In this document: piece by piece, positions 1 through 64,000 of the stretch
How positions within the stretch are numbered: position 1 is the first letter of the stretch
How the letters are laid out: every line of letters starts with the position of its first letter
Assembly (NCBI GenBank): GCA_965279035.1
Contig: OZ257142.1
Coordinates: forward strand, 556,491 to 620,490
Source of the DNA: Bacteroidia bacterium
GTDB taxonomy: Bacteria > Bacteroidota > Bacteroidia > M30B66
Reading direction: 5' to 3'
DNA: 64,000 nt
The notes under the pieces: generated by a model
Database searches by the model: none
What the model was told of the DNA's origin: nothing
The model's input: the letters and a program-made list of their open reading frames with translations, nothing else
Position numbers and translations under genes: made by a program

Positions 1-679
1 CCAAATTCCGACTCAATTCATCCAAGGAAACTTCTTTTCCCGGTTGAAACGCAATCAAGCGCAACAAATCACTCACTTTCGAAGCATTTCGGATACCTTC
101 AAATTCTAGAATGTCTTTCAGTAAATACGACGAAACTATGTCGCGCAGGTAATCTGCTTTTTCATCCAAGGAGTTTAAATGCACGAGCTCTGGATAGTTT
201 CCATATACGAGTCGTTCGGGCAAACGGGCTTGTGTTTCCAGCACGTTTTCGTAGTTCGAATATTCCATTTGGGCAAATGGATATAAATACACAACCTTCT
301 TTCTGCCTGTAAGTGGTTCACCGGTACTATTTCTCAAGTCAAACACCGACGAGCCCGTTGCAATTATGTGTAATCCTTCAATTTCATCCACCATCAATTT
401 CAAGCACCAACCAATCTCCGGTATACGATGCGCTTCATCAATTACTAGCAGTTTGTTATTGCCTACTAAACGGGTGTAATTCTCCACCGTTCGGTTTTGA
501 AATGTTGATTGAACAAGTGAGTCATCTCCATTCAAAAAGAGATAGGGCAAACCTAATTCGGGAAGTATGTTCTTTAAAAACCAAGTTTTACCTGTTCTTC
601 TTGCGCCTAAAAGCAGCAATACTTTATTGGGCTTCAGTGACTTACGAAAACTTTCTTCAATTGCCCGATGTATTTTCAT
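1..679 (-). CDS. AAA family ATPase (DUF4143/AAA_14-like), C-terminal part runs off the window
   Basis: Reverse-strand translation from ATG at 677-679 gives MKIHRAIEESFRKSLKPNKVLLLLGARRTGKTWFLKNILPEL...VIDEAHRIPEIG, with Walker A GARRTGKT and a Walker B-like VIDEAH. The listed + strand ORF 313..702 lies inside it and is spurious. Confidence 0.75.
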   Translation of the reverse strand, partial: MKIHRAIEESFRKSLKPNKVLLLLGARRTGKTWFLKNILPELGLPYLFLNGDDSLVQSTFQNRTVENYTRLVGNNKLLVIDEAHRIPEIGWCLKLMVDEIEGLHIIATGSSVFDLRNSTGEPLTGRKKVVYLYPFAQMEYSNYENVLETQARLPERLVYGNYPELVHLNSLDEKADYLRDIVSSYLLKDILEFEGIRNASKVSDLLRLIAFQPGKEVSLDELSRNL

Positions 680-710
680 ACATCAAAGCTACACATTTTT
701 GAATTCCTAT

Positions 711-769
711 TGACGATTTTTAATGAAATTCAGTCATCATACTGACGATATTTAATCAAATTCAGTCAA
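711..769. repeat. Tandem 26-bp direct repeat (TGACGATTTTTAATGAAATTCAGTCA / TGACGATATTTAATCAAATTCAGTCA), candidate operator or promoter element upstream of the ATPase gene
   Basis: Two copies at 711-736 and 744-769 with 23/26 identity. Each has TGAC...GTCA inverted ends. They lie 32 nt upstream of the ATPase start codon. Confidence 0.5.
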
Positions 770-978
770 TAGCCTATTCGTTTGAATCTTTTAAATCGCT
801 GCTTTTCTTATAAATAGGCACCTTAGAACCACAACCGATCTTTTAGGCAGATGTTTTTAATTTTCGTTTTAACTTGGAGATGAGTGGCTATAAACCGTAT
901 CAAACTAAAAAGTTTCGAAACACTGTCTATTCGGAAAACTCTTTGAAATATAAAATATAAGCTTTTGATTTTACCAAC

Positions 979-1299
979 CTATCGTATCTCAATAGGTCCA
1001 GTTTGCAAGTCAGATTTTAACACGTCTTTTATCTTTTGAACTAGTCTTTTCAATGTTTCATAACTATTGTCAGAAGCATTTAATACAAGAACCGTTATTG
1101 AATATTTTGTAAAATTCTGCTGATACTGCAAGTTTTTATCAAAGGTTAATAAAGCGTCAAATTTGTTGTCTATTAACAATGTCAGTAATTTTCCATTAGA
1201 AATTCCTGCCCATCCTTTATCTGCTACAGTGAAAATTTCATGCTCAATAAAGTCTTGTTTTAATCTTTTGGGTAGATTTTCATCAAGCAGCAGTCTCAT
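979..1299 (-). CDS. DUF5615 family PIN-like putative toxin
   Basis: 106 aa starting MRLLLDENLPKRL, typical of DUF5615. It overlaps the upstream DUF433 gene by 17 nt, the usual antitoxin-toxin arrangement. Confidence 0.7.
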   Translation of the reverse strand: MRLLLDENLPKRLKQDFIEHEIFTVADKGWAGISNGKLLTLLIDNKFDALLTFDKNLQYQQNFTKYSITVLVLNASDNSYETLKRLVQKIKDVLKSDLQTGPIEIR

Positions 1300-1525
1300 A
1301 GATTTGCTGGATGTTTTTTGAAGTCAATATTTTACTTGCTATTTCGATTACTGCAATGGCTTGCTCCTTTTTTACAGTAGGAAAATCATCAAGAAATTCA
1401 TCAAGTGCTATTCCTTTCTCTATATGATCAAATAGTGTTTGAATAGGAACTCGTGTTCCCATAAAAACAGGATTACCTGATAGTATTTCCTTATCTATAG
1501 TTATATAGTCTTTAATTCTATACAT
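1283..1525 (-). CDS. DUF433 domain putative antitoxin
   Basis: 80 aa with GNPVFMGTRVPIQTLFDHIEKG, characteristic of DUF433. It is the first gene of the two-gene module. Confidence 0.7.
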   Translation of the reverse strand: MYRIKDYITIDKEILSGNPVFMGTRVPIQTLFDHIEKGIALDEFLDDFPTVKKEQAIAVIEIASKILTSKNIQQIYETAA

Positions 1526-1550
1526 GATTCAAATATACGAAAATCTACGA

Positions 1551-1571
1551 AATACCCGTCAAATGGGTATT
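1551..1571. promoter_or_regulatory. Perfect 7-bp inverted repeat AATACCC-N7-GGGTATT, 26 nt upstream of the DUF433 start; candidate autoregulatory operator or terminator of the upstream suf-DUF2480 operon
   Basis: Read directly in the sequence. It sits between the DUF2480 stop (1611) and the TA start (1525). Confidence 0.4.
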
Positions 1572-1610
1572 CTGTGAATTATGACGTAAATGCCAATCAT
1601 TTACAGCTAA

Positions 1611-2117
1611 CTATTTCTTATATATCGGCACCGTAGAACAGGCTTCACCGTACATGATACTTTTCGTAATCGGACGAAGCTTATTCGTTAGCATGACAAA
1701 TGCTGACCGTGGAACGGGAAGGTTGCCGCAACCTTTGATAATCACGCGTTGGTTTTCGTATTCCGAAACATCCAAACTATCAATAATCTCTTTGTATAAC
1801 TCGCTCTCTAGCGTTTCTAAATCACCAAATACAATACGTTTTGCATATGGTTCTAATTGAGCTGCCAATAACATATACGCCCAAACTGGAATTATCGCAT
1901 CAGCAGAACAATAAACCGCTACATAAGCATTGGAATATGTCGACCAGTCGTTCGTTTTCAACCATTCGCGAAAGTCTTTCTCCTTGAGAATTTGTCCCAT
2001 GAACAGCTGCTCGGTAATGTCAATCTGCCGGCGAACACCTTTTATATAGTAATCTTCCAGATCGATGTTGATCAGTCCGCTATTAGCTACTTTATTGACA
2101 ATTACCTCTTCCATCAC
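1611..2117 (-). CDS. DUF2480 family protein (conserved Bacteroidota protein at the end of the suf operon)
   Basis: 168 aa ORF, co-directional with and 9 nt from the DUF59 gene. Confidence 0.7.
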   Translation of the reverse strand: MMEEVIVNKVANSGLINIDLEDYYIKGVRRQIDITEQLFMGQILKEKDFREWLKTNDWSTYSNAYVAVYCSADAIIPVWAYMLLAAQLEPYAKRIVFGDLETLESELYKEIIDSLDVSEYENQRVIIKGCGNLPVPRSAFVMLTNKLRPITKSIMYGEACSTVPIYKK

Positions 2118-2125
2118 GGTAAGAA

Positions 2126-2443
2126 TTATAAAAATCCTAATTCCAATTTAGCTTCTTCGCTCATCATGCTTTGATCCCAAGCCGGCTCAAACGTGATTTC
2201 CACCTTTGCCGAATTCACTCCTTCAACCGTTTTGATTTTCTCTTCTACATCAGGAGGCAAAGTTTCAGCAACCGGACAAGAAGGTGAAGTAAGAGTCATC
2301 ACAATCTGAACATCCCGATTTTCGTTGATATTCACCTCGTAGATTAAGCCCAGCTCGTAGATATTCACGGGGATTTCTGGGTCATAACAGGTCCGGATCA
2401 TGTCGATCACATCCTTCTCAAGTTGTTCGAGTGTCTTTTCCAT
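2126..2443 (-). CDS. sufT: SUF system Fe-S assembly protein, DUF59 (SufT/MIP18 family)
   Basis: 105 aa with TLTSPSCPV, the DUF59 signature. It is located in the suf operon. Confidence 0.8.
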   Translation of the reverse strand: MEKTLEQLEKDVIDMIRTCYDPEIPVNIYELGLIYEVNINENRDVQIVMTLTSPSCPVAETLPPDVEEKIKTVEGVNSAKVEITFEPAWDQSMMSEEAKLELGFL

Positions 2444-2447
2444 CGAC

Positions 2448-2864
2448 TCAGTTCTTTATGTATTTAGCAGCTTCCATTTTCATGCGACGAATCATGGCTT
2501 CCAGTCCATTCGAACGCTGCATTGATAAATTATCGCGAATGCCTGTTTTATCTATAAAAGTCAAATCAGCCGTCAAGATATCTTCAGGCTTTTCATCTCC
2601 CAAAACTCGCATGATAATACTCAATAAACCACGAGGAATTTGAGCTTCACTATCTGCTACATAATGTACATGAGTACCATCAAATTCCGAAGCGATGTAC
2701 ACTTTGTTCTGGCATCCATGAACGATATTCTCTTCAATCCGAAACTGATCGTCCATTGCAGGCAAATCCTTTCCATGATCTATCACATAGCTGAATTTCT
2801 CTTGCCAGTCTCCAAATAGGTCCAGCTCCTCAATTATTTCAGCTTCTTTCGCAACAATGCTCAT
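2448..2864 (-). CDS. sufE: Cysteine desulfuration protein SufE
   Basis: 138 aa, SufE-like, directly downstream of sufS with a 4-nt overlap. Confidence 0.85.
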   Translation of the reverse strand: MSIVAKEAEIIEELDLFGDWQEKFSYVIDHGKDLPAMDDQFRIEENIVHGCQNKVYIASEFDGTHVHYVADSEAQIPRGLLSIIMRVLGDEKPEDILTADLTFIDKTGIRDNLSMQRSNGLEAMIRRMKMEAAKYIKN

Positions 2865-4090
2865 TGCAACATCTTTTTAGCAAGGCTTATGGCATCAACC
2901 ATTCGGTCAATTTCGGCCCGAGTATTATAAAATGAAAAGGATGCCCGAAGTGTTCCGGGAATTCCAAAAAAGTCCATTACGGGTTGAGCGCAATGATGAC
3001 CAGTTCGCAATGCAATTCCTTTTTTATCGAGAATAAAACCAATGTCATAAGGATGTAAATCCTCCATAACAAAGGAAATGACCGCTACCTTTTCTTTCGC
3101 TTCCCCAATAATTTGAACGCCTTCAATTTCCTTTAAACGATTGGTTCCGTATTGAAGCAAGTCTTGCTCATAAGCTTGAACAGCTGCATGATCGAGCGAA
3201 TTCCAATACCGAATTCCTTCTGCCATCACAATTCCTCCACTAATATTGGGCGTTCCTGCTTCGAAACGCAAAGGCGCATCGTTGTAAGTAGTTTTTTCAA
3301 ACGTAACGGTACGAATCATATCGCCACCTCCTTTCCAAGGCGGAAGTTGATCGAGTAATTGCTGCTTTCCGTATAAAACGCCTACACCCGTTGGGCCTAA
3401 GATCTTATGTGCAGAAAACACGTAAAAATCGCAATCCAACTCCTGAACATCTACTTTAAAATGAGGAACAGCTTGAGCTCCATCAATCAAAGTCATAGCA
3501 CCAAACTCACGAGCCATAGCTAGTATTTCTCGAACGGGATTTATCGTTCCCAATGCGTTCGACACCTGAATAATCGACACCATGCGAGTTCTCAGTCCGA
3601 TCAATTTGCGGGCTTCTTCTAAAATCAGCTCACCATTGGAATCCATCGGAATTACTTTCAACACAGCGCCAGTTTGCTCACATACTAATTGCCAAGGGAC
3701 AATATTGGCGTGGTGTTCCATGGCAGTTACCACAATTTCATCACCCGGTTTGAGGTAATTTCTTCCCCAAGTTTGAGCGATGAGATTGATGCCATCGGTT
3801 GTGCCGCTTGTGAAGATTATTTCTTCGGTTTTGCGGGCATTCAGAAAAGCACGAATTTCTTCTCGTGCCTGTTCGTATGCCGATGTTGCCAACTGACTTA
3901 AATGATGCACTCCACGGTGAATATTCGCATTGTAAGTCGAATAATACTTCACCATAACATCAATTACCTGTTGAGGTTTTTGAGAGGTTGCTCCATTATC
4001 GAAATACACCAGCGGACACCCATTCACTTCCTGATGCAGGATTGGAAAATCCCGGCGAACAAGCTCAACATCAAAAGGAAGGGTATTCAT
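2861..4090 (-). CDS. sufS: Cysteine desulfurase SufS (class V aminotransferase)
   Basis: 409 aa with the SufS PLP lysine motif FSAHKILGPTGVGVLYGK and RTGHHCAQP. Confidence 0.9.
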   Translation of the reverse strand: MNTLPFDVELVRRDFPILHQEVNGCPLVYFDNGATSQKPQQVIDVMVKYYSTYNANIHRGVHHLSQLATSAYEQAREEIRAFLNARKTEEIIFTSGTTDGINLIAQTWGRNYLKPGDEIVVTAMEHHANIVPWQLVCEQTGAVLKVIPMDSNGELILEEARKLIGLRTRMVSIIQVSNALGTINPVREILAMAREFGAMTLIDGAQAVPHFKVDVQELDCDFYVFSAHKILGPTGVGVLYGKQQLLDQLPPWKGGGDMIRTVTFEKTTYNDAPLRFEAGTPNISGGIVMAEGIRYWNSLDHAAVQAYEQDLLQYGTNRLKEIEGVQIIGEAKEKVAVISFVMEDLHPYDIGFILDKKGIALRTGHHCAQPVMDFFGIPGTLRASFSFYNTRAEIDRMVDAISLAKKMLQ

Positions 4091-4103
4091 GGTTTAGGTA
4101 GAA

Positions 4104-5429
4104 TCAGATTCGGCTGGCTAATACTTCGGCAACAGCATTCCGCAATGTTTCGTGTGGAATGTGTTCGATTATTTCTCCTGCGTAAGCATTCAAGAGAAGT
4201 ACACGAGCTTTTTCAAGAGAAATTCCGCGAGCGCGCAAATAAAATAACTGCTCTGGATCTAACACTCCGGTAGATGAACCATGCGAACATTTTACATCAT
4301 CAGCATAGATTTCCAACTGAGGCTTGGTATTCACGGTGCCGGTCTCACTTTGGAGAATATTTTTGTTGCTTTGAAACGCATTGGTCTTTTGTGCATCCTT
4401 ACGCACATAAACCTTTCCATTGAAAATTGCAATTGCAGAATCATCCACCACACCTTTGTACAATTCGTTGCTTTCGCAGCGTGGATAGCGATGATCAACC
4501 AAGGTGTGATTATCCACTATTTGTGAATTTACCGGATGATAATAGCCGTACAAATGTGCTTCACATTCGGGAGCATCGAGCACGATATTTAGGTTGTTTC
4601 GCAACATACCCGAACCAAGACTGATCGTTACCGTTTCGAATTTGCCATGTTGCTTCACATGTGCTTCGGTTGTATGAAAATGTCCCGCAGTATGTTCTTC
4701 CGATTGAAGGGTAATCCAGTTGACATTCGCGTCTTTCTCCACCAGAATTTCGGTCACGCTGTTACTAGCAATAGAAGCATTTCCTTTCGTGCTGATGGAT
4801 GTTTGAATGACTTCTACTTCTGAAGATTCATCCGAAATAAATAACACGCGTGGTTGAATCAATTTGGCTTCCGGACTACTTACCAATTCAATGAGTTGAA
4901 CAGGTTTAGGTAGTTTACAATTTGTTGGGATATAGCAATAAATTCCATCTTGAAACAACGCGGAGTTTAATGCCAGAAACGAATCAGAGTCAGCTTTTGC
5001 AAGTGTTCCCAGATTAGTTAATGCATGTGCATCGTTATTTCGTAGTGCTTCAGCTAAACTTCCCATCACAACACCCATTGGCAAACCTTCGATTCGGGAT
5101 AGTTTTTTTGAAAAAATCCCATTCAACAACACAAGCCGAAAAGCATCTTCAACCAATAAAGAATGATTGAGCACATCTGACTCCGAAGGTAAATCAGTTT
5201 CCTGCGGACTTAATGTTTGGTTCAGTTCAGACGTAAATAGTTTTTCTACTTGCAAGTAGCGGTATTCCTCGTGTTTTTTACCAGGAAAACCTAAAAGGGC
5301 AAACGATTCGGCTGCTTTATCCCGAAAACCATTTAATATGGTATTATCGGGCAATAAGGCTGCTTTTCGGATGTGAAATCCAGCGAGCAACTTCTCTTTT
5401 AACGATTGTCCTTCGAGTGTATCGGCCAT
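4104..5429 (-). CDS. sufD: Fe-S cluster assembly protein SufD
   Basis: 441 aa. It has the SufB/D C-terminal motif KTNAFQSNKNILQS...DDVKCSHGSSTGVLD, and its size fits SufD rather than SufB. Confidence 0.8.
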   Translation of the reverse strand: MADTLEGQSLKEKLLAGFHIRKAALLPDNTILNGFRDKAAESFALLGFPGKKHEEYRYLQVEKLFTSELNQTLSPQETDLPSESDVLNHSLLVEDAFRLVLLNGIFSKKLSRIEGLPMGVVMGSLAEALRNNDAHALTNLGTLAKADSDSFLALNSALFQDGIYCYIPTNCKLPKPVQLIELVSSPEAKLIQPRVLFISDESSEVEVIQTSISTKGNASIASNSVTEILVEKDANVNWITLQSEEHTAGHFHTTEAHVKQHGKFETVTISLGSGMLRNNLNIVLDAPECEAHLYGYYHPVNSQIVDNHTLVDHRYPRCESNELYKGVVDDSAIAIFNGKVYVRKDAQKTNAFQSNKNILQSETGTVNTKPQLEIYADDVKCSHGSSTGVLDPEQLFYLRARGISLEKARVLLLNAYAGEIIEHIPHETLRNAVAEVLASRI

Positions 5430-5440
5430 GTTGTGGACAA

Positions 5441-6196
5441 TTATAAAGACGCTAATTCTTTCTTAATCCAATCGTAGCCTTTTTCTTCGAGCTCGAGTGC
5501 TAATTCTTTTCCGCCTGTTTTAACTATGCGGCCATCATACATTACATGTACTACATCGGGAACGATATAATCGAGCAAACGTTGATAGTGAGTAATAACA
5601 ATGGCTGAATTTTCAGGCGATTTCAAGCGATTTACACCATTAGCAACTACACGTAATGCATCAATATCAAGTCCTGAATCGGTTTCATCTAAAATGGCGA
5701 GTTTGGGATTGAGCATCGCCATTTGAAAAATCTCATTACGTTTCTTTTCTCCACCTGAGAAACCTTCGTTTACAGAGCGGTTGGTCAGATTAGATTCAAT
5801 TTCCACGTACGCTTTTTTCTCCTTCATCAACTGAAGAAATTCTTTTGGCTCCATTGGAGGAAGTCCACGGTATTCGCGTTGTTCAGCGATAGCAGTCTTC
5901 AAAAAGTTGGTAATACTCACTCCCGGAATCTCCACCGGATACTGAAATGCAAGAAAAATTCCTTCACGGGCGCGATCTTCTGGAGCTAATGCTAGCAAAT
6001 CTTTTCCTTCAAAAAACACTTCTCCGGCTGTTACTTGATAGTCTTCTCTCCCAGCTAAAACCGAAGCCAAAGTTGATTTTCCAGAACCATTCGGTCCCAT
6101 AATCGCATGAACTTCACCCGGTTTTACTTCCAACGAAAAACCCTTCAGAATCTCTTTTTCTTCTACACGTGCGTGCAGGTTACGAATACTCAGCAT
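5441..6196 (-). CDS. sufC: Fe-S cluster assembly ATPase SufC
   Basis: 251 aa with Walker [13 protein letters not shown] signature FSGGEKKR and Walker [11 protein letters not shown]. Confidence 0.9.
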
Positions 6197-6415
6197 TTAC
6201 TATGTTTTTGGAACAGCCTTGTTTAAAACCGTTCTAAATAAGGCCGCAAAGGTAACACAATCGCATGGATAAGGTTTATCTGAAAAAAGAAAATTGGCGA
6301 TTTCGATTTAATAATTTTTGAATCTTGATCAATATTATGGTAATGAGTTTTATTGATTAGTTCACGTTTTCGGGGATAACGAATTGTCGATAACAGGTTT
6401 TGGTGCAAAATGATT

Positions 6416-6949
6416 TTACTTTGATAAGATAATTTCTTGGGTTTGAATCTGATTGCTTCTATGAAGTGAACGATCTACAATAGTGACTTCGTAGCGAATC
6501 GTATCATAAACAGAGAAAGGATTATTAGTAAATAAGGACATGCTTAAATCGCCTTCAAGCGTTTTATTCTGACCTGTTGGAGTCAAATAAGGAATTCGGC
6601 TATGGTTACTAAGTGTATCTCCACCGGGAACCGCAGGAGGAAGAACAATGCGAACCCATTTCCCCAGTTGTTTTTCAAAATAGTTGATGTATAAATCGTA
6701 GTAGAAAGGGGAGCTTCGGTCAAAAGGAGGAAATGTATCGGAAGGATTCAAGCCAACATCACCATCCCCATCAGTAAAATAAATATGAATAATTCCGATT
6801 GAATCTTTACCTGCGACGTTCTTCACTTGATCAAAGCCAGTCAAAGAGATAAGCGGTGTATCAGAAAAGTTTTTGTCCTTTTTACAGGAAACACACATTC
6901 CGATGCAAAAGATAAGTAGGAACAACTGTAATTTTGGCTGGCCAAACAT
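6416..6949 (-). CDS. Hypothetical lipoprotein
   Basis: Signal peptide and lipobox (LLIFCIGMCVSC) in a 177 aa ORF. Confidence 0.55.
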   Translation of the reverse strand: MFGQPKLQLFLLIFCIGMCVSCKKDKNFSDTPLISLTGFDQVKNVAGKDSIGIIHIYFTDGDGDVGLNPSDTFPPFDRSSPFYYDLYINYFEKQLGKWVRIVLPPAVPGGDTLSNHSRIPYLTPTGQNKTLEGDLSMSLFTNNPFSVYDTIRYEVTIVDRSLHRSNQIQTQEIILSK

Positions 6950-7977
6950 GTCACGAAGATAAAGGCATTTTACTTATTGTGTTTCCTCCAGAACGTTCCT
7001 CCCTTCGAAATTCGATTTTCAAGATATCAAGTCAGGAAGATTTCCAAGACCGATGTTTGGCAGTTTATCGATATCAGTCGATCTGGAATCCCGTGTATCG
7101 CGCTTGGATCAAAGCATTGAATATAAATCCGGAGGATATCTCACATCCGAACGACATTCCTTATTTACCGATTCAATTTTTCAAAGATCAACGGGTGTTC
7201 AATGATCAAACTTCGTCGGTACTTGAATTCAGCAGTTCTGGAACAACTGGAATAACGACTTCGATTCATCACGTAGCAGATACCTTATTATATGAGGAGA
7301 GTTTCACAACTGGATTTATTCGTGAATATGGCTCTCCATCGAATTCCGTTATTTTAGGTTTACTACCAGCATACCTTGAACGCCCAGGTTCTTCCTTAGT
7401 ATATATGACTGACAGTTTGATTCGTCAGTCGGGTAGAGCAGAAAGTGGATTCTACTTGAATAATCTGAACGAATTATTGGATGTGTTGAATCGTTTGGCA
7501 AGCAAGAATCAACGTGTATGGCTCATTGGAGTGAGTTTCGCCTTGCTCGATTTAGCTTTACTTGCTCCACCTGTTTGGCCTGAGTTAACTGTGGTAGAAA
7601 CTGGAGGTATGAAAGGTCGGCGTAAAGAGATGATAAGGGAAGAATTGCACGCAACCATACGCGCTACTTGGCCTCTTGCACATTTGCACAGCGAATATGG
7701 CATGACGGAATTATTCAGTCAGGCTTGGATGAATGATTTGGGCAGGTTTCAATGTCCGCCTTGGATGGATATCCGTATTCGGGATGCAAATGATCCATTT
7801 ACATATGTTGAAGCAGGAAAGAGTGGAGGAATCAATGTGATTGATTTAGCGAATTTGGATTCCTGTTCATTTATTGCCACACAGGATTTAGGGCGCAGAA
7901 GGGAAGATGGTAGTTTTGATGTAATTGGGAGGTTCGATAATAGCGATTTACGCGGTTGTAATCTGTTGGTTACCTAG
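6934..7977 (+). CDS. LuxE-like acyl-protein synthetase / acyltransferase family protein
   Basis: 347 aa with the adenylate-forming motif SSGTTG and a LuxE-like layout. The start is uncertain because 6934 overlaps the lipoprotein gene by 16 nt. Confidence 0.65.
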   Translation: MAGQTCHEDKGILLIVFPPERSSLRNSIFKISSQEDFQDRCLAVYRYQSIWNPVYRAWIKALNINPEDISHPNDIPYLPIQFFKDQRVFNDQTSSVLEFSSSGTTGITTSIHHVADTLLYEESFTTGFIREYGSPSNSVILGLLPAYLERPGSSLVYMTDSLIRQSGRAESGFYLNNLNELLDVLNRLASKNQRVWLIGVSFALLDLALLAPPVWPELTVVETGGMKGRRKEMIREELHATIRATWPLAHLHSEYGMTELFSQAWMNDLGRFQCPPWMDIRIRDANDPFTYVEAGKSGGINVIDLANLDSCSFIATQDLGRRREDGSFDVIGRFDNSDLRGCNLLVT

Positions 7978-8100
7978 AAATTTACCAAATGAATAAGAAA
8001 AATGCAACAAGTTTGATTCGCTGAATCATAGATATACCGTGATTTACGGAACTTTTTGAGCTATTGAATAAAGTCGTGTGAATTTTACTGTTGATAAAAT

Positions 8101-8130
8101 TTGCGCAGAACGATTCTATTCCTATCTTTG
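8101..8130 (+). promoter_or_regulatory. Putative Bacteroidota sigma-A promoter of the rplM operon (-33 TTG at 8101-8103, -7 TATCTTTG at 8123-8130)
   Basis: Matches the TTG / TAnnTTTG consensus with a 19-nt spacer, about 40 nt upstream of rplM. Confidence 0.5.
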
Positions 8131-8170
8131 CAGCCCGTTTGGAAAATCGTATTCTTAAATCCTAAGAAAA

Positions 8171-8626
8171 TTGGATACACTGAGTTATAAAACAGTTTCG
8201 GCCAACAAGGCTACAGTAACCAAAGAATGGGTACTGGTAGACGCCGAGAACATGGTCCTTGGGCGTTTGAGCTCACAGGTCGCAATGCTGATCCGTGGCA
8301 AGAAAAAGCCCAATTATACACCGCACGTTGATTGTGGTGATAATGTAATCATTATCAATGCTGAGAAGATTGTTCTCTCCGGTAACAAAACCGATGAGAA
8401 GATCTACACCCGCTACACCGGATATCCGGGCGGACAGCGTTTTCAGACTCCGCGTGAGTTGCTGAATAAAAAGCCGGAAGCTATCATCGAAAAAGCGGTG
8501 AGAGGCATGCTTCCTAAAAGCCGTTTAGGCCGTGCTTTATTTGGGAACTTATTCGTATACACTGGAAGCGAGCATCCTCATGCAGCTCAGCAACCAAAAA
8601 CCATTAACATTAACGATCTGCGATAA
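8171..8626 (+). CDS. rplM: 50S ribosomal protein L13
   Basis: 151 aa with the conserved L13 N-terminus WVLVDAENMVLGRLSSQVAMLIRGK. Confidence 0.95.
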   Translation: MDTLSYKTVSANKATVTKEWVLVDAENMVLGRLSSQVAMLIRGKKKPNYTPHVDCGDNVIIINAEKIVLSGNKTDEKIYTRYTGYPGGQRFQTPRELLNKKPEAIIEKAVRGMLPKSRLGRALFGNLFVYTGSEHPHAAQQPKTININDLR

Positions 8627-9012
8627 TGGAAACCATCAACACAAGCGGAAGAAGAAAAACTGCTGTTGCACGTGTTTATCTTAAACCAGGAACTGGAAAG
8701 ATTACAATCAACAAACGCGATATCTCTGATTACTTTACTGTTCCTACTCTTCGTGGAAAGGTTCTTCAACCATTTCTCGTTACTGAGCATGAAGGTAAGT
8801 TCGATGTAACTGCTAACATTCAAGGTGGTGGAATCACTGGTCAGGCTGGAGCTTTAAGTCTTGCTATTGCAAAAGCATTAGTAGAACTTGATGCTACCAA
8901 CAAACCAGCACTTCGTTCAAATGGATTAGTTACGCGTGACCCACGTATGGTTGAACGTAAAAAACCAGGACAGAAGAAAGCTCGTAAACGCTTCCAGTTC
9001 AGTAAACGTTAA
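8626..9012 (+). CDS. rpsI: 30S ribosomal protein S9
   Basis: 128 aa with GRRKTAVARV and C-terminal KKPGQKKARKRFQFSKR. The TAATG stop-start overlaps rplM. Confidence 0.95.
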   Translation: METINTSGRRKTAVARVYLKPGTGKITINKRDISDYFTVPTLRGKVLQPFLVTEHEGKFDVTANIQGGGITGQAGALSLAIAKALVELDATNKPALRSNGLVTRDPRMVERKKPGQKKARKRFQFSKR

Positions 9013-9033
9013 TTTTCCGACCCTCCTATTATT

Positions 9034-9804
9034 ATGGCAAGAATATCAACAGATCAACTTTTAGATGCCGGTGTTCACTTCGGTCACTTAAAAAGTAAGT
9101 GGAATCCAAACATGGCTCCGTACATCTTCATGGAGCGTAACGGAATTCACGTTATTGACCTAAATAAAACAGTTGTTAAGCTTGAAGAAGCTGCTGCTGC
9201 TTTGAAACAAGTCGCTAAATCTGGTAAAAAAATCCTTTTTGTTGCAACAAAGAAACAAGCGAAAGAGATTGTAGCTGAGTCGGTAAAAAAGGTAAACATG
9301 CCTTATGTTACTGAGCGTTGGCCAGGTGGAATGCTAACTAACTTTGCAACTATCCGCAAAGCAGTTAAGAAAATGGCTACCATTGATAAAATGGCTGCTG
9401 ATGGAACATACGAAACCATCTCTAAAAAAGAGAAACTAACTATTTCTCGTGAGCGCGAAAAATTGGAAACTCAATTCGGTTCAATTACCGATATGAGTCG
9501 TCTTCCTGCTGCTTTATTCATTGTTGATATTTCGAAAGAACATATCGCAGTAGCTGAAGCGCGTCGTTTAAATATCCCAACATTTGCAATTGTTGATACC
9601 AACTCAAACCCAAATTTGGTTGACTATCCAATTCCTGCTAATGATGATGCAGCAAAATCAATTTCCCTTATTATGGATGTGATTATTGGTGCAGTTCAAG
9701 AAGGATTGAGCGAACGCAAACAAGAGAAAGAAAAAGGGATGACGAACAACATGCTAAAGCAGAAACTGCTGCAGCTGCTGACGCTTCACCAAAAGACTAA
9801 GTAA
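9034..9804 (+). CDS. rpsB: 30S ribosomal protein S2
   Basis: 256 aa with LLDAGVHFGH and ERWPGGMLTNF. Confidence 0.95.
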   Translation: MARISTDQLLDAGVHFGHLKSKWNPNMAPYIFMERNGIHVIDLNKTVVKLEEAAAALKQVAKSGKKILFVATKKQAKEIVAESVKKVNMPYVTERWPGGMLTNFATIRKAVKKMATIDKMAADGTYETISKKEKLTISREREKLETQFGSITDMSRLPAALFIVDISKEHIAVAEARRLNIPTFAIVDTNSNPNLVDYPIPANDDAAKSISLIMDVIIGAVQEGLSERKQEKEKGMTNNMLKQKLLQLLTLHQKTK

Positions 9805-9825
9805 TAATCCCGAAACACGCATATC

Positions 9826-10665
9826 ATGTCAACTGTAGCAATTACTGCTAGTGATGTAAATAAACTCCGCCAAATGACTGGTGCGGGAATGATGGACTGC
9901 AAAAAAGCGCTTACCGAAGCCAATGGCGATTTCGAAGCGGCAGTTGATTTTCTTCGTAAAAAAGGTCAGAAGGTAGCTGGTAACCGTGCCGATCGCGATG
10001 CTAATGAAGGTGTTGTTATTGCTCGTGTTACTGCTGATAATACTCGTGGTGTTCTTGTTGTTCTTAATTGCGAAACAGATTTCGTAGCAAAGAATCAAGA
10101 CTTCATCGATTTCACAACCAAGATTTCTGATATCGCGCTGAATACAAAACCAGCTGATGTAACTGAACTTCTTGCAGCTTCGTTCGATGGTCTTCCGATT
10201 AGTGAACGTATCAACGAACAAGTTGGTAAAATTGGTGAGAAAATGGAACTTCATTACTCTCAATTAGAAGCTCCTTTCGTTGTTGCTTACAATCACCCAG
10301 GTTTCCGTTTAGCTACAATCGTTGCTTTTAATAAAGCAGGAGTTTCCGGAATTGAAACAGTTGCAAAAGACGTTTCTATGCAAGCTGCAGCAATGGCTCC
10401 AGTAGCTGTTGATAAAGACGATGTCGACACGAACACATTAGAACGCGAATTAGATATCGCTCGTGAGCAAATCCGTGCAGAAGGTAAACCAGAAGAAATG
10501 GTTGAGAAAATCGCTGCTGGTAAACTCAATAAGTTTTACAAAGACAACACACTCCTTAATCAGGAATTTGTGAAGGATAACAAAATGTCTGTTCGTCAAT
10601 ATGTTCAGACAATTGATAAAGACCTAACCGTTACTGCTTTTAAACGTCACGCTTTAGGAAATTAA
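9826..10665 (+). CDS. tsf: Translation elongation factor Ts
   Basis: 279 aa with the UBA-like N-terminus LRQMTGAGMMDCKKAL and CETDFVAKN. Confidence 0.95.
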   Translation: MSTVAITASDVNKLRQMTGAGMMDCKKALTEANGDFEAAVDFLRKKGQKVAGNRADRDANEGVVIARVTADNTRGVLVVLNCETDFVAKNQDFIDFTTKISDIALNTKPADVTELLAASFDGLPISERINEQVGKIGEKMELHYSQLEAPFVVAYNHPGFRLATIVAFNKAGVSGIETVAKDVSMQAAAMAPVAVDKDDVDTNTLERELDIAREQIRAEGKPEEMVEKIAAGKLNKFYKDNTLLNQEFVKDNKMSVRQYVQTIDKDLTVTAFKRHALGN

Positions 10666-10674
10666 TTTATTTGG

Positions 10675-10704
10675 AAAGAGAGAAGAAATTCTCTCTTTTT
10701 TTTT
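10675..10704 (+). terminator. Rho-independent terminator after tsf (AAAGAGAG-loop-CTCTCTTT + T-run)
   Basis: Hairpin followed by a T9 run, read directly. Confidence 0.7.
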
Positions 10705-10712
10705 GCTCTAAC

Positions 10713-10741
10713 ATCCCGTTCTTGTAGCGGGATTTTTTTTG
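10713..10741 (+). terminator. Second tandem rho-independent terminator (ATCCCG...CGGGAT + T8)
   Basis: Hairpin followed by a T-run immediately after the first terminator. Confidence 0.6.
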
Positions 10742-10760
10742 AACTACTGAACCATTAATT

Positions 10761-11468
10761 ATGAAATACAAACGCATCCTCCTGAAACTTAGTGGCGAAT
10801 CCTTAATGGGTAATAAGAATTTCGGTATCGACTCGGATAGACTTTCGCAATATGCTCAGGAAATAAAGGAAATTCAAGCAACAGGTGTTGAAGTTGCTGT
10901 TGTTATAGGCGGAGGAAATATCTTTCGTGGTATTCAAGCAGCCGAAGGTGGAATGGACCGTGTTCAAGGTGATTACATGGGAATGTTAGCAACCGTAATC
11001 AATAGTATGGCTTTGCAGTCGGCTCTTGAGGTGATTGGAGTTCAAACTCGATTGCAAAGTGCGATCAAAATGGAACAAATCTGCGAACCATTCATTCGTC
11101 GTAGAGCAGTTCGTCATTTGGAAAAAGGACGTGTCGTAATTTTTGGCGCAGGAACCGGGAATCCATATTTCACCACTGATACCGCCGCTACTTTACGAGC
11201 AATTGAAATTGAAGCGGATGTGATTCTCAAAGGAACTCGTGTGGATGGAATCTATACTGCTGATCCAGAAAAGGACCCCAACGCTGTGAAATACGATACC
11301 ATCACCTTTACCGAAGTTTATGAAAAAGGACTAAACGTGATGGACATGACCGCATTTACTTTATGTAATGATAACAAATTACCAATCATTGTGTTTGATA
11401 TGGACACGAGCGGTAATTTAAAACGCCTCATTGCGGGCGAACGTGTTGGAACCTTGGTTGAATTTTGA
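10761..11468 (+). CDS. pyrH: UMP kinase
   Basis: 235 aa with [10 protein letters not shown] and [11 protein letters not shown]. Confidence 0.95.
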
Positions 11469-11522
11469 TCTGTTTGAATTCAGTCGAAAATCTTGTTTAT
11501 TTGCACACCTTTCTGAAAAGCT

Positions 11523-12086
11523 ATGAACGAACTAGTTAAGCCTCAAATTGATTCAGCTACTTTGCTGATGGACAAAGCAATTGCTCACTTAGAAGCAGAA
11601 TTGGCTAAAATTCGCGCGGGCAAAGCAAGTCCTGCGATGCTCGATGGTATTTATGTGGACTATTATGGTTCAAATACTCCTTTAAGTCAAGTTGCCAACA
11701 TCAACACTCCTGATGCTCGAACTTTAGCTGTTCAACCTTGGGAGAAACAAATGCTAGGACCCATTGAAAAAGCTATTTTCGGCTCTAATATCGGCTTGAC
11801 ACCACAAAATGATGGAGTGATGATACGCTTGAACATTCCTCCGGTGACGGAAGAACGTCGTTTGAATTTGGTAAAACAATCGAAAGGAGAAGCCGAAAAC
11901 GCAAAAGTGAGTATTCGAAATGTACGTCGCGATGCCAATGAAGCTATTCGCAAGCTGGTTAAAGATGGTTTAGCTGAAGATATTGCGAAAGATGCCGAAA
12001 CTAAAATTCAGCAGCTTACCGATTCGTATATCGCGAAAACTGAAAAGCATCTCGAAGCCAAAGAAAAAGAAATCATGACTGTTTAG
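11523..12086 (+). CDS. frr: Ribosome recycling factor
   Basis: 187 aa with an RRF-typical sequence (IRNVRRDAN). Confidence 0.95.
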   Translation: MNELVKPQIDSATLLMDKAIAHLEAELAKIRAGKASPAMLDGIYVDYYGSNTPLSQVANINTPDARTLAVQPWEKQMLGPIEKAIFGSNIGLTPQNDGVMIRLNIPPVTEERRLNLVKQSKGEAENAKVSIRNVRRDANEAIRKLVKDGLAEDIAKDAETKIQQLTDSYIAKTEKHLEAKEKEIMTV

Positions 12087-12102
12087 TTTTGTCATAAAAC
12101 AT

Positions 12103-12146
12103 AAAAAAAGCCCGAAGGAACATGTCTTTCGGGCTTTCTTGTTTTT
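12103..12146. terminator. Bidirectional rho-independent terminator shared by frr (+) and glmS (-)
   Basis: A7-GCCCGAA...TTCGGGC-T-rich. The stem is flanked by an A-run on one side and a T-run on the other. Confidence 0.75.
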
Positions 12147-12157
12147 GGTATTTAATA

Positions 12158-14005
12158 TTATTCTACAGTAACCGATTTGGCCAAATTTCTTGGTTGATCT
12201 ACGTTACATCCACGCATAATGGCAATGTGGTAAGCCAATAATTGCAATGGAATTACACTCATAAGTGGAGTTAATTCTTCTTCTACATCCGGAATTTCAA
12301 TAGTATGATCAGCCAATGCAGAAACATCTTTATCTCCTTGCGTTACAATTGCGATGATTTTTCCGCCACGCGCTTTAACTTCTTGCACGTTGCTTAAGAT
12401 TTTTTCATAAGCACCTCTACTTGGAGCAATAACTACAACAGGCATGTTCTCATCAATCAATGCAATCGGACCATGTTTCATTTCTGCAGCAGGATAACCT
12501 TCGGCATGGATGTAGGAAATCTCTTTCAGTTTCAAAGCCCCTTCAAGTGCAATTGGGAAATTATAACTTCTTCCCAAATACAAGAAATTGTTAGCGTCTT
12601 TATAGATGGAACTGATATACCGAATCTGATCATCGAGTTTCAACATCTCTTCAATTTTTGAAGGAAGTTGATCCAATCCATTCAACATTTGATGATATTT
12701 TGCTTGAGTAATTGTGCCTTTTTTATTGGCAATTACTAAAGCCATCAGGGTAAGAACAGTTACTTGTGCAGTAAATGCTTTGGTTGATGCAACTCCAATC
12801 TCAGGACCAGCATGCGTATATGAACCCGCATGAGTTGCACGTGCGATCGAAGATCCAACCACATTGCAAATTCCAAAAATGGTTGCTCCTTTTGATTTGG
12901 CTAGTTCAATTGCTGCAAGTGTATCGGCTGTTTCACCCGATTGACTGATCGCAATGACCACATCGTTTTCGGTGATGATTGGATTGCGGTAGCGAAATTC
13001 AGAAGCGTATTCTACTTCAACTGGAATACGTGCCCAATCTTCGAACAAATATTCTCCCACTAATCCAGCATGCCATGAAGTACCACAAGCAACAATGATA
13101 ATGCGATGTGCATTCATGATTTTGCTTTGATAATCGATGATACCGCCCAATGTTACTTCGCCTAGTTCGATATTTAATCGACCACGCATGTTATCACGTA
13201 TAGAGCGAGGTTGCTCGTATATTTCCTTCAACATGAAATGCTCAAATCCACCTTTTTCAATGGTTTCGAGTTGCATTTCAAGCGCTTGTACATAGGGTGT
13301 TTTATCTTGGTTGCGGATGGTTTTGATTTTCATCTCCTTCCCCGTTTCCAAAATCACAATCTCTTCATCATCCAAATACACCACATTGCGCGTGTATTCA
13401 ATAATTGGAGTTGCATCTGAAGCAATAAAATACTCATGATTTGGTCCTACGCCCACTACCAGTGGACTTCCTTTTTTAGCCCCAATCATCAAATCGGGAT
13501 TTTCTTTCGAAAGAATCACAATAGCATAAGCACCAACTACTTGAGTAAGGGCGATTTGAACAGCCGTTACAAGATCAGTCTTTTCGTTTTCAAGCACATT
13601 CTCAATCAGGTAAATCAACACTTCTGTATCGGTGTCACTTTTGAAAATATGACCTCGGTTCTCGAGTTCTTTCTTCAACGAAGCATAATTCTCGATAATA
13701 CCATTGTGGATTATTACAAGTTTTCCAGATTCTGAAAAATGTGGATGAGCATTTTTATCATCAGGAACTCCATGAGTTGCCCAGCGAGTATGTCCCACAC
13801 CAATATGTCCTGAAACATCTTTGTTTACAACAAAATGTTCTAAATCTGAAACTTTGCCTTTGCATTTAAACAAACGAATGTCATCGCCCGGTTTTATCAG
13901 AGCAACTCCAGCACTGTCATAGCCTCGGTATTCAAGACGGTGAAGACCTTTAAGCAAAATCGGGTAAGCTTCGCGCTCTCCCATGTAAGCTACAATTCCA
14001 CACAT
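12158..14005 (-). CDS. glmS: Glutamine--fructose-6-phosphate aminotransferase (isomerizing)
   Basis: 615 aa starting MCGIVAY (Ntn Cys), with two SIS domains and C-terminal NLAKSVTVE. Confidence 0.95.
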   Translation of the reverse strand: MCGIVAYMGEREAYPILLKGLHRLEYRGYDSAGVALIKPGDDIRLFKCKGKVSDLEHFVVNKDVSGHIGVGHTRWATHGVPDDKNAHPHFSESGKLVIIHNGIIENYASLKKELENRGHIFKSDTDTEVLIYLIENVLENEKTDLVTAVQIALTQVVGAYAIVILSKENPDLMIGAKKGSPLVVGVGPNHEYFIASDATPIIEYTRNVVYLDDEEIVILETGKEMKIKTIRNQDKTPYVQALEMQLETIEKGGFEHFMLKEIYEQPRSIRDNMRGRLNIELGEVTLGGIIDYQSKIMNAHRIIIVACGTSWHAGLVGEYLFEDWARIPVEVEYASEFRYRNPIITENDVVIAISQSGETADTLAAIELAKSKGATIFGICNVVGSSIARATHAGSYTHAGPEIGVASTKAFTAQVTVLTLMALVIANKKGTITQAKYHQMLNGLDQLPSKIEEMLKLDDQIRYISSIYKDANNFLYLGRSYNFPIALEGALKLKEISYIHAEGYPAAEMKHGPIALIDENMPVVVIAPSRGAYEKILSNVQEVKARGGKIIAIVTQGDKDVSALADHTIEIPDVEEELTPLMSVIPLQLLAYHIAIMRGCNVDQPRNLAKSVTVE

Positions 14006-14011
14006 ATATTT

Positions 14012-15345
14012 TTATTGTTGAGGTAAAACTTGATAAAGAAGTTCAAAACGAACAGGACGATTTTCTGATTGTCCACCGTTTAAAGGTACACGATAAGAAC
14101 TAACACCTGTTCCAGTAGATTGAATAAACAATCCACGGTCTACTAAAAGGTTGTTAAGTATGCCTTGAATATAGCGAGACACATTAAAAACATAGTGTTT
14201 ATTAACAGCATCATAGGTACCACCAGCCCATGTATCACCAATAATTAAATCCGGTGTGGTTTGTAATTCACCATCTTCACCTTTCGTGATCAAATTCAAT
14301 TGAGGATTGGGCAAGTATTTTCCTAAATCATCTATAGCTACAGGAACAAAAATTCGTGCTTCATTCACTAAAATATTTCTACCTGCTTGCCATGATTTTA
14401 GGTCTGGCAAGTCGATACGCGTTCTTAAACCAGCCATTGTTTGAGTATAACAACGAACATTGGCAAGAGCTGGAGTTGAAATCAAATTCGAAACATGTTC
14501 AGAATATTGATGATTAAAACGAGTAAATCGTGAGCAGCTTTCATTGACAATGAAAGAGGTTCTTAAACTATCGTTAGCTGAGTTTTTATAATACAAATCC
14601 ATTCTTGCCCCTGAAGTTAGGGTGAAATCGAGTATTGCACCAATTCCTGCTTGTGAATTCTGGGTTTCCGAACGAATGTAAATGCCCTTAAAAAATTGCA
14701 CGAAAGCATCTCCATCGACCAAAGCTGATGGATTGTCATGAATTTGTTGAGCTATATCAATATTAAGTCGAATCCGAAGTTGGGGAGCTTCTTTTTTCCC
14801 TGTAACGTTAGCAGAATCCGAAAGAAGAGGAACAATGAAACCAGTTTGACCAATTGGTGTTGGCTCGATCGTTAAAGAATCGTTACTATAGAATGTGCTG
14901 CTTTGAGCAAAATCTTGAGTTACTCGATAAACAAAGAATTTTTGAAGACCGTTTAGTTTGGTAATATCTCCATAAAATCCACGGTAAGGAAATACCAAAA
15001 CCAATGAATCAGGGCTAAAGCCATCTCCCAAATTAATATTACTTACACTTGGTCTTAACTGCGTATAAAATCCAGCACGCATGTTACCAAGCAATGGGTC
15101 GTTGTATGCGCCGAGCAGGTTGAGTGAAAGTTCGTCAGTTTTAACAGAATCCTCGCGTTCTAATGTTGTTCGAATTGTAAAGTCATTCTTACGAAGCATA
15201 TTAACAGCATCGGAAGGATTTTGAACTTCAAGACCTAAATCAGGTTGTTTGCACGAAGGCGACAACAGAAAAAGGAAGCTAAACAACAGGAAACCCGAAA
15301 CTCTCCAATCGAAAAGTTCCGGGTATGAATGGCGATTTATTTTCA
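14012..15345 (-). CDS. DUF4270 family lipoprotein; true start uncertain
   Basis: The long ORF extends to 15544 but would overlap the glycogen synthase gene by 176 nt. The lipoprotein signal FLLFSFLFLLSPSCK is encoded around 15250-15300, so the start is probably a TTG or ATG near 15340-15415. It is conserved in Bacteroidota between glmS and glycogen synthase. Confidence 0.65.
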
Positions 15346-15368
15346 AGGGAAACTGTAAAATTCGGAAT

Positions 15369-16202
15369 TTATTCAGCCATTTCGGCGACCGGCTCCCCCA
15401 GGAGAACCTCGTCATAAAATGCAGAATACGCATCTGCATAGGTTTCTTCCGTTTGAAGACCAAGAAGTGATTTCTTGTTTTCTTTCGCAAATTGAATAAG
15501 CTCTTCAGAAGCATTCTCATGAGCCACAATAACGCCATCAGCAAAACTTATTGCATGACGCATTAAATTTAAATAGCTTGGGTCTTTTAGTAATGAAACA
15601 TCTTGCGTGTCAATACCATCCATGATTAGTTTCTCAGCGATGCGATGATCCATATTGGAAGTAAAAACATCATCATATAAAGAAACAACCAAACGACTTT
15701 CGGCAAATAAAGGATCGTCTTTAAAATTTCGTTTAATCAACACTGGAAGTAATGCAGCCATCCATCCATGACAATGAATTACATCAGGCGACCAGCCTAG
15801 TTTTTTCACTGTTTCAATTACTCCTTTGCAGAAAAATAACATACGCTCATCATTATCAGCATAGAACTGATCGTTCTTATCTGTAACAATAAATTTGCGT
15901 TGAAAATATTCTTCGTTATCGATGAAGTAAACCTGCATCCGAGCTGCCTGAATGGAAGCAACTTTAATGATTAGTGGTTGATCATTGTCGTCCACAATTA
16001 AATTCATCCCTGATAAACGAATAACTTCATGCAATTGGTTGCGGCGTTCATTAATACAACCGTAACGAGGCATAAACGTTCTAATTTCTCTTCCGCGTTC
16101 TTGAATGGCTTGAGGCAACTCACGAGCTACTTTCGATAAATTGGATTCCGGCAAATAAGGGGTGATCTCCTGTGAAACAAACAATACTCTTGTTTTCGTC
16201 AT
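15369..16202 (-). CDS. Glycogen/starch synthase family protein (short Bacteroidota type)
   Basis: 277 aa with LFVSQEITPY and a GT5-like N-domain. Confidence 0.8.
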   Translation of the reverse strand: MTKTRVLFVSQEITPYLPESNLSKVARELPQAIQERGREIRTFMPRYGCINERRNQLHEVIRLSGMNLIVDDNDQPLIIKVASIQAARMQVYFIDNEEYFQRKFIVTDKNDQFYADNDERMLFFCKGVIETVKKLGWSPDVIHCHGWMAALLPVLIKRNFKDDPLFAESRLVVSLYDDVFTSNMDHRIAEKLIMDGIDTQDVSLLKDPSYLNLMRHAISFADGVIVAHENASEELIQFAKENKKSLLGLQTEETYADAYSAFYDEVLLGEPVAEMAE

Positions 16203-16337
16203 AGCAAGTCAATTAAGAAAAAGGAGGAAGATTTATGAAGTCATTCCATGAAGGAAAGCCGGCACTAAAAAAACAACGGCAGGAATGATCCATTTTCGGT
16301 GATTTGGTAAATCAGATTACAAAATTACGAAAAATTT

Positions 16338-16370
16338 TTGGTTAAAATCAAGGGCAATCATTTAGCTTTG
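16338..16370 (+). promoter_or_regulatory. Putative promoter of panCD (-33 TTG at 16338-16340, -7 TAGCTTTG at 16363-16370)
   Basis: TAnnTTTG box with a 22-nt spacer. It shares the extended motif CTTTGCAGCCC with the rplM promoter. Confidence 0.45.
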
Positions 16371-16447
16371 CAGCCCTTGCCAACCTAATTGACGGATTAA
16401 GCGGATGTTAGCCATTTGATCATGCCTAGTATTTTCTTCAAAATTCC

Positions 16448-17293
16448 ATGATTCTTATACGCACCGTTTCTGAACTCAACCATTTTATAGGCCGAATTCG
16501 AGAAGAAAAGAAAAAACTTGGCTTTGTCCCTACTATGGGGGCTTTACACGAAGGTCATCTTTCGCTTATTCGAAGTTCTCAATCGGAAAACGACGCAACA
16601 TTACTAAGCATTTTCGTCAATCCTACCCAGTTTAACGAAAGTTCCGATTTTAAAAATTATCCTCGTACAGAGGAAAAAGATTTGAGCTTAATCGAATCAT
16701 TGAATGTTCAGGCTGTATTTCTTCCTTCAACCTCCGAAATGTATGGTTCTGGAGAGAGTCATCTTCTAGATTTCCCCTTAAATGGTTTAGACTCAGTGAT
16801 GGAAGGAAAGTATCGAAAAGGGCATTTTAACGGAGTTGTAACCATAGTAGATACATTCTTTTCCTTAATTCAACCCGATGCCGCTTATTTTGGGTTGAAG
16901 GACTTTCAACAATTAGCAATCGTTCGACTTCTTGCTGAAAAAAGGCATCCTCATATCCGAATTATTGCCTGTCCAATCATTAGAGAAGAAGACGGTTTGG
17001 CGAAAAGTTCTCGTAATGCACTTTTGTCGGAAGAAGAAAGAAGAAAATCAGTTTTAATTTCTCAAGTACTATTTCAGATCAAAAATCAATGGAAGAGTCG
17101 GCCAATTGAGGAAATTATTGAAGAAGGTAAGGCTGCATTTTCACATTCAGATCTTCAACTTGAATACTTAGAAATTGCTGATTCAAAGAGTTTAGTTTCA
17201 CTAAATAAATATTCTCAAAAGCCCGCTGTTGCTTGTATAGCAGCTCGTATTGGGAATGTTCGATTAATAGATAATTGCGAATTACCCGAATGA
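16448..17293 (+). CDS. panC: Pantoate--beta-alanine ligase
   Basis: 281 aa with [14 protein letters not shown] (HIGH-type motif). Confidence 0.95.
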
Positions 17294-17339
17294 GCTTCTT
17301 TGTGGATTCGATAGATTTGCCGTAGGTTTGCGCCCGTTT

Positions 17340-17690
17340 ATGCACATTCAGGTTCTAAAGTCTAAAATTCACCGAGTAACGGTAACAGAAGCCGATCTCA
17401 ACTATATTGGAAGTGTAACCATTGATGAAAATTTGATGGATGCTGCCAATCTGATTGAAAATGAAAAAGTTCAGGTTCTGAATATGCACAATGGTGAGCG
17501 CTTGGAAACATACGTGATCAAAGGTGCACGTGGCTCTGGTGTTATTTGTATGAATGGTCCAGCTGCCCGCAAAGTAACGGTTGGCGATATCATTATCATT
17601 ATTTCATACGCAATGATGGATTTTGAAGAAGCTAAATCCTTTTCACCTTGGGTGATTTTTCCAGATACATCAACTAACAAATTAAAATAG
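17340..17690 (+). CDS. panD: Aspartate 1-decarboxylase
   Basis: [25 protein letters not shown]. The ORF could start 12 nt earlier at 17328. Confidence 0.9.
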
Positions 17691-17697
17691 GTCTTCT

Positions 17698-18759
17698 ATG
17701 TTGAAGCGTTTCTGGTCTGCCACTAAATACTATTTCTTTCTGGCGATCGGACTATTGCTACTGTATGTTGTATTCAAGGATGTAGATTTTCCTTGGATGT
17801 GGAACGAAATAAAACATGCACATTTCGGTTGGGTATTCATTTCGTTTGTTTGTGGATTTATTGCCATGGCTATTCGTGCTTGGAGATGGAGAATCATGTT
17901 AGAGCCGCTCGGATATAAACCAAGTTTTCGAAATTGTTTTAATGGTGTTGCTATTGGATATCTTTCCAATATTGCTTTGCCTCGAATGGGAGAGGTGGTT
18001 CGTTGTACTATTTTGAATCAAACCAACGGAATTCCTGTAACTAAACTATTCGGAACGGTTATTCTCGAACGAGTTATTGATGTATTGATCCTACTGAGTC
18101 TGATTGCAGTTGTGTTTTTTACTCAAATAGACCGTTTTGGGAAATTCTTCATGAACGAAGTTTTTGGGGACAAACTTTCTAAAATTCAGAGTTTCCTATC
18201 AGAATCTGGATGGATTGTAATTCCATTGCTTATCATCATCCTCATTGCAGGAATAGTTCTGTTACGTTGGATTTTTACAAAGTACAAGGAGAATAAAATC
18301 ATTCAAAAAGTGATTGAATTTGGGAAAGGAATTTCAGATGGGTTGATCACTTTATTTAGCATGAAACGGAAAGCCGAATTCCTGCTTCATACGTTTCTAA
18401 TTTGGTTTTTGTATTTCGTAATGACTTGGATTTGCATATATGCTTACGATCCAACATCGAACTTATCACCTTTTGATGGATTGTTTTTGATGGTTGTTGG
18501 AGGTTTAGGAATGTCGGCACCTGTTCAAGGTGGATTTGGAGCCTTTCATTATTTGGTTGAAAAAGCATTGTTTTTATACGATATCAAACCATCCATCAAT
18601 GCCATAACTGGTGCTGAATTGAAACCAGGGCTTGTGTTTGCAACGATTGTTCATACAACACAGTTCGTAATGACTGTGGTAGCAGGCTTTATAGCATTAA
18701 TAAGTGTTGCAATCCAACGCAAAAAGACCAATCCGGATGAGCCAGCTCCAAATCATTAG
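17698..18759 (+). CDS. Flippase-like / lysylphosphatidylglycerol synthase transmembrane-region family membrane protein (UPF0104)
   Basis: 353 aa, polytopic and hydrophobic. It sits in the conserved panD-rfaE2-radA neighbourhood. Confidence 0.7.
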   Translation: MLKRFWSATKYYFFLAIGLLLLYVVFKDVDFPWMWNEIKHAHFGWVFISFVCGFIAMAIRAWRWRIMLEPLGYKPSFRNCFNGVAIGYLSNIALPRMGEVVRCTILNQTNGIPVTKLFGTVILERVIDVLILLSLIAVVFFTQIDRFGKFFMNEVFGDKLSKIQSFLSESGWIVIPLLIIILIAGIVLLRWIFTKYKENKIIQKVIEFGKGISDGLITLFSMKRKAEFLLHTFLIWFLYFVMTWICIYAYDPTSNLSPFDGLFLMVVGGLGMSAPVQGGFGAFHYLVEKALFLYDIKPSINAITGAELKPGLVFATIVHTTQFVMTVVAGFIALISVAIQRKKTNPDEPAPNH

Positions 18760-19225
18760 TGAGAAAATATTTCCATTAGAAGCACTTTCGAAACGAACTT
18801 GGCTTTGGAAGTTTTTAGGGAATAAAATTGTTTTTACAAATGGTTGTTTCGATATACTACATCGTGGACATTTAGAATACCTCGCTTCTGCTTCAGATTT
18901 GGGAAATAAACTCATTATCGGTTTAAATAGCGATGATTCTGTGAAACGACTAAAAGGGCCAGGACGACCAATCAATACATTTTCAGATCGTGCATTTGCA
19001 CTTGCCTCTCTCCATTTTGTAGATGCAGTTGTTGAATTTAATGAAGACACTCCAATTCAATTAATTACTACCCTTTTGCCCGATGTTCTAGTAAAAGGTG
19101 GGGATTATAATCGAGATACTATTGTTGGTGCCAACGAAGTTGAAAAAGCAGGTGGCAGCGTTGCCATTATTTCATTTAAAGAAGGATATTCAACTACTTC
19201 ATTTTTGGAGAAAATTCGATCGTGA
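18737..19225 (+). CDS. rfaE2: D-glycero-beta-D-manno-heptose 1-phosphate adenylyltransferase-like cytidylyltransferase (RfaE domain II family)
   Basis: VFTNGCFDILHRGHLEYL nucleotidyltransferase motif. The start is ambiguous between 18704 and 18737. Confidence 0.8.
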   Translation: MSQLQIISEKIFPLEALSKRTWLWKFLGNKIVFTNGCFDILHRGHLEYLASASDLGNKLIIGLNSDDSVKRLKGPGRPINTFSDRAFALASLHFVDAVVEFNEDTPIQLITTLLPDVLVKGGDYNRDTIVGANEVEKAGGSVAIISFKEGYSTTSFLEKIRS

Positions 19226-19282
19226 AAGGTTCTTTGTGAATGATTTAATTTTCTTTAAGTTTGTGCATCGAAGAAGAATACA

Positions 19283-19702
19283 ATGAGAATACTACGACTT
19301 ACTCAATTAATTGTACTTCCATTCCTTCTCTTTCTTGCTTCTTGTTCAGGAAATCAAGAAAACGAATTGGTTGGAGTTTGGAAGGTGACTCGTTATGACG
19401 CTCTTCCCGATGAGTATCCATATGTTGAATGGGAATTTACAAGTGATAACGATATCATTAAAAGACCTGTTAAAGAAACAGGATATGATGATTTCTACAT
19501 TACAACTGGACGTTGGGGAATTACCAAACACAATCGTTTAAGTATATCAAAGTTTGATGTTGGGTTTAATGGTGAGTGGGATATTGTAACACTGAAAAAT
19601 GGTGTACTTCGGATTGTATTGAAAGTATTCGCTACAGATCCTGAATCTGGTAAAGAAGCACCTGCAGGTCAAGTTCTTGTTGAAATGACCAAAGAACGAT
19701 AA
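19283..19702 (+). CDS. Hypothetical lipoprotein (lipocalin-like)
   Basis: Signal peptide with lipobox LFLASCSG in a 139 aa ORF. Confidence 0.6.
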   Translation: MRILRLTQLIVLPFLLFLASCSGNQENELVGVWKVTRYDALPDEYPYVEWEFTSDNDIIKRPVKETGYDDFYITTGRWGITKHNRLSISKFDVGFNGEWDIVTLKNGVLRIVLKVFATDPESGKEAPAGQVLVEMTKER

Positions 19703-19726
19703 GAACAAATTATACAAATACGAATC

Positions 19727-19751
19727 AGCCCTCTTTTTGAGGGCTTTTTTA
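19727..19751 (+). terminator. Rho-independent terminator (AGCCCTC-TTTTT-GAGGGCT + T6)
   Basis: 7-bp perfect stem followed by a T-run, 3 nt before radA. Confidence 0.8.
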
Positions 19752-19753
19752 TT

Positions 19754-21124
19754 ATGGCTAAGATTAAAACAAGTTTTTACTGTCAGAGTTGTGGTCATGA
19801 ATCGCCCAAATGGCTGGGGAAATGTCCTAATTGCGGAGCATGGAACAGCTTTGCTGAAGAGTTGGTGCAGAAAGAAAAAGCAGCGAAAAGTTGGGTAAAA
19901 GGAGATCTTCCTGCTAAAGCGCCACAGCCTGTTCGTATTTCGGAAGTAGAACAACATGCCGAAGTTCGAATTGATATGGGCGACCAGGAATTGAACCGAA
20001 TATTAGGTGGTGGATTGGTGCCTGGATCGTTGATATTGTTAGGGGGCGAACCCGGAATTGGAAAATCAACCTTGATGCTGCAAGTGGCGGTTAAATCAAC
20101 ACGGTTGAAGGTATTGTATGTTTCTGGTGAAGAAAGCGAGCAGCAAATTCGCATGCGCGCCGAACGTATTGGAATTCAAAATACCGATTGTTTTGTGTTG
20201 GCCGAAACCGGGATGCAACGGATTTTCCAGCACATTCAAAAAGTTGAACCACAACTGCTGGTCATTGATTCAATCCAAACACTACAAACCGATACGATTG
20301 AATCTTCACCCGGAAGCGTTTCTCAAATACGAGAATGTACCGCCGAATTACTGCGTTATGCCAAGGAAAGCTCAACACCGGTCATGTTAATTGGCCACAT
20401 CACTAAAGATGGACAAATTGCCGGACCAAAAATCCTGGAACACATGGTAGATGTGGTTTTGCAGTTTGAAGGTGATCGCAATCATTTGTATCGCATTGTG
20501 CGTTCGGTGAAGAATCGTTTTGGCTCAACTGCCGAAATGGGTATTTACGAAATGGCAGGTGAAGGTTTACGTGAAGTGGAAAATCCTTCTCAAGTATTGC
20601 TTTCGCAACTCGATGAACCATTCTCCGGAATTGCAATATCTGCCACCATGGAAGGTGCTCGTCCGATGTTGGTAGAAACACAAGCATTAGTAAGCACGGC
20701 TGTTTATGGAACTCCCCAACGTTCTGGAACAGGTTTCGATTTACGTCGCTTGAATATGCTTTTGGCAGTGATAGAAAAGCGCTGCGGTTTTAAACTCGGT
20801 CAAAAGGATGTATTTCTCAATATCACTGGAGGAATTCGAGTAGAAGATCCTGCCATTGATTTAGGGGTAATCTGCGCAATACTTTCTTCGGATTTGAACA
20901 TGCCAATACCAACAAAGACCTGTTTTTGTGGTGAAGTAGGATTGAGTGGTGAAATTCGTCCGGTTAGCCGCTTAGAACAACGCATTGCAGAAGCAGCACG
21001 CATGGGCTTTGCGCAAATTCTGGTGTCGGATTACAATTTAAAAGGAATCAACACCGGGAAATTTGGCATTCGTGTTATCCCAGTGAAGAAGATTGAAGAA
21101 GCTTTTCAAGTGCTTTACGGATAA
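19754..21124 (+). CDS. radA: DNA repair protein RadA
   Basis: 456 aa with the N-terminal zinc finger CQSCGHESPKWLGKCPNCGAW, Walker A GEPGIGKST and a Lon-like C-domain. Confidence 0.95.
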   Translation: MAKIKTSFYCQSCGHESPKWLGKCPNCGAWNSFAEELVQKEKAAKSWVKGDLPAKAPQPVRISEVEQHAEVRIDMGDQELNRILGGGLVPGSLILLGGEPGIGKSTLMLQVAVKSTRLKVLYVSGEESEQQIRMRAERIGIQNTDCFVLAETGMQRIFQHIQKVEPQLLVIDSIQTLQTDTIESSPGSVSQIRECTAELLRYAKESSTPVMLIGHITKDGQIAGPKILEHMVDVVLQFEGDRNHLYRIVRSVKNRFGSTAEMGIYEMAGEGLREVENPSQVLLSQLDEPFSGIAISATMEGARPMLVETQALVSTAVYGTPQRSGTGFDLRRLNMLLAVIEKRCGFKLGQKDVFLNITGGIRVEDPAIDLGVICAILSSDLNMPIPTKTCFCGEVGLSGEIRPVSRLEQRIAEAARMGFAQILVSDYNLKGINTGKFGIRVIPVKKIEEAFQVLYG

Positions 21125-21147
21125 TGATGATTAACTAATTTTGAAAT

Positions 21148-21354
21148 ATGGATTTTCGATTAGATAAAACAAGTTTTAGCCTACAGACACTAGAAAACCA
21201 AGGCAAAAACAAGACATATTGGTTAGAGAAATCAGCAGATGAACGTTTTGCTGCTTCTGCATTTTTAATTGCGAATGCTTTCGGAATAGATTTGAAAAAA
21301 TTACCTAGAATGGATAAAACTGTTTTTTCAATTCGTAAACTAAAAGACCTTTAG
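21148..21354 (+). CDS. Small hypothetical protein
   Basis: 68 aa ORF in an otherwise empty intergenic gap, with no recognisable domain. Confidence 0.3.
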   Translation: MDFRLDKTSFSLQTLENQGKNKTYWLEKSADERFAASAFLIANAFGIDLKKLPRMDKTVFSIRKLKDL

Positions 21355-21362
21355 ATTCTATA

Positions 21363-23006
21363 TCAATCCTTCCAGAACTTGCGGCCATGTTCATCTACAT
21401 AGCCCATTGGTATTCCTTTTTCATCCACTAAAAGCATTAGGAAATAATTGGCTGTGGATTTTTCTCTTTTCAGGTGAAATATCGTGCGCGGTTGATAATC
21501 AAATTGAGGTTCAAAAAGCTGACGAGGATAACGGGTGTCGGAGTTATGATCGCGATCGAAAAACAAACCATATTTCCCATTTTTCATTAAGACCATACAA
21601 TCTGTAGTTCCGGATTTCCTTGCTAAGTAAATGCTGTCATACGCAAAAGGCAATTGTTGCTCGTTATTAGCATTTATTAGTCCCCATTGATTATCTTTTT
21701 TCGCAATGAGATACATGTATGGTGCTGTTAATGACGCATTAGCAGGTGTGTTTTCAAAATTGATGATCTGTTCAAAATCTTGTGGTAAATGGGTATTCCC
21801 GTTTTCATCTAGAGTTCCCAAACGCCATGAACCATCGCTGGCTTTATCACCAACAAGAAAATGATGCAATCCTTTCTGTGCAGCCGAAAACAAGAGAATA
21901 GAATCATGATAAACAGGTTCAATTTTCTCATCAGTCAGCAAACCCTTCTTGTCTTTGTAATTAAATAAAACCGCATTGGCGCGAGACATTCGTATGTTCT
22001 CTTCGGTGAGTGTTACATAGCTGAAATACTTGACAATTTCAGGCTTCGTACTTCCCTCGGGAAGATGAATGGGATTCCGAACAAATTGAGGAGGACGACT
22101 GCCTCGAAAATCCCCATACATATAGCGACAAAACAGCGTATCGTTCTTGATTTCGAATGATTTATTGATCGTTTGAATGGTAGAAATAGTTTCTTCGGAT
22201 TCTTGTTGTTCAGTCCCAACAGTACTTATATATTCACGCTCACCTACGTATCCAGATCCATTTCCAACATATCCCATTTCATCATTGCCATTGCTTTTTT
22301 CTACTTTGGGATTCGTGCTTAGATACGTTTCCATAAACACTTTCGTAGCTAGGTCATATGTTAAAGTTTGGATGTACTCGGTTTGAGGTTCTTCTTTTCC
22401 TTTTCGTTCAAACAAGATGGTTTGGTCGCTTTTAGAAACACTATAGCGAATGCTAATGCAGTCTTTATACAACCAACCCGACTTGGCTGGTTCGTTTAAG
22501 TAATAACAGAAAATAGCTTTGAGTTTATCCGGTTGAGTGCATTTTATGAAGACGACTTCTGGCTTACCTGTTTTTGGATTTTCATACGACCAAATAGCTT
22601 GTTCAATGGTGCATGAATCTTTTATAACCAGCTTTCCTTCTAGGTTATAAAAAACCGGATTGCTATTTTTATTCGGCGCTGCACCAAATAGAATTCCGTC
22701 GAAACATTCGATTACTCCATGTATAGGAGGAATAATTTCTTTATTACTAATAATACCTAGTAAAGAATCTTTCACCACATAAAAATATCCTGTAGGCAAA
22801 GTGAATTTGCTCTTTTTCTTCTGCGAATTAAATTCAATGTAATCGTATTTGGGTGCGACAATGATTTTACCTGTCGTGTCGGCCATTCCCCATAGCTTTC
22901 CTTGTCGATAAGGAATAAGTTGTTGATGCTTTTGCGCCTTTAAAGGGAGGAAGGAAAGCAGAAGAATTATAACTAGAATTAGATTTCGAAAGAGCATAAA
23001 TGACAA
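21363..23006 (-). CDS. WG repeat-containing secreted protein
   Basis: Signal peptide followed by repeated KLWGMADTTGKIIVAPKYDYI and QWGLINANNEQQLPFAYDSI type WG beta-repeats. Confidence 0.7.
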   Translation of the reverse strand: MSFMLFRNLILVIILLLSFLPLKAQKHQQLIPYRQGKLWGMADTTGKIIVAPKYDYIEFNSQKKKSKFTLPTGYFYVVKDSLLGIISNKEIIPPIHGVIECFDGILFGAAPNKNSNPVFYNLEGKLVIKDSCTIEQAIWSYENPKTGKPEVVFIKCTQPDKLKAIFCYYLNEPAKSGWLYKDCISIRYSVSKSDQTILFERKGKEEPQTEYIQTLTYDLATKVFMETYLSTNPKVEKSNGNDEMGYVGNGSGYVGEREYISTVGTEQQESEETISTIQTINKSFEIKNDTLFCRYMYGDFRGSRPPQFVRNPIHLPEGSTKPEIVKYFSYVTLTEENIRMSRANAVLFNYKDKKGLLTDEKIEPVYHDSILLFSAAQKGLHHFLVGDKASDGSWRLGTLDENGNTHLPQDFEQIINFENTPANASLTAPYMYLIAKKDNQWGLINANNEQQLPFAYDSIYLARKSGTTDCMVLMKNGKYGLFFDRDHNSDTRYPRQLFEPQFDYQPRTIFHLKREKSTANYFLMLLVDEKGIPMGYVDEHGRKFWKD

Positions 23007-23058
23007 TGAGCGGCGAAGTTAAGTCGAAACGAACTCAAATGAACTTTTCAAAAAAATT

Positions 23059-23073
23059 AGCAAATAGCGCCTG
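23059..23073 (+). repeat. 15-nt motif AGCAAATAGCGCCTG (copy 1, upstream of the T9SS gene)
   Basis: Exact copy recurs at 25051-25065. A variant GCGAATAGCGCGGGC is at 25077-25091. Confidence 0.5.
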
Positions 23074-23102
23074 CTCATCTTATCTTTCGGTTCCATCATT
23101 CT

Positions 23103-25028
23103 ATGATTAAACAACTCTGCATTTTCGCGCTGCTCCTTTTCGCTTTCATTTCCAACTGCACGTTTGCTCAATCGGCAAAACCCGAATGGTTGTATATTAT
23201 TGATGGTTACAACGACACGTTTGTAAGTGATTTGGAGGTAGATAAAGAAGGAAATACCTATGTGGCTGTTAACTATTGCGGGGCGCTAACTGTAAGTGGC
23301 TTGAATAAGAAAAAGCCACCATCTGGGCATGTTCATGGCTTATTGATTAAGTTGAATAAAAATGGAAAACCACTTTGGGCGCATGGTTTTAAAAGTGCTT
23401 ACGATAACCGAATTAATGATTTGTCGATTGCTCCTGATGGCGATGTGCTCTTTACAGGATTTGGTGATGGAGTGATGAGTTTTCCGGGATTGAGTGATAC
23501 ACTAAAATGCGGTAGAGAACGCGAGAAAAATGGCTACCATTATCCGCAAGCGGTTTACGCTGCTCGTTACTCACCCAAAGGAGAACGCATTTGGGCGCAT
23601 TTCTGGAATACAGGTTGGGCCGAAGGAATGAGCATTGCCGCAAATAGTAAAGAGGAAGTGTATTTCAGCTTTTATCATCGGGGAAGCTTGAGAAATAATG
23701 AAATGCTGATAGATTCTTTTCCCATAGTTCCAAAGCTTTCGGCAATGGTTTCGTATGCACACATCGATAAAGATGGAAAGTTGGTCAAGATTCATCATTT
23801 CGATTTTCAGGAAACGAGTAGTAGTGCACTAACGCCGCATTTGAAGTTCGATCAAAACGATAATTTATTCTTGTATGGTGCTTTCAAAGGCAAGGTGAAG
23901 TTCAGCGAAAAGGATTCGCTCACAAATGATTCGTATTATGAAAGCAACGATTCCTATATCGTGAAATACAATCCAGCTGGTGAATTACTGTGGAAGAAGA
24001 AGATTGGAGGACAAAATGGACAATGGATTAAGGAAATTCAATTTGGGGAAGATGGATCCGTTTACGCAACAGGAGAATTTAGCTATGAATGCACAATAGG
24101 CGATGGGATTAGTTTGACTCAGAAGAGCAAATACGAATATAAATCGGGCGATAGCTTTATGTATTTCAAGTTGGCTGCCGATGGTGAGCTGGTCTTTACC
24201 CGTTTCGAAGAACAAGGGAATTACGGCACTTATTTTACGGGAAGATCAATTGCACTTGATCCAAATGGAGAATCGCATGTTGTTGGTTATTACACAGATA
24301 CTATTCAACTGGATGGGTTTTTTCTTCCGGGAATTTCGCGAACGAATCAGATGTTTTACAGTAGATGGCAGGAAGATAAATTAGTGGAACTTGAAAATGT
24401 GGGGAATAACAATCGATACGGGCTTAGTCCCATGCGCATTGGGTTTGGACCAACAGGACAGTTTGCTGTTACAGGAGTTTATAATGATAAAAGCTGTTCT
24501 ATCACTATTCAAGGACAAGAAAGGAAGTTTGGGAAATACGAATATGGCAATGCCACGTTTGTGTATGGAGGAAGTATTCCTGTTTTAAGAAAAACGGAGC
24601 CTTCATTATTGGCAACAAAGACGAAACGAATCAATCACTTAGAAACGTTGAAGCCTTTGTTAGCATGCCTAAATCCTCAGGAAAATGGCATTCCCAATGT
24701 TTGGTTTCCAACTACCGATTCTATCCCATCACGCCAAACATGGTTAAGTGAATCTCCTTGCGGAAGAGAAATAATTCAGTTAGAAGCGAGTTTGTATCCC
24801 AATCCAAGCGCGGGACAAAGCACCTTGAAACTAAATGGAATGCTTGGTGGTCAAGTCCAACTGGATGTGTTTTCGGAAAACGGAGCATTACTTTTTTCTC
24901 AACGATTGACGGTGCCGAGTAACGAATATTTACAAGAACTTGATTTGAGTTCTGCAGCACCCGGAATTTACTTCGTACGCATTGTCCATGGCGGTTTTGA
25001 AAAAGCGATACGGATGGTGAAGATTTGA
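23103..25028 (+). CDS. T9SS type A sorting domain-containing secreted beta-propeller (SBBP-like) protein
   Basis: Signal peptide, and a C-terminal LYPNPSAGQSTLKL...GIYFVRIVHGGFEKAIRMVKI Por secretion CTD. Confidence 0.8.
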   Translation: MIKQLCIFALLLFAFISNCTFAQSAKPEWLYIIDGYNDTFVSDLEVDKEGNTYVAVNYCGALTVSGLNKKKPPSGHVHGLLIKLNKNGKPLWAHGFKSAYDNRINDLSIAPDGDVLFTGFGDGVMSFPGLSDTLKCGREREKNGYHYPQAVYAARYSPKGERIWAHFWNTGWAEGMSIAANSKEEVYFSFYHRGSLRNNEMLIDSFPIVPKLSAMVSYAHIDKDGKLVKIHHFDFQETSSSALTPHLKFDQNDNLFLYGAFKGKVKFSEKDSLTNDSYYESNDSYIVKYNPAGELLWKKKIGGQNGQWIKEIQFGEDGSVYATGEFSYECTIGDGISLTQKSKYEYKSGDSFMYFKLAADGELVFTRFEEQGNYGTYFTGRSIALDPNGESHVVGYYTDTIQLDGFFLPGISRTNQMFYSRWQEDKLVELENVGNNNRYGLSPMRIGFGPTGQFAVTGVYNDKSCSITIQGQERKFGKYEYGNATFVYGGSIPVLRKTEPSLLATKTKRINHLETLKPLLACLNPQENGIPNVWFPTTDSIPSRQTWLSESPCGREIIQLEASLYPNPSAGQSTLKLNGMLGGQVQLDVFSENGALLFSQRLTVPSNEYLQELDLSSAAPGIYFVRIVHGGFEKAIRMVKI

Positions 25029-25050
25029 GTAAACACGCAAAAGCGACAGC

Positions 25051-25091
25051 AGCAAATAGCGCCTGAAAGGACTATTGCGAATAGCGCGGGC
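25051..25091 (+). repeat. 15-nt motif AGCAAATAGCGCCTG (copy 2) plus a degenerate third copy, downstream of the T9SS gene
   Basis: Read directly in the sequence. Confidence 0.5.
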
Positions 25092-25145
25092 CGCCCGAAA
25101 TGCTGGAACAATAACAAAGTGTAGAGGCGGCTTTGCCCTACAAAA

Positions 25146-25568
25146 TCAATCGATTGTCGCGATAACTTTGAGTTCGATGGCGATTGGAGTAGGTAAGCAA
25201 TTGATTTCGATGGTAGTACGGCAAGGCAAGTTATCCTTGAAAAACTCAGCGTAGATGCGATTGTAGGTGGGAAAATCGGCTTTCATGTTGGTGAGAAAAA
25301 CCGTTACATCCACGATTTTATCCCATGAAGAGCCACAATCTTCAAGTATGTAACGAATGTTATTGAACACCGAACGGCACTGTGTTTCAATATCGTAGCT
25401 ACTGATTTCGCCTTGCTCGTTCAATTCTACACCCGGAATCTTTTTAGTTCCTCGTTCACGTGGACCAACACCAGAAAGAAAAAGTAAGTTTCCAACTTTA
25501 CGTGCATGTGGATATAAACCTACCGGTTCGGGCGCTCTAGAAGAATTAAGTTTGTCGGATGTAGACAT
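25146..25568 (-). CDS. ridA: RidA family reactive-intermediate deaminase
   Basis: 140 aa with the YjgF/RidA fold signature (GPRERGT...VFLTNM). Confidence 0.85.
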   Translation of the reverse strand: MSTSDKLNSSRAPEPVGLYPHARKVGNLLFLSGVGPRERGTKKIPGVELNEQGEISSYDIETQCRSVFNNIRYILEDCGSSWDKIVDVTVFLTNMKADFPTYNRIYAEFFKDNLPCRTTIEINCLPTPIAIELKVIATID

Positions 25569-25615
25569 GGCTGAAAGCTTAAGGCTGCGAATTTAATTGG
25601 AAATTTGAGAAAGCA

Positions 25616-26911
25616 TTAGCCTTTTTTCTGAGCCTTAGCTGCAATGGCAGTGATGGCTTTTACGAGCACATCTAAATCGGCAAATGGTGTGTAAACATGC
25701 GGTGTAACACGCACTCCTGAGATATTATTCCAATCAATACCTACCGTATGAATTCCATAGGGTTTGAATAATTCGGGTTCAATCTCGGAAGGCTTCATTC
25801 CTTCGATGGAGAATAATCCAATAGCACCGCTGAATTGAGCCGATGCTGGTGTATGAACGGTTACCCCAGGAAGTGTTTTGACTTTTTCGGTCCAGTAGGT
25901 TTTGAGTTGGTGCAAACGTTCGAATTTTCGTGTGCTTCCGATTCCATTATGAAAATCAATGGCTCGTCCAATAGCTAATTCGGTAGGGAATGAACGTGTA
26001 CCCAAGGTTTCGAATTTACGGATGTCGTCACTTTCGGGTTTTTCACCGGGGAATAATGGGGCTAGATTGGCAATTCGATCTTTACGCACATAGAGCAATC
26101 CAGATCCAAACGGCGCGCAGAGCCATTTATGTAGACTGGTTCCGCAAAAATCGACCTGCAAATCGGGAATCTTGAAATCGAGATGAGCAAAGGAATGAGC
26201 ACTGTCGGAAATGGATAAGATTCCCTTTTCGCGTGCTTTTTGAGCAATTTTCGCCACCGGAATTACTTGTCCGTTCCAATTGATTAAGTGCGTAATATGT
26301 ACAACTTTGGTTTTAGAAGTAAATGCATCGGTGTAGCGTTTTGTGAGCTCATCGGCGTTTTCAGATGTGTTAGGATGTTCAACCCAAACGAGTTTGATTC
26401 CATCACGTTTCTCCCGCCATTTCCAGGCATTAATCATATTGGGATAATCCCATCTGCTCAACACAATTTCATCGCCTTTTTCCAATGGAAGTCCCATGAT
26501 AATGGTTCCCAACGCCTCGGTTGCATTTCGGTTAATTGCTAGTTCATCGGCCGAACAGCCGGCTAACTCTGCCAAAGAATTTCGAAGTGGCTCACGACCT
26601 TGGTCTAATATGCGCCACATGTAATACGATGGTCCTTCGTTACTTAAGCGATTGAAGTTTTCGAATGTTTCCTGTACCACTTTAGGCTGCGGACTAACAC
26701 CTCCATTGTTGAGGTTGATGATATTAGGTGATACTGAATAGGATTGTTGAATTCGGTACCAGAAATCCTCGTCATTTTCAACTTGATTTAAAGAAAATGA
26801 ATCGAAATGTGTATCTAATTCAGCCGCTTCAAGTGTATTCCATTGCTGAAGGAATGGTAGCGAAAGTGCAGAAATACCTACGTTTTTAAGAAAGGAGCGG
26901 CGAGGAGTCAT
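25616..26911 (-). CDS. Tat-exported class V-fold PLP-dependent aminotransferase (isopenicillin-N epimerase-like)
   Basis: Twin-arginine motif TPRRSFLKNVG at the N-terminus and an AAT class V fold (SDSAHSF, SLHKWL lysine). Confidence 0.8.
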   Translation of the reverse strand: MTPRRSFLKNVGISALSLPFLQQWNTLEAAELDTHFDSFSLNQVENDEDFWYRIQQSYSVSPNIINLNNGGVSPQPKVVQETFENFNRLSNEGPSYYMWRILDQGREPLRNSLAELAGCSADELAINRNATEALGTIIMGLPLEKGDEIVLSRWDYPNMINAWKWREKRDGIKLVWVEHPNTSENADELTKRYTDAFTSKTKVVHITHLINWNGQVIPVAKIAQKAREKGILSISDSAHSFAHLDFKIPDLQVDFCGTSLHKWLCAPFGSGLLYVRKDRIANLAPLFPGEKPESDDIRKFETLGTRSFPTELAIGRAIDFHNGIGSTRKFERLHQLKTYWTEKVKTLPGVTVHTPASAQFSGAIGLFSIEGMKPSEIEPELFKPYGIHTVGIDWNNISGVRVTPHVYTPFADLDVLVKAITAIAAKAQKKG

Positions 26912-27045
26912 GGAATCGAGGCTTAGTATTTTATAAAAATAGAATTATATCCAGAAGAAAATAGTCTTAGTTAGGAGGGATGAATAAGTTATATTATTGA
27001 TTCGATAAAAAATCTGGAAATTAATACGGGAAGCTATTGCCGTAA

Positions 27046-27075
27046 ATGAAAAAAGCAACACGATTGTGCTGCTTT
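27046..27075 (-). terminator. Rho-independent terminator of tRNA-Ala (hairpin 27054-27074, T-run on the minus strand)
   Basis: The reverse complement reads AAGCAGCACAATCGTGTTGCTTTTTTC. Confidence 0.55.
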
Positions 27076-27078
27076 AGT

Positions 27079-27151
27079 GGAGAATACCGGATTCGAACCG
27101 GTCGCCTCTTGCCTGCCAGGCAAGCGCTCTAGCCAAATGAGCTAATTCCCC
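27079..27151 (-). tRNA. tRNA-Ala (anticodon GGC)
   Basis: Reverse complement GGGGAATTAGCTCATTTGGCTAGAGCGCTTGCCTGGCAGGCAAGAGGCGACCGGTTCGAATCCGGTATTCTCCA. It forms a cloverleaf with G3:U70, anticodon loop CTGGCAG and a T-arm GGTTCGAATCC. CCA is not encoded. Confidence 0.85.
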
Positions 27152-27160
27152 TTTATTTCA

Positions 27161-27238
27161 ATCTCATTCTGGTCGCATTCCCGATTTTACATCGGGACGC
27201 TCTAGCCATCCCGATAACTATCGGGAGAGCTAATTCCC
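27161..27238 (-). pseudogene. Decayed tandem copy of the tRNA-Ala 5' half, interrupted by two copies of a TCCCGAT-N4-5-ATCGGGA palindrome
   Basis: Reverse complement GGGAATTAGCTC[TCCCGATAGTTATCGGGA]TGGCTAGAGCG[TCCCGATGTAAAATCGGGA]ATGCGACCAGAATGAGAT. The acceptor and D-arm segments are identical to the intact tRNA, and the rest has degenerated. Confidence 0.6.
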
Positions 27239-27322
27239 TTATTGAAGGATGGCAAAAGTAGAAAAAAATAGATACTGCTGATTATCCAACTTTGGAATGT
27301 TGAGGTACTTACTTGTTCTTAA

Positions 27323-28192
27323 ATGTATATTGCATTTTCCTATATGATTCCCCACTCCATTCTATCTCAATTAAGCGATGCTCCAGTCGTTTCTCAATCT
27401 CCCGTCAATGGTGGTTCGATAAACGAGTGCTTTCAAGTTGATTTGGCAGATGGGCAATCGTTTTTTCTCAAACGAAATAAGCTAAAGGAATTTCCGGGGA
27501 TGTTTCTAGCCGAGAAAAAAGGGCTGGAATTGTTGGCTCAATCGGGAGCTCCAACACCTCAAGTCTTGGCCTGTTGGGAGGAAGAACCTCATCAATTTCT
27601 TTTGCAAGAATTTCTTGAACCACAAATTTCAACCAATACAGGCTGGGAAAATGCCGGCGCACTTTTGGCTCATCTTCATCAAACAACTTCAGAAACATTT
27701 GGGCTCGATCACAGCAATTATATGGGAAGTTTGATGCAGCGCAATAATTTCTGCAACAGTTTTCATGAGTTCTTCATTGTGTATCGTTTAGGAGATCAAA
27801 TTCGAATTGCACGAGATGCTAAGTGGCTTGATTCTTCTCATGTAAAAGCATTTGATCGTTTGTTTCTTCGTTTTGAAGATCTCATACCTTCAGAGAAACC
27901 GGCACTCATTCATGGAGATTTATGGACAGGAAACATTCATGAAACCAAGCAAGGAATTTACTTTATTGATCCAGCCATTGCTTTTAGTCACCGTGAAACG
28001 GATATCGCTATGACTCAACTTTTTGGGAACTTACCTGAGGCGTTTTACCGAAGCTATCACGAAACTCTTCCGCTTGAAAATGGTTGGCAGGATCGTGTTC
28101 CCATTTTTAACCTCTATCCATTACTTATCCATTTGAATTTATTTGGATACACGTATTTACGAAGCATAGAAGAAGTCTTGAGGCGTTTTTAA
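27323..28192 (+). CDS. Fructosamine/ketosamine-3-kinase family protein
   Basis: 289 aa with LIHGDLWTGN and FIDPA motifs of the fructosamine kinase / APH-like family. Confidence 0.85.
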   Translation: MYIAFSYMIPHSILSQLSDAPVVSQSPVNGGSINECFQVDLADGQSFFLKRNKLKEFPGMFLAEKKGLELLAQSGAPTPQVLACWEEEPHQFLLQEFLEPQISTNTGWENAGALLAHLHQTTSETFGLDHSNYMGSLMQRNNFCNSFHEFFIVYRLGDQIRIARDAKWLDSSHVKAFDRLFLRFEDLIPSEKPALIHGDLWTGNIHETKQGIYFIDPAIAFSHRETDIAMTQLFGNLPEAFYRSYHETLPLENGWQDRVPIFNLYPLLIHLNLFGYTYLRSIEEVLRRF

Positions 28193-28234
28193 GTCCAAGT
28201 TTTTCACAAACAAAATTTTGCTTAGGTTAGGCTC

Positions 28235-29908
28235 ATGAACTGGAGCAATATTTTCCGTAAAAAGAGCATCGATAAGATTATTGGCGATTCCACGCATAGC
28301 GAACATGGTCCCGCCTTGGTTCGAAATCTCGGAATGCGCGATTTAACCTTCATGGGAATTGCTGCTATTATTGGCGCAGGTAGTTTTAGCAGTCTCGGAC
28401 AAGCCTGTTTTTCGGGTGGTCCAGCTGTGGTAATTCTCTTCATCATTTGTGCAATTGCCTGCGGGTTTACCGCATTATGCTATGCTGAATTTGCCTCGCG
28501 TGTGCCCGTTTCGGGAAGTGCATATACATACGCCTATGTTTCTTTCGGGGAGGTTTTTGCCTGGATAATTGGCTGGGCTTTGCTGATGGAATATTCCATT
28601 GGAAACATCTATGTAGCCTTTTCCTGGAGTGGATATTTCACCAATTTACTGGATGGTATTGGTCTTCACTTACCCGATTGGCTAACCATAAACTACCAAG
28701 CTGCTTCATCTGCATTTGCCGAAGGAAAACCGGGAGAAGGTTTAAACGCCTGGAATACAGCTCCTCAATTAGGAAGTTTACGTATCATCTTCGACTTACC
28801 GGCAGTCCTCATCAACGTACTTATTACAACCTTGGTTTACATCGGAGTGAATGAAACCCGTCGTGTGAGCAATGCCATGGTAATCCTAAAGTTGCTCATT
28901 GTTGTGATGGTGATTGTTGTTGGAGCTTTTTATGTCGATATTGATAATTGGTCACCATTTATGCCCAATGGCTTTCACGGAGTGATGGGCGGGGCCGCTG
29001 CTGTTTTCTTTGCCTACATTGGGTTTGATGCCGTTTCTACGTTGGCTGAGGAAGCAAAAAATCCCCAACGCGATCTTCCTAAAGGGATGATTTATTCCTT
29101 GCTAATCTGTACGGTCGTTTACATTCTTTTGGCTCTTGTACTTACAGGAATGGTAGGATATCAATCCTTAGGTGTGAGCGATCCATTGGCAGAAGTTTTC
29201 AAACTTAAAGCAGTAAAATGGATGCTGTACATTGTTTCTGTTGCCGCAGTAGTAGCCATGACCAGCGTACTTCTCGTATTCCAACTTGGACAACCGCGTA
29301 TTTGGATGAGTATGAGCCGCGATGGTCTATTACCTAAACGTTTTGCTAAGATTCATCCGAAGTACAAAACTCCTGGTTTTTCATCTATCGTTACCGGATT
29401 GGTGGTTGGTATCCCCATCTTCTTTACGGATGAACAGTTTGTTCTCGATTTTACTTCCATCGGAACTTTATTTGCCTTTTTGCTGGTCTGCGCCGGAGTA
29501 TTGATGCTTCCTCCCAAAGACAAGAGTATTCCACACGTTCATAAAACCTTTCGTTTACCCTATATCAATGGGAAGTGGATTGTGCCTCTGATGGTCATTG
29601 GTTCTGCTATTAGTTTGTTCAAATGGGCACCAGATTTTCTCACTCAACAATTAGCCATCACAGGCGATAATGCAGCGAACACCATTCCGATGCTTGTGTT
29701 TTTTGCCCTGTGTTTAGTGATGTCGGTGATGAGCTATATGAAAAATCTATCGCTCATTCCTGTTTTGGGAGTTCTTTCCTGTACCTATTTGCTTACCGGA
29801 ATGGCTGCTTCTAACTGGATTTGGTTTGGTGCATGGCTTCTGATAGGATTAGTCGTATACCTGCTATACGGAGCTAAAAACAGCAAACTCGCTAAACTTA
29901 AATTGTAG
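28235..29908 (+). CDS. APC family amino acid permease (cationic amino acid transporter-like)
   Basis: 557 aa with about 14 transmembrane segments and an N-terminal FMGIAAIIGAGSF motif. Confidence 0.85.
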   Translation: MNWSNIFRKKSIDKIIGDSTHSEHGPALVRNLGMRDLTFMGIAAIIGAGSFSSLGQACFSGGPAVVILFIICAIACGFTALCYAEFASRVPVSGSAYTYAYVSFGEVFAWIIGWALLMEYSIGNIYVAFSWSGYFTNLLDGIGLHLPDWLTINYQAASSAFAEGKPGEGLNAWNTAPQLGSLRIIFDLPAVLINVLITTLVYIGVNETRRVSNAMVILKLLIVVMVIVVGAFYVDIDNWSPFMPNGFHGVMGGAAAVFFAYIGFDAVSTLAEEAKNPQRDLPKGMIYSLLICTVVYILLALVLTGMVGYQSLGVSDPLAEVFKLKAVKWMLYIVSVAAVVAMTSVLLVFQLGQPRIWMSMSRDGLLPKRFAKIHPKYKTPGFSSIVTGLVVGIPIFFTDEQFVLDFTSIGTLFAFLLVCAGVLMLPPKDKSIPHVHKTFRLPYINGKWIVPLMVIGSAISLFKWAPDFLTQQLAITGDNAANTIPMLVFFALCLVMSVMSYMKNLSLIPVLGVLSCTYLLTGMAASNWIWFGAWLLIGLVVYLLYGAKNSKLAKLKL

Positions 29909-31259
29909 AACTGAACAGTTGAGTAGAAGGTAAATTCCTCCAAAGTCGGGCATCAAATGCCATACAGATGTTGCGCACAAAACCTTTTCCTTTCTCAGTT
30001 ACTTTTAACTGAAATGGCTCACGGATAATTAATCCATCCTGCTCCATTTCACTTAATCGCTCCAACCCTTCATACCAAGCATCGGTTTGCAAACGTGTAC
30101 ACGACCAATCGGTTTCGAAGCGGCACATCAAATTGGTGATATGTTCCCGAATGACCTTGTCTTCTCGGTTGAGTAAATGTCCTCTGAAATAAGCCCATTC
30201 GCCTGCTTTTACACGAGCGAGGTAGTCTTCTACTTTCTTCTCATTTTGCACGTAAGCTGTTCCGCAATCGCTAATGGAAGATGCTCCTAGACCAATTAGG
30301 AGTTCACTTTGGGTTGTTGTATAACCCATGAAATTCCGATTAAGTCGGCCATCCGCTTCGGCAAGCATGAGGGAATCGTTTTTCAAAGCAAAATGATCCA
30401 TGCCGATTTCAGTAAACCCAGCATTTTCGAGCATTTCACGTCCTTTTTCATACAGCTCCCTTTTTTGATCGGGTAGAGGAAGATCCATTTCGGTGAATTT
30501 CCGTTGACCGGGTTTTATCCAAGGAACATGCGCATAACTATAAAAGGCAATCCGATCAGGCTTTAAACGAACCACTTCATCAATGGTTGTTGTAATGCCA
30601 CTTAATGTTTGAAATGGCAATCCGTAAATTAAGTCGTAATTGATTGATGTATAGCCAATTTCACGTGCTGTACGAGTAACAGTTTCGACTTCTTCTACCG
30701 TTTGAAAACGATGAATAGCATCTTGTACTTTTTCATCAAAGTCCTGAATCCCAAAACTAACCCGACGAAATCCTAACTCAAATAAAGTTTCAAGGTGTTC
30801 ACGTGTTGTGTTACCGGGATGACCTTCAAAGCTAAATTCCGCATCTGGAGTAACAACAACAGTACTTAAGATTCCATCTAACAGAAACTTCAAATTTTCG
30901 GGACTAAAGAATGTGGGAGTTCCTCCTCCTAAGTGCAATTCTGCCAAACGTGGTGTGGTAGCAAAAAGATCGAGGTATTTACTCCATTCGTTCAGAACGG
31001 CTATTTTATATGGCTTTTCAACTAAGTGATTGCGGGTGATACGAGTGGTACATCCACAATAAGTACAAAGACTTTCGCAATAAGGAAGGTGGATGTATAA
31101 ACTAATTCCGTTTTCACCATTGTTCCTTAAATATGTTTGGAGCGCTCGGTTTTCCCATGATTCCTCCTCCGGCCGTCCCGAGTCCCAATAGGGAACCGTT
31201 GGATAGCTCGTGTATCGAGGTCCAGGGACAGCATATTTGCGAAGAAGGTCAGTTTGCAT
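29898..31259 (-). CDS. hemN: Oxygen-independent coproporphyrinogen III oxidase (radical SAM)
   Basis: 453 aa with the radical-SAM motif LYIHLPYCESLCTYCGC and a HemN C-domain. Confidence 0.9.
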   Translation of the reverse strand: MQTDLLRKYAVPGPRYTSYPTVPYWDSGRPEEESWENRALQTYLRNNGENGISLYIHLPYCESLCTYCGCTTRITRNHLVEKPYKIAVLNEWSKYLDLFATTPRLAELHLGGGTPTFFSPENLKFLLDGILSTVVVTPDAEFSFEGHPGNTTREHLETLFELGFRRVSFGIQDFDEKVQDAIHRFQTVEEVETVTRTAREIGYTSINYDLIYGLPFQTLSGITTTIDEVVRLKPDRIAFYSYAHVPWIKPGQRKFTEMDLPLPDQKRELYEKGREMLENAGFTEIGMDHFALKNDSLMLAEADGRLNRNFMGYTTTQSELLIGLGASSISDCGTAYVQNEKKVEDYLARVKAGEWAYFRGHLLNREDKVIREHITNLMCRFETDWSCTRLQTDAWYEGLERLSEMEQDGLIIREPFQLKVTEKGKGFVRNICMAFDARLWRNLPSTQLFSSTI

Positions 31260-31265
31260 GGGAAA

Positions 31266-31991
31266 TTAATGTGCTTGTTGCATTCCCGGCTTGTGACAGC
31301 AGGAATGTTCTGTATTGTCTGTATGTGAAAGTTGAGGACTGATATACGGAATACCCAATCCGAGTCCTCTTAAAATGAGCAGGCATGCCATAACACCAGC
31401 AACGATAGGTGCTAGTTTACGCATGGAGCTACGGAAAGATGCCGAAAGAGAAGAAAAGAGGGTGACACTGAACATAGCGGGCAAAGTACCCAACCCGAAC
31501 ACCGCCATGAACAGTGCACCCAAAAAAATATCGCCTGAAGCAGTAGCTCCGGCCAAAGCCATATAAACTAACCCACAAGGCAGTAAACCATTGAACACAC
31601 CAGTTAGAAAAAGAGCTGTATAGGAACGTTTGCTAAACAAATAGCTGAAACGCGCTTTAAGCCAGAATGCTAACTGAGGAAACACCACAGAGAAGAATCC
31701 ATCTTTTTTAACAGAAGGCAGCACAACCGTTATAAGTAGAAGAATACCTAACACAATCGAAAGTGTTTGTTGGTATCCTGCTAGAATTACTCCCATTCCA
31801 AGTGCACCGAAAATGGCACCTAAAACAGCATAGGTAAAAGCTCGACCAATGTTATACAGGATTATTCCAGCAACTCTACCCTGAGGACTAAGATGATGAA
31901 CAGGTAGTGCCAGTGCAATAGGTCCGCACATTCCCACACAGTGGAAACTTCCAAGTATTCCTAAGCTAAATGCAGCAATCAGGAGTTCCAT
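31266..31991 (-). CDS. Sulfite exporter TauE/SafE family membrane protein (cbb3-cluster associated)
   Basis: 241 aa, polytopic, with FHCVGMCGP. This is the usual partner of ccoG/fixH in Bacteroidota. Confidence 0.8.
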   Translation of the reverse strand: MELLIAAFSLGILGSFHCVGMCGPIALALPVHHLSPQGRVAGIILYNIGRAFTYAVLGAIFGALGMGVILAGYQQTLSIVLGILLLITVVLPSVKKDGFFSVVFPQLAFWLKARFSYLFSKRSYTALFLTGVFNGLLPCGLVYMALAGATASGDIFLGALFMAVFGLGTLPAMFSVTLFSSLSASFRSSMRKLAPIVAGVMACLLILRGLGLGIPYISPQLSHTDNTEHSCCHKPGMQQAH

Positions 31992-31997
31992 GGTGGC

Positions 31998-32453
31998 TTA
32001 GTTTAATACAACAACACCTTCGTTGTAATACGTTTGAGCATCGGCAGACCAATCAATTCGGATCTTGTACATGCCTTTTCCAAGTGTTTCGGTTGAAATT
32101 TCCTGTTTCATTTCAACATTTGCTTGAACAGGGAAGTTCACATCCGAATTATTGTTAGAAGGCTTGAAAAGCGTAATGGTTCCGCCAATTTTCTTTCCAG
32201 TAAAAGATGCTGGATAGTTAATCAGTAATTTCCCGGTTTCCACTTTCCAGCTAAGCGGTTCTGCTAAAGCTTTCGAACGGTTCGATTTATCGATTTGCTC
32301 TTGAAATACAAGCTCTTTAGCATAGTAATCTTTCGAAGTAAGGTCGAGCTTCTTGCCGAAACTATTTACGACCATTCCGATAATTCCAAGGGCAAACAAA
32401 GAATAAACGATTGCTATTCCAGTGCCCCATGTCCAGATTTTTGATTTTTTCAT
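31998..32453 (-). CDS. ccoH: FixH/CcoH-like protein
   Basis: 151 aa with an N-terminal TM helix, FixH-like. Confidence 0.75.
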   Translation of the reverse strand: MKKSKIWTWGTGIAIVYSLFALGIIGMVVNSFGKKLDLTSKDYYAKELVFQEQIDKSNRSKALAEPLSWKVETGKLLINYPASFTGKKIGGTITLFKPSNNNSDVNFPVQANVEMKQEISTETLGKGMYKIRIDWSADAQTYYNEGVVVLN

Positions 32454-32475
32454 GATGGTTGGGTTTTACATGAAA

Positions 32476-33897
32476 TTACTTAACAGGTCCGAGGAAGTTC
32501 GTTTTGGTATTTTCCAGCGTTTCTCCGTCGACATTGAGTTTGAATTTTATCTCATTCTTTCTGCCTTCCAGATCTTTACGAGCAATTGTTACGAAGAATG
32601 TTCCTTCTGCTAATCCTGCTGATGGAATATTGAACTTTTCTTTTGATCCAACATGTTTAATTACACCAGCCGGAGATTCAAGAATTAAATCCAGTTTCAT
32701 TTCATCCTTCGTCTTATTGACAATTTTGAAATTGTACAGATTGCTGATACTGTCTTTTCCAACTTCTTGGAACATCATTCCGGGTGCACGAAGTATAGTA
32801 GCTTCTACTTTGCTTCTTCCTGCAATTCCAAAACTTAAGCCGACCATTAGTCCTACCAAAATGATTGAATATCCAATCATTCTTAAAGTAAATGTTAGCT
32901 TTTTGCCTGAAGCAATACCGTTTTCAGAATCGTATCGAATTAATCCTTTTGGCTTATGGATTCCTTCCATAATACCATCGCAAGCATCCATACAAGCAGT
33001 ACAATTCACGCATTCGAGCTGAGTACCATTACGAATGTCGATTCCAGTTGGACAAACCCGAACACATAAACCACAATCAATACAGTCGCCTAGTTTGGAT
33101 GTGTCATCTCCTTTATGATGTTTTCCTCTAGGTTCGCCACGAACATAGTCGTATGCTACCATGATGGAGTTCCGATCCAGGAGTACACCTTGTAATCGTC
33201 CGTAAGGACAAACAACCAAGCATACTTGCTCACGGAAATACATGTACACGAAAAAGAAAGCTCCGGTGAAGAAAATCATCGCAGAAAATCCTCCGTAATG
33301 TTTACTGAGCGGCTCTTGAACGATGCTAATCAATTCATCCATCCCGATGATGTAGGAAAGGAAGAAGTTTCCAAACAAGAAAGAAAGAACAAAGAAGATG
33401 AATGTTTTGGTTCCTTTTTTTCGGATTTTTTCCAAGTTCCAAGGACCTTTATCGAGTTGACGTTGCTTGTTTGCATCGCCCTCTATCCAATATTCAATCT
33501 TCCTGAAAACCATTTCCATGAAAATGGTCTGAGGACAAGCCCATCCACAGAATAACCTTCCAAAGATGACGGTAAATAGTACGATGAACACCATAAAAGT
33601 GAGCATCGCCAATGCAAACAGGAACAAGTCTTGAGGAAAAAAGACAAGTCCGAAAATGATGAACTTTCGTTCAACGATATTCATTAAAACCAGTGGATCA
33701 CCATCAAGTTTTATGAATGGAATGGTAAAGAACAGAATCAGGTAGACAATACTTACAATTGTCCGTCTGTTGTAGAACTTCCCTTTGGGTCTTTGCGGGT
33801 AAATCCAATTCCGTTTTCCATCAGCAGTGATGGTGTTAATGGAGTCGCGGAAGGATTCATCTTGGGTTGGGTTTTCCCTTTTAGGGTCGGAATCCAT
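32476..33897 (-). CDS. ccoG: Cytochrome c oxidase accessory protein CcoG (4Fe-4S ferredoxin, membrane)
   Basis: 473 aa with two ferredoxin motifs CIDCGLCVRVCP and CVNCTACMDAC. Confidence 0.9.
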   Translation of the reverse strand: MDSDPKRENPTQDESFRDSINTITADGKRNWIYPQRPKGKFYNRRTIVSIVYLILFFTIPFIKLDGDPLVLMNIVERKFIIFGLVFFPQDLFLFALAMLTFMVFIVLFTVIFGRLFCGWACPQTIFMEMVFRKIEYWIEGDANKQRQLDKGPWNLEKIRKKGTKTFIFFVLSFLFGNFFLSYIIGMDELISIVQEPLSKHYGGFSAMIFFTGAFFFVYMYFREQVCLVVCPYGRLQGVLLDRNSIMVAYDYVRGEPRGKHHKGDDTSKLGDCIDCGLCVRVCPTGIDIRNGTQLECVNCTACMDACDGIMEGIHKPKGLIRYDSENGIASGKKLTFTLRMIGYSIILVGLMVGLSFGIAGRSKVEATILRAPGMMFQEVGKDSISNLYNFKIVNKTKDEMKLDLILESPAGVIKHVGSKEKFNIPSAGLAEGTFFVTIARKDLEGRKNEIKFKLNVDGETLENTKTNFLGPVK

Positions 33898-33912
33898 GGT
33901 GTGGGTTGGGTT

Positions 33913-35142
33913 TTATTTGACTTCAGTGGCAGCCATCGCTTTGGTGGTGTCGGTTTTTACTGTTGATGTATCGCCTGGAGTGGCAGTTGGCTCAACCCAA
34001 ACTTCTCCTTGAGGAGCTTTTGGGTTAGCAGGATTAGTTCCTTGTAGGGAAAGAATATAGCTGGCAACTTTTTGCATGGCTTCAGGTTTCAACTGAGCTT
34101 GCCAAGCAATCATCCCTTTTGCAGGAACACCGTATTTGATGGTTTTGAATACATTTTGGATACCTCCTCCATGTATCCAGTTAGGATCTGTCAAGTTTGG
34201 ACCAACTCCACCTTCACCATTTTGACCATGACAAGCAGCACAATTGCCAGAATAGATTTCTTTAGCAGAGGCCAAAGAACCAGCATCCGTTAATAGTGTA
34301 ACATTGGTTTCATCGACGTTAGCCGCAGTTTCTTTCAAGTGTTCTTTTTTCAACAACTCAGCTTCAATCATTGAAGATTGATATTCCTGTGTTTGGAGTG
34401 GAGAGCTGTGTGAAACGTGATAGTTGAAGAGATACACTATACCGAATACAATCGTAAAATAAAATCCGTATTTCCACCAAGGAGGAAGATTGTTGTCCAA
34501 CTCACGAATACCATCGTACTCATGGTCGGTCATAACAGTAGCTTCTTGTTCCAATGGAACAGCATCTGTTAATTGACGATCGAGCCATTTCCAGTTAATC
34601 CAAGGTTTAACATTTTCCATATCTGGAGCTGGTTGGAAGCCAAATCCGATAAGAAGTTGTTTGATTGACTTAAGTAATCCTAGAATGATGATGAATTCTA
34701 TTACAATCATGACCAACATCAAAACGAAAATCCAACTATCGAGACCTGCAATTTGAATTGGAGGCATCCATTTATTGGTTGTTGGTCCTGTTGCAACTTC
34801 TGCTGCAACTTCTTGAGCTGAACTGCTAAGTGGCAATAAAAACGCAAGTGCTAAAATCGGGCTTAGACTTGAAATTTTGTCTTTGCGAAGTTTAGCTCTT
34901 CCTGATTCAGAAAGGTTGCGAATGGCTCCTGACAAGCTCAAAATCACTCCTAATAAAACTAATGTTGTTACCAGAAGGATGATGAATGTTGGATTCATCA
35001 TGAGTGATGGAGATTCTACTGGAGTTGCTGCAGCTGCTTCAGGAGCAGCCTGTTGGGCAACTGCTGACAATGTTGTAAATAACATTGCCGGCAGGAGCAT
35101 CCAACTTGAATTCAAACGGGCGTTAGATTGAACTGTTTTCAT
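33913..35142 (-). CDS. ccoP: cbb3-type cytochrome c oxidase subunit III-like c-type cytochrome (CcoP)
   Basis: 409 aa with a CAACHG heme motif and a membrane anchor. Confidence 0.8.
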   Translation of the reverse strand: MKTVQSNARLNSSWMLLPAMLFTTLSAVAQQAAPEAAAATPVESPSLMMNPTFIILLVTTLVLLGVILSLSGAIRNLSESGRAKLRKDKISSLSPILALAFLLPLSSSAQEVAAEVATGPTTNKWMPPIQIAGLDSWIFVLMLVMIVIEFIIILGLLKSIKQLLIGFGFQPAPDMENVKPWINWKWLDRQLTDAVPLEQEATVMTDHEYDGIRELDNNLPPWWKYGFYFTIVFGIVYLFNYHVSHSSPLQTQEYQSSMIEAELLKKEHLKETAANVDETNVTLLTDAGSLASAKEIYSGNCAACHGQNGEGGVGPNLTDPNWIHGGGIQNVFKTIKYGVPAKGMIAWQAQLKPEAMQKVASYILSLQGTNPANPKAPQGEVWVEPTATPGDTSTVKTDTTKAMAATEVK

Positions 35143-35154
35143 AGCTGCTGTTTT

Positions 35155-35325
35155 TTACTGTTCGTCTTGCTCAAATGGGAGATTTTCCATGATTGCTACT
35201 TCTTGTTTGCTGGTGTTAAATACATGCCATAACAGCGCAATAAAGAACAAGAAGAAGATTGTTAGTGAGATCATCGGGAAGATGTCGACACCTGCAATCG
35301 TTGAGAGATAATTAATGAATTTCAT
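35155..35325 (-). CDS. ccoQ: cbb3-type cytochrome oxidase subunit CcoQ (56 aa, not in the supplied ORF track)
   Basis: Translated by hand as MKFINYLSTIAGVDIFPMISLTIFFLFFIALLWHVFNTSKQEVAIMENLPFEQDEQ. It is a single-TM peptide between ccoNO and ccoP. Confidence 0.7.
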   Translation of the reverse strand: MKFINYLSTIAGVDIFPMISLTIFFLFFIALLWHVFNTSKQEVAIMENLPFEQDEQ

Positions 35326-35345
35326 GACGAATCAGGTTGGGTTGA

Positions 35346-37502
35346 TTAAGGCTTGGTTGTAGCAATTTGACCAAAGACAATTTTGTTCTCTCCTTTGATG
35401 TCTGTTCCAAGTCGTTGCAAGTAGGAAATCATGGCGATGATTTCTTTGTTAGGCAAGGCTTCGATACCAGACTCTTTAAGGTTATTTACAATTTTGTTTT
35501 GTTGGCGAACCAAGTCTTGGTTAGCAATCTTATCATAGCCTTCAGGATAAGGTACACCCAAAGTCATCATAGCACGAATTTTAGGAGCAGTTGATGTAGT
35601 ATCTAAATCATCGTCAAGTAACCAAGGATACATTGGCATGATTGAACCTGGTGACATGGTACGAGGATCATCCATGTGGTTGTAGTGCCAGCTATCAGGA
35701 TATTTTCCTCCTTCTCTTTGCAAATCTGGACCTGTACGTTTTGATCCCCACTGGAATGGATGGTCATAAACATATTCTCCAGCTTTTGAATATTCACCAT
35801 AACGTTCTGTTTCGAAACGGAATGGACGAATCATTTGGCTGTGACAAGTGTAACATCCTTCACGAACATAAATATCACGACCTTGAAGTTCAAGTGGAGT
35901 GTAAGGTTGAACAGAAGCAATTGTTGGAATATTACTCTTAATCAAGAATGTTGGAATCATTTCAACTAAACCACCAATCAGAATCATGATTAAGCTGAAC
36001 AATAGCATTTGAAATGGCTTACGTTCAATTACACGGTGCCATCCTTCTGAAGCTTGGTGACCTGGAGTTGCGCCTTTTGGAAGTGGAGCAGCTTCGGCAG
36101 CTTCGTTTGCAATGAATTTACCAGCAAATGCTGTTTTCCATAAGTTGTAAATCATTACCAAGAAACCAACTAAGTATAACGTACCACCTAAAGAGCGAAG
36201 CGCATACATTGGAATCAATTGAGTTACTGTTTCCAAGAAGTTTGGATAACGTAGGAATCCATCAGCAGTAAACTCTCTCCACATTTCGAACTGAGTTAGA
36301 CCAGCCCAATAAAGTGGAATCGCATAGAACATGATTCCAAGTGTGCCAATCCAGAAATGGAAGTTGGCTAGTTTTTTAGAGAAAAGTTCACGGCCATAGA
36401 AGCGTGGGAATAACCAGTATAGCATACCAAAGGTTAACATACCGTTCCATCCTAAAGCCCCCACGTGAACGTGTGCTATAATCCAATCGGTAAAGTGAGC
36501 AATCGCATTTACGTTTTTCAACGAAAGCATTGGTCCTTCAAACGTCGACATACCATAAGCAGTGATTGCCACTACCATGAACTTCAATACCACATCTTCA
36601 CGAACTTTATCCCAAGCTCCACGAAGTGTCAATAATCCGTTAATCATACCACCCCAACTTGGAGCGATCAACATAAAGGAGAATACTACCCCTAATGATT
36701 GAGCCCAATCAGGAAGTGCTGTATATAACAAGTGGTGAGGACCAGCCCAGATATATAAGAAAATAAGTGCCCAGAAGTGGATAATCGATAGACGGTAAGA
36801 GTAAACCGGACGACCAGCTGCTTTTGGTACGAAATAGTACATTAAACCTAAGTAAGGAGTAGTAAGGAAAAATGCCACCGCATTGTGACCATACCACCAC
36901 TGAACCAAAGCATCCTGAACACCTGCGTATGCACTGTAGCTTTTCAAGAAACTTACAGGAAGTTCCATTGAGTTAACAATGTGTAATACCGCTACTGTTA
37001 CGAAGGTTGCGATGTAGAACCAAATCGCTACATATAAGTGTTGCACCCGGCGTTTAACAATGGTTCCGAACATGTTAATCCCGAAAACCACCCAGATTAA
37101 TGCAATTGCAATATCGATTGGCCATTCGAGTTCGGCATATTCCTTACCAGTTGTGTAACCCAATGGTAAAGTAAGAGCAGCTGCAAGAATGATTAATTGC
37201 CATCCCCAGAAGTGAATGTTACTTAATGCATTACTAAACATTCGGGCTTTTAAAAGCCTTTGAAGTGAATAGTAAACACCTGCAAATATTCCGTTTCCTA
37301 CAAAAGCGAAAATTACCGCATTCGTATGCAGCGGTCTAAGTCGGCCAAATGTAGTTAAGGGAAAACCCAGGTTAAGGTTCGGGAATACGAGCTCCAGCGC
37401 GATGTAAAGTCCTACAAGCATTCCAATTAATCCGAAGATTATGGATGCTACAGCGAAGTTTCGCGGGGTTCGGTTGTCGTACTCAAAACGTTCTAGTTCC
37501 AT
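35346..37502 (-). CDS. ccoNO: cbb3-type cytochrome c oxidase fused subunits I+II (CcoN-CcoO)
   Basis: 718 aa with a heme-copper oxidase N-terminal domain fused to a C-terminal mono-heme cytochrome c (CYTCHS). Confidence 0.9.
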   Translation of the reverse strand: MELERFEYDNRTPRNFAVASIIFGLIGMLVGLYIALELVFPNLNLGFPLTTFGRLRPLHTNAVIFAFVGNGIFAGVYYSLQRLLKARMFSNALSNIHFWGWQLIILAAALTLPLGYTTGKEYAELEWPIDIAIALIWVVFGINMFGTIVKRRVQHLYVAIWFYIATFVTVAVLHIVNSMELPVSFLKSYSAYAGVQDALVQWWYGHNAVAFFLTTPYLGLMYYFVPKAAGRPVYSYRLSIIHFWALIFLYIWAGPHHLLYTALPDWAQSLGVVFSFMLIAPSWGGMINGLLTLRGAWDKVREDVVLKFMVVAITAYGMSTFEGPMLSLKNVNAIAHFTDWIIAHVHVGALGWNGMLTFGMLYWLFPRFYGRELFSKKLANFHFWIGTLGIMFYAIPLYWAGLTQFEMWREFTADGFLRYPNFLETVTQLIPMYALRSLGGTLYLVGFLVMIYNLWKTAFAGKFIANEAAEAAPLPKGATPGHQASEGWHRVIERKPFQMLLFSLIMILIGGLVEMIPTFLIKSNIPTIASVQPYTPLELQGRDIYVREGCYTCHSQMIRPFRFETERYGEYSKAGEYVYDHPFQWGSKRTGPDLQREGGKYPDSWHYNHMDDPRTMSPGSIMPMYPWLLDDDLDTTSTAPKIRAMMTLGVPYPEGYDKIANQDLVRQQNKIVNNLKESGIEALPNKEIIAMISYLQRLGTDIKGENKIVFGQIATTKP

Positions 37503-37509
37503 GGCAACG

Positions 37510-37701
37510 TCAATGTTTAGGGATTGGTTGGGTTGAAGGTGTTTCTTTCTTAGGCTCTATGGCTTCATCATCAAATAGCATTCGCACAGATGGTGTGTAA
37601 CTGTCGTCGAACTGACCTTTTTTCACCGACCAAAGGAAGGCTGCTAAAAAGGCAAGTGCTACGCAAATGCTGATAAAAATTAGTACATAGAGTGCGCTCA
37701 T
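37510..37701 (-). CDS. ccoS: cbb3-type cytochrome oxidase maturation protein CcoS
   Basis: 63 aa with LYVLIFISICVALAFLAAFLWSVKKGQFDD, the CcoS/FixS signature. Confidence 0.85.
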   Translation of the reverse strand: MSALYVLIFISICVALAFLAAFLWSVKKGQFDDSYTPSVRMLFDDEAIEPKKETPSTQPIPKH

Positions 37702-37820
37702 AAGGAGGAGCTAATTGGGATTTCTAATAGTGTCAAAAATAGACCTGTGTTAAAAGGTGTTAAATGATGCGAGTCAGGTGGGAATATGATTTTAGTCAGG
37801 TTTTATATGGGTATTTCTAC

Positions 37821-40244
37821 TCACAAATTTTTCTTCCTAGCTATTAGCGTAGAACTTAGTGTAGCAATTGAGACAATACTTATGGATGTTACAGGCATAA
37901 GTATGGCGGCAATTACGGGTTGTAGCTCACCTCGAACTGCGAACCATAATCCTACACAGTTATATAATAGCGAGATGGCAAAGCTTACAGCGATTACTCG
38001 TTTACCACTTTTACAATAATCCAATAGCGTGTTTAGTCGAGATAAAATCTTCCCATCCAAAATCGCATCGCAGGCTGGAGAAAAGTTGTTCAGATTATCC
38101 GATACCGCAATTCCCGCATCACTTTGTTGTAAAGCACCGGCATCATTCAATCCATCACCCAACATCAAAACTGTTTTGCCTTCATCTTGAAGTTTGCGGA
38201 TGAAGTTGAGTTTGTCTTCAGGTGATTGTTTGAAGTGCATTTGATTCGGCTCAAACCATGAGCTCAATTGCTGACGATCCGAATCGGTATCTCCACTCAA
38301 CAAATACATGTCGTACTTGCGGCCTAAGCGACTTAATAATGTAGGAAGTTGATCGCGTAGCTGATGTTGAAGGGTATAAAAACCACACGATTCACCATTG
38401 ATTCTTAAGTAAATCCGAGTCGTGTTAAGCTTTTCTTCCAATAACTCTTGATTGGTAAATGATGCTGATCCAACTTGAACCATCATCCCGTTTACCATTC
38501 CTTGGATTCCTTTACCCGAAAATTCACTGAAGTCGCTTACTACCAAACGTTCGTTACCCTGATACGATGCTGCTATGCTGCTACTTAAAGGATGTGTTGA
38601 TTGCAGCACCAATGAATACACAGCAGTGATTTCATCTTTCGTTAGCTGTCTTCCTTGGAAAGTCACTTCCGCATCTCGACTTAAAGTAATGGTGCCAGTT
38701 TTATCAAAGACAATCGTATCGGCTTTCGCCATTTTTTCAATCACAAAAGCATTCTTGAGGAAGAATCCATTTCGTCCTAAAATGCGGAGTACGTTTCCAT
38801 TCGCAAAGGTGGATGCGAGGAGCAAAATACACGGACAAGCCACAATCAAAATGGTGGTTACCGCATTCATCATTCGATGAGTTTCTCCCGCCCAAAGCCA
38901 ATAGGATGCTGAAGCAAGCGCCACAATAAAAATCCCCAGCGTAAAATACTGGTTGATTTTATTTTCCATGGATGCTTTCTCTTCTTCGGCTTGGTCTTTT
39001 CGGAAAGCAGGACTATTCCATAATTGGGTGAGGTAGCTTTGTTTAACGGGTTTAACAATTTCAAGCTCGATGCTCGTGCCCGATTGTCGCCCGCCGGCAT
39101 AAACTAAATCTCCTTTTTTACGAATGATAGGATCTGATTCACCGGTAACAAAACTGTAATCCACTTTTGCCTCACCACGCAAAAGAATCGCATCAGCAGG
39201 AACTATTTCCTGATTACGAATCAACATGCGCATCCCCTTTTTAATTCGAGTTACTGGAATTTGTTCTTCTCCCGAATCGGAGATAACAGTTACTGCTACT
39301 GGGAAATACGATTTATAATCACGGTCAAATGCTAATGTTTCGAAGGTTCTATTTTGGAATGCCCGTCCAATTAGCATAAAAAACACGATGCCTGTCATGG
39401 AATCGAAATATCCTGGCCCAGTTCCGCTCAAGAGTTCGTAAACACTTCTGAGAAAGGTCATTAATACTGCAGCTGCAATAGGTAAATCGATGTTAAGGTG
39501 TTTGCTGCGTATGGCTCCAATTCCCGAGATAAAAAAGTCACGACTGCTATAAAAAAGCACAGGAAGTGAAAGGGCAAAATTGAGCCAGCTAAAGGTGAGT
39601 TTCAAATCAGCATTTCCAGCTACTTCACCAATGGAGAAGTATTCAGGAAAACTCATCATCATAATATTACCAAAACAAAAACCGGCGATCCCGATTTTAT
39701 ACCATTGGCTCCGATCGACTTTTATGGCTTGTTTGTCTTCGATATCGTTTAAGCTGATATGCGGTTCATAACCAATCATGGTCATTCGTTCGGCAATTTT
39801 GCTCAAACTGGTTTCTGCTTGTTGGAAGATAACGGTTACCTCACGCTTAGGGAAGTTGACCGAAGAACTTATCACACCTTTTTCTAATCTTTGCAAGTTT
39901 TCAAGCAACCAAATACAGGAACTACAATGAATTCCTGGGACGAAAAAGGTAATGTGAGATTGTTTGTCGTTTGTAAAATGAAGGAGTTTGTTGCTCACTT
40001 CCGCTTGATCGAGGTAAGAGAATTTACCTGTGTAATTGGCTTTGTCAGGTGAATTTCCGGAGGATGGATTGAGTGTATAATAGCTACAAAGATTGTTTTC
40101 GTTTAGAATTTCGAATACCAATCGGCAGCCATCGCAACAAAATGCTTTGTCTTCAATCCATGTTGTAGTTTCCTTACAATTTTCTCCACAATGATAACAA
40201 TGGAGATCGGTTCTGATTTTGGGCTCACTCGTTTTGGGTAACAT
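37821..40244 (-). CDS. ccoI: Copper-translocating P-type ATPase (CcoI/FixI)
   Basis: 807 aa with N-terminal CxxC metal-binding regions, CPC (VACPCIL), DKTGT and GDGLNDAGAL. Confidence 0.9.
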   Translation of the reverse strand: MLPKTSEPKIRTDLHCYHCGENCKETTTWIEDKAFCCDGCRLVFEILNENNLCSYYTLNPSSGNSPDKANYTGKFSYLDQAEVSNKLLHFTNDKQSHITFFVPGIHCSSCIWLLENLQRLEKGVISSSVNFPKREVTVIFQQAETSLSKIAERMTMIGYEPHISLNDIEDKQAIKVDRSQWYKIGIAGFCFGNIMMMSFPEYFSIGEVAGNADLKLTFSWLNFALSLPVLFYSSRDFFISGIGAIRSKHLNIDLPIAAAVLMTFLRSVYELLSGTGPGYFDSMTGIVFFMLIGRAFQNRTFETLAFDRDYKSYFPVAVTVISDSGEEQIPVTRIKKGMRMLIRNQEIVPADAILLRGEAKVDYSFVTGESDPIIRKKGDLVYAGGRQSGTSIELEIVKPVKQSYLTQLWNSPAFRKDQAEEEKASMENKINQYFTLGIFIVALASASYWLWAGETHRMMNAVTTILIVACPCILLLASTFANGNVLRILGRNGFFLKNAFVIEKMAKADTIVFDKTGTITLSRDAEVTFQGRQLTKDEITAVYSLVLQSTHPLSSSIAASYQGNERLVVSDFSEFSGKGIQGMVNGMMVQVGSASFTNQELLEEKLNTTRIYLRINGESCGFYTLQHQLRDQLPTLLSRLGRKYDMYLLSGDTDSDRQQLSSWFEPNQMHFKQSPEDKLNFIRKLQDEGKTVLMLGDGLNDAGALQQSDAGIAVSDNLNNFSPACDAILDGKILSRLNTLLDYCKSGKRVIAVSFAISLLYNCVGLWFAVRGELQPVIAAILMPVTSISIVSIATLSSTLIARKKNL

Positions 40245-40258
40245 GTGGCAATTGGGAT

Positions 40259-40849
40259 TTAATCATCATTACTTCTCGATATCTTCCCTACTAAGGCAAG
40301 ACTGCTCAACTTCATTACTTCGGCTTCTAGCTCGATGATTTTAGGAAATAGATTTATTTTTTCTCGCTCAAGATTCTGAAGAAAGTCATTGTTGAATTCT
40401 TTGAGTTCTGCAAAACACAACTTCAACAATTCATCAGAATTCAATGGAGGATGGAAATTATTTGTAAGTCGTTTTATAGAATGTAAGAGCGCTTCGATGT
40501 GCGTATGTTCCTCTTGTATTCGACGAATGCTGCTTTCCATTAAGCGAACATTCAAAAAGCGGATAGGCTCTGGGTTTTCCTTTATTTCGATGAGTTTGCG
40601 AACAAAAGGGAATAGACTGTTTTCTTCTTGAACAATGAGTAGATTAACCTTGACTTCGATTTGTTCTAGTAAGGAAACTAAATCTTGTAAATGGATAGCA
40701 TAATTCAAATTGCCTTTTGAAGCGGATTTGAAATTTCGAGCCATCAATTTCAACATCGATTTCGACATAGCATGATGACGACTTTCTATAAAGTCGAGCA
40801 AATCAGCTTCGCCAATGGATGAAAAATTTATGTGGTTGAAACTTCGCAT
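40259..40849 (-). CDS. Hypothetical protein, possibly hemerythrin-like, associated with the cco cluster
   Basis: 196 aa with several His/Glu-rich helices (SRHHAMSK, EEHTHIEALLHS). The assignment is tentative. Confidence 0.5.
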   Translation of the reverse strand: MRSFNHINFSSIGEADLLDFIESRHHAMSKSMLKLMARNFKSASKGNLNYAIHLQDLVSLLEQIEVKVNLLIVQEENSLFPFVRKLIEIKENPEPIRFLNVRLMESSIRRIQEEHTHIEALLHSIKRLTNNFHPPLNSDELLKLCFAELKEFNNDFLQNLEREKINLFPKIIELEAEVMKLSSLALVGKISRSNDD

Positions 40850-40949
40850 GAATCATACTTCTCGATATTACAAATGTTTCTATTCTTATATCGATTTGAA
40901 ATGACCAGCCTCAGGTTGAAAGATGATAAAAATCAGTTTTTGGAAAATG

Positions 40950-40990
40950 AAAAAGCCGCTTTCCAATGAAGGAAAGCGGCTTTAAAAAAA
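40950..40990 (-). terminator. Strong rho-independent terminator downstream of the FG-GAP T9SS gene (12-bp stem AAGCCGCTTTCC/GGAAAGCGGCTT)
   Basis: Read directly. It separates the T9SS pair from the cco assembly genes. Confidence 0.75.
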
Positions 40991-41003
40991 GAGAAGATTA
41001 ATT

Positions 41004-43871
41004 TTATTGAATCACAACGCGAATTACTTTGCTAGCATCTTTAGAAGAAACTCGTAGCATATAAATACCTGCTTGAAGCTCATTCACAGCAAGTGTTCCA
41101 TTCATATTGATATTTTGTTCTTTCACAATTCTGCCTGTTGCATCCATCAACGAAACACGCCCATTAGTAATTGAAGTGCGGATATTCAAATTCATATCTG
41201 CTGGATTCGGAAATACAGAAAGAGTTGTTGTTGAATTTAGTTCGATTCCAGTAGTATTATCAACCGTTACAGAAACAGCATGTGCATCACTTGAGCAATA
41301 AGTAGGAGCTTGTTCAATGCTGATATTGTAGTAGTAGAAATAATATTGATTTCCATAAGTATTGCTGGTGATTGAAGCTAAATCTCCAATTAAATATGGA
41401 TAAGTAACAAGCGTATTGCTGTTTTCACGTTGAAGGCGAGGACTATTTTGACTTAATGTAGATTGATTAACACTCACATCAGGAAGTAAATAAAATCCAG
41501 TACCTACTGTAAGGTCAAAATTAGCATTGATCACATTTGTTCCACTTACAAGCGTTGCTGTAACTGAATTTAATAGAGTATTGCTGCTATTGTATAAATC
41601 GAATTTACGTGGACCAGGAGTATCAGTGTAAACAGTAAACGAACGAAGTGTTGAAACTTTGAATACATCAAAATACACTTTTGAATTCGTTGTAGTTGCT
41701 CCAAATTGATTGGATGTTAATGGTGTTACAATTCCACCATTGTCAATTCCACCACCATATCCATTCACATTGACAACATAATAAGTAGCTGTTGTAGTTA
41801 CTTCAGGTGTTGTAAAGCTATTTCCAGTTCCCAAAAGAGTACCTCCAATAGCATCGTACCATTGAATGCTATCTCCTGTTGCTGTTAAAGTGGCACTACC
41901 TGGAGTTGGTAAAGTTACATTGTCTGCAACCGCTTGATTAGGAGTTAATTCAGTAACATTAATTGCTGAAGATGTAAATGTTGAACAAGCTCCTTGTATT
42001 GTTAAAGTGTAGGTACCTGATTGATCAACAGTTGTTGTATTAGTACCTGTTGTTCCATTGCTCCAAGAATATCCGTTTAAGCCTGTTGGTGCTTGAAGTA
42101 CGACAGAACCACCATTACAAAATGTAGTTTCGCCAACTGCAGAAATAGCGGGTGTTTCATCTGGCGATAATGTTACTGTAATTGTTTTTGAAACTGAATT
42201 ACAAGCATTATTTGAAGTTTGTAATACTCGCACATTGTATTCTCCAGCTGCTGTAATATTAGCTGTTTGGCTTGTAGATCCATCAGACCACAAATAATCA
42301 AATCCTTGTGGAGCTGTTAAAGCAAGTGTTTGTCCTTGACATAGAACATAATCTCCAGCAGTTGTGATAATTGCCTCAGGAGCAACACACACATTTTCTC
42401 TAACCGATAAAAATTGATCTACCTGTGGGTTAAGAATTACTTGAGAAGCGCCAGACGGCCAGCTAATTACTACAGAATCAATAGCTGTGTTTGTTCCAAG
42501 TCCAAAGTGTAAGATGGAAGTATTTACAGCACCATAGCCTTCGCCAGTGCGAACTTCTCGCATTTGAACTCCCCAAGCACCGTAAATTTTAGCACGTGCA
42601 CCAACTGCACCTAAATTACTAACAGTTCCTTCCAAATCGAGGTTGAAAAAGTGCTTACCTGATGTAGATCCATTCATCCAAATCACATCATTCACCGAAG
42701 ATGGAGTTGTATAAATGCTCGCATAACTACCATAAATATCAACAGCACCGTCGTGATTCAAATCACCAATTCCAAATGACTCCATGCTGTTGTTGTCGAA
42801 TGTTCCGTTGATACGAGTAAATGTACTGTTCCCATTATTATGATAAAAACGAGATGAACTTCCTGCAACCAAGATATCCACAAATCCATCATTGTCGAAA
42901 TCTTCCATTACCGACTGAATTGGAGTGATATCAGAAAGAACTACTCCTGCAGTTGCAGAAATATCTGTGTAATGACCAGTTCCGTCGTTTTGAAATATTT
43001 GACTTTCATGGTCATGATTAGTCAACAAAAGATCTAAGTCAGAGTCATTATCAATATCACCGAAGCTTGCAGTCCAAGTTTGCCAAAAGCAATTCAAATT
43101 GTAAGAAGCAGCATCTTCAGTGAATGTACCATCGCCATTGTTTACAAACATTACGTTTACACGACGAGGATCTGAACCATCAGTAACAGATGAACTTTGA
43201 CGACATTTTGCAATGTATAAATCTAAGTCGCCATCGTTATCGAAATCGGTCCAAACACTACCATAATTACCTGAATCCATTGGATCGCCACCAATATTTC
43301 CTGGGTGAAGTGTAAAGTTGATAGTAGTGGTTGAAGGAACTAATCCTCCAGATCCATTATTTAAGTAAATGTGTGCAGGATTGTTGTCGTCGCACACAAA
43401 AAGATCTTCCCAGCCATCATTATTAAAGTCAGCTGATGTTACGTTTTGAACGAAATAACTACCGGCTAAATTGCTAACAGTACCAGTCATTCCATCGTTA
43501 CTAATCATCATAATTTTTGGCTGAGAACTGCTTCCTGCCATGATGTCTTTGTAGCCATTGTGATCAAAGTCAGCAACGCACATAGCCCAAGCCCATCCTG
43601 AACTTGAACTAAAATCACCTAAATAACGAGTTTCAAAAGTTTGATTTGTACGTTGAATTTCAACATAAGCCGAACGACCATATTTTAGACGAACAATGTC
43701 ATCCAATCCGTCGTTGTTCCAATCGATAACTGCAACAGGGCAGCCGCTCGTAAATGCTGGAGTGTTTAATTTAGCATTGGCATTTGTGAATTGAAATTGA
43801 GCTTGAACAGAAGCAGCAGTTCCAACGACGAACAAACACAAAGCGGCAATGCGATGTAAAGATGTTTTCAT
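41004..43871 (-). CDS. FG-GAP/VCBS repeat (CRTAC1-like) secreted protein with T9SS type A C-terminal sorting domain
   Basis: Signal peptide, repeated DxNNDGxxD FG-GAP motifs, and C-terminal FPNPADMNLNI...GIYMLRVSSKDASKVIRVVIQ. Confidence 0.85.
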   Translation of the reverse strand: MKTSLHRIAALCLFVVGTAASVQAQFQFTNANAKLNTPAFTSGCPVAVIDWNNDGLDDIVRLKYGRSAYVEIQRTNQTFETRYLGDFSSSSGWAWAMCVADFDHNGYKDIMAGSSSQPKIMMISNDGMTGTVSNLAGSYFVQNVTSADFNNDGWEDLFVCDDNNPAHIYLNNGSGGLVPSTTTINFTLHPGNIGGDPMDSGNYGSVWTDFDNDGDLDLYIAKCRQSSSVTDGSDPRRVNVMFVNNGDGTFTEDAASYNLNCFWQTWTASFGDIDNDSDLDLLLTNHDHESQIFQNDGTGHYTDISATAGVVLSDITPIQSVMEDFDNDGFVDILVAGSSSRFYHNNGNSTFTRINGTFDNNSMESFGIGDLNHDGAVDIYGSYASIYTTPSSVNDVIWMNGSTSGKHFFNLDLEGTVSNLGAVGARAKIYGAWGVQMREVRTGEGYGAVNTSILHFGLGTNTAIDSVVISWPSGASQVILNPQVDQFLSVRENVCVAPEAIITTAGDYVLCQGQTLALTAPQGFDYLWSDGSTSQTANITAAGEYNVRVLQTSNNACNSVSKTITVTLSPDETPAISAVGETTFCNGGSVVLQAPTGLNGYSWSNGTTGTNTTTVDQSGTYTLTIQGACSTFTSSAINVTELTPNQAVADNVTLPTPGSATLTATGDSIQWYDAIGGTLLGTGNSFTTPEVTTTATYYVVNVNGYGGGIDNGGIVTPLTSNQFGATTTNSKVYFDVFKVSTLRSFTVYTDTPGPRKFDLYNSSNTLLNSVTATLVSGTNVINANFDLTVGTGFYLLPDVSVNQSTLSQNSPRLQRENSNTLVTYPYLIGDLASITSNTYGNQYYFYYYNISIEQAPTYCSSDAHAVSVTVDNTTGIELNSTTTLSVFPNPADMNLNIRTSITNGRVSLMDATGRIVKEQNINMNGTLAVNELQAGIYMLRVSSKDASKVIRVVIQ

Positions 43872-43933
43872 AAAGAGGTTAAGGTTGAGATGGTATTAGA
43901 ACTACAAATATGTAGAAATTTCTGTTATTCAGC

Positions 43934-45880
43934 TTAGTCGGATGTTAAAAGAATTCGTTGAGTGTAATTTTTTCCAATTGCTTGAACTTGGATTACATAT
44001 ACTCCGGCTGCTTTTGCGCCTTTAATATGCCAACTATTGTCAGCATTTTTTTTCCATTGAATTGGAACTTCTTGTCCCGAAATAGTAAACATTCGAATTG
44101 CTTGCGGTTTCAAAGAAAAACGCATGTTAATTCCACTCGAAATGCTGGCAGGATTTGGATAAAATACAGGAGCCTTTACATTCAACGCATCTGCATATAA
44201 AGGACTAATCAATTCGGTTAAACTATCGCCCGCAACAAGAACTGGTTTGTTGTCGGATGCATCAAACATGGTTAAAAATGAATTTATTTCAGAAGCATCC
44301 AAGGTGCGCATCTCCGAAAGCCAAGCAGGAGGAACTGTTTGATAATAAACTTTGGCAGTTGTTTTAAATGCACCACTATATCCTTGAAGTGAAACGCGAT
44401 AATGAATGATATCTTTTCCTGTTCCTTGTGTTGTGCCTGCTAAATTGAAATCGGGGTCTGAAGCTGCTTCTCCAACAATTTGAACAGTATCGTAAGATGC
44501 ATGTTGAGTCGAGAATCCAAGTGGTGGAATACGATTATCTTTCAAATGAACATCGGCTCTCTCGAGAATTGTTGTGAAATCACCATTCACATCTCCCATA
44601 TTCATTTCGTAAATCTGAACCTGATTTTCAGCATGAATCACATCATGATGAGGCTCCACAAATCCACCATAATTCACGATTTCGCCACTTTGATCAAATG
44701 TTCCTGAACGGAATAAGGTATCGCCAGCTTCTGTCGTTACTACAAATTCTACAAATGCTCTTCGAGATGGATAGCCACTTGGGAATTTATGTCCTGATTT
44801 ATTGGTTAACATTAATTCAAATCCAACACTGTCATCAAAAAATACAGGATCTGATAATTCAGCCTTCAACGTATTGTATCGTAAATTACGTGTGATAGTT
44901 GAAATGGTCGAATCGAAATTTGCTTCATTGGCGATAATACCCAGAGCATCTTTATTTCTACGAATTAAATCAACCATGAAACTATTCGCGCCAGCAAAAC
45001 TGTGTTGATTAAAAGGACTTCTTCCCAACAATGCCGTATAGCCAACAGCAATTTTAACGGGATCTTCCACTTGAGGCATGTGGCAGGTTTGACAGGTTTT
45101 TCCTTGTCCGGGATAACTCGAATTGAGCCATTCCTGAAAAGTAGCTTGTTCAACAAAAGTGCTTCCAGTGGGAACGCCTTGTAAATCGACAGTATGCGAT
45201 ATTAAAGTGTGACAAGGAGAGCAAAATCTTCCTTGACTAACATGTTCGCTGTATGTTGGGGTGAAATTTACGTACAACTGCATTGGTCCAAAAAAAGGAT
45301 TGATAAATGGGCCATACGCAACACGGTTTGTATCATACGGAATATCTCCTGTAAATCGACTACCTAAGCCATTCGTTCCTATCGCGTGGCAGCCAAGGCA
45401 TCCAACACCTGATAATCCGAGTGAATCATCTTGAAGATCTTCTAAAGTATAATGATCTGCCCCTTTAAAGAAAGCCGAAAAATGCCCCATTGGAGCGTGA
45501 CAATCGGTACATAAATTTTGAAGTTCAATGGCATGTGCTGGATTGGTCAAAACCTCTTGTCGAACCTTTGCTTTCCATAATGGATCAACACCGGCAAGTC
45601 CCATCATGGATGTTTCCCAATCATCGAAAAGATTAATGTCCACACCATCGAGCGTCACATTGGCTAGTCCTTGAGGATCGCGTCCATGGCATCCTTTACA
45701 GCGAGATGCGGGAAGAAAAATGGCAGTAGTATCAATACTGCGACTATGCATTTTAAGTAAAGCTTGAAAATGTCTGTTCGTGAGACTTTCTGGTTTTTCT
45801 GAACTCTCTCGTCCGGTAAGAGACACCGCTGCAAGCACGAACAAAAAAAGCGTACCAATGATGAGTAAACGTTTTTTCAC
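43934..45880 (-). CDS. Pentaheme c-type cytochrome with T9SS type A C-terminal sorting domain
   Basis: Signal peptide, five CxxCH motifs (CKGCH, CTDCH, CLGCH, CSPCH, CQTCH) in the N-terminal ~270 aa, a ~300 aa domain of unknown function, and C-terminal FYPNPASISSGIN...GVYVIQVQAIGKNYTQRILLTSD. Confidence 0.85.
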   Translation of the reverse strand: MKKRLLIIGTLFLFVLAAVSLTGRESSEKPESLTNRHFQALLKMHSRSIDTTAIFLPASRCKGCHGRDPQGLANVTLDGVDINLFDDWETSMMGLAGVDPLWKAKVRQEVLTNPAHAIELQNLCTDCHAPMGHFSAFFKGADHYTLEDLQDDSLGLSGVGCLGCHAIGTNGLGSRFTGDIPYDTNRVAYGPFINPFFGPMQLYVNFTPTYSEHVSQGRFCSPCHTLISHTVDLQGVPTGSTFVEQATFQEWLNSSYPGQGKTCQTCHMPQVEDPVKIAVGYTALLGRSPFNQHSFAGANSFMVDLIRRNKDALGIIANEANFDSTISTITRNLRYNTLKAELSDPVFFDDSVGFELMLTNKSGHKFPSGYPSRRAFVEFVVTTEAGDTLFRSGTFDQSGEIVNYGGFVEPHHDVIHAENQVQIYEMNMGDVNGDFTTILERADVHLKDNRIPPLGFSTQHASYDTVQIVGEAASDPDFNLAGTTQGTGKDIIHYRVSLQGYSGAFKTTAKVYYQTVPPAWLSEMRTLDASEINSFLTMFDASDNKPVLVAGDSLTELISPLYADALNVKAPVFYPNPASISSGINMRFSLKPQAIRMFTISGQEVPIQWKKNADNSWHIKGAKAAGVYVIQVQAIGKNYTQRILLTSD

Positions 45881-45946
45881 ATTCTTGAAATATAAAATCT
45901 TGGAGATAAGGTTTGAATTGATTTATAGATTGAAAATCAACACTAC

Positions 45947-46657
45947 CTAATCGTAAATGTTTGCTGCCTTTACTAATTGCTGATGATTTAGAATAGAAAT
46001 GCGTTTTCCATTCAAAGCAATTACTTGATCATTCTTCAATTCACTCAATAATCGGATAGCTGTTTCGGTGGCAGTTCCCACAATGTTTGCAATATCTTCA
46101 CGACTAAGAGTAACACTTATTGTAACTCCATCTTGATCTAGACCATAGGTTTGTTGCAAATAAAGCAAAGCTTCTGCAACCCTTTCTCTTACTGGCTTTT
46201 GAGCTATATCTGTAATGCGGTGTTCGGCATGTTTTAAATCTTCAGAAAGAAGTTTCATCAATTGCATTGATAAAACACCGTTGCCTTCAACCAGTTTTAA
46301 AAAGGAAGATTGTGGAATAAAACAGATTTTACAATCATCTAGAGCTTCAGCACTGGAAGAATATTTATCGCCACTTAAAAGAGCTCGATATCCTAAAATA
46401 TCTCCACCACGAGCCAACCTTACAATTTGCTCTTTCCCTTCATCTCCAATACGAAAAATCTTGATTTTCCCATCGTTCACACAATAAAGACCGTGTGGAT
46501 ACGAACCCGCATTAAATATTATTTGACCTTTTTTGAAATTGCTACAGCCCTTCGTTTCATTTAAAGCCTCTAAATCATGACCATGTAAGTCACAAAAAAC
46601 GGAACGCGATCTATTTGAACAATGCTCACAATCAGGTTGGTCGTTCTTTCGAAGCAT
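45947..46657 (-). CDS. fnr: Crp/Fnr family transcriptional regulator with N-terminal Cys cluster (FnrL-like oxygen sensor)
   Basis: 236 aa with N-terminal C-x2-C-x8-C (DCEHCSNRSRSVFC), a cNMP-binding fold and a C-terminal HTH. Confidence 0.8.
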   Translation of the reverse strand: MLRKNDQPDCEHCSNRSRSVFCDLHGHDLEALNETKGCSNFKKGQIIFNAGSYPHGLYCVNDGKIKIFRIGDEGKEQIVRLARGGDILGYRALLSGDKYSSSAEALDDCKICFIPQSSFLKLVEGNGVLSMQLMKLLSEDLKHAEHRITDIAQKPVRERVAEALLYLQQTYGLDQDGVTISVTLSREDIANIVGTATETAIRLLSELKNDQVIALNGKRISILNHQQLVKAANIYD

Positions 46658-46854
46658 AGGGATTTATTAATGGTGTAAATATAACATTCGAAATGTACAG
46701 TTCAACGTAAATAATTCAGATCAATTTAAATTGGGTTAAAATTCTATTTGTTTTTTAAAAACTCATGAAAAAAATCGAAAAGGGGACATGAATTCGGTTC
46801 ATTGGAAACTTACCTTCGCATCGAAATTAAATGCTGCGTTTTTACTAAAAATTT

Positions 46855-48603
46855 ATGCTTAGAACACATACTTGCGGGCAACTCCGCGCTTCTGAAATCG
46901 GAAACTCTGTTGAACTTTGTGGATGGGTTGCCAAATCGAGAGATCTTGGTGGAATGACGTTCATCGATTTACGCGATCGTTTTGGGATTACCCAGCTTGT
47001 TTTTAACATGGACGACAATCCCGTGCTTTGTGAAAGAGCTCGTAAACTTGGTCGGGAATATGTTTTACGTGTTAAAGGAGAAGTAAGAGAACGCTCAAGC
47101 AAAAACGCACAATTATCAACAGGAGACATAGAAATTCGAGCAGTTGAATTTGAAATATTAAATTCTTCTAAAACTCCACCTTTCACGATTGAAGATGATA
47201 CCGATGGTGGTGATGATCTCCGAATGAAATACCGCTACCTTGATTTGAGAAGAAATGCGGTTCGGAAAAACCTTGAACTTCGCCACAATCTTGCGAAAGC
47301 AATACGCTCGTATCTCGACAATGCTGGCTTTCTTGAAGTAGAAACACCTGTTTTGATAAAATCAACACCCGAAGGAGCACGCGATTTTATTGTGCCTTCT
47401 CGTATGAATCCGGGTGAATTTTATGCATTGCCACAAAGTCCTCAAACATTTAAGCAAATCCTTATGGTTGCTGGATTTGATCGATACTACCAAATTGTAA
47501 AATGCTTTCGTGATGAAGATTTACGTGCCGATCGTCAACCCGAATTTACTCAGATAGATTGCGAACTTTCTTTTATCGAACATGAAGACATTCTCACCAT
47601 TTTCGAAGGACTTGTTCGTGAACTTTTTATATCTGTAAAAAATATCACGTTCGAAGATTTTCCTCGCATTACTTATGCCGAAGCCATGGAGCAATATGGT
47701 AACGACAAACCCGATATTCGTTTCGATATGAAGATTTGTGATTTTACTTCACAAACACGCAATTCGGGATTTGTTGTTTTTGATCAAGCAGAATATGTTG
47801 CAGGTATTGCGGCAACAGGTTGTGCAGAATATACTCGCAAGCAAGTAGATGAATTAACAGATTGGGTAAAACGCCCTCAAATTGGTGCCGGTGGTTTAAT
47901 CTATATTCGAATGAATGCTGATGGAAGCGTAAAATCTTCGGTCGATAAATTCTTTGATGAAGCTCAACTTCGTTCATTTTGCGAACAAGTAAATGCCCAA
48001 AAAGGAGATTTGGTTCTCATTCTGGCAGGAGCTAAAACACGGATGCAAAAGGCATTAAGTGAATTACGTCTTGAAATGGGAAATCGTCTAGGATATCGCC
48101 CTAAGGACATCTTTGCTCCACTTTGGGTTCTTGATTTTCCTTTGCTTGAATGGGATGAGGACAATCAACGGTATCATGCCATGCATCACCCGTTTACTTC
48201 ACCTAAGCCAGAAGACGTTCCTCTTTTAGAAAAAGAACCAGGCAAGGTGCGTGCTAATGCTTACGATTTGGTCATTAATGGTGTAGAAGTAGGAGGAGGC
48301 TCTATTCGTATTTTCGATAAAGGCCTGCAAAAAAACATGTTTACCTTGTTAGGCTTTAGTGATGAAGATGCTCAGTCGCAATTTGGATTTTTGATGAATG
48401 CTTTTGAGTATGGTGCACCTCCGCATGGTGGAATTGCCTTGGGTTTCGACCGACTTTGTTCTATTTTCGGAGGAGTAGATTCTATTCGAGATTTTATTGC
48501 CTTCCCGAAAAATAATTCAGGACGCGATATGATGATCGATTCACCTTCGCCAGTAAGCGATGAACAATTGAAAGAACTTCAAATCTCAGTTCAAAAAAAA
48601 TAA
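46855..48603 (+). CDS. aspS: Aspartate--tRNA ligase
   Basis: 582 aa. [11 protein letters not shown] starts an OB anticodon-binding domain, with class II motifs including [18 protein letters not shown]. Confidence 0.95.
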
Positions 48604-48605
48604 GG

Positions 48606-49175
48606 ATGAAAAAATGCATTCTATTTCTGCTCATCCCCTTTTTGCTCGTCTCTTTTACAGCAAAAGCACAAAGACATGCCGAGTCTTTTGAAAAGGGAAT
48701 TGTGTTAATTGATCTTAGTTCAAGTATTGGGGTTTATAAAAACCACGACTTTGTTACACAACGAATTCCACTTTTTCTCGGAGTAGATTATGGTGTTCAC
48801 AATGATATTGGCTTGGGCATTTTTGGAGGATGGAATCAACGCTCGTTTAAAACAGCAAAGTCTCCAGCTTACGATGTGAATTATTATTTCTATGGCGGTC
48901 GCTTAAGTATGCACCTTGCTCCCTATTTACGCCATCACACGATGTTGAAATTCAATCCCAAAATGGTGGATATTTATGCAACACTTTGGGCTGGTCGACA
49001 AGTAGCAAAACAGGTTTCTTTCTCTGGAAATAGTTTTATTGATTCCGGCGGAGTATCCATAATTGGAGGATATATTGGCGCTCGAATTTATACGATGTCT
49101 TGGCTTGGATTTATGGTTGAACTTGGAGCCGGACCTTACGGTTTGGTTAATTTCGGACTGTGTTCAAAATTCTAA
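48606..49175 (+). CDS. Outer membrane beta-barrel protein (porin-family-like)
   Basis: Signal peptide MKKCILFLLIPFLLVSFTAKAQ, alternating beta-strand pattern, and a C-terminal aromatic residue (KF). Confidence 0.65.
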   Translation: MKKCILFLLIPFLLVSFTAKAQRHAESFEKGIVLIDLSSSIGVYKNHDFVTQRIPLFLGVDYGVHNDIGLGIFGGWNQRSFKTAKSPAYDVNYYFYGGRLSMHLAPYLRHHTMLKFNPKMVDIYATLWAGRQVAKQVSFSGNSFIDSGGVSIIGGYIGARIYTMSWLGFMVELGAGPYGLVNFGLCSKF

Positions 49176-49185
49176 TTGAACTCCT

Positions 49186-49626
49186 TCAAAGTTCCTTTTG
49201 ATAAATCGCTTTACGTCCAGCAAACATCACGTACATCACTGGATAAGAAAGGAATGTCAAAACCCAATTATGTGCTTTAAACTGAATATCATCAATTATT
49301 ACAACATCCTTTTCTTGTTGGACAATGCGATGTGTATGTTCCCAATAGCTTAAGAAAAAAGGAAGTACAATCCCTTTATCTACAAAACAGCATTCTTTTT
49401 CTGTTTGAAAACTAGAAGTAATTCGGCTTTTCCAGGTTAACCAACTGAAAAAAAATCGCAAACGTATTTCAACAAGATCGTTTGTATTACAACCATCAAA
49501 TTGCACTAATTCGAAACGAGGAAATGGTGGTGCAAGTTTTAAGAATAATTCCTTGTCGAATTTTTTGAAAACGGAATTACAATTTCTGTTTTTAATTTGG
49601 GTTTGAAGGAGAATTCGCATTCTCAA
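49186..49626 (-). CDS. Hypothetical protein (Trp/Phe-rich), overlapping ispH stop by 4 nt
   Basis: 146 aa ORF apparently translationally coupled to ispH, with no recognised domain. Confidence 0.4.
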   Translation of the reverse strand: MRMRILLQTQIKNRNCNSVFKKFDKELFLKLAPPFPRFELVQFDGCNTNDLVEIRLRFFFSWLTWKSRITSSFQTEKECCFVDKGIVLPFFLSYWEHTHRIVQQEKDVVIIDDIQFKAHNWVLTFLSYPVMYVMFAGRKAIYQKEL

Positions 49627-50504
49627 AGAATCTCGAGTGCCGTTTTAACATCTTGCATCAACCACATGGGTGTTGAAGTAGCACCACAAATTCCAACAGT
49701 ATTGTCTTTTTCAAACCATGTTGGGTCTAGCTCATCTACACGACTAATGAAATACGTTTCAGGATTTTGGTCTTTACAAACGTTGAATAATACCTTTCCA
49801 TTTGATGATTTTGTACCACTTACAAAGAGTATTTTATCATACGATTTTGCAAATGTCCTGAGCTCTGAATCGCGGTCACTTACTTGACTACAAATGGTGT
49901 CGTGAGCATTTACTTTAATACCTTTCGATTCAAGTTGCTCTCGCGTTTCTTTGAATTTTTGTTTGCTCTTGGTCGTTTGTGTATAGAGTGTTATTTCTTT
50001 AGGAAGTTCTTTTCCATCCAGTTCTGAAATATCTGAAAATACAACACCTTCATTATTTATTTGGCCCATCAGACCGGTAACTTCCGCATGACCTTTTTTC
50101 CCCATTAAGAAGATGGTTTCTTTTTTATCAAATGATCCGCGAATGCGATTCTGGAGTTTTAGAACTACAGGGCAAGTTGCATCAATCAGAGTGATATTAT
50201 TTTCTATTGCTGTTTGATAAGTAGATGGTGGTTCTCCATGAGCACGTATTAATACACTTTCGTTTTTTAATTCTCTAAATGCATCATAATCAATGATCCG
50301 AAGACCTTTCGCTTTCAATCGTTTAACCTCTTCATCGTTATGAACTATGTCGCCAAGGCAATACAAATAGCCTTGTTCTTCCAATACATCTTGGGCCATT
50401 TCAATCGCGTAAACAACTCCAAAGCAGAAGCCTGAATTAGAATCTATACTGACTTTCAAATGAAGCGCGGACATGCTATAATTGATTTCTGATTGAATAA
50501 GCAA
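49623..50504 (-). CDS. ispH: 4-hydroxy-3-methylbut-2-enyl diphosphate reductase
   Basis: 293 aa with the LytB fold and conserved Cys/His motifs (GFCFGV, HNDEEV, ATCPVV). Confidence 0.9.
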   Translation of the reverse strand: MLIQSEINYSMSALHLKVSIDSNSGFCFGVVYAIEMAQDVLEEQGYLYCLGDIVHNDEEVKRLKAKGLRIIDYDAFRELKNESVLIRAHGEPPSTYQTAIENNITLIDATCPVVLKLQNRIRGSFDKKETIFLMGKKGHAEVTGLMGQINNEGVVFSDISELDGKELPKEITLYTQTTKSKQKFKETREQLESKGIKVNAHDTICSQVSDRDSELRTFAKSYDKILFVSGTKSSNGKVLFNVCKDQNPETYFISRVDELDPTWFEKDNTVGICGATSTPMWLMQDVKTALEIL

Positions 50505-50516
50505 TGAAACCTTTGG

Positions 50517-51368
50517 TCAAAGTAAATTGAGAGAATGACGTATGTAAGAACTCAGAATGAGCGAATATTTTCGTGCATTTGGAATTCGAATTCGTTCTTC
50601 AAGTACGCGATTGGGAGAGGAATTGATGATTTTTTTATACAAGGCGAAATAGTAAACGTATGCTACATAAACACCAAAGCGAGCTCCTTTGGGGAGTCCT
50701 TTAATTCCATTATATCCATCGGAAAAATCTTTGAGAATGTCTTCTTCGATAGCACGTTTATTCTCTTCAGTAAATTCGCTCATGTTTAAATGAGGGAAAT
50801 ACACTCTTCCGAGAGTATGATAGTCATTGTGTAGGTCACGTAGAAAATTGATTTTTTGAAAAGCAGAACCAAGCCTCATAGCTGGGTTTTTGAGTCTTTC
50901 GTACATCGATTGACTTCCTTCGCAAAAAACGCGTAAACACATTAAGCCAACTACTTCTGCCGAACCTAAAATGTATTTTTCGTATGCAGCCTGATCGTAT
51001 TGTACTTTTTCAAGATCCATTTCCATGCTTTTTAGAAATGTATCAATCAGTTCATCTTCGATCCCATAGTGATTAACCGTTTGCTGAAAACTATGCAGTA
51101 TAGGATTCAAACTAATTCCCCTACGTATAGCGAGAAATGTATCTCTTCTAAATTCTTCAATTAAAAGGGAAGCATCAGAACGATTGAAACTATCTACAAT
51201 TTCATCAGCAAATCGAACAAATGCGTAGAGTGTATAAACAGGATCTTGGAACCGTTTTGAAAGTGACTTTATTCCAAGTGTGAAAGAAGTACTATACCGA
51301 TGTGTTGTAAATCGACTGCAGCGAAGACTTACAAAATTGTAATCGATCATAGGTCCGTTGTTTTTCAA
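50517..51368 (-). CDS. crtB: Phytoene/squalene synthase family protein (probable phytoene synthase)
   Basis: 283 aa with the isoprenoid synthase Asp-rich motifs YAFVRFADEIVD and a trans-IPPS head-to-head fold. Confidence 0.85.
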   Translation of the reverse strand: MKNNGPMIDYNFVSLRCSRFTTHRYSTSFTLGIKSLSKRFQDPVYTLYAFVRFADEIVDSFNRSDASLLIEEFRRDTFLAIRRGISLNPILHSFQQTVNHYGIEDELIDTFLKSMEMDLEKVQYDQAAYEKYILGSAEVVGLMCLRVFCEGSQSMYERLKNPAMRLGSAFQKINFLRDLHNDYHTLGRVYFPHLNMSEFTEENKRAIEEDILKDFSDGYNGIKGLPKGARFGVYVAYVYYFALYKKIINSSPNRVLEERIRIPNARKYSLILSSYIRHSLNLL

Positions 51369-51393
51369 TCGAATTTAAGAGTCGTTGCCCTAC

Positions 51394-51900
51394 TTATTTA
51401 TTATATCCTTTTAACATCGACATTAATTGACGACGCGCTAAGAAAATTCTGCTTTTTACAGTACCAATAGGTAGATCTAAATAATCAGCTATTTCCTTGT
51501 ATTTATAGCCATCGAAATACATATTAAATGGAACCCGATATTCATCTTGTAGCATTTCAATTTTCTTCAAAATTTCACGTTCAGAGTACTTTGACTCTGG
51601 GGCGAAACTTTGCGTTTGTTGAGGAATATTGAGGAAATACAAATCTTTTGTTGAATCAACAATTGTATTCGTTTTAACTGCTCTACGATAATTATTAATA
51701 AAGATGTTTTTCATGATGGTATACAACCATGCTTTCAAATTTGTTTTTTCAACAAATCGATGGCGGTTGCTGATTGCCTTCAGCAGCGTTTCTTGAAGAA
51801 GGTCTTTTGCTTCTTCATCATTGGAGGTAAGGTTTAATGCAAAGTATTTTAAGGGCTTGCTTAAACTCAAAACTTCGGAGTTGAATTCAAATGCTGACAT
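51394..51900 (-). CDS. RNA polymerase ECF-type sigma-70 factor
   Basis: 168 aa with sigma-70 region 2 (LLQETLLKAI, YTIMKNIFINNYRR) and region 4 (IADYLDLPIGTVKSRIFLARRQL). Confidence 0.85.
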   Translation of the reverse strand: MSAFEFNSEVLSLSKPLKYFALNLTSNDEEAKDLLQETLLKAISNRHRFVEKTNLKAWLYTIMKNIFINNYRRAVKTNTIVDSTKDLYFLNIPQQTQSFAPESKYSEREILKKIEMLQDEYRVPFNMYFDGYKYKEIADYLDLPIGTVKSRIFLARRQLMSMLKGYNK

Positions 51901-52086
51901 CTCGTTTTGTTTAATCTTTGAACAAATGTATTAAACATTATGGGATAATCAACATTCTGTTTAAGAATTAACTTAAAATACATGTACCAACATATATGAA
52001 ATTCAAGATTAACCATGTAAATAGCTTAACATCAATAAAATAGATTCAACTGAAAAAATGTTAAATTTCATTTTAGGCCATTAAAA

Positions 52087-52120
52087 AATGCTATTGAAGG
52101 CAAAAGTTCTTCAATAGCAT
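52087..52120. terminator. Perfect 13-bp inverted repeat AATGCTATTGAAG-N8-CTTCAATAGCATT; terminator of the carH-like gene and/or operator in the sigma-crtB promoter region
   Basis: Read directly. It is 46 nt past the carH stop and followed by a T5 run on the minus strand. Confidence 0.6.
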
Positions 52121-52165
52121 TCGAAAAATTGTTGATTCTATGATTAGATTATTTAAACAGAGAGT

Positions 52166-53071
52166 TTATTTCTTTTGCTCTGCAATTTCAATTAAGTCGA
52201 AAACAGATTTGATATTTGTTACATTTTTCCAATGGAACTTAATTTCGCAGGTTTGTGCGCCAGCAACTAGAAGCTTAGTGCTTCCAATTAAACCAGAGAT
52301 TTTATCGATATATGCTACGATAGAATCTGGTGAATAAGCAGCCGTAAAAAATGTCAAAATGTACTTTGGATGGTATTTGTTGCAATAGCTTAAAACATCT
52401 TCAAGCGGAACAGTTTGTCCTAAATAAATTACTCGTTTTCCTCTTACTTTTAATATGTATTTTGAAAACAAGAGCCCGATTTCGTGTAATTCTCCATCGG
52501 GAAGATACAAGAGCCAATCATCAGCATCTGGAGCAGCCACACCCGAATAACCATCCACTGCTACAAGGATTTTTTTGCGAATCATGTTGGTCATGAAATG
52601 CTCTTGAAAAACACTTGCTTCTCCAGTTCTCCACATGATTCCCACTTTTTGTAAAAATGGAATGAGAATGTTGAGCATCGTTTGTTCAAACCCATATTTT
52701 AGGGAACTTGTACTTATTACTTTTTCAAAACGAGCCTCATCCAATTCAATCATAGCAATGACTAAACTATCGGTCTGCGCTTCAAAAAAATGATCAATCG
52801 AAACAGGATGTTGAACCATATCCTGAATTCGTTTGCAAATTTCATCCTGATTGAGTTTAACCAAATGAGATATTTTTCCTCCATGACGAATCAATAAGGA
52901 AATGTTCAATAGAATTTTTAACTCTTGATCGTTGTATAAGCGAATGTTTGTATCGGTTCTGTCGGGATTTAGCAAATTGTAGCGTTGCTCCCATATGCGA
53001 ATCGTATGTGCTTTTATTCCGGAAAGACGCTCCAGATCTTTTATTGTATATTTTGAAGTCATTGAATGCAT
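52166..53071 (-). CDS. carH: MerR family transcriptional regulator with C-terminal cobalamin (B12)-binding domain (CarH/LitR-like light sensor)
   Basis: N-terminal MerR HTH (YTIKDLERLSGIKAHTIRIWEQRY) and a C-terminal B12-binding Rossmann-like domain (GELHEIGLLFSKYILKVRGKRVIYLG). Confidence 0.8.
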   Translation of the reverse strand: MHSMTSKYTIKDLERLSGIKAHTIRIWEQRYNLLNPDRTDTNIRLYNDQELKILLNISLLIRHGGKISHLVKLNQDEICKRIQDMVQHPVSIDHFFEAQTDSLVIAMIELDEARFEKVISTSSLKYGFEQTMLNILIPFLQKVGIMWRTGEASVFQEHFMTNMIRKKILVAVDGYSGVAAPDADDWLLYLPDGELHEIGLLFSKYILKVRGKRVIYLGQTVPLEDVLSYCNKYHPKYILTFFTAAYSPDSIVAYIDKISGLIGSTKLLVAGAQTCEIKFHWKNVTNIKSVFDLIEIAEQKK

Positions 53072-53231
53072 TTCCGATTATTCGCTATAGCACATCACTG
53101 AGCGTAATTAAAATTCTTTGATTCAAACAGATGTACTTTTAAAATGTTTAATCCCATTTAAAAGGAGTTTAAACTAAGCAAAACAAACCTATTTGAATTA
53201 GTAAGAGTTTGAAATGATAAGAATCAGTTTT

Positions 53232-53828
53232 TTATTTTGAATTCGATTGGGAATACAATTTAGCAATGTATTTACCCAATATGTCAAATTCAAGATTCAC
53301 TTGATTCCCAACAATCAGGTTTTTGAGATTAGTATTCTCCCATGTATAAGGAATAATAGCTACTTCAAAGGAATTATTTTCAGAATTAATAACCGTTAAA
53401 CTAACTCCATTCACACAGATTGATCCTTTCTCAACGGTGATAAATCCATTTTTAGCTTCATAAAAAAACTTCAACCGCCAACTACCATTTTCATCCCTTA
53501 TCTCATCCAAACTAGCAGTTGTATCAACATGGCCTTGAACTAAATGGCCATCGAGTCGTCCATTCCATTGTAAACAACGTTCAAGATTAACTTCATCGCC
53601 CGTTTTTAAATTCGAAAGATTGGTTTTGCTGAGTGTTTCTTTTACTGCTGTGACGAAGTAAAAATCCCCTTCAACTTTAGTTACGGTCAAGCAAACTCCA
53701 TTATGTGACAAACTTTGATCAACCTTCAATTCATTCGTAAAAGGACAGGATAATTTAAACGTAGTGTTTTCGGCTTCAACTATACGATCATGCACTTTAC
53801 CTAAGCCTTCTATAATTCCAGTAAACAT
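53232..53828 (-). CDS. ribE: Riboflavin synthase alpha subunit
   Basis: MFTGIIEGLGKV N-terminus with two lumazine-binding repeats (GVCLTV / GVSLTV). The ORF extends 10 codons further upstream to 53858. Confidence 0.9.
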   Translation of the reverse strand: MFTGIIEGLGKVHDRIVEAENTTFKLSCPFTNELKVDQSLSHNGVCLTVTKVEGDFYFVTAVKETLSKTNLSNLKTGDEVNLERCLQWNGRLDGHLVQGHVDTTASLDEIRDENGSWRLKFFYEAKNGFITVEKGSICVNGVSLTVINSENNSFEVAIIPYTWENTNLKNLIVGNQVNLEFDILGKYIAKLYSQSNSK

Positions 53829-53829
53829 G

Positions 53830-56448
53830 TTAATTTCCATTTTTAGATGACGTTCCAATTACTTGGATTGCTCCTTTTAACGTTGATGTTTGAATTCCAT
53901 CCAATCGAATTTCATTCACTTTGCACACATAAAAATAAACCCCATCAGGAACTTTTAAACCACTCGAAGAATCTGTTCCATTCCAACCTATTTCAGGTTT
54001 GTTGCTGCTAAATAGTTTATTACCCCAACGATTAAAAACGTCAAATTCGACCGACTCGATAAATGCATATGGAAATGGACTAAACACATCGTTTACGCCA
54101 TCTCCATTTGGTGAAAAGGTATTGGGTAAATGATAAACCGGACAATTGTCGACACATGTTCGAATGAGAGGACTTTCGTTCATAAACGAATCTACTGCAG
54201 CTACTGCATAACATCCCGCAATTGAACTCCCAGGAAAATGAATGAAACTCAGTTGCTGTCCTAAAGGAAATTCGTTCAATAAAACCAAAGTACCGGAAGT
54301 AGTTTCTGAACGATAAATTCGGATTAATACCACATCATTATAACATGTCGAATCGGTCGGAAAATTCCAATGAATTGTATTTTTTAATGAATCACAGTTT
54401 GCTTCAACCAATGTTTCAGGAGGACAAGGCGCTTGAGTATCTTTTGCACTTGTACAAACTTCTTGAGAAAGATTGAGTATCGGATGAATAAAACCATTGC
54501 CACTGTATGCTCCTACCGATTTCACCCGATAACAATAGGAAACGCCATTTGCTAATCCAAGATCTGAGTAGCTTTTCGTTTTACTATATCCAATGGAGTC
54601 AAACTGGATTGCACTTGGTGTTTTTCGGTACACTATAAACGAATCGTTTTGCCAAGGAACTGAAGTTTGCCAAGTCAAATTCACTTGATTATCGCTTCCG
54701 CTTGCCGATAAATAAATGGATGAAGCGGCTTGACTTTGTCCAACTAAAACCGGATTTCCGGGACTCAAATTCCGAAGCCCAATACGGTAAGTCCATGTTG
54801 TTTCAATGGTATTCAAAGCAGATGAAATATCGCTGTATGTTGTATCATTTAAGTTATCGAGCGAATCAACCGGAGAAAAAAGATTCCCGTTCATTCCTTG
54901 AGCACGCTCTACTATGTATCGGAATGGCCCAGGAAATTGAATGGTATCAATTGCTGTAGGTTTTGACCAAGCAATATCTACCTGTGCATTAGAACTTTGA
55001 GTTGAAATAATACTCACATTCGTTATGACTGGAAGTATTTTGTCGAGTTGTACACAGGTTTCATTCGATGCATAACTCTCGGCACCATCGGCAAATACAG
55101 CAATGACCATATAACAATAGGAAGAGCCCGGTAATAATGGTCCCTGATCAGTATAAGTTAAGGTGGATAAACCCGTTACATTACTTAAGAATGTATAACC
55201 AGTATACGCTGGAACACCCGTTTCACAAGGATTTGATGTATATCCATAAAACCCTGATTTACGGTAAATGGCATATCCTATCGCTTGTTCGCAAGGACTT
55301 TGTTCCCACGTTAGTACAACTGATGTGTTTTGACTTACTGCTAGCAAACTTTCTGGAGCCTGAGCAACAACACGAATTTGCATGCTTTCAAAATCTGCCA
55401 AATTCGGGTTTCCATTATCAATCACTTTAAAGCTAAACTGATAAGGTTGTTTGCGCACATGCACACAGGATGTTTCCCAAATAAATTGCTGATTTACACT
55501 ACCCAATTGGGTAACAGGAGCAAAAACGGCATTTCCGGGAGCTGGAAATTGAAATGGGCCACCCGTCGCACTTAATGTAATAGATTGTTGAGGGCTATCC
55601 GGATCAGATGCACTAACAGTGAAGTTGAGTATAGTTCCTGCATCAACACATAAATCGGGAAGTGGAACAATGGTCGGAGGTAGATTATTACATGGAACAA
55701 CGCTAATTTGCATATCGCGTGTAACTGAACCGATGAGAATACCATGTCGCCATTCTTCTATGACAAACGCTACATTATATTCTCCTATCCCGCTTGGTAA
55801 TGGGGAATCCCAAACTAAATCTCCAGTTATTGCATCTAAACTAAAACTGTTACTCGCTATTGGTTGATTGAATCCCGGAATGACTAAACCTCCTTCACCA
55901 CGACAATCAACTAAATGATACGAAATACTATCCCCATCGGGATCGAACGCACCTGGATTGTGAATGAAGATCTGACCTGGGCAAGCTTCGTCGATGGGAG
56001 GATTTAATAATTGAACTGAATTATTGATTCCCAGAAAGGGATTGATGACTAGTTGGGTAGAAACATAAAAGGGAATGTTTACCGAATTGGGAATATTTAC
56101 CAATCCACCATTGCGATTAGGGTCTTCAAAACTGATTGTATAGATTGAAGGCCCAGGATAAGTATGAACACCAACGTAAATATTTTTCTTGATCGATGGG
56201 GCAACCAATTCACCCATGCCCGATCCGTTAATTCTAGGTATGGTATCTATAGATCCATCGCCCCAACTTATGCCCAAATCAGGTCTGTCGGCAGGGCTAT
56301 CTGATTTGGTATAGGTAATAATCGTGGCTTCATATTGAAAACCACCGAGGTGGCGATACGTAATTTCTCCAGCACGATTGTGCGTAGCATGAAGCAAACT
56401 ACTTATGAGTAGTCCGAAAAGCAATAAAATCAGCTGACCGGTGCGCAT
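53830..56448 (-). CDS. Large secreted adhesin-like protein with T9SS type B (gliding motility-associated) C-terminal domain
   Basis: Signal peptide MRTGQLILLLFGLLISSLLHA. The C-terminus NTFSPNGDGVNDVFSPF...FNRWGNKLF...DGVYFYV is the type B CTD, with Ig/Fn3-like repeats internally. The ORF could start as far upstream as 56523. Confidence 0.85.
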   Translation of the reverse strand: MRTGQLILLLFGLLISSLLHATHNRAGEITYRHLGGFQYEATIITYTKSDSPADRPDLGISWGDGSIDTIPRINGSGMGELVAPSIKKNIYVGVHTYPGPSIYTISFEDPNRNGGLVNIPNSVNIPFYVSTQLVINPFLGINNSVQLLNPPIDEACPGQIFIHNPGAFDPDGDSISYHLVDCRGEGGLVIPGFNQPIASNSFSLDAITGDLVWDSPLPSGIGEYNVAFVIEEWRHGILIGSVTRDMQISVVPCNNLPPTIVPLPDLCVDAGTILNFTVSASDPDSPQQSITLSATGGPFQFPAPGNAVFAPVTQLGSVNQQFIWETSCVHVRKQPYQFSFKVIDNGNPNLADFESMQIRVVAQAPESLLAVSQNTSVVLTWEQSPCEQAIGYAIYRKSGFYGYTSNPCETGVPAYTGYTFLSNVTGLSTLTYTDQGPLLPGSSYCYMVIAVFADGAESYASNETCVQLDKILPVITNVSIISTQSSNAQVDIAWSKPTAIDTIQFPGPFRYIVERAQGMNGNLFSPVDSLDNLNDTTYSDISSALNTIETTWTYRIGLRNLSPGNPVLVGQSQAASSIYLSASGSDNQVNLTWQTSVPWQNDSFIVYRKTPSAIQFDSIGYSKTKSYSDLGLANGVSYCYRVKSVGAYSGNGFIHPILNLSQEVCTSAKDTQAPCPPETLVEANCDSLKNTIHWNFPTDSTCYNDVVLIRIYRSETTSGTLVLLNEFPLGQQLSFIHFPGSSIAGCYAVAAVDSFMNESPLIRTCVDNCPVYHLPNTFSPNGDGVNDVFSPFPYAFIESVEFDVFNRWGNKLFSSNKPEIGWNGTDSSSGLKVPDGVYFYVCKVNEIRLDGIQTSTLKGAIQVIGTSSKNGN

Positions 56449-56541
56449 GGAATTCGGGATTGGAAAGATAAGGATTCCAACGAATGGCGCTTCGAATTGT
56501 TGGAAAGCAAAAACGGGAAGCAAATGCCCCCCGTTTTGTAC

Positions 56542-58755
56542 TTAGTTTCCGAATTGAGAAATAAACTTGAGCCGCATTAAACGAAGCTCGTTTTCTCCAA
56601 TTTCATCATCTCCCATTTCCTGAACTGCTGTTGCCATTGAATCGGTTTCTGCCTTGCGGAAATAATCCATGATTTCGTCTTGAATGTCTTCGTCTATCAC
56701 ATCATCAATGTAATAACTAATGTCGAGGCGTGTTCCAGAATAAACAATCGCTTCCATTTCTTCTATGAGAGCAACCAAGGTGAGTCCTTTGGAAGCAGCA
56801 ATGTCTTCGAGTGAAATTTTACGATCAACGCTCTGAATGATGAAAACCTTTTGAGTGGATTTATTGACCACACTTTTCACCACCATATTCAATGGACGAT
56901 CTACTTCGTTTTCTTGAACATATTGAGCAATCGTTTCCACAAATTCTTTTCCGTATTTCTCCGCTTTTCCTGCTCCAACACCTGCAATTTGTTTTAGCTC
57001 ATCGAGGGTAATTGGATATTGAATGGTCATATCGACCAAAGATTGCTCTTGGAAAATCACGTAAGGAGGCATATTCATGCGCTTCGCAATTTTACGAGTC
57101 AGATCTTTTAACATGGAGAAAAGAACTTCGTCTGCAGCGGCGGCACCTTGTCCGGCTGATGCTATTTCATCTTCATCATCTGTATCGCTATAGTCATGAT
57201 CATCGGTGATCATCACTGGATATGGATTTTCGATGAAATCTGTACCCGATTTACTCAAATGAAGCGTTCCGTAGTTTTCAATTTCCTTTTCAAGAAATCC
57301 CATGACAACCGCTTGTCGAATAACGCCATTCCAATACAAGGTAGAGTGCTCAGAACCTTTACCGAACAATTCTATTTGATCGTGTTTGTAGGAAGTAATT
57401 GCGGAATCAATCGTTCCAGTAAGAATATGATTGATATGCTTGTCCTTGAATTTTCCTTTTAATAATGCAACCGTATCGAGCACAAGACAAATGTCTTCCA
57501 TGGCATCGAACTTTTTCTTCGGATGACGGCAGTTGTCACACATGTTGTTGCAACCACTTTCGTCGTATTCTTCGCCGAAATAATGGAGTAAATATTTACG
57601 ACGGCACATGGAAGTTTCAGCATAACCAACTGTTTCGGCTAGTAATTGCTGACCAATTTCCTGTTCTGCAACGTGTTTATTTTTAAGGAATTTCTCGAGT
57701 TTTTGAATGTCGTCGAAGCTGTAGAATGAAAGGCAAACACCTTCTCCACCATCACGTCCAGCGCGACCAGTTTCTTGGTAATAGCCTTCAAGACTTTTCG
57801 GCATTTCGTGATGAATCACAAAACGTACGTCTGGCTTGTCGATTCCCATACCGAAGGCAATGGTTGCAACAATCACATCCGCTTCTTCCATAAGGAATTT
57901 ATCCTGATGCGAAGCACGTGTAGAAGCATCTAAACCAGCATGATATGGAAGTGCTTTAATACCATTCACATTGAGAGTTTCAGCAATTTCTTCCACCTTT
58001 TTGCGGCTAAGGCAATAGATAATTCCTGATTTACCGGGATGTTGCTTGATGAATTTGATGATTTCTTTCGCGACATTTTTCTTCGGACGAACCTCATAAT
58101 ACAGGTTAGCACGATTGAATGAACTTTTAAACAGGGTTGTTTCAACCATGTTCAAGTTCTTCATAATGTCCTGTTGCACTTTGGGTGTAGCAGTAGCAGT
58201 AAGAGCCATGATTGGAACAGTTCCAATTGCTTCTATGATAGAACGAAGCCGGCGATACTCAGGACGGAAATCATGTCCCCACTCTGAAATACAATGCGCT
58301 TCGTCGATTGCGAAAAAGCTGATATTGATTTCTCGGAAGAACTGTACGTTTTCGTCTTTGGTCAAGGACTCAGGTGCTACATATAATAGTTTTGTAACTC
58401 CATTGGTGATGTCTTCCCGAACGCGTGTGATTTCCGCTTTGTTAAGTGATGAGTTTAGGAAATGTGCAATTCCTGTTGCTCCACCAAAATTCCGTATCGA
58501 ATCAACCTGATTCTTCATCAAGGCAATCAAAGGAGAAACAATGATTGCAGTTCCTTCAGATATTAAAGCAGGCAATTGATAGCACATCGACTTACCACCG
58601 CCTGTAGGCATGATAACAAATGTGTCGTTGCCATCGAGAATGTTTCGAATGATGGCCTCCTGCTCACCTTTGAACTTAGTAAATCCAAAATACTTCTTTA
58701 AATGACCTGTGAGGTCTATCGTCGTTTCGACAGCTTCCAACATGCTGTTTATCAA
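56542..58755 (-). CDS. recQ: ATP-dependent DNA helicase RecQ
   Basis: 737 aa with DEAH helicase motifs (PTGGGKS, DEAHCISEWGHDFR), the RecQ zinc-binding motif CxxCDNC, and RQC + HRDC domains. Confidence 0.95.
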   Translation of the reverse strand: MINSMLEAVETTIDLTGHLKKYFGFTKFKGEQEAIIRNILDGNDTFVIMPTGGGKSMCYQLPALISEGTAIIVSPLIALMKNQVDSIRNFGGATGIAHFLNSSLNKAEITRVREDITNGVTKLLYVAPESLTKDENVQFFREINISFFAIDEAHCISEWGHDFRPEYRRLRSIIEAIGTVPIMALTATATPKVQQDIMKNLNMVETTLFKSSFNRANLYYEVRPKKNVAKEIIKFIKQHPGKSGIIYCLSRKKVEEIAETLNVNGIKALPYHAGLDASTRASHQDKFLMEEADVIVATIAFGMGIDKPDVRFVIHHEMPKSLEGYYQETGRAGRDGGEGVCLSFYSFDDIQKLEKFLKNKHVAEQEIGQQLLAETVGYAETSMCRRKYLLHYFGEEYDESGCNNMCDNCRHPKKKFDAMEDICLVLDTVALLKGKFKDKHINHILTGTIDSAITSYKHDQIELFGKGSEHSTLYWNGVIRQAVVMGFLEKEIENYGTLHLSKSGTDFIENPYPVMITDDHDYSDTDDEDEIASAGQGAAAADEVLFSMLKDLTRKIAKRMNMPPYVIFQEQSLVDMTIQYPITLDELKQIAGVGAGKAEKYGKEFVETIAQYVQENEVDRPLNMVVKSVVNKSTQKVFIIQSVDRKISLEDIAASKGLTLVALIEEMEAIVYSGTRLDISYYIDDVIDEDIQDEIMDYFRKAETDSMATAVQEMGDDEIGENELRLMRLKFISQFGN

Positions 58756-59191
58756 TAATTATTAAACAAATCGCAATTTCCGAGCACTCTTAACAATGCT
58801 TCTTGTGTATTGTTATCAATCCGGAAAATTATCGGGTGATTCATTTGCATAAACGCAAAATCATCCTTAAAGATACACTTAATAATCGTTTTGCAAAGAA
58901 AATCATTGCCCTGAGCTAATAATTTTTAATTGACTGATAAGCAGATACTTAAAATACTCCTTTCGGGTTTATCAAACCAAATGATAGAAAAGTTGAAAAT
59001 CCAAACGTCGTTTTTTAACACGTTCTTAACAAGAAGCCATTTTGACTATGGGAAAAATCAAAACATAATATCGAAAACAAGGGGTAAGACTTTGGAATCT
59101 CAAAATAAAATTTGGTAAAAAATGGGTGATTTTGACTGAAATAAACGCATTCTACTCTTGCATCAACGATTCAGATTGCGGATGTTTGACA

Positions 59192-60472
59192 AAAAAATAC
59201 ATGTCGCAGGATTTTTCTTCCGAACGTGCTAATGCATTGGATAATCAAGATGAACTGAATCATTTTCGTACTCGATTTAGGATTCCTCAATTAAATAATA
59301 AAGATTCTATCTATCTCTGTGGCAATTCGCTTGGTTTGCAACCAGATTCAATTGCCAATTCTATTAAACAAGAATTAGATGATTGGGCAAACTTAGGTGT
59401 TGAAGGTCATGTTCATGGTCGTCGACCTTGGTTGAGTTACCATGAGCAGTTTGCAGCTCCATTAGCTCGTTTAACTGGCTCACACGAATCGGAAGTTGTT
59501 GCCATGAACGGACTTACCGTGAATCTTCACCTCTTGATGATTTCGTTTTATCGACCGACACAATCACGTTATCGTATTATATGTGAGGAAAAGGCGTTTC
59601 CATCAGACAGTTACGCTTTGAACTCCCAAGCCGCTTTGCATGGTCGAAAACCCGAAGAAGTGATTCATGAAATTGCACCACGACCAGGACAGGCTCATAT
59701 TGAATTATCGGATATACTACAAGCCATTGCTGAAGAAGGTGATCGACTTGCAATGGTCATGATTGGTGGTGTGAACTATTATAGCGGACAGGTGTTCGAT
59801 ATGGAAGCGATAACAAAGGCTGGACATGCTGTAGGAGCTATGGTTGGATTTGATTTAGCACATGCAATAGGAAACATCGAATTGAAATTACACGATTGGG
59901 AAGTTGACTTTGCCGCTTGGTGTAGTTATAAATACTTGAATTCGGGACCGGGCAGTGTGGCAGGAATTTATATTAACGAAAAACATGCATCCAATCCCAA
60001 TACCTTTCGCTTAGCTGGATGGTGGGGACATGATAAGGAATCACGATTTAAAATGGAGCCGGGTTTTCAACCGATTCCAACAGCCGAAAGCTGGCAAATG
60101 AGCAATGCGCCTGTACTTTCGATGGCAGCACATAAAGCATCCTTGGATATTTTCGATGAAGCAGGAATATCAGCATTAATTGCTAAAAGCAAAAAACTCA
60201 CAAGCTATCTCTATTCGCTTTTGCTCGAAGTGCAACAATTACCAGGTTTTGAGGGGATGTTTAGTATCATTACACCCGAAGAGCGTGGTTGTCAGCTTTC
60301 CTTATTATTTCATCGCGAAGGAAAAGCAGTTTTCGATCACCTATTTGCTCAGGGCATCATTGCCGATTGGCGAGAACCTAATGTCATTCGAATAGCTCCA
60401 GTGCCTTTGTATAATAGCTTTTTGGATGCATTTCAGTTTGCTCAATCATTATCAACTTACACATCAAAATAA
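59192..60472 (+). CDS. kynU: Kynureninase
   Basis: PLP-dependent enzyme with a SYKYLNSGPG lysine motif. The ORF could start as early as 59126, and 59192 (MSQDFSS...) better matches the usual length. Confidence 0.85.
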   Translation, partial: KKYMSQDFSSERANALDNQDELNHFRTRFRIPQLNNKDSIYLCGNSLGLQPDSIANSIKQELDDWANLGVEGHVHGRRPWLSYHEQFAAPLARLTGSHESEVVAMNGLTVNLHLLMISFYRPTQSRYRIICEEKAFPSDSYALNSQAALHGRKPEEVIHEIAPRPGQAHIELSDILQAIAEEGDRLAMVMIGGVNYYSGQVFDMEAITKAGHAVGAMVGFDLAHAIGNIELKLHDWEVDFAAWCSYKYLNSGPGSVAGIYINEKHASNPNTFRLAGWWGHDKESRFKMEPGFQPIPTAESWQMSNAPVLSMAAHKASLDIFDEAGISALIAKSKKLTSYLYSLLLEVQQLPGFEGMFSIITPEERGCQLSLLFHREGKAVFDHLFAQGIIADWREPNVIRIAPVPLYNSFLDAFQFAQSLSTYTSK

Positions 60473-60478
60473 TCGAAT

Positions 60479-61816
60479 ATGTCGAAGCCGAATAAAATAA
60501 CAATTGCAGGATCTGGACTCGTTGGTGCCTTACATGCAATTTATATGAAACGTCAGGGATTTGATGTGGAACTGTTTGAGCGCCGCCCTGATTTAAGACA
60601 CAACCGAATTAGTGCTGGAAAGTCAATCAATTTGGCACTTTCTGATCGCGGCTTTCGTGGTTTGGCTGGAGTTGGTATAGAAGAAGATATTCGTTCCATA
60701 AGTATCCCTATGTACCGTCGGGTGATGCATGATGTGAACGGCAATCTTACGTTTCAACCCTATGGTAAAGATGGACAGGCAATCTATTCTGTATCGCGAG
60801 GCGGATTGAATTGTATGTTGATGGACTTAGCTGAAGCATCAGGAGTGAAAATCCATTTCAATTATAACTTACTAAGTGTTGATTTGAATACATCTCGAAC
60901 GACGTTTGTTGGAGAAGATGGAATGGTGAAAATAGATGCTGACTTTTTAGTGGGCGCAGATGGTGCCTATTCGGAAGCGCGTAATGAATTGGAAAAAACA
61001 CCTTGGTTCAATTATTCTCAATACTATATTGAATACGCTTACAAAGAATTAAGTATTCATCCGAATAATGATGGAACTCACAAATTAGAGAAAAACGCAC
61101 TTCATATTTGGCCTCGTAAAGACTTCATGCTTATTGCTCTTCCCAATTTAGATGGAAGTTTTACACTTACTTTATTCTATCCTAAAACGGGAGAGCGTTC
61201 ATTCGATTCTTTAGATACTCTTGATAAAGCAGAAGCATTCTTTCGAGAAAACTTCTCGGATGCCTTGGATCTGATGCCTCATTTCCGCGAAGAATATGCT
61301 TCCAATCCAGCAGCAGCAATGGTTATTGTTCGTTGTTTTCCATGGAGTTGGAAAGATAAAATGATGCTTATTGGTGATGCAGCACATGCGATTGTTCCAT
61401 TTTTCGGACAAGGGATGAATTGTGGCTTTGAAGACTGTTTCGTGTTTAATGAATTGCTCAATGAGCACACCGGCGAATGGGGAGATTTATTACGTAAATA
61501 CGAAATTGCCCGTAAGCCAAATGGAGATGCGATAGCCGAATTAGCACTCAACAATTTTATCGAAATGCGTGATCGGGTTTCGGATCCTATATTCTTGTTG
61601 CAAAAAAAGATTGAAGCGCGTTTCAGCAATAAATATCCAGCTAAGTGGATGCCTTTGTATTCGATGGTAACATTCAGTCATATTCCCTATAGCGAAGCTT
61701 TGGCTTTGGGCAAAAAGCAAGAAGCCATCATGGAAAAAGTGATGAAGTTATCAGATATTGAATCGAAATGGGATTCGGAGGAAGTAGAGAAGTTGATGCT
61801 GGAGCAATTGAATTAA
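60479..61816 (+). CDS. kmo: Kynurenine 3-monooxygenase (FAD-dependent)
   Basis: 445 aa with the Rossmann motif ITIAGSGLVGAL and GDAAHAIVPFFGQGMN. Confidence 0.9.
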   Translation: MSKPNKITIAGSGLVGALHAIYMKRQGFDVELFERRPDLRHNRISAGKSINLALSDRGFRGLAGVGIEEDIRSISIPMYRRVMHDVNGNLTFQPYGKDGQAIYSVSRGGLNCMLMDLAEASGVKIHFNYNLLSVDLNTSRTTFVGEDGMVKIDADFLVGADGAYSEARNELEKTPWFNYSQYYIEYAYKELSIHPNNDGTHKLEKNALHIWPRKDFMLIALPNLDGSFTLTLFYPKTGERSFDSLDTLDKAEAFFRENFSDALDLMPHFREEYASNPAAAMVIVRCFPWSWKDKMMLIGDAAHAIVPFFGQGMNCGFEDCFVFNELLNEHTGEWGDLLRKYEIARKPNGDAIAELALNNFIEMRDRVSDPIFLLQKKIEARFSNKYPAKWMPLYSMVTFSHIPYSEALALGKKQEAIMEKVMKLSDIESKWDSEEVEKLMLEQLN

Positions 61817-63045
61817 GCCGCTTCTTTTAAGGATTTAGCTTTTAACTCTTCGTAATCATCCGCATTCATAATACGCGAAGCCGCCCAAATGCTGATGATA
61901 CAAGCTGCTATTGCAATATATCCTACATAAGGATAATGTTGAAGTTTTCCAGCGCCATCTTCGGTCACAATTGCTCCAGCCATAAATGCAGCTATACCGG
62001 ATGAAGTTTGTTGTACCGAAGAATTAAAACTCATAAAACTGCCACGATTCTTAGGTTGAGTTGTTGAGGTAATTAATGCCATAGCAGGTACAACGCGTCC
62101 GCTGATAACAATAAAGAAAAAGCTAGTTACGATTAATGCCATCCAAACTGGGACAACAGGCATGTTAGTAATTAGAAACAATGGAATGGTTGCGAATGCC
62201 GCAAAGATTGCAAACACCTTGAACTTCCCAACTTTATCAGCCAGTTTGCCAATTAAAGGTGCTGCAAACACTGAACAGAGTCCACCAAAGAGGTAGATAT
62301 AAGTGACTTCTATTTGAGTAAAACCTACATTTTTTTCCATGTAAGCAGCTATGAATGGGATGATGGAAAATTGCGATAACATCAATAAAGCCATCAACAG
62401 TAAAGCCTTTCGTTGATTGCTATTATTGAGCAAATTGGTAAAGACTGTTTTGAGTTGAGGTCGGTTCGATTTTACTTGAATATGACTATTGATATTAGGA
62501 ATAAAGCGAAGTATTAAAAAGGCAATCAAAACACCAACAGCAGCGATGAATAAAAACGGTGCATGCCAACTGTAGATGCTCGCAAGGTAATTTCCGAACG
62601 GTACGCCAAAAACAGATGCAAGAGAAAATCCGGCAGTAACCATTCCCATGGCAGAAGCTCTTCGTTCGTTTGGAATGACATCACCCACAATGGATAAAAT
62701 CAAAGTGCCAAGCAATCCTCCAAAAGCACCTGTGAAAATTCGTGCAGCAAGCATGAAAGCATAATTAGGAGCAAAAGCACAAGCCAATGTTCCTAACAAG
62801 AAACCGGTATAACAAACGAGTAAGATTTTCTTCCGATCGAAATTATCTACGAAGAAGGCACCTGCAAAACCAACAATACCCGCAGTGATAGTATATGCCG
62901 AAACGATGAACCCAAATTCCTGCGGTTCGATTTTGAACAAGCGCATGAGTTGATTCCCTAATGGCATGATGATCATAAAATCCATCACATGTGTAAACTG
63001 GATAAATGCCAGCGTTAATAGGATACTATACTCTTTACGACTCAT
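61813..63045 (-). CDS. MFS transporter
   Basis: 410 aa with 12 predicted TM helices. It overlaps the kmo stop convergently by 4 nt. Confidence 0.8.
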   Translation of the reverse strand: MSRKEYSILLTLAFIQFTHVMDFMIIMPLGNQLMRLFKIEPQEFGFIVSAYTITAGIVGFAGAFFVDNFDRKKILLVCYTGFLLGTLACAFAPNYAFMLAARIFTGAFGGLLGTLILSIVGDVIPNERRASAMGMVTAGFSLASVFGVPFGNYLASIYSWHAPFLFIAAVGVLIAFLILRFIPNINSHIQVKSNRPQLKTVFTNLLNNSNQRKALLLMALLMLSQFSIIPFIAAYMEKNVGFTQIEVTYIYLFGGLCSVFAAPLIGKLADKVGKFKVFAIFAAFATIPLFLITNMPVVPVWMALIVTSFFFIVISGRVVPAMALITSTTQPKNRGSFMSFNSSVQQTSSGIAAFMAGAIVTEDGAGKLQHYPYVGYIAIAACIISIWAASRIMNADDYEELKAKSLKEAA

Positions 63046-63224
63046 GAAATGGATGGAGAATCAAACGAAATTGCTCGTCCGAATGGATTGGGATTTTCGG
63101 ATTGCAAAGAAAGTAGAAACTAGACAATCGGAATGTTAAAAAGTTCGATCGATAATAGATTAGGTAAAAACCCAAAAGCCGCCTCCTGTTAAAGAAGCGG
63201 CCTCGAGCACACACAATAAAATCC

Positions 63225-63995
63225 TTAGTTCTTAATAAAACGAGCAGTGCTAGTTTTTTCTGATGTCATCATTCGTATCAGATAGATACCAGCTTTAAGA
63301 TTGTTAAGGTTGAGTTGGTGTATTTGGTCAGGGTTAATTTTTAGGTTTTCAGTTTGAACTATTCGACCATTTAAGTCGAGGATTTCCAGTTGAGCTAGTT
63401 TCGCTAGTTGAGATTTAGACCAAACGATACTTAGGTTATCTTGAGCTGGTGATGGGAATACAGTAAAGTCAGCTGATTTGCCTGTTTTTTCTATTGATTC
63501 ACAATTTACTACCACAACGTTAATTGGTGAAGAATTGAGTGTATTTACTGCATCGGTAGCCGAAAGAGAATAGGTGCCCGATTCAGATACTGTTAATGTT
63601 GTATCATTAAGAACACCAATATCTACTCCGTCTTTTTTCCATTGATAGGTAAAGCAATCGCTCGGTTGGATAATAGTTAACAGCGTTTGATTTCCAACAC
63701 AAATTGTATCCGGACCAGTATTTTGGATCTGCAGAATCTCCTCGATTAGTTTGATACGAGTAATACCTACAAAGCCAATTGATAAAGTCCCAATAATCAA
63801 TTCATCATCGTTTTCAAAATAGGCGCATCTGAAAGTTGTGCCATCTAACTCTGTATAAGCCGCATACCCCGTTCCTTCAAAACTTGTGTCATAGTTTCCC
63901 TGCTCATCCATGCGATAAATGACTCCTTTAGCTTGTCCAAAAGCAAACGAACCTGAGCCCATACACCAAAATCGATTTTGACTATCCCGAAACAT
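63225..63995 (-). CDS. T9SS type A sorting domain-containing protein; N-terminus probably continues beyond the window end
   Basis: C-terminal FPSPAQDNLSI...GIYLIRMMTSEKTSTARFIKN CTD. The ORF start lies 5 nt from the window edge. Confidence 0.7.
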   Translation of the reverse strand: MFRDSQNRFWCMGSGSFAFGQAKGVIYRMDEQGNYDTSFEGTGYAAYTELDGTTFRCAYFENDDELIIGTLSIGFVGITRIKLIEEILQIQNTGPDTICVGNQTLLTIIQPSDCFTYQWKKDGVDIGVLNDTTLTVSESGTYSLSATDAVNTLNSSPINVVVVNCESIEKTGKSADFTVFPSPAQDNLSIVWSKSQLAKLAQLEILDLNGRIVQTENLKINPDQIHQLNLNNLKAGIYLIRMMTSEKTSTARFIKN

Positions 63996-64000
63996 AAAAT

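Follow-up and report, generated by a model that had tools for sequence, protein, structure and literature searches.

Several multiheme systems resemble parts of the locus described here. In metal reducers, the multiheme c-type cytochromes MtrC and OmcA sit on the outer face of the outer membrane. They are lipoproteins that depend on the type II secretion system for delivery, and they are not known to occur without a trans-membrane porin-cytochrome conduit (MtrAB). Each carries ten hemes and has a fold different from that of the cytochrome studied here. MccSep is a pentaheme selenoprotein polysulfide reductase of Geobacter sulfurreducens and occurs mainly in Desulfobacterota and Nitrospirota (bioRxiv 10.1101/2025.11.18.688581). 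This periplasmic protein of the MccSep/ExtKL type (9wt8) is built from a five-heme cap and an Ig-like stem. Cytochrome c552 of Thermochromatium tepidum (5ze8) likewise holds five c-type hemes in a helical domain joined to an Ig-like domain. It is periplasmic and soluble, with ~385-435 residues, no secretion domain and no known CRTAC1-like partner. The function of low-potential c552 is itself not established.

Vertebrate CRTAC1 (cartilage acidic protein 1, 9etn) combines an FG-GAP calcium-binding propeller with a UnbV/ASPIC domain. We know of no bacterial member of this family with an established function. Bacterial CRTAC1-family genes lie in hydrazine synthase-related heme-c clusters of Planctomycetota, Syntrophobacter and Paludibaculum (PMC12758564). 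The CRTAC1-like gene analysed here also has a cytochrome partner, but one from a different family.

Layout and conservation of the gene pair

A cytochrome gene and a CRTAC1-like gene stand side by side, between an fnr-like gene and cbb3 oxidase genes, in the window, the 64,000-nucleotide stretch of Bacteroidia DNA that we analysed. The features, in the direction of transcription, are as follows.

45947..46657 (-): Fnr-like Crp/Fnr regulator, 236 aa; cNMP_binding and HTH_Crp_2 domains, recognition helix E-T-A-I-R
45881..45946 (-): fnr-to-cytochrome gap, 66 nt; no Fnr-type box, weak promoter-like TTCAAA-17-TATATT
43934..45880 (-): pentaheme c-type cytochrome, 648 aa, GTG start; signal peptide, five-heme cap, Ig-like stem, T9SS type A domain
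43872..43933 (-): cytochrome-to-propeller gap, 62 nt
41004..43871 (-): CRTAC1-like protein, 955 aa; signal peptide, propeller, UnbV/ASPIC, Ig-like and T9SS type A domains
40952..40983 (-): intrinsic terminator, 13-bp stem with 7 G-C pairs and T-rich tail; closes the cytochrome-propeller unit
40899..40938 (-): pair of Fnr-type boxes in tandem, CTGATTTTTATCAT and CTGAGGCTGGTCAT (22 bp apart), in front of the hemerythrin-like gene and ccoI
40259..40849 (-): hemerythrin/RIC-like di-iron protein of 196 aa; 14-nt gap to ccoI downstream
37821..40244 (-): ccoI, copper P-type ATPase with N-terminal cbb3-type metal-binding domain
37762..37801 (-): second such pair, CTGACTAAAATCAT and CTGACTCGCATCAT (22 bp apart), in front of ccoS-ccoNO
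35346..37701 (-): ccoS (37510-37701) and fused ccoNO (35346-37502), first genes of the cbb3 oxidase operon

The fnr, cytochrome and 955-aa propeller reading frames lie on the minus strand at exactly the coordinates given by a first-pass annotation made from the sequence alone. The strong terminator that it described is real, with a 13-bp rather than a 12-bp stem (40983..40952) before the T-rich tail, and a hairpin also lies 3' of the orthologous propeller gene in five related loci. It placed this terminator before the ccoI block and missed the 196-aa hemerythrin/RIC-like frame in between.

The two T9SS genes travel together. Our informative set is the 49 loci, all from species-representative genomes, in which at least 1.5 kb of sequence follows the cytochrome gene. 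In 47 of them the propeller gene comes next, immediately downstream and on the same strand, with gaps of -9 to 125 nt, and the adjacency recurs in metagenome loci down to ~42-47% cytochrome identity. The pair is found in several unrelated contexts, for example with pyruvate kinase, M42 peptidase or FtsX-like permease genes, and at most of these loci the genes around it are unrelated housekeeping genes. Apart from the propeller gene we found no conserved neighbour, and neither an outer-membrane electron conduit nor any other redox partner lies beside the pair in any context. All recovered loci come from Bacteroidota MAGs from lake, pond, wastewater and soil, a taxonomic range unlike that of MccSep.

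Bacteroidota genomes hold many T9SS cargo genes, often clustered, and two unrelated cargo genes might therefore sit side by side without functional meaning. However, order, strand and short gap are kept in those 47 loci across different contexts, the two proteins diverge in step with each other (Pearson 0.89, Mantel p 0.001), and one terminator stands after the second gene. Chance adjacency is strongly disfavoured, and we give it very little probability. Portability, adjacency and the strong terminator at its end bear out the earlier description of a discrete two-gene unit: 43934-45880 and 41004-43871 are a conserved two-gene operon. The pair is widely conserved, and uncharacterised, in uncultured Bacteroidota.

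The pentaheme cytochrome and its propeller partner

Both proteins are predicted T9SS type A cargo. Sec signal peptides can be read directly from the translations (MKKRLLIIGTLFLFVLAAVSLTG... in the cytochrome, MKTSLHRIAALCLFVVGTAASVQAQ... in the propeller protein), and both C-terminal sorting domains score above the TIGR04183 cut-off of 23 bits, the cytochrome at 32.1 bits (residues 574-644) and the propeller protein at 45.9. A T9SS type B cargo protein is encoded elsewhere in the window (53830-56523), which is indirect support for a T9SS in this genome and for export through it.

The cytochrome is a multiheme redox protein whose architecture, a five-heme cap plus an Ig-like stem, is that of c552 and MccSep/ExtKL. 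Five CxxCH motifs (C61, C124, C161, C220, C263) and the sorting domain uphold its first description as a redox-active pentaheme T9SS cytochrome. The best Foldseek match is 5ze8 (E 1e-12, probability 1.00, TM 0.60 on target), obtained with an AlphaFold heme domain of low confidence (pLDDT 40-60), and a weak profile match to 5ze8 (E 0.0085) covers four short collinear stretches. Both proteins carry the motifs W-x-x-S-M-[HM], C-x-x-C-H-A-P and H-x-x-P-[ST]-G. They differ in that identity is only ~15%, a c552 histidine is replaced by Met93, and the window protein has an extra ~120 residues before its sorting domain.

The cytochrome belongs to a very large family that has no name. Some members carry additional dockerin, Calx-beta, F5/8-C or PQQ-type GSDH propeller domains as fusions, and relatives in Acidobacteriota have as their partner a cytochrome c with a fused outer-membrane barrel-like domain. 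Pfam gave weak matches of the window cytochrome to MtrC/MtrF domains II/IV. We rejected an MtrC/OmcA-type protein with a porin-cytochrome conduit: PF22113 scores 22.4 bits, under its cut-off of 30, and the pair's ~140 loci have no conduit nearby.

Conserved residues supply enough candidate ligands for all five hemes. Across 127 diverged representatives, all five CxxCH motifs and the residues H293, H364 and H411 show little or no variation, and most sequences also keep M200 (125 of 127), M93 (117) and H213 (111). These positions suggest about four bis-His hemes and one His/Met heme, a set that would fit an electron carrier better than an MccSep-type enzyme.

The cytochrome might instead be a catalytic multiheme enzyme like MccSep. 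It would then be secreted as a reductase or peroxidase for a small molecule, with the propeller protein as accessory. Candidate substrates would be polysulfide, peroxide or a nitrogen oxide. Remote homology to MccSep (bioRxiv 10.1101/2025.11.18.688581) speaks for such an enzyme. Profile searches returned weak matches to both 5ze8 and MccSep over the loop N-x-x-G-H-x-[FI]-P-x-G-x-P, which the Ig-like stem carries as the invariant GHKFPSGYPSRR. This is the most conserved motif of the cytochrome family, and its MccSep counterpart bears Sec325: N-H-A-G-H-S-I-P-D-G-U-P of MccSep aligns with N-K-S-G-H-K-F-P-S-G-Y-P of the window cytochrome. E244, Q245 and E250 are also almost invariant; their segment corresponds to the MccSep region of the heme-2 distal cysteine, and these residues could form an open catalytic pocket. 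In other phyla, CRTAC1-family genes lie inside clusters of hydrazine synthase-related catalytic heme proteins (PMC12758564).

The details of the active site nevertheless depart from MccSep. The Sec325 position is Y370 here and varies across the 127 representatives (Y in 67, F in 35, I in 18, H in 6). The heme-2 distal ligand Cys239 has no counterpart, and no cysteine outside the ten of the CxxCH motifs is conserved in that set. Conserved His and Met residues would suffice for six-coordination of all five hemes. The NCBIfam ExtKL model (NF040886) matches weakly, at E 1e-7 and 30.6 bits against a cut-off of 250. MccSep is periplasmic, whereas the window cytochrome carries a T9SS domain. We consider an MccSep-like enzyme improbable. 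Membership of the MccSep/ExtKL family itself was rejected, given the lack of Sec or Cys at the U325 position, the lack of C239 and the ExtKL score.

The 955-aa partner is a CRTAC1-like protein, in keeping with its original reading as an FG-GAP/CRTAC1-like T9SS protein. Domain searches detected FG-GAP_3 (PF13517, E 2e-38), UnbV_ASPIC (PF07593, E 7e-19), Ig_7 and the T9SS type A domain. The FG-GAP calcium-binding beta-propeller with UnbV/ASPIC spans about residues 30-490; C-terminal to it lie three Ig-like domains, a beta-sandwich domain and the sorting domain (residues 886-955). Murine CRTAC1 (9etn) matches in sequence (E 1e-6) and is the best match in fold (E 2e-20, TM 0.67), with a C-terminal region of its own in place of the Ig-like, beta-sandwich and sorting domains. 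Further fold matches are the Ig repeats of the T9SS adhesin GhpA, the PVL lectin and integrin alpha, giving the protein the look of an adhesin- or lectin-like propeller with Ig repeats.

The Fnr-like regulator and its operators

The 236-aa regulator is a distant Fnr relative. It matches PF00027 (E 1e-22) and PF13545 (E 1.5e-16), and its best NCBIfam match is Fnr (NF008365, E 6e-33). That match reaches 114 bits, below the 228-bit cut-off, and we therefore classify the protein as a distant relative rather than an equivalog. The N-terminal C-x2-C-x8-C motif noted at first reading is present (C10-x2-C13-x8-C22), and Cys10, Cys13, Cys22, Cys38 and Cys112 are conserved in 14 of 14 orthologues. Identity to E. 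coli FNR is 31%; the two share the cysteine cluster, with C10, C13 and C112 aligned to C20, C23 and C122, and an E--(S/I)R recognition helix in which Ser212 of E. coli is Ile here. By this alignment and conservation, four cysteines (C10, C13, C22 and C112) would be able to hold a [4Fe-4S] cluster.

Fnr-type operators mark the cco promoters. The operator CTGAy-N4-rTCAk occurs as tandem boxes 22 bp apart at both the hemerythrin-ccoI and the ccoS-ccoNO promoter. Across the clade, 10 of 10 cco-side intergenic regions hold such boxes, 20 in all and always in pairs 22 bp apart. At the hemerythrin-ccoI promoter, the -7 element ACATTTG ends 31 nt past box 2, and the same 31-nt spacing leads to the TAnnTTTG -7 element of the ccoS-ccoNO promoter. 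The centre of box 2 thus lies 37 nt before the last -7 base, near position -42, as in class II FNR/CRP promoters. Like FNR operators, the boxes are TGA-N6-TCA palindromes, with half-site CTGA instead of TTGA; unlike FNR promoters, these have boxes in tandem 22 bp apart and are of the Bacteroidetes type (TAnnTTTG). The window regulator probably binds these boxes.

The cytochrome-propeller pair lacks such operators. We built a matrix from the cco-side boxes and scanned the window and ~970 kb of related loci. The matrix recovers every cco-side site; it found no site of at least 10 bits in window positions 41004-46900, and none of at least 13 bits near the fnr or cytochrome gene in 63 related loci. 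The fnr-to-cytochrome gap (45881-45946), which the first-pass annotation had singled out for a motif search, is included and yielded no site. TGA-N6-TCA is absent from the proximal 90 nt upstream of the cytochrome gene, and the few copies within 250 nt are isolated and non-conserved. A search for canonical TTGAT-N4-ATCAA returned 11 matches against 8.3 expected, which is chance level.

Linkage to fnr and cco is limited to close relatives in the window's own clade. The pair does lie between fnr and cco in the window, as originally reported, and the order fnr-cytochrome-propeller is kept there and in 13 of 63 fetched loci. fnr is absent at L002 and L006, where the pair adjoins aspS, and at all loci more distant than L013, except L048, L053 and L055. 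cco genes follow the pair only in the window, L010, L011 and L013, and ~45 more distant loci have neither fnr nor a cco gene within 10-kb flanks. Signs are mixed as to whether the pair is a transcription unit of its own, as first proposed. In ten relatives the fnr-cytochrome gap shrinks to 20-37 nt, and some of these gaps hold a Shine-Dalgarno-like GGGAG or GGGGGG; such short gaps suggest co-transcription of the pair with fnr. In L002, L003 and L005 the gap upstream of the cytochrome gene holds a good Bacteroidetes-type promoter.

These results bear on the initial proposal of an oxygen-responsive module, in which the adjacent Fnr-like regulator would switch on the pair along with the cbb3 oxidase. 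The conserved gene order, the short gaps that suggest one transcript and a next downstream unit that is demonstrably box-controlled all speak for it. Against it stand the lack of a box upstream of the cytochrome gene or fnr, given a matrix that misses no cco-side site; the aspS-linked pairs without fnr; the ~45 distant loci with neither gene; and the chance-level canonical matches. Since the window and every related locus lack a box upstream of the cytochrome gene and fnr, control of the pair through an Fnr operator is not supported, and we regard the proposal as unlikely. The probable operators occur only at the hemerythrin-ccoI and ccoS-ccoNO promoters, so that the pair borders on the low-oxygen regulon and may be co-transcribed with fnr, but is not a demonstrable member. 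That the pair keeps its place 3' of fnr in the window as well as in 13 related loci could still be a sign of co-regulation by read-through.

A proposed role at the cell surface

The best explanation of the locus as a whole is a conserved two-gene cell-surface electron-transfer module beside, and not demonstrably within, a low-oxygen regulon, a reading to which we give a somewhat better than even chance. Both proteins would be exported by Sec, with heme attached to the cytochrome in the periplasm. They would then cross the outer membrane via T9SS and be either tethered to the surface or released. At the surface, the propeller/Ig protein would provide binding or a scaffold, while the cytochrome would transfer electrons. 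The pair would act as a surface redox module that exchanges electrons with a donor or acceptor outside the cell, for which metal oxides, Fe(II), humics and an extracellular dehydrogenase are candidates.

A bolder version is conceivable, although we would not expect it to hold. An unrecognised system of extracellular electron transfer could be widespread, with the pair as its form in Bacteroidota. In it the cytochrome would dock on the CRTAC1-like propeller, and in the window clade the system would be wired to microaerobic respiration via the neighbouring cbb3 oxidase. If true, this would for the first time hint at what the CRTAC1 family does, namely act as a partner of redox proteins. Substrates of such a system might include Fe(II)/Fe(III), Mn, humics and oxidised polymers. 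Within the same cytochrome family, coupling to the outer-membrane-barrel cytochrome c of Acidobacteriota and fusion to PQQ-type dehydrogenases are further arrangements of this cytochrome.

The cytochrome-propeller operon and its neighbourhood

The pair is a two-gene operon encoding two T9SS-type cargo proteins, a pentaheme cytochrome and a propeller/Ig protein. The three open reading frames that the first-pass annotation described at 41004-46657 were all found on the minus strand as described, and the terminator it placed 3' of the pair is real; five related genomes have hairpins in the corresponding place. It had overlooked a hemerythrin/RIC-like gene, the first of the next transcription unit, whose end lies 14 nt from ccoI. 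A type B sorting domain in an 897-aa protein elsewhere in the window gives independent, indirect evidence that the organism uses T9SS. An Rfam search of the 64-kb window returned no match besides one tRNA.

Features of the window
45947-46657, minus strand: Fnr-like Crp/Fnr regulator, 236 aa, cNMP_binding and HTH_Crp_2 domains
43934-45880, minus strand: cytochrome, 648 aa, GTG start, signal peptide, five CxxCH motifs, T9SS type A sorting domain
41004-43871, minus strand: propeller protein, 955 aa, FG-GAP repeats, UnbV/ASPIC, Ig_7 and T9SS type A domains
40983..40952, minus strand: terminator, 13-bp stem
40259-40849, minus strand: hemerythrin/RIC-like di-iron protein gene, 196 aa, TIGR03652 match (E 2e-16) in the C-terminal part only
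53830-56523, minus strand: T9SS type B cargo, 897 aa, TIGR04131 (44.5 bits, cut-off 35)
27078-27151, minus strand: tRNA (Rfam)

Cytochrome and propeller genes stay together across Bacteroidota. Scanning species-representative genomes with the cytochrome yielded 63 loci encoding relatives, all of them Bacteroidota MAGs with names that point to lake, pond, wastewater and soil samples. The propeller gene lies directly downstream on the same strand, with gaps of -9 to 125 nt, in 47 of the 49 loci (window included) that have at least 1.5 kb of downstream sequence, and this recurrence makes a fortuitous adjacency extremely improbable. The pairwise identities of cytochrome and propeller protein are correlated (Pearson 0.89, Mantel p 0.001), as co-inheritance of their genes would predict; shared species phylogeny adds to the correlation. 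Neighbour clustering revealed at least four other contexts of the pair, including pyruvate kinase, M42 peptidase, FtsX-type permease and other housekeeping genes. With such adjacency in several contexts, the earlier proposal of a two-gene surface redox/adhesion unit gains support as a portable unit.

Linkage of the pair to fnr and cco is clade-specific. The fnr gene lies upstream in the window and 13 loci only, all close relatives with cytochrome identity of at least 58%. In two further loci, the cytochrome gene still has aspS as its immediate neighbour and fnr is missing between them (L002, 6366-6658; L006, 9784-10001), and in another two, L012 and L048, the hemerythrin gene is kept without ccoI behind it. 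The start codon of the cytochrome gene is GTG or TTG throughout the fnr-linked clade (45878-45880 in the window; loci L001-L013, L048, L053 and L055) and ATG in several more distant relatives.

Fold, heme ligands and predicted role

The cytochrome is related by fold to known pentaheme proteins. Its sequence searches returned no solved relative, and all Pfam matches were sub-threshold. The AlphaFold model is confident at residues 300-560 and, as expected, poor in the heme-free cap; its closest fold is the low-potential pentaheme c552 of Thermochromatium tepidum (5ze8; E 1e-12, TM 0.60). A profile search gave weak collinear matches, centred on the stem loop, to 5ze8 and to Geobacter MccSep/ExtKL (9wt8). 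MccSep is a polysulfide-reducing pentaheme selenoenzyme whose Sec325 sits on the stem loop beside the Cys239-ligated heme 2 (bioRxiv 10.1101/2025.11.18.688581). The equivalent of Sec325 is Tyr370 in the window cytochrome and Y, F, I or H across 127 diverged representatives, which have no conserved Cys outside the CxxCH motifs. Since neither the Sec/Cys position nor the Cys ligand is conserved, an MccSep-type enzyme was rejected. Tyr370 as a catalytic stand-in for Sec was rejected too, as the position varies across the family; the cytochrome is a relative of MccSep by fold and not a member of its family.

Conserved candidate ligands argue for an electron carrier. H293, H364, H411, H213 (87%), M200 (98%) and M93 (92%), the last aligned with a His of c552, would suffice for six-coordination of each of the five hemes, one of which would be His/Met-ligated. 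A secreted catalytic heme enzyme is unlikely given such predicted coordination.

The propeller protein has a confident model (pLDDT 86). Its first ~490 residues match murine CRTAC1 (9etn; E 2e-20, TM 0.67) and also resemble PVL lectin and integrin alpha, and the remainder matches Ig repeats found in GhpA, a T9SS adhesin. The 120 orthologues listed share a single architecture, and their names go no further than 'FG-GAP-like/VCBS repeat-containing' or 'hypothetical'. Invariant residues are mostly DxDxDG calcium sites and disulfide cysteines, and no redox-cofactor motif was seen. There is precedent for a repeated association of CRTAC1-like proteins with cytochromes: in other phyla, bacterial CRTAC1-family genes are embedded between genes for hydrazine-synthase-related heme-c proteins (PMC12758564).

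We propose that both proteins would be exported by Sec, with heme attached in the periplasm, then translocated by T9SS and assembled into a redox module at the cell surface. There the propeller/Ig protein may bind or scaffold, and the cytochrome may pass electrons to an extracellular partner or accept them from it. The flanks of the pair encode no trans-outer-membrane conduit or other redox partner.

The cytochrome-propeller module is uncharacterised and widespread, and would belong among cell-surface multiheme cytochromes. Extracellular electron transfer, whose hallmark is multiheme cytochromes at the cell surface, is so far known mainly from metal reducers with type II secretion and porin-cytochrome conduits. 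Our literature search found no paper linking T9SS with multiheme cytochromes; here, dozens of uncultured Bacteroidota MAGs conserve such a cytochrome together with a fixed partner. A surface redox role, if true, would add abundant aerobic heterotrophs to the organisms with extracellular redox chemistry and give CRTAC1-type proteins a testable function.

Beyond the pair, the cytochrome family is large and its settings diverse. It comprises at least 2,710 clusters at 50% identity (E <=1e-3), 557 of them at E <=1e-30. None of the ~240 relatives listed carries a functional name; they appear only as 'T9SS sorting domain-containing' or 'hypothetical'. Only the closest third of family members carry the sorting domain (47 of the 150 representatives). 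On metagenome contigs the propeller partner was found down to ~42-47% cytochrome identity and was absent below; the CRTAC1-like partner is thus not universal in the family, and Acidobacteriota use a different one. Fusion partners elsewhere in the family are, among others, dockerin plus TSP3, Calx-beta and F5/8 type C. In two proteins (P0202 and P0213, one of them with an F5/8 type C domain as well) the pentaheme module is fused C-terminally to a PQQ-type glucose/sorbosone dehydrogenase (GSDH) propeller (PF07995) and is probably the electron-accepting domain of a dehydrogenase. The Acidobacteriota pentaheme gene overlaps an upstream gene whose product joins a monoheme class I cytochrome c to a Phenol_MetA_deg-like outer-membrane beta-barrel with an aromatic last residue, a cytochrome-porin fusion that recalls Cyc2. 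The common theme of the fusions and the Acidobacteriota settings is an outer-membrane or extracellular location.

Acidobacteriota loci with the cytochrome c-barrel fusion
L064, 5844-7001
L066, 5926-7011
L067, 1357-2769
L068, 5847-7001

A candidate Fnr-type operator and transcription of the pair

The regulator upstream of the pair resembles Fnr. Fnr is its top NCBIfam match, with a score under the curated cut-off. The N-terminal C-x2-C-x8-C noticed in the first pass is present (C10, C13, C22) and, together with C38 and C112, kept in 14 of 14 orthologues. C10, C13 and C112 align with C20, C23 and C122 of E. coli FNR at 31% overall identity, and the recognition helix reads E-T-[AT]-I-R against E-T-I-S-R in E. 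coli.

Comparative motif discovery identified a candidate operator of a Bacteroidota Fnr-like regulator. The canonical box TTGAT-N4-ATCAA, allowing at most one mismatch, occurs 11 times in the window against 8.3 expected, with no site in the relevant intergenic regions; two mismatches gave an uninformative 108 sites. We dropped this motif because it occurs at chance frequency, and compared orthologous intergenic regions instead. There, CTGAy-N4-rTCAk (core TGA-N6-TCA) is invariably paired, with 22 bp between the two boxes. Six genomes have such a pair 5' of the hemerythrin-like gene and four have one 5' of ccoS (20 boxes, 10 of 10 regions). In three regions (both window promoters and L012, counted by hand), 31 nt separate the end of box 2 from the G of a Bacteroidetes -7 element (TAnnTTTG-like), which would centre box 2 near -42, like class II FNR/CRP promoters. 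The boxes provide a concrete, testable operator at cbb3 promoters. The hemerythrin/RIC-like gene is the first gene behind the tandem boxes at 40899-40938, and boxes stay upstream of it in L012 and L048, which lack ccoI there.

Candidate operator boxes
37762-37801, minus strand: tandem CTGAy-N4-rTCAk boxes, 22 bp apart, kept in 10 of 10 orthologous regions
40899-40938, minus strand: tandem boxes, as above
53212-53229, minus strand: fifth box, AACTGATTCTTATCATTT, 16.9 bits, just after ribE (53232-53858)

A weight matrix built from the boxes recovered the four cco-side sites, the fifth box and no others in the window. The fifth lies ~140 nt upstream of a gene for a CarH-like MerR/B12-type regulator (52166-53071), followed by genes for an ECF sigma factor (51394-51900) and a phytoene/squalene synthase-like protein (50517-51368); it may link oxygen sensing with light or carotenoid control.

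Regulation of the pair by Fnr found little favour in these scans. The first-pass annotation had suggested searching 45881-45946, the gap between fnr and the cytochrome gene, for Fnr-type motifs; the matrix found none 5' of the cytochrome gene or fnr, either in the window or across ~970 kb of related loci. With the cco-side sites as internal positive control, this negative result carries weight. In ten relatives 20-37 nt separate fnr from the cytochrome gene, and in some of them GGGAG or GGGGGG precedes the GTG start codon; this favours a single transcript with fnr. An Fnr-controlled low-oxygen module is unlikely: the operator evidence does not support the earlier oxygen-responsive reading, the fnr/cco linkage is confined to close relatives, and the pair cannot be counted as a demonstrated member of the Fnr regulon.

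The fnr-cytochrome gap varies in length and content. Among the window's closest relatives the gap is 61-80 nt. A good Bacteroidetes promoter match, TTTG-N19-TAAATTTG, lies upstream of the cytochrome gene in L002, L003 and L005; it sits in the fnr-cytochrome gap of the latter two and persists in L002, which lacks fnr. The window's own 66-nt gap holds a weak promoter-like match only. These arrangements are compatible with either an own promoter or read-through from fnr. In seven other loci (L036, L038, L046, L051, L054, L058 and L062), a conserved leader, GGACGTACGAAAAAGCACTCCACACAAGTCACTTTTTTGG, follows a -7 element, TAATTTGG, ~30-70 nt 5' of the cytochrome gene; with a possible AT-rich hairpin and T run, it may act as an attenuator or operator in another lineage.

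Follow-up and report, generated by a model that had tools for sequence, protein, structure and literature searches.

A pentaheme c-type cytochrome of the PHC superfamily with a predicted type IX secretion sorting domain in a Bacteroidia bacterium

The Cytochrome Gene and Its Surroundings

The window, the whole 64-kb stretch of DNA that was analyzed, encodes a protein that is predicted to be a genuine pentaheme c-type cytochrome; its features are collected in Table 1 with those of the flanking genes. The gene boundaries are sound because close homologues of 636–660 residues cover 98–100% of the 648-residue product. An n-region and an h-region are visible by inspection in the N terminus, MKKRLLIIGTLFLFVLAAVSLTG, which lacks a lipobox Cys, and the CxxCH motifs lie at residues 61–267; the preliminary description of this DNA, which had reported a 648-residue protein with a Sec signal and five CxxCH motifs in about the first 270 residues, is borne out on the length and the motifs and agrees with the n-region and h-region that are visible. 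The 15 Cys and His positions of the heme motifs are all invariant among 125 homologues with identities as low as 29% and are therefore not chance cysteines, and sequence inspection found no Cys in the mature cytochrome beyond the five CxxCH motifs. The protein combines several conserved CxxCH motifs with a putative signal peptide, as is characteristic of multiheme c-type cytochromes.

Table 1. Features of the cytochrome gene and its immediate neighbors, in coordinates of the window
Feature	Coordinates	Strand	Residues	Basis or remarks
Crp/Fnr-family regulator, directly upstream of the cytochrome gene	45947..46657	-		Pfam cNMP_binding and HTH_Crp_2
Promoter-like site, TTCAAA-17-TATATT	45889..45917	-		9/12 consensus matches; within the 66 bp that separate the Fnr-like and cytochrome genes
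Pentaheme cytochrome gene, large PHC-type, with T9SS type A C-terminal domain (CTD)	43934..45880	-	648 aa	GTG start
Putative Sec-type signal peptide	45812..45880	-	1-23	Translation and inspection
Five-heme cap domain	45071..45718	-	55-270	Motif check and fold match to 5ZE8
CxxCH motif, CKGCH	45686-45700	-	61-65	Translated from coordinates
CxxCH motif, CTDCH	45497-45511	-	124-128	Translated from coordinates
CxxCH motif, CLGCH	45386-45400	-	161-165	Translated from coordinates
CxxCH motif, CSPCH	45209-45223	-	220-224	Translated from coordinates
CxxCH motif, CQTCH	45080-45094	-	263-267	Translated from coordinates
Helical linker and enlarged Ig-like beta-sandwich stem	44201..45070	-	271-560	H293; H411 insertion; KDNRIPPLGF at 447-456
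Conserved stem loop, GHKFPSGYPSRR	44759..44794	-	363-374	HMM alignments
Predicted T9SS type A C-terminal sorting domain	43937..44167	-	572-648	TIGR04183
Partner gene: FG-GAP beta-propeller, UnbV_ASPIC (CRTAC1-like), Ig_7 and T9SS type A CTD	41004..43871	-	955 aa	Pfam and NCBIfam
Terminator-like hairpin	40952..40983	-		13-bp stem with 7 G-C pairs, T-rich tail; 21 nt past the partner stop codon

The partner gene encodes a propeller protein that matches human CRTAC1 (9ETN) with an E value of 1e-6 and has a strong CTD of its own (45.9 bits, NCBIfam). No terminator-like site was found in the 62-bp gap between the two genes, and the hairpin beyond the partner probably ends a two-gene unit; from the arrangement of these elements, the cytochrome and the propeller look co-transcribed in the window. 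The scan that gave the promoter-like site used the sigma-70 consensus, from which Bacteroidota promoters differ. An FG-GAP/UnbV_ASPIC/CTD gene adjoins the cytochrome gene, in several orientations, in 34 of 84 Bacteroidota loci and is the sole recurrent partner among them, aside from RecF, DUF721-like, lumazine synthase, pyruvate kinase and M42 peptidase neighbors, which were discounted as housekeeping synteny. Outside the Bacteroidota, it was found in just two CTD-type loci of 82. The propeller is thus missing from about 60% of the Bacteroidota loci and from essentially all others and is therefore dispensable for the function of the family. CRTAC1-family genes have also been reported among the cytochrome-type genes of Planctomycetota (PMC12758564).

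The cytochrome gene lies between the Fnr-like regulator, which scores 114 bits against the NCBIfam Fnr subfamily model and is under its cut-off of 228, and a cbb3 oxidase cluster, a setting that would suit a cytochrome that, like MtrC/OmcA, exchanges respiratory electrons with the outside, as a terminal extracellular reductase of Fe(III)/Mn(IV) oxides, humics or electrodes or by electron uptake. A Cyc2-like fusion of a monoheme cytochrome and a beta-barrel, directly upstream in 4 of the 82 non-Bacteroidota loci, points in the same direction. However, the Fnr/cbb3 adjacency is not conserved: a locus encoding a 75%-identical relative (L003) shares the outer synteny (RecQ ... AspRS / cytochrome, propeller / amino-acid permease) but is without the Fnr gene and the entire hemerythrin-to-HemN block, and an Fnr-like gene is upstream in locus L005 but missing from L003 and from other loci. 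The neighborhood is lineage-specific, and it was rejected as a functional clue because L003 lacks both elements despite the same flanks. With one mismatch, the FNR box TTGAT-N4-ATCAA was found 11 times against 8.3 expected and not at all upstream of the cytochrome gene, whereas an upstream TTGAT-N13-ATCAA was discarded because its spacing is wrong; in the absence of a canonical box beyond chance, Fnr control of the cytochrome gene was dropped. Neither an outer-membrane or porin-cytochrome conduit nor a second multiheme cytochrome or periplasmic multiheme carrier nor a quinol dehydrogenase is linked to the gene in the 84 Bacteroidota loci, and the 82 others likewise show no linked conduit, second multiheme cytochrome or quinol dehydrogenase. 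A role in respiration of this type therefore appears unlikely on the genomic evidence, and the residues discussed below bear on it further.

Fold, Family, and Conserved Residues

An AlphaFold2 model built on the 125-sequence alignment has a mean pLDDT of 94.4 and a pTM of 0.83; an earlier model from 40 close sequences was set aside, the heme domain having a pLDDT of <50. The best Foldseek match is 5ZE8, the penta-heme cytochrome c552 of Thermochromatium tepidum (E 1.5e-16, target TM 0.70), and when compared with PDB sequences the family profile matches 5ZE8 with an E value of 7.5e-12 and MccSep (9WT8) with one of 2e-6. In the profile alignment, the five CxxCH motifs are co-linear with those of 5ZE8 and MccSep, and a stem loop of the pattern G/P-H-x-x-P-x-G-x-P is aligned across all three proteins. 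The predicted fold has the PHC organization, in which a helical cap with five hemes precedes a stem formed by an Ig-like beta-sandwich, and the cytochrome belongs, by fold and profile, to the PHC superfamily of T. tepidum c552 and MccSep/ExtKL. The earlier statement that the protein could not be placed in a known multiheme family is thus superseded, and the proviso that its CxxCH motifs should map to a heme-binding fold is answered by the match of the five-heme cap to 5ZE8 in the predicted structure. The domain of about 300 residues that had been described as of unknown function is real (about residues 271–560), but its fold is a known one: in view of the profile matches to 5ZE8 and MccSep, it is an enlarged Ig-like PHC stem. 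Identity with NrfA was rejected, the combination of a CxxCK active-site heme and an above-threshold match to Pfam Cytochrom_C552 not being found.

When clustered at 50% identity, the core family forms at least 2688 clusters; species-representative genomes contain at least 587 loci, of which the best 80 are all from Bacteroidota. Its members are annotated only as "T9SS type A sorting domain-containing protein" or "hypothetical protein." The nearest relatives include one from a lake-derived Flavobacteriales MAG (72% identity); in Chloroflexota members, the gene is a singleton amid unrelated genes. It has been proposed that the PHCs form a family in which hemes may be catalytic (PMC11976967).

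The sole biochemically characterized relative is MccSep, a pentaheme selenoprotein polysulfide reductase of Geobacter sulfurreducens that was described in 2026 and has its active site between heme 2 and the Ig-like stem loop, which carries the catalytic Sec (PMC13510729). The common fold, the homologous stem loop and the fact that NF040886 (ExtKL) is the best NCBIfam cytochrome model, with matches to 39 of 40 homologues, raise the question of whether the window protein is a similar sulfur enzyme at the cell surface, reducing polysulfide or selenite at the heme-2 site. However, the score against NF040886 is 30.6 bits as opposed to a cut-off of 250, and the MccSep family, which is periplasmic and found in Desulfobacterota and Nitrospirota, is reported to have the Sec/Cys residue as its defining feature (PMC13510729). 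In the HMM alignments, Tyr370 of the loop GHKFPSGYPSRR takes the selenocysteine position of the MccSep loop GHSIPDGUP, and Sec325, essential in MccSep, is replaced in the family by Tyr, Phe, Ile or His (among 125 sequences, position 370 is Y74/F33/I13/H4/L1, with Cys in none). The equivalent of the essential heme-ligating Cys239 is T241/F242, in a stretch where the alignment is weak, and there is no Cys outside the CxxCH motifs. With Tyr in place of the catalytic Sec and the heme-ligating Cys absent, the window protein is not an enzyme of the MccSep type, and sulfur chemistry of this kind is highly improbable.

Beyond the heme Cys and His, residues D99, P100, G190, E244, Q245, E250, S254, G297, N299, G363, H364, P367, R373, H411, D448, R450 and P453 are invariant in the 125 sequences, a set in which mean column identity is 22%; this pattern of conservation appears typical of a functional site. 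Two methionines may serve as heme ligands: position 93 is occupied by Met in 117 of 125 sequences (K3, H2, L2 and V1 in the rest) and position 200 in 124 (K1). The counterpart of M93 is the His of WKGSMH in 5ZE8 and that of WEQSIH in MccSep; since a His kept in the two solved relatives is thus exchanged for Met, some of the hemes are probably His/Met-ligated and of higher potential; at the least, Met in place of a distal His argues for one or more such hemes. His/Met hemes would be less suited to anaerobic metal respiration at low potential than to taking up electrons from extracellular donors or dehydrogenase-type partners and handing them to an oxidant. Together with H293, H364, H411 and H213 (88% conserved), the two methionines would suffice for five six-coordinate hemes, which would fit a pure electron carrier and not an enzyme. 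The axial ligands, a possible open heme site and the geometry of the putative pocket are all read from alignments.

These residues are relevant to a further interpretation, that the protein is a surface peroxidase resembling the di-heme peroxidases and MauG, which detoxifies reactive oxygen species or uses extracellular H2O2 to oxidize polymers. In bacterial cytochrome c peroxidases, whose genes (ccp) are often Fnr-regulated, Glu and Gln take part in catalysis, and the candidate Met ligands, the invariant Glu-Gln pair near the presumed active heme and the adjoining Fnr-like gene can be accommodated by such an enzyme; so can the isolation of the gene, as a self-contained enzyme would be expected to stand alone. 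Several Chloroflexota members also have faint precomputed matches to PF03150 (CCP_MauG), and MauG appears in the PDB search with E values of 0.1–0.3. But these similarities to CCP and MauG are all far under significance, the fold is that of the PHCs and the combination of a PF03150 match with a CCP fold was not found, the open heme site is an alignment-based proposal, and the Fnr-like neighbor is not conserved. A peroxidase role, in which a high-potential His/Met entry heme would serve a catalytic heme that opens upon reduction, is quite unlikely.

The same residues tell against respiration in the manner of MtrC/OmcA, since His/Met hemes, if correctly predicted, are unusual in low-potential metal reductases and the conserved polar non-ligand residues are more enzyme-like than conduit-like. 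A surface or extracellular location is predicted for the protein, as such a function would demand, and there is a weak sub-threshold similarity to MtrC/MtrF domains II/IV (PF22113, 22.4 bits versus 30), while among 40 close homologues, 7 match the OmcA/MtrC decaheme model TIGR03507 at E <= 0.001, the best of them with 2e-6. Identity with MtrC/OmcA was nonetheless rejected because there are five hemes rather than ten, the PF22113 and TIGR03507 scores are under threshold and there is no MtrAB-type conduit in any of the loci.

Predicted Export and Proposed Role

The C-terminal domain of the cytochrome scores 32.1 bits with TIGR04183 and passes its cut-off of 23, but its score with Pfam PF18962 (Por_Secre_tail), 20.8 bits, fails the gathering score of 27; when set against the earlier requirement that the domain should clear the thresholds of T9SS CTD models, it succeeds with one model and falls short with the other. 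TIGR04183 matches 40 of 40 close homologues at E <= 0.001, a precomputed PF18962 match is present in many homologues, and the family profile matches the NucA CTD chain 8GLK_D (E 4e-5). In the predicted structure, the beta-sandwich of the sorting domain resembles the CTDs bound in structures of the T9SS translocon. Judged by these profiles, it is a bona fide type A T9SS sorting domain that is conserved throughout the Bacteroidota clade, which upholds its original assignment as a Por/T9SS type A domain. Of 121 full-length representatives, the 34 nearest to the query have the CTD; it is missing from the remaining 87, and a lipobox-like signal is present in 31 of these. Within the core family, the predicted sorting domain is limited to the Bacteroidota clade, where it is kept across Flavobacteriales, Saprospiraceae and Chitinophagales at 36–78% identity. 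No core T9SS genes are present among the annotated ORFs of the window, and three other genes in it have such CTDs, so that a T9SS-containing organism is implied.

T. tepidum c552 is soluble and presumably resides in the periplasm. It might accordingly be argued that the window protein stays there as well and that its C-terminal beta-sandwich does not function as a secretion signal, an interpretation that draws on the missed Pfam gathering score and on the experimental finding that MccSep is periplasmic (PMC13510729). It is very improbable in view of the TIGR04183 matches and the close resemblance of the domain to translocon-bound CTDs, its retention as a clade-specific addition over such a range of identities, and the strong CTD of the adjacent partner.

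The most likely interpretation is that the protein serves redox chemistry, as an enzyme or a relay, at the surface or outside the cell and is not a classical conduit for metal respiration. We consider, with a probability of roughly 0.55, that the gene encodes a PHC member that is exported by the T9SS and works outside the cell as a redox enzyme or relay with the propeller. The precursor would cross the inner membrane by Sec, the five hemes would be attached in the periplasm, and the folded holoprotein, recognized through its type A CTD, would be moved across the outer membrane by the T9SS and then released or anchored at the cell surface. There it would act as an enzyme or electron relay whose working site may be the cap-stem interface, with the loop GHKFPSGYPSRR and E244, Q245, E250, S254, H411, D448 and R450 predicted to face the region that matches the heme-2 active site of MccSep. 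In the source lineage, it would work with the apparently co-transcribed, T9SS-tagged FG-GAP/CRTAC1-like propeller, which probably binds or presents a substrate or partner. The analysis shows the ORF, the heme motifs, the fold, the CTD, the distribution of the family and the gene pairing; that the protein is exported, how its hemes are ligated, that it interacts with the propeller, which way electrons flow and what kind of substrate is used are points that we infer. Against this interpretation, nothing encoded nearby would supply or accept the electrons that an extracellular cytochrome requires. The preliminary description had suggested extracellular redox chemistry in the form, for example, of metal or oxide reduction or of electron uptake. 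Some type of redox chemistry outside the cell is still the best interpretation; its respiratory forms are not supported, no outer-membrane conduit being linked to the gene in the 84 Bacteroidota or the 82 other loci.

Fusions found elsewhere in the wider family, to GSDH (a PQQ-type sugar dehydrogenase propeller), F5/8 type C, DUF642, dockerin, TSP3, Calx-beta, He_PIG and class I cytochrome c domains, occur in only a handful of 150 representatives and, as annotated, would support the theme of function outside the cell. A more specific proposal, made tentatively and with the odds somewhat against it, is that a T9SS-exported holo-pentaheme cytochrome and a co-secreted CRTAC1-like propeller form an extracellular oxidoreductase or electron-transfer module that represents the Bacteroidota's own route. 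If true, this route would be distinct from T2SS/Mtr-type and Gram-positive systems, and could feed or drain electrons in oxidative polymer breakdown, iron handling or extracellular respiration; Bacteroidota, which are major degraders of polymers in lakes, soils, sludge and guts, would gain a means of extracellular redox chemistry. It would also link two orphan families, the PHC cytochromes and the bacterial CRTAC1/UnbV_ASPIC propellers. In a bolder variant, secreted PHC units could polymerize into extracellular cytochrome filaments, an idea that arises from the proposal that the c552 fold is linked to AvECN, an archaeal nanowire (PMC11976967).

Comparison with Known Systems

The closest structural counterpart, the low-potential c552 of T. 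tepidum, has five CxxCH motifs in the same order as the window protein and a homologous stem loop (PHAMPTGAP versus GHKFPSGYP), but the two are just 16–21% identical. The window protein is about 120–160 residues larger, the additional parts being a helical linker that contains H293 and insertions of the stem that bear H411 and the KDNRxPPxGF motif; it has Met in place of the His of the W..S.H motif of c552 and Tyr in place of Ala in the stem loop. c552 is soluble and comes from a purple sulfur bacterium, whereas the window protein has a predicted T9SS CTD. MccSep/ExtKL (GSU2937-GSU2936) shares the PHC architecture, with the profile E value given above, but has Sec (U325) where the window protein has Tyr370 and a heme-ligating Cys239 that is missing from the latter, although the alignment there is weak; it is periplasmic and belongs to sulfur-reducing Desulfobacterota and Nitrospirota (PMC13510729), in contrast to the predicted extracellular protein from Bacteroidota.

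The large PHCs (lPHCs; GSU2801 and lPHCtX of cable bacteria) have a five-heme module larger than the small ExtKL type and a possible catalytic role (PMC11976967), and the window protein is like them as they are described. Unlike it, the lPHC of cable bacteria has truncated-haemoglobin domains and is periplasmic, and no lPHC has been described with a T9SS CTD (PMC11976967).

MtrC and OmcA of Shewanella are multiheme c-type cytochromes on the outer face of the cell, as is predicted for the window protein, to which they have a faint motif-level similarity. Their fold is a staggered-cross decaheme as opposed to a five-heme PHC cap and stem, their export is that of T2SS lipoproteins as opposed to a predicted T9SS CTD, and the Mtr genes sit with a porin-cytochrome conduit, whereas none is present in any locus of the window family that was examined.

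The known cargo of the T9SS consists of proteases, adhesins, nucleases and glycoside hydrolases, and a search of the literature for T9SS with multiheme or c-type cytochromes and extracellular electron transfer found no published report that links the two. The type A sorting domain of such cargo proteins as the gingipains, NucA, RemA and mirolase is also predicted on the window cytochrome, on the neighboring gene and on other genes of the window, but the passenger here is, unlike the reported cargo, a multiheme cytochrome, and a cargo loaded with five heme cofactors would widen the known range of proteins exported by this system.

Gene Product, Sorting Domain, and Fold

The gene boundaries of the window cytochrome are right, since homologues from a protein homology search are of the same size (636-660 aa), span 98-100% of its length, and reach identities of up to 78%. 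The five CxxCH motifs of the preliminary description are borne out, their coordinates having been verified and their Cys and His residues showing no variation across a 125-sequence alignment that reaches down to 29% identity. The N terminus, MKKRLLIIGTLFLFVLAAVSLTG, judged by eye, looks like a Sec signal and has no lipobox. The proposed T9SS type A C-terminal sorting domain (CTD) is upheld by one model but not by the other: the terminal ~75 residues score 32.1 bits against TIGR04183, the curated T9SS type A model (cut-off 23), but 20.8 bits against the Pfam sorting-domain model, below its gathering score of 27. The domain is taken to be real because 40 of 40 close homologues match TIGR04183 and the family profile matches the NucA CTD chain of a T9SS translocon structure (8GLK_D, E 4e-5).

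Cytochrome matches from Pfam and NCBIfam are marginal: Cytochrome_C7 scores 25.4 bits, slightly over its cut-off, the MtrC/MtrF domains II/IV model stays under its cut-off, and the ExtKL model NF040886 and Cytochrom_C552 reach 30.6 bits (cut-off 250) and 13.9 bits (cut-off 24.1), respectively. Searching PDB sequences with the window cytochrome alone gave no significant match; a 40-homologue profile weakly matched Thermochromatium tepidum c552 (5ZE8) and Geobacter MccSep (ExtKL, 9WT8) through a motif in the C-terminal half, and a 125-sequence profile matched them at E 7.5e-12 and 2e-6, respectively, with the five heme motifs co-linear in the alignment. The heme domain was poor in an AlphaFold model built from 40 close sequences; the model from 125 diverse sequences has a mean pLDDT of 94.4, and its top PDB match, by a wide margin, is 5ZE8 (Foldseek E 1.5e-16, target-normalised TM 0.70). 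The profile matches and the Foldseek result together give the protein a pentaheme-cytochrome (PHC) architecture, in which a five-heme helical cap is joined to an Ig-like beta-sandwich stem, as described for MccSep (PMC13510729); the stem with its linker is larger than in 5ZE8 through insertions. The PHC family, as proposed (PMC11976967), includes ExtKL, GSU2801, cable-bacteria PHCs, and T. tepidum c552.

This match to a pentaheme structure with co-linear motifs supersedes two earlier statements: the protein can be assigned to a known multiheme family, and its ~300-aa "domain of unknown function" corresponds to the PHC stem and a helical linker. The comparisons establish a conserved pentaheme protein of PHC fold with a conserved T9SS sorting domain, and the probability that the window cytochrome is a T9SS-tagged member of the PHC family is put at roughly 85-90%.

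Features of the window and of four compared non-Bacteroidota metagenome loci (L147, L150, L165, L166)
Feature	Position	Strand	Details
SufC-SufD-SufS operon	2861-6196	-	
Protein weakly similar to Flavobacterium BamH component	14012-15544	-	74 bits, cut-off 420
ORF, 547 aa	21363-23006	-	NCBIfam scan: nothing at E <= 1e-5
Predicted T9SS cargo	23103-25028	+	641 aa; beta-propeller repeats; type A Por_Secre_tail
tRNA-Ala(GGC), single	27077-27151	-	
Microaerobic respiration block, complete	29898-40849	-	hemerythrin-like, CcoI copper ATPase, fused CcoN-CcoO (718 aa), CcoP with FixP_N, CcoG, FixH, DsbD_2 membrane protein, oxygen-independent HemN
Propeller gene	41004-43871	-	955 aa; FG-GAP, UnbV_ASPIC (CRTAC1-like), Ig_7, strong T9SS CTD
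Window cytochrome gene	43934-45880	-	GTG start; 648 aa
Heme motifs of window cytochrome	residues 61-65, 124-128, 161-165, 220-224, 263-267		CKGCH, CTDCH, CLGCH, CSPCH, CQTCH
Fnr/Crp-type regulator	45947-46657	-	upstream of cytochrome gene
MerR-family regulator with B12-binding domain (CarH-like)	50517-53071	-	near phytoene/squalene synthase and LytB/IspH
Predicted T9SS cargo	53830-56523	-	897 aa; CHU_C (type B) sorting domain
Monoheme class I cytochrome c with beta-barrel-like domain	L147 2906-5926		
Same	L150 4464-5627		
Same	L165 4820-5962		
Same	L166 210-1382		

Putative Active-site Region and Candidate Heme Ligands

MccSep is a periplasmic polysulfide reductase in which C239 makes heme 2 His/Cys-ligated and the stem loop, GHSIPDGUP, carries a selenocysteine (U325) into the distal pocket; the enzyme can dispense with neither residue (PMC13510729). 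The counterpart loop of the window cytochrome is GHKFPSGYPSRR (residues 363-374), of which G363, H364, P367, and R373 are invariant in the family alignment, but Tyr370 occupies the selenocysteine position (family tally Y74/F33/I13/H4/L1), C239 corresponds, in a weakly aligned stretch, to T241/F242, and there is no Cys beyond the heme motifs. An enzyme of the MccSep type is ruled out because equivalents of both the Cys and the selenocysteine are missing, and their absence also makes sulfur chemistry a disfavored reading.

The cap-stem interface shared with MccSep is clearly under strong constraint. In an invariance tally over 125 sequences (mean column identity 22%, heme Cys and His excluded), E244, Q245, E250, and S254, immediately past the position equivalent to C239, are invariant, as are D99-P100, G190, and G297/N299, together with H411, D448, R450, and P453 within stem insertions that small PHCs lack. 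Candidate distal ligands are M93 (117/125), M200 (124/125), H293 (124/125), H364 and H411 (both 125/125), and H213 (110/125). M93 aligns with the His of a W..S.H motif (WKGSMH in 5ZE8, WEQSIH in MccSep) and is replaced by Lys (3), His (2), Leu (2), or Val (1); Lys and His can also ligate heme. We infer that in at least one heme bis-His ligation has given way to His/Met, a change expected to raise that heme's potential, and that an open heme site may be present; the candidate Met ligands suggest function at moderately high potential. Peroxidase-type chemistry is a rival reading.

Family Distribution and Genomic Context

When representatives at 50% identity were searched exhaustively, 2688 clusters matched at E <= 1e-3, and 561 still did at E <= 1e-30. 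The top 150 representatives include 121 full-length five-heme proteins; of these, the CTD is present in the 34 closest to the window cytochrome (median length 646 aa) and absent in 87 (median 601 aa), 31 of which have a lipobox-like signal; it is thus a clade-specific gain on an old, widespread core. A one-genome-per-species scan found at least 587 loci, the best 80 of which are Bacteroidota MAGs throughout (Flavobacteriales, Crocinitomicaceae, Saprospiraceae, Lewinellaceae, and Chitinophagales); one clade without CTD comes from Chloroflexota (Anaerolineales), where the cytochrome gene stands alone. Database names are limited to "T9SS type A sorting domain-containing protein" or "hypothetical protein". 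Some members outside the window (P0187, P0197, P0260, P0194, P0238, P0263, P0223) are fusions, with GSDH-type (PQQ) sugar dehydrogenase propellers (two, one additionally with an F5/8 type C domain), DUF642 plus TSP3 plus dockerin, Calx-beta (two), He_PIG, or class I cytochrome c. Such domains are typical of surface or extracellular proteins and fit a family that acts on the cell surface or outside it and is in some cases wired to a dehydrogenase; the fusions are possible clues to partners and location.

The regulator, cytochrome, propeller, and hemerythrin-to-HemN genes share one strand. The cytochrome and propeller genes look like a single transcription unit apart from the cbb3 cluster, because a promoter-like site lies immediately upstream of the cytochrome gene, no terminator-like site was found in the 62-bp gap between the two, and a hairpin (13-bp stem, T-rich tail) lies 3' of the propeller gene; co-transcription is thus probable. 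Their pairing is established by comparison: the propeller gene adjoins the cytochrome gene in 34 of 84 Bacteroidota loci, in downstream, upstream, or convergent placement, and most of the closest relatives (identity ~44% or more) have it; it is the only recurrent neighbor, the remainder being housekeeping synteny. Among 82 loci of CTD-less relatives, it is confined to two, both actually of the CTD type. CRTAC1-family FG-GAP genes have also been reported from Planctomycetota, where clusters of cytochrome-type hydrazine-synthase homologues contain them (PMC12758564), so the propeller-cytochrome association may be a broader one.

The Fnr/cbb3 neighborhood is not conserved. The homologous locus L003 (74-75% identity) keeps the outer synteny and lacks the Fnr gene and the hemerythrin-to-HemN block, of which a hemerythrin remnant of 38 residues is all that is left; this suggests recent loss there or gain in the window. 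L005 has the Fnr gene. A pattern search found no FNR box beyond chance expectation; the gap between the regulator and cytochrome genes (45881-45946) holds TTGAT-N13-ATCAA, inverted FNR-type half-sites at non-canonical spacing. Elsewhere in the window, the region of the CarH-like regulator resembles a carotenoid unit under light or B12 control, which is conserved in L003.

Among the loci of CTD-less relatives, some have two-component systems nearby, and in 4 of 82 a gene fusing a monoheme cytochrome to a beta-barrel adjoins the cytochrome gene, directly upstream or divergent. The barrel part has a weak Phenol_MetA_deg match, the protein has an aromatic C terminus, and the layout is like that of Cyc2-type fused cytochrome-porins.

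Proposed Function and Relation to Known Systems

In the proposed mechanism, Sec would export the cytochrome apoprotein, hemes would be inserted in the periplasm, and the folded cytochrome would pass through the T9SS, which moves folded cargo, to work outside the cell. The chances are about even that it serves outside the cell as a redox enzyme or relay and has the propeller for a partner in this lineage. The initial proposal of metal or oxide reduction or electron uptake, that is, classical extracellular respiration, lacks support, since none of the 166 loci has a conduit or further cytochrome linked to the gene. At the cap-stem interface, catalysis or specific docking seems more likely than the role of a generic electron wire because polar residues near the MccSep-equivalent site are strongly conserved, the cytochrome gene is stand-alone, and fusions join the core to dehydrogenases and to modules that bind carbohydrate or belong to the cell surface.

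In the searchable literature (titles and abstracts), no report joins the T9SS with multiheme cytochrome cargo, and neither the large Met-containing, Tyr-loop PHC branch nor the pairing of PHCs with CRTAC1-like propellers is described. The T9SS sorting signal is already known, as is the fold, from one structure with no assigned function (5ZE8) and from a single enzyme whose characterisation appeared in 2026. The T9SS-tagged PHC cytochrome, with its predicted mechanism, is not categorically new beside these systems and is a good, testable lead in the extracellular redox biology of Bacteroidota.

Follow-up and report, generated by a model that had tools for sequence, protein, structure and literature searches.

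A putative LitR-LitS-like light switch with carotenoid genes in a freshwater Bacteroidota genome

In Streptomyces coelicolor, the MerR-family photosensor LitR, which binds AdoB12, controls the ECF sigma factor LitS, which in turn transcribes the crt genes; litR, litS and a single target promoter suffice for this system to work (PMC11519972). Among regulators of this type, an intact Wx9EH motif discriminates light-sensing CarH from the B12-independent CarA, and the characterised CarH operators contain a TnnACA core (PMC9304148). Within Bacteroidota, the ECF sigma factor ECF114/P. gingivalis SigH is induced by oxygen at the transcription level and functions without an anti-sigma factor (PMC7826278, PMC8999054), and a merR-rpoE-crt-ispH cluster has been published for Echinicola (PMC8683446).

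Here, we analyzed a 64-kb window (the whole stretch of DNA under study, 64,000 nucleotides) from a freshwater Bacteroidota genome, containing a well-supported yet largely expected module that appears to resemble the Streptomyces LitR-LitS light switch. Five minus-strand genes run from position 53071 to 49186. A sequence-only reading had described a MerR-B12 regulator upstream of an ECF sigma factor and crtB; gene order and domains are as it claimed, every open reading frame (ORF) lies where it had been placed, and the sequence-level claims as a whole (ORF positions and domain identities) were borne out. Refined start codons, which agree with public gene calls for crtB, ispH and the last, small ORF, are the ATG at 51350 for crtB (ORF 50517..51368; 277 aa), at 50474 for ispH (ORF 49623..50504; 283 aa) and at 49620 for the small ORF (49186..49626; 144 aa). 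The intergenic gaps are 43 nt between the sigma gene and crtB, 42 nt between crtB and ispH and 2 nt between ispH and the 144-aa ORF, bearing out the tight coupling described for crtB, ispH and this ORF. The 5′ regulator gene would be a unit of its own, and the sigma gene, crtB, ispH and the 144-aa ORF (an SRPBCC-type protein, see below) a four-gene operon beyond a terminator.

The regulator gene (52166..53071, minus strand) encodes a CarH/LitR-like protein of 301 aa with matches in Pfam, NCBIfam and the PDB, and with three modules: a MerR winged helix-turn-helix, a four-helix bundle with Wx9EH, and a B12-binding Rossmann domain. The suggested Pfam check matched both MerR_1 (7e-13) and B12-binding_2 (8e-10); the Pfam B12-binding model (PF02310) gave no match in the regulator, and a profile of the regulator family matches the B12 domains of MetH and MtaC, extending to approximately residue 275. 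The top NCBIfam match is CarH, at 103.9 bits, below the 400-bit equivalog cutoff, and the closest solved structures are those of T. thermophilus CarH (TtCarH; 3whp and 5c8d, approximately 2e-21), with a modest similarity of 80 bits to the solved chain. Absence of the B12-binding motif had been named as grounds for rejecting this assignment; on alignment to TtCarH the motif is present, with W147-x9-E157-H158 and E194-x-H196-x-x-G199 aligning with W131, E141-H142 and H177, and ExHxxG lining up with the lower-ligand His. The Wx9EH and ExHxxG residues are invariant or nearly so among 29 family members, and the invariant residues, counted over 18 to 29 members, comprise R25, I26, W27, E28, R30, Y31, W147, E157, H158, E194, H196, G199 and G271. 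The recognition helix reads RIWEQRY (published CarH consensus, RxWERRY). Judged by alignment, the regulator carries all CarH signature residues. The late B12 motif deviates, with Thr for Ser and A-G for G-G. In addition, the residue following the motif Trp in this family is not His, unlike in TtCarH, so that the bis-His light state of TtCarH would be impossible here.

An intrinsic terminator lies 3′ of the regulator gene (52080..52122, minus strand), with a 14-bp stem and a U-run after it; its RNA fold of -19.7 kcal/mol (z = -3.7) was equaled by 0/200 shuffles, and a hairpin with a T-run occurs at the same position in several relatives (including loci L005, L013, L015 and L016). The sigma operon has a Bacteroidota housekeeping-type promoter (51923..51952, minus strand), consisting of a -33 TTG (51952..51950) and, after 19 nt of spacer, the -7 box TACATTTG (51930..51923). 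From 49000 to 53400 on the minus strand there is no other full match to TTG-N17-21-TAnnTTTG, and the -7 box is invariant across nine close-clade loci. The -7 box and the probable start of transcription are covered by an inverted repeat, TGTTTAA-N16-TTAAACA (51908..51937, minus strand), found once in the window (0.04 chance matches expected); each of its arms includes TnnACA, the core known from published CarH operators. In a set of 82 related sigma loci, 27/32 with a MerR-B12 gene upstream have the repeat, versus 8/50 without one (Fisher p = 6e-10); the arms of the repeat are 16 nt apart in 29 loci and 17 nt apart in 4, with spacings of 8 to 24 nt permitted in the search. Natural losses point the same way, suggesting that the repeat goes with the regulator: a gut Bacteroidales clade nested in a clade having both lacks both, and locus L017, nested in the window's clade, has no regulator and retains two same-orientation half-sites, with no TTAAACA arm. 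We read the repeat as the predicted operator of the regulator. An additional upstream half-site, TTAAACA (51958..51964, minus strand), looks like the remnant of a second, upstream inverted repeat that is present in 7/9 aligned close-clade loci; with three half-sites rather than four, the window's predicted operator is more degenerate than those of most relatives. The region 5′ of the regulator gene (53145..53191, minus strand) holds a -7-like box, TAGGTTTG (53191..53184), and a lone TTAAACA half-site (53151..53145), which is found in about half of the loci and may permit weak autoregulation.

The ECF-type sigma factor (51394..51900, minus strand; 168 aa) contains only sigma-70 regions 2 and 4, with no extension (Pfam), and passes the NCBIfam sigma70-ECF superfamily model (74.8 bits versus a cutoff of 42.9); its identity is 80-96% inside the clade and 49-70% across Bacteroidota. 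That no anti-sigma gene adjoins it had been remarked upon before, and a genome scan found none adjacent to the sigma gene either here or in 80 related loci.

We consider it fairly probable that this locus is a photoregulatory cassette of the LitR/LitS kind that carries carotenoid genes as cargo. Domain identities, motif conservation, operon layout, promoter and operator anatomy and the joint occurrence of repeat and regulator gene are observed, while we infer that the regulator binds the repeat, that it depends on AdoCbl (adenosylcobalamin) and light, and what the sigma factor controls. The regulator would be a CarH/LitR-type repressor with adenosylcobalamin (AdoCbl) as chromophore, its gene being transcribed alone up to its own terminator. 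In the dark, an oligomer of the AdoCbl-bound regulator would sit on TGTTTAA-N16-TTAAACA and mask the -7 box and start site of the region's only housekeeping-type promoter, blocking transcription of sigma-crtB-ispH-SRPBCC, while in the light photolysis of AdoCbl would take the repressor off the DNA. After release, phytoene synthase and IspH would be produced directly via read-through, and because both are made by the same read-through, the committed step and the precursor supply would rise together. The sigma factor would need no anti-sigma factor, since transcription would set its abundance, and would activate distant genes; crtI, crtY and crtZ, none of which lies in the window (tblastn found no match to crtI or crtZ anywhere in the 64 kb), are the most plausible candidates, perhaps along with a wider photo-oxidative stress regulon. 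Counting against this reading, no sigma-dependent promoter was identified, the regulator falls short of the NCBIfam CarH cutoff and is missed by PF02310, its late B12 motif and the residue after the Trp deviate as described, and the predicted operator is degenerate and an inverted repeat, where characterised CarH operators are tandem direct repeats. The essential ispH and the occurrence of the sigma family without regulator or crt genes, both taken up below, tell against it too.

The phytoene synthase gene crtB (50517..51350, minus strand) matches SQS_PSY (Pfam, 7e-40), and DEIVD and DLHND, two DxxxD motifs, are visible in its sequence; it scores under every NCBIfam CrtB equivalog cutoff. Homologues with 47-57% identity adjoin crtI in L008, L053 and L058, and in L053 crtB is followed by a protein resembling, as read by eye, a lycopene-cyclase domain. 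The HMBPP reductase IspH (49623..50474, minus strand) passes the equivalog NF002187 (354 bits versus a cutoff of 276) and matches Pfam LYTB (2e-84). It performs the final step of the MEP pathway and is essential in bacteria that use this pathway, so that cells could not survive its full repression in the dark without a leaky promoter, a non-consensus internal promoter or a second ispH in the genome. The sequence-only reading had not raised this paradox of an essential MEP-pathway gene under repressible control. The essential ispH argues for some constitutive transcription, as would occur if the adjacency were mostly incidental, with the regulator controlling only a general stress sigma factor, possibly related to SigH/ECF114, and crtB-ispH-SRPBCC expressed constitutively from weak, non-consensus promoters. 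Consistent with this, about 50 of the 82 sigma loci lack both regulator and crt genes and lie amid housekeeping-type genes, L017 has the sigma gene at the same ribE/aspS position without the regulator and crtB-ispH-SRPBCC, and the SRPBCC gene is mostly located elsewhere. However, in nine clade members the gaps inside the operon measure 15-45 nt and 9-42 nt and hold neither a terminator nor a promoter motif (TAnnTTTG box), upstream of ispH as well, which makes a transcript joining crtB and ispH to the sigma gene plausible. The sigma-crtB-ispH order is moreover kept across the clade although protein identity has dropped to 57-87%, and crt genes have joined the regulator-sigma pair independently in other layouts; incidental adjacency is therefore unlikely in our judgment.

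Rather than the five-gene module, the conserved unit is the MerR-B12/sigma pair, which is widespread in Bacteroidota, with crt genes as probable cargo that varies by lineage: they are joined to the pair in three layouts (the window's clade, L053/L058, and L008), with a fourth published for Echinicola (PMC8683446), and the sigma family is found also without regulator and without crt genes. In many MAGs with labels such as Bacteroidales and Lentimicrobiaceae (taxonomy labels in MAG record titles being unreliable), one of which bears the isolate prefix 'CSMAG', the pair and the repeat occur with no crt gene within 8 kb, and the genes downstream in crt-less loci show no obvious link to light. Such loci would suit a regulator that senses AdoCbl/B12 availability or a corrinoid-mediated redox signal instead of light, with the sigma regulon following cofactor status. 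We think this decidedly unlikely, considering that Wx9EH, the discriminator of light-sensing CarH, is invariant in the family, that crt genes have been acquired as cargo on at least three occasions, and that 8/8 MAG loci with gut or faecal record titles have neither regulator nor repeat, in line with a sensor being of no use where it is always dark.

The 144-aa protein (49186..49620, minus strand), formerly unassigned, has no match in Pfam or NCBIfam. Its AlphaFold2 model (pLDDT 95.1, pTM 0.87) and the best Foldseek matches in the PDB (cytokinin-binding/PR-10 proteins, norcoclaurine synthase, the ZhuI aromatase/cyclase and PYL receptors; TM ≤0.74) assign it, as a prediction, to the SRPBCC/Bet v 1 (helix-grip) fold, and its homologues are labelled 'ligand-binding SRPBCC' by JGI. 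These homologues do not always accompany crtB, a point on which the sequence-only reading had called for a search: 6/8 sampled contexts are unrelated to crt genes, with neither sigma gene nor regulator nearby. That the protein is a partner in the switch rather than a passenger, for example a carotenoid or isoprenoid binder acting on the sigma factor by feedback, as an unconventional anti-sigma might, would suit the hydrophobic-ligand pocket of the predicted fold, the translational coupling to ispH in the clade and the SRPBCC gene directly upstream of the sigma gene in L008 (beside crtZ, crtI and crtB), but is very improbable given those contexts, its poor conservation in the clade (37-61% identity, versus 80-96% for the sigma factor) and L014, where only a weak 37% tblastn match remains and no ORF clusters with the family.

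Compared with known systems, photoregulation of a sigma-crt operon at this locus would share parts with several. Myxococcus xanthus CarH/CarA-CarQ-CarR likewise employs both a MerR repressor of the B12 type and an ECF sigma factor in light-induced carotenogenesis; there, the membrane anti-sigma factor CarR holds CarQ until singlet oxygen frees it, by a route distinct from that of CarH, whereas the window has no anti-sigma factor and the sigma gene itself appears to be the target of its repressor. The crt cluster of Algoriphagus sp. KK10202C is reported to include ispH (Tao et al. 2006). The Echinicola cluster also brings together a regulator gene named merR, an ECF-type sigma factor, crt genes and ispH, but has the full crt pathway where the window has only crtB, and was published with neither a B12 or light interpretation nor an operator (PMC8683446). 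ECF114/SigH, compared by description and as a lead only, is similarly a Bacteroidota ECF sigma factor without anti-sigma that is thought to be transcriptionally controlled. T. thermophilus CarH (3whp, 5c8d-f) and B. megaterium CarH/LitR share the three-module architecture, the recognition-helix motif, Wx9EH, the ExHxxG His ligand and a TnnACA half-site core overlapping promoter elements; in contrast to the window's inverted repeat, they bind three to four tandem 11-bp direct repeats, and they regulate crt or carH promoters themselves, with no sigma factor in between.

The closest known system, by our comparison, is Streptomyces LitR-LitS. It belongs to another phylum, and the window's sigma factor is likened to LitS by arrangement, not by homology. 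Its genes are divergent and share a bidirectional promoter region, whereas here they are in tandem with a terminator between them, and the window's predicted operator is an inverted repeat on a Bacteroidota -33/-7 promoter. The crt genes under LitS have sigma-specific promoters only, while the window's crtB and ispH would ride with the sigma transcript. In both, a CarH/LitR-type gene stands beside an ECF sigma gene whose promoter is, or in the window would be, the regulated target, with no need for an anti-sigma factor and with carotenoid synthesis as the output.

The five minus-strand genes that the sequence-only reading had placed at 53071..49186 lie where it put them, and their refined start codons agree with the public gene calls of the source genome. 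In the direction of transcription, they encode a CarH/LitR-like regulator (52166..53071), in which Pfam finds a MerR helix-turn-helix followed by a B12-binding_2 helical bundle; an ECF sigma factor of 168 aa (51394..51900), with regions 2 and 4 only, that passes the ECF superfamily model; CrtB (50517..51350), an SQS_PSY protein with two DxxxD motifs; IspH (49623..50474), which passes its equivalog model; and a 144-aa protein (49186..49620) with zero Pfam or NCBIfam matches. A stretch of 265 nt separates the regulator's stop codon from the start of the sigma gene; the gaps are 43 nt between sigma and crtB, 42 nt between crtB and ispH, and 2 nt between ispH and the last gene. The module has unremarkable surroundings, with genes for riboflavin synthase, a CHU_C protein and RecQ to one side and, to the other, genes for a signal-peptide protein of 189 aa, AspRS, a CRP/FNR regulator and a multihaem protein. 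The gene for the conserved 189-aa protein (48606-49175, plus strand), which has no Pfam match, faces the operon in convergent orientation in most close-clade loci and in L017 (L numbers denote related sigma loci from other genomes and MAGs); the protein ends in an aromatic residue, as in outer-membrane beta-barrels, and the published Echinicola crt cluster likewise ends with an outer-membrane protein gene (oma87). The CRP/FNR-type regulator (45947-46657, minus strand) has an N-terminal Cys-rich stretch, CEHCSNRSRSVFCD, and its gene adjoins that of the 648-aa multihaem-like protein with a T9SS sorting tail (43934-45880, minus strand), a synteny that L014 and L016 share. In Thermus, a CRP/FNR activator, LdrP, works next to LitR; within the window, we found no evidence connecting the CRP/FNR gene to the carotenoid module. 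A riboswitch or other known RNA in the region was ruled out, as a scan of the whole window at Rfam gathering thresholds gave a single match, a tRNA at 27078..27151.

For the regulator, the closest solved structures are those of Thermus thermophilus CarH (TtCarH; 3whp and 5c8d, ~2e-21), and Pfam scores both MerR_1 (7e-13) and B12-binding_2 (8e-10), with no match to the B12-binding family PF02310. Its best NCBIfam match, the CarH equivalog NF052513, reaches 103.9 bits and misses the cutoff of 400; judged by sequence, the protein is a divergent CarH relative outside the curated equivalog set. Published criteria for CarH proteins comprise an RxWERRY recognition helix, an intact Wx9EH in a four-helix bundle, and the Rossmann-domain B12-binding pattern D/ExHx2G-x41-SxT/V-x22-27-GG, where Wx9EH caps the adenosyl group and separates CarH from the B12-independent CarA (PMC9304148). 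The MerR-B12 (CarH/LitR) architecture claimed earlier stands: on alignment with TtCarH, the B12-binding motif, whose loss was to count against the claim, is present, with W147-x9-E157-H158 aligning with W131 and E141-H142, and E194-L-H196-E-I-G199 aligning residue by residue with the segment that holds the lower-ligand His. Among 28 distinct full-length (at least 280 aa) regulators encoded beside related sigma genes and aligned together with TtCarH, Wx9EH is invariant (29/29 sequences), as are the Glu and Gly of the ExHxxG motif, whose His is found in 28 of the 29. The exception, L057 (425-1396), is a MerR-B12 homologue with Tyr at the cobalt-ligand position, whose sigma promoter lacks the inverted repeat described below; it is possibly a degenerate form, or one that, like CarA, does not depend on B12. 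The recognition helix of the window protein reads R25-I-W-E-Q-R-Y31, with R25, I26, W27, E28, R30 and Y31 invariant in 18 family members. Of the distal B12 elements, the Ser position holds T240, with conservation of 90% or more, and the GG position holds an invariant G271, the deviations from the published criteria being Thr for Ser and A-G for G-G; alignment of the regulator-family profile with the MetH and MtaC cobalamin domains extends to about residue 275. On these comparisons, the window regulator is CarH-like.

Behind the regulator's stop codon, the sequence folds into a 14-bp hairpin (-19.7 kcal/mol, z = -3.7) with a U-run after it, and a hairpin with a T-run occurs at the matching position in several relatives, including L005, L013, L015 and L016. 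Considering this terminator, the regulator gene would be its own transcription unit. Housekeeping promoters of Bacteroidota follow the consensus -33 TTG, 17-21 nt, -7 TAnnTTTG, which we used instead of a generic sigma-70 scan; the latter is unsuited to the phylum and was dropped (12 matches versus 19.8 in shuffled sequence). The sole full match to the Bacteroidota consensus on the minus strand of 49000-53400 is at 51952..51923, which puts it 22 nt before the sigma start codon. This promoter is overlapped by an inverted repeat, TGTTTAATACATTTGTTCAAAGATTAAACA (51937..51908, minus strand), of the form TGTTTAA-N16-TTAAACA, which occurs once in the 64-kb window, versus 0.04 expected by chance. Across nine loci of the window's clade, the invariant part is TGTTTAATA-(C/T)-(A/C)-TTTG, nine variable bases, A/G, and TTAAACAA, the remaining spacer being variable; a second upstream copy of the repeat (four half-sites in all) is found in seven of the nine, and the window has three half-sites. 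Characterised CarH proteins recognise a TnnACA core (PMC9304148), which the TAAACA within the half-site TTAAACA fits. Both arms fit this core, and we read the repeat as the predicted operator of the MerR-B12 protein. Its arms are inverted with a 16-nt spacer and it overlaps the -7 box, whereas characterised CarH operators are tandem 11-bp direct repeats. The operator-like repeat covers the sigma gene promoter and is associated with the regulator gene across related loci, from which we infer that this promoter would be the regulator's target.

Two further elements were seen in these upstream regions. About 20-45 nt upstream of the operator block, a palindrome, ATATGT-N3-5-TACA (51982-51997, minus strand), recurs in five of the nine close-clade loci (the window, L010, L011, L013 and L015), and may bind another regulator or act as a promoter-upstream element. 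A single TTAAACA/TGTTTAA half-site also lies upstream of the MerR-B12 gene (53145-53151), with counterparts in ~12 related loci (about half) and three half-sites in L053; the chance of a half-site there, estimated from its window-wide frequency, is ~0.03 per 130 nt, which hints at weak autoregulation of the regulator.

The association between repeat and regulator was analyzed in a census of related loci. A scan with the sigma protein, restricted to one genome per species, yielded 80 loci, to which loci found via SRPBCC homologues (relatives of the 144-aa protein) were added, and the repeat was scored in the 82 loci with sufficient upstream sequence. Locus ORFs were called mechanically, habitats were deduced solely from isolate names, and the taxonomy in MAG record titles cannot be relied on, labels such as Chitinophaga pinensis and Competibacteraceae occurring among the loci. 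Of the 32 loci that have a MerR-B12 gene among the two upstream ORFs, 27 carry the repeat no more than 150 nt from the sigma start, versus 8 of the 50 that do not have the gene there (Fisher p = 6e-10, a test that overstates independence because the loci are related to one another). In two of these eight, L008 and L009, the regulator is encoded ~8 kb away. L026, L036, L049, L055, L086 and L088 likewise carry a full TGTTTAA-N16/17-TTAAACA within 150 nt upstream of sigma, and neither of the two ORFs before sigma is a MerR-B12 gene; L049 and L088 come from Portibacter isolates, and the upstream sequence of L055 is too short to judge the regulator. Repeat-only loci of this kind may have their regulator gene at another place, as L008 does. 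With spacers of 8-24 nt permitted in the scan, 29 loci have a spacer of 16 nt and four have one of 17 nt, and the left arm overlaps a complete TTG...TAnnTTTG promoter in 22/33 loci. Two natural losses argue the same way as this co-occurrence: a gut/faecal Bacteroidales clade, nested within a clade that has regulator and repeat, has neither, and shows a plain TTGACA-type promoter; and L017, nested in the window's clade, has lost the regulator, with two same-orientation TGTTTAA half-sites left. The L017 locus (1-20504; sigma at 10001-10504, 80% identical) is a natural deletion variant with the order ribE-sigma-unk189-aspS, without the MerR-B12 gene and without crtB-ispH-SRPBCC; as ispH is absent from the locus, it has to lie elsewhere in that genome.

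Regulator and sigma genes are paired in 32 of the 82 related loci, and the pair is spread over five or more branches of an approximate (quick neighbour-joining) tree of the sigma proteins, mostly amid housekeeping-type genes with no crt gene within 8 kb. Where crt genes are present, they come in three layouts: sigma-crtB-ispH-SRPBCC in the window's clade; sigma-terminator-crtI-crtB-cyclase in L053 and L058, where the cyclase is an assignment by eye (in L053, the protein after crtB was read as a lycopene-cyclase domain); and, in L008, SRPBCC-sigma followed by divergent crtI and crtB, with crtZ close by. The window's CrtB (SQS_PSY, 7e-40) has readable Asp-rich motifs, DEIVD and DLHND, and misses the NCBIfam equivalog cutoffs for CrtB, HpnC and HpnD; homologues with 47-57% identity adjoin crtI in L008, L053 and L058. 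IspH passes both of its models (NF002187, 354.2 bits versus 276; TIGR00216, 225 versus 187.85). A tblastn search of the 64-kb window for crt genes besides crtB found none, crtI, crtY and crtZ included. By gene order, then, the conserved unit is the regulator-sigma pair and the crt genes are its cargo. In L008, an operator-like inverted repeat, AAAACAG-N13-CTGTTTG, lies in the region between the divergent crtI and crtB (10590-10664), and the regulator of that genome may act directly on the crt genes as well as on sigma.

The sigma factor itself is clearly of the ECF type (Sigma70_r2, 3e-14; Sigma70_r4_2, 1.5e-14; TIGR02937, 74.8 bits versus a cutoff of 42.9), and no NCBIfam subfamily or equivalog model matched it at cutoff. 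Its identity is 80-96% within the clade and 49-70% across the phylum, with many database matches above 80%; that of its neighbours is lower (regulator 57-81%, crtB 69-79%, SRPBCC protein 37-61%). Such conservation is unusual for an ECF sigma factor and suggests that its regulon is constrained and probably broad. Inspection upstream of crtI and crtB in L008, L053 and L058 revealed no shared ECF-type motif, only scattered operator-like half-sites. The absence of an anti-sigma gene beside the sigma gene, as first read from the window, extends to the related loci, which offer no candidate either: we found no anti-sigma domain among the recurrent sigma neighbours, which are MutY-like, HPPK, DUF2520, HAD, outer-membrane beta-barrel, DUF7935 (convergent) and sigma-54 activator genes. 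The commonest genes downstream of sigma, clusters c9 and c10, were ruled out as anti-sigma factors, being MutY-like and HPPK. The DUF7935 protein (173 aa, with an N-terminal hydrophobic segment) is encoded near the regulator-sigma pair in L025, L038, L052, L069, L024 and L031, directly after sigma on the opposite strand in the first three; these loci carry Bacteroidales labels, and the gene is absent from the window. The sigma factor is possibly akin to ECF114 (SigH of Porphyromonas gingivalis), which it resembles in phylum, in having no anti-sigma factor, and in presumed transcriptional control.

By analogy, a relay of the LitR-LitS type is the best-supported model for the module. In the dark, an AdoCbl-bound repressor would sit on the operator over the sigma-operon promoter, and light would take it off the DNA; crtB and ispH would then be produced by read-through, and the ECF sigma factor, set by its abundance alone, would activate further genes elsewhere. 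We consider it unlikely that the adjacency is incidental, with crtB and ispH expressed constitutively. IspH is essential in bacteria that use the MEP pathway, and an essential gene behind a repressible promoter raises the question of how it tolerates repression; in nine clade members, we found no internal ispH promoter, neither a TAnnTTTG box nor a conserved block being present upstream of the gene. That the regulator senses B12 status rather than light seems to us quite improbable. The pair also occurs, with no carotenoid genes in the vicinity, in lineages that bear anaerobic Bacteroidales labels, and has seemingly been lost in gut lineages; the adenosyl-capping motif is kept throughout the alignment.

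The AlphaFold2 model of the 144-aa protein (pLDDT 95.1) shows a helix-grip SRPBCC/Bet v 1 fold, with a predicted seven-stranded antiparallel sheet around a long C-terminal helix. Foldseek returned 213 PDB matches at E <= 1e-3, and the best 50 of these are all Bet v 1/PR-10, norcoclaurine synthase, ARO/CYC or PYL proteins (TM 0.5-0.74), the nearest solved folds being PR-10/cytokinin-binding proteins, norcoclaurine synthase, the ZhuI aromatase/cyclase and PYL receptors. JGI annotation of homologues, which is independent, is also SRPBCC; no Pfam family was found in 21 members scanned at E <= 1. The modelled fold suggests a pocket that takes a hydrophobic ligand. Homologues do not always accompany crtB, a point raised for checking when the ORF was first noted: they are linked to crt genes in two of eight sampled contexts and unlinked in six. 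We treat the gene as a loosely attached passenger, and a role for its product as a partner of the switch is scarcely credible.

On a wider and tentative reading, to which we give rather less than even chances, the pair, together with a fixed operator that covers the -7 box (TGTTTAA-N16/17-TTAAACA), would form an ancient, phylum-wide Bacteroidota switch that places a highly conserved ECF sigma factor without an anti-sigma under light and AdoCbl. If so, the carotenoid genes would be one cargo only, recruited repeatedly; the cassette would be the missing upstream regulator of an "orphan" Bacteroidota ECF group, possibly of the SigH/ECF114 type; and light sensing would be tied to a general photo-oxidative stress regulon. 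The module offers a testable model for light-induced pigmentation in Bacteroidota, with one promoter, one operator and few residues to mutate, and the regulator-operator-sigma set could serve as a green/blue-light expression switch for the phylum, as LitR-LitS has done for Streptomyces. The presence of ispH in the operon suggests that MEP flux and the committed carotenoid step rise jointly, which would be useful for metabolic engineering.

CarH/LitR photoreceptors are known and the LitR-LitS relay has been described since 2005. The kind of system is thus already known, and the variant features here are the tandem genes, the inverted-repeat predicted operator, and ispH and the SRPBCC gene as cargo. 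Tao et al. in 2006 reportedly noted ispH in an Algoriphagus crt cluster. For Echinicola, a cluster with a MerR regulator, an ECF sigma factor, crt genes and ispH has been listed descriptively (PMC8683446), and Chryseobacterium lacus is yellow, owing to carotenoids, only in the light, its authors having found no car or lit genes (PMC7064467). The ECF reclassification paper reports MerR-like neighbours only for groups with anti-sigma factors and does not mention B12. In the literature searched, we found no description of a B12-photoreceptor/ECF pair in Bacteroidota or of its operator, nor of a regulator, operator or sigma relay for light-induced pigmentation in the phylum. Compared with TtCarH, the window's regulator family differs in having no His after the motif Trp, so that the bis-His photoproduct described for TtCarH cannot form in the same way. 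Compared with LitR-LitS of Streptomyces, where the relay functions with regulator, sigma factor and target promoter alone (PMC11519972), the window is alike in that its ECF sigma gene adjoins a photoreceptor-type gene and has no anti-sigma, and differs in arrangement: litR and litS are divergent and share a bidirectional promoter region, whereas here one gene follows the other on one strand, and a terminator separates the two.
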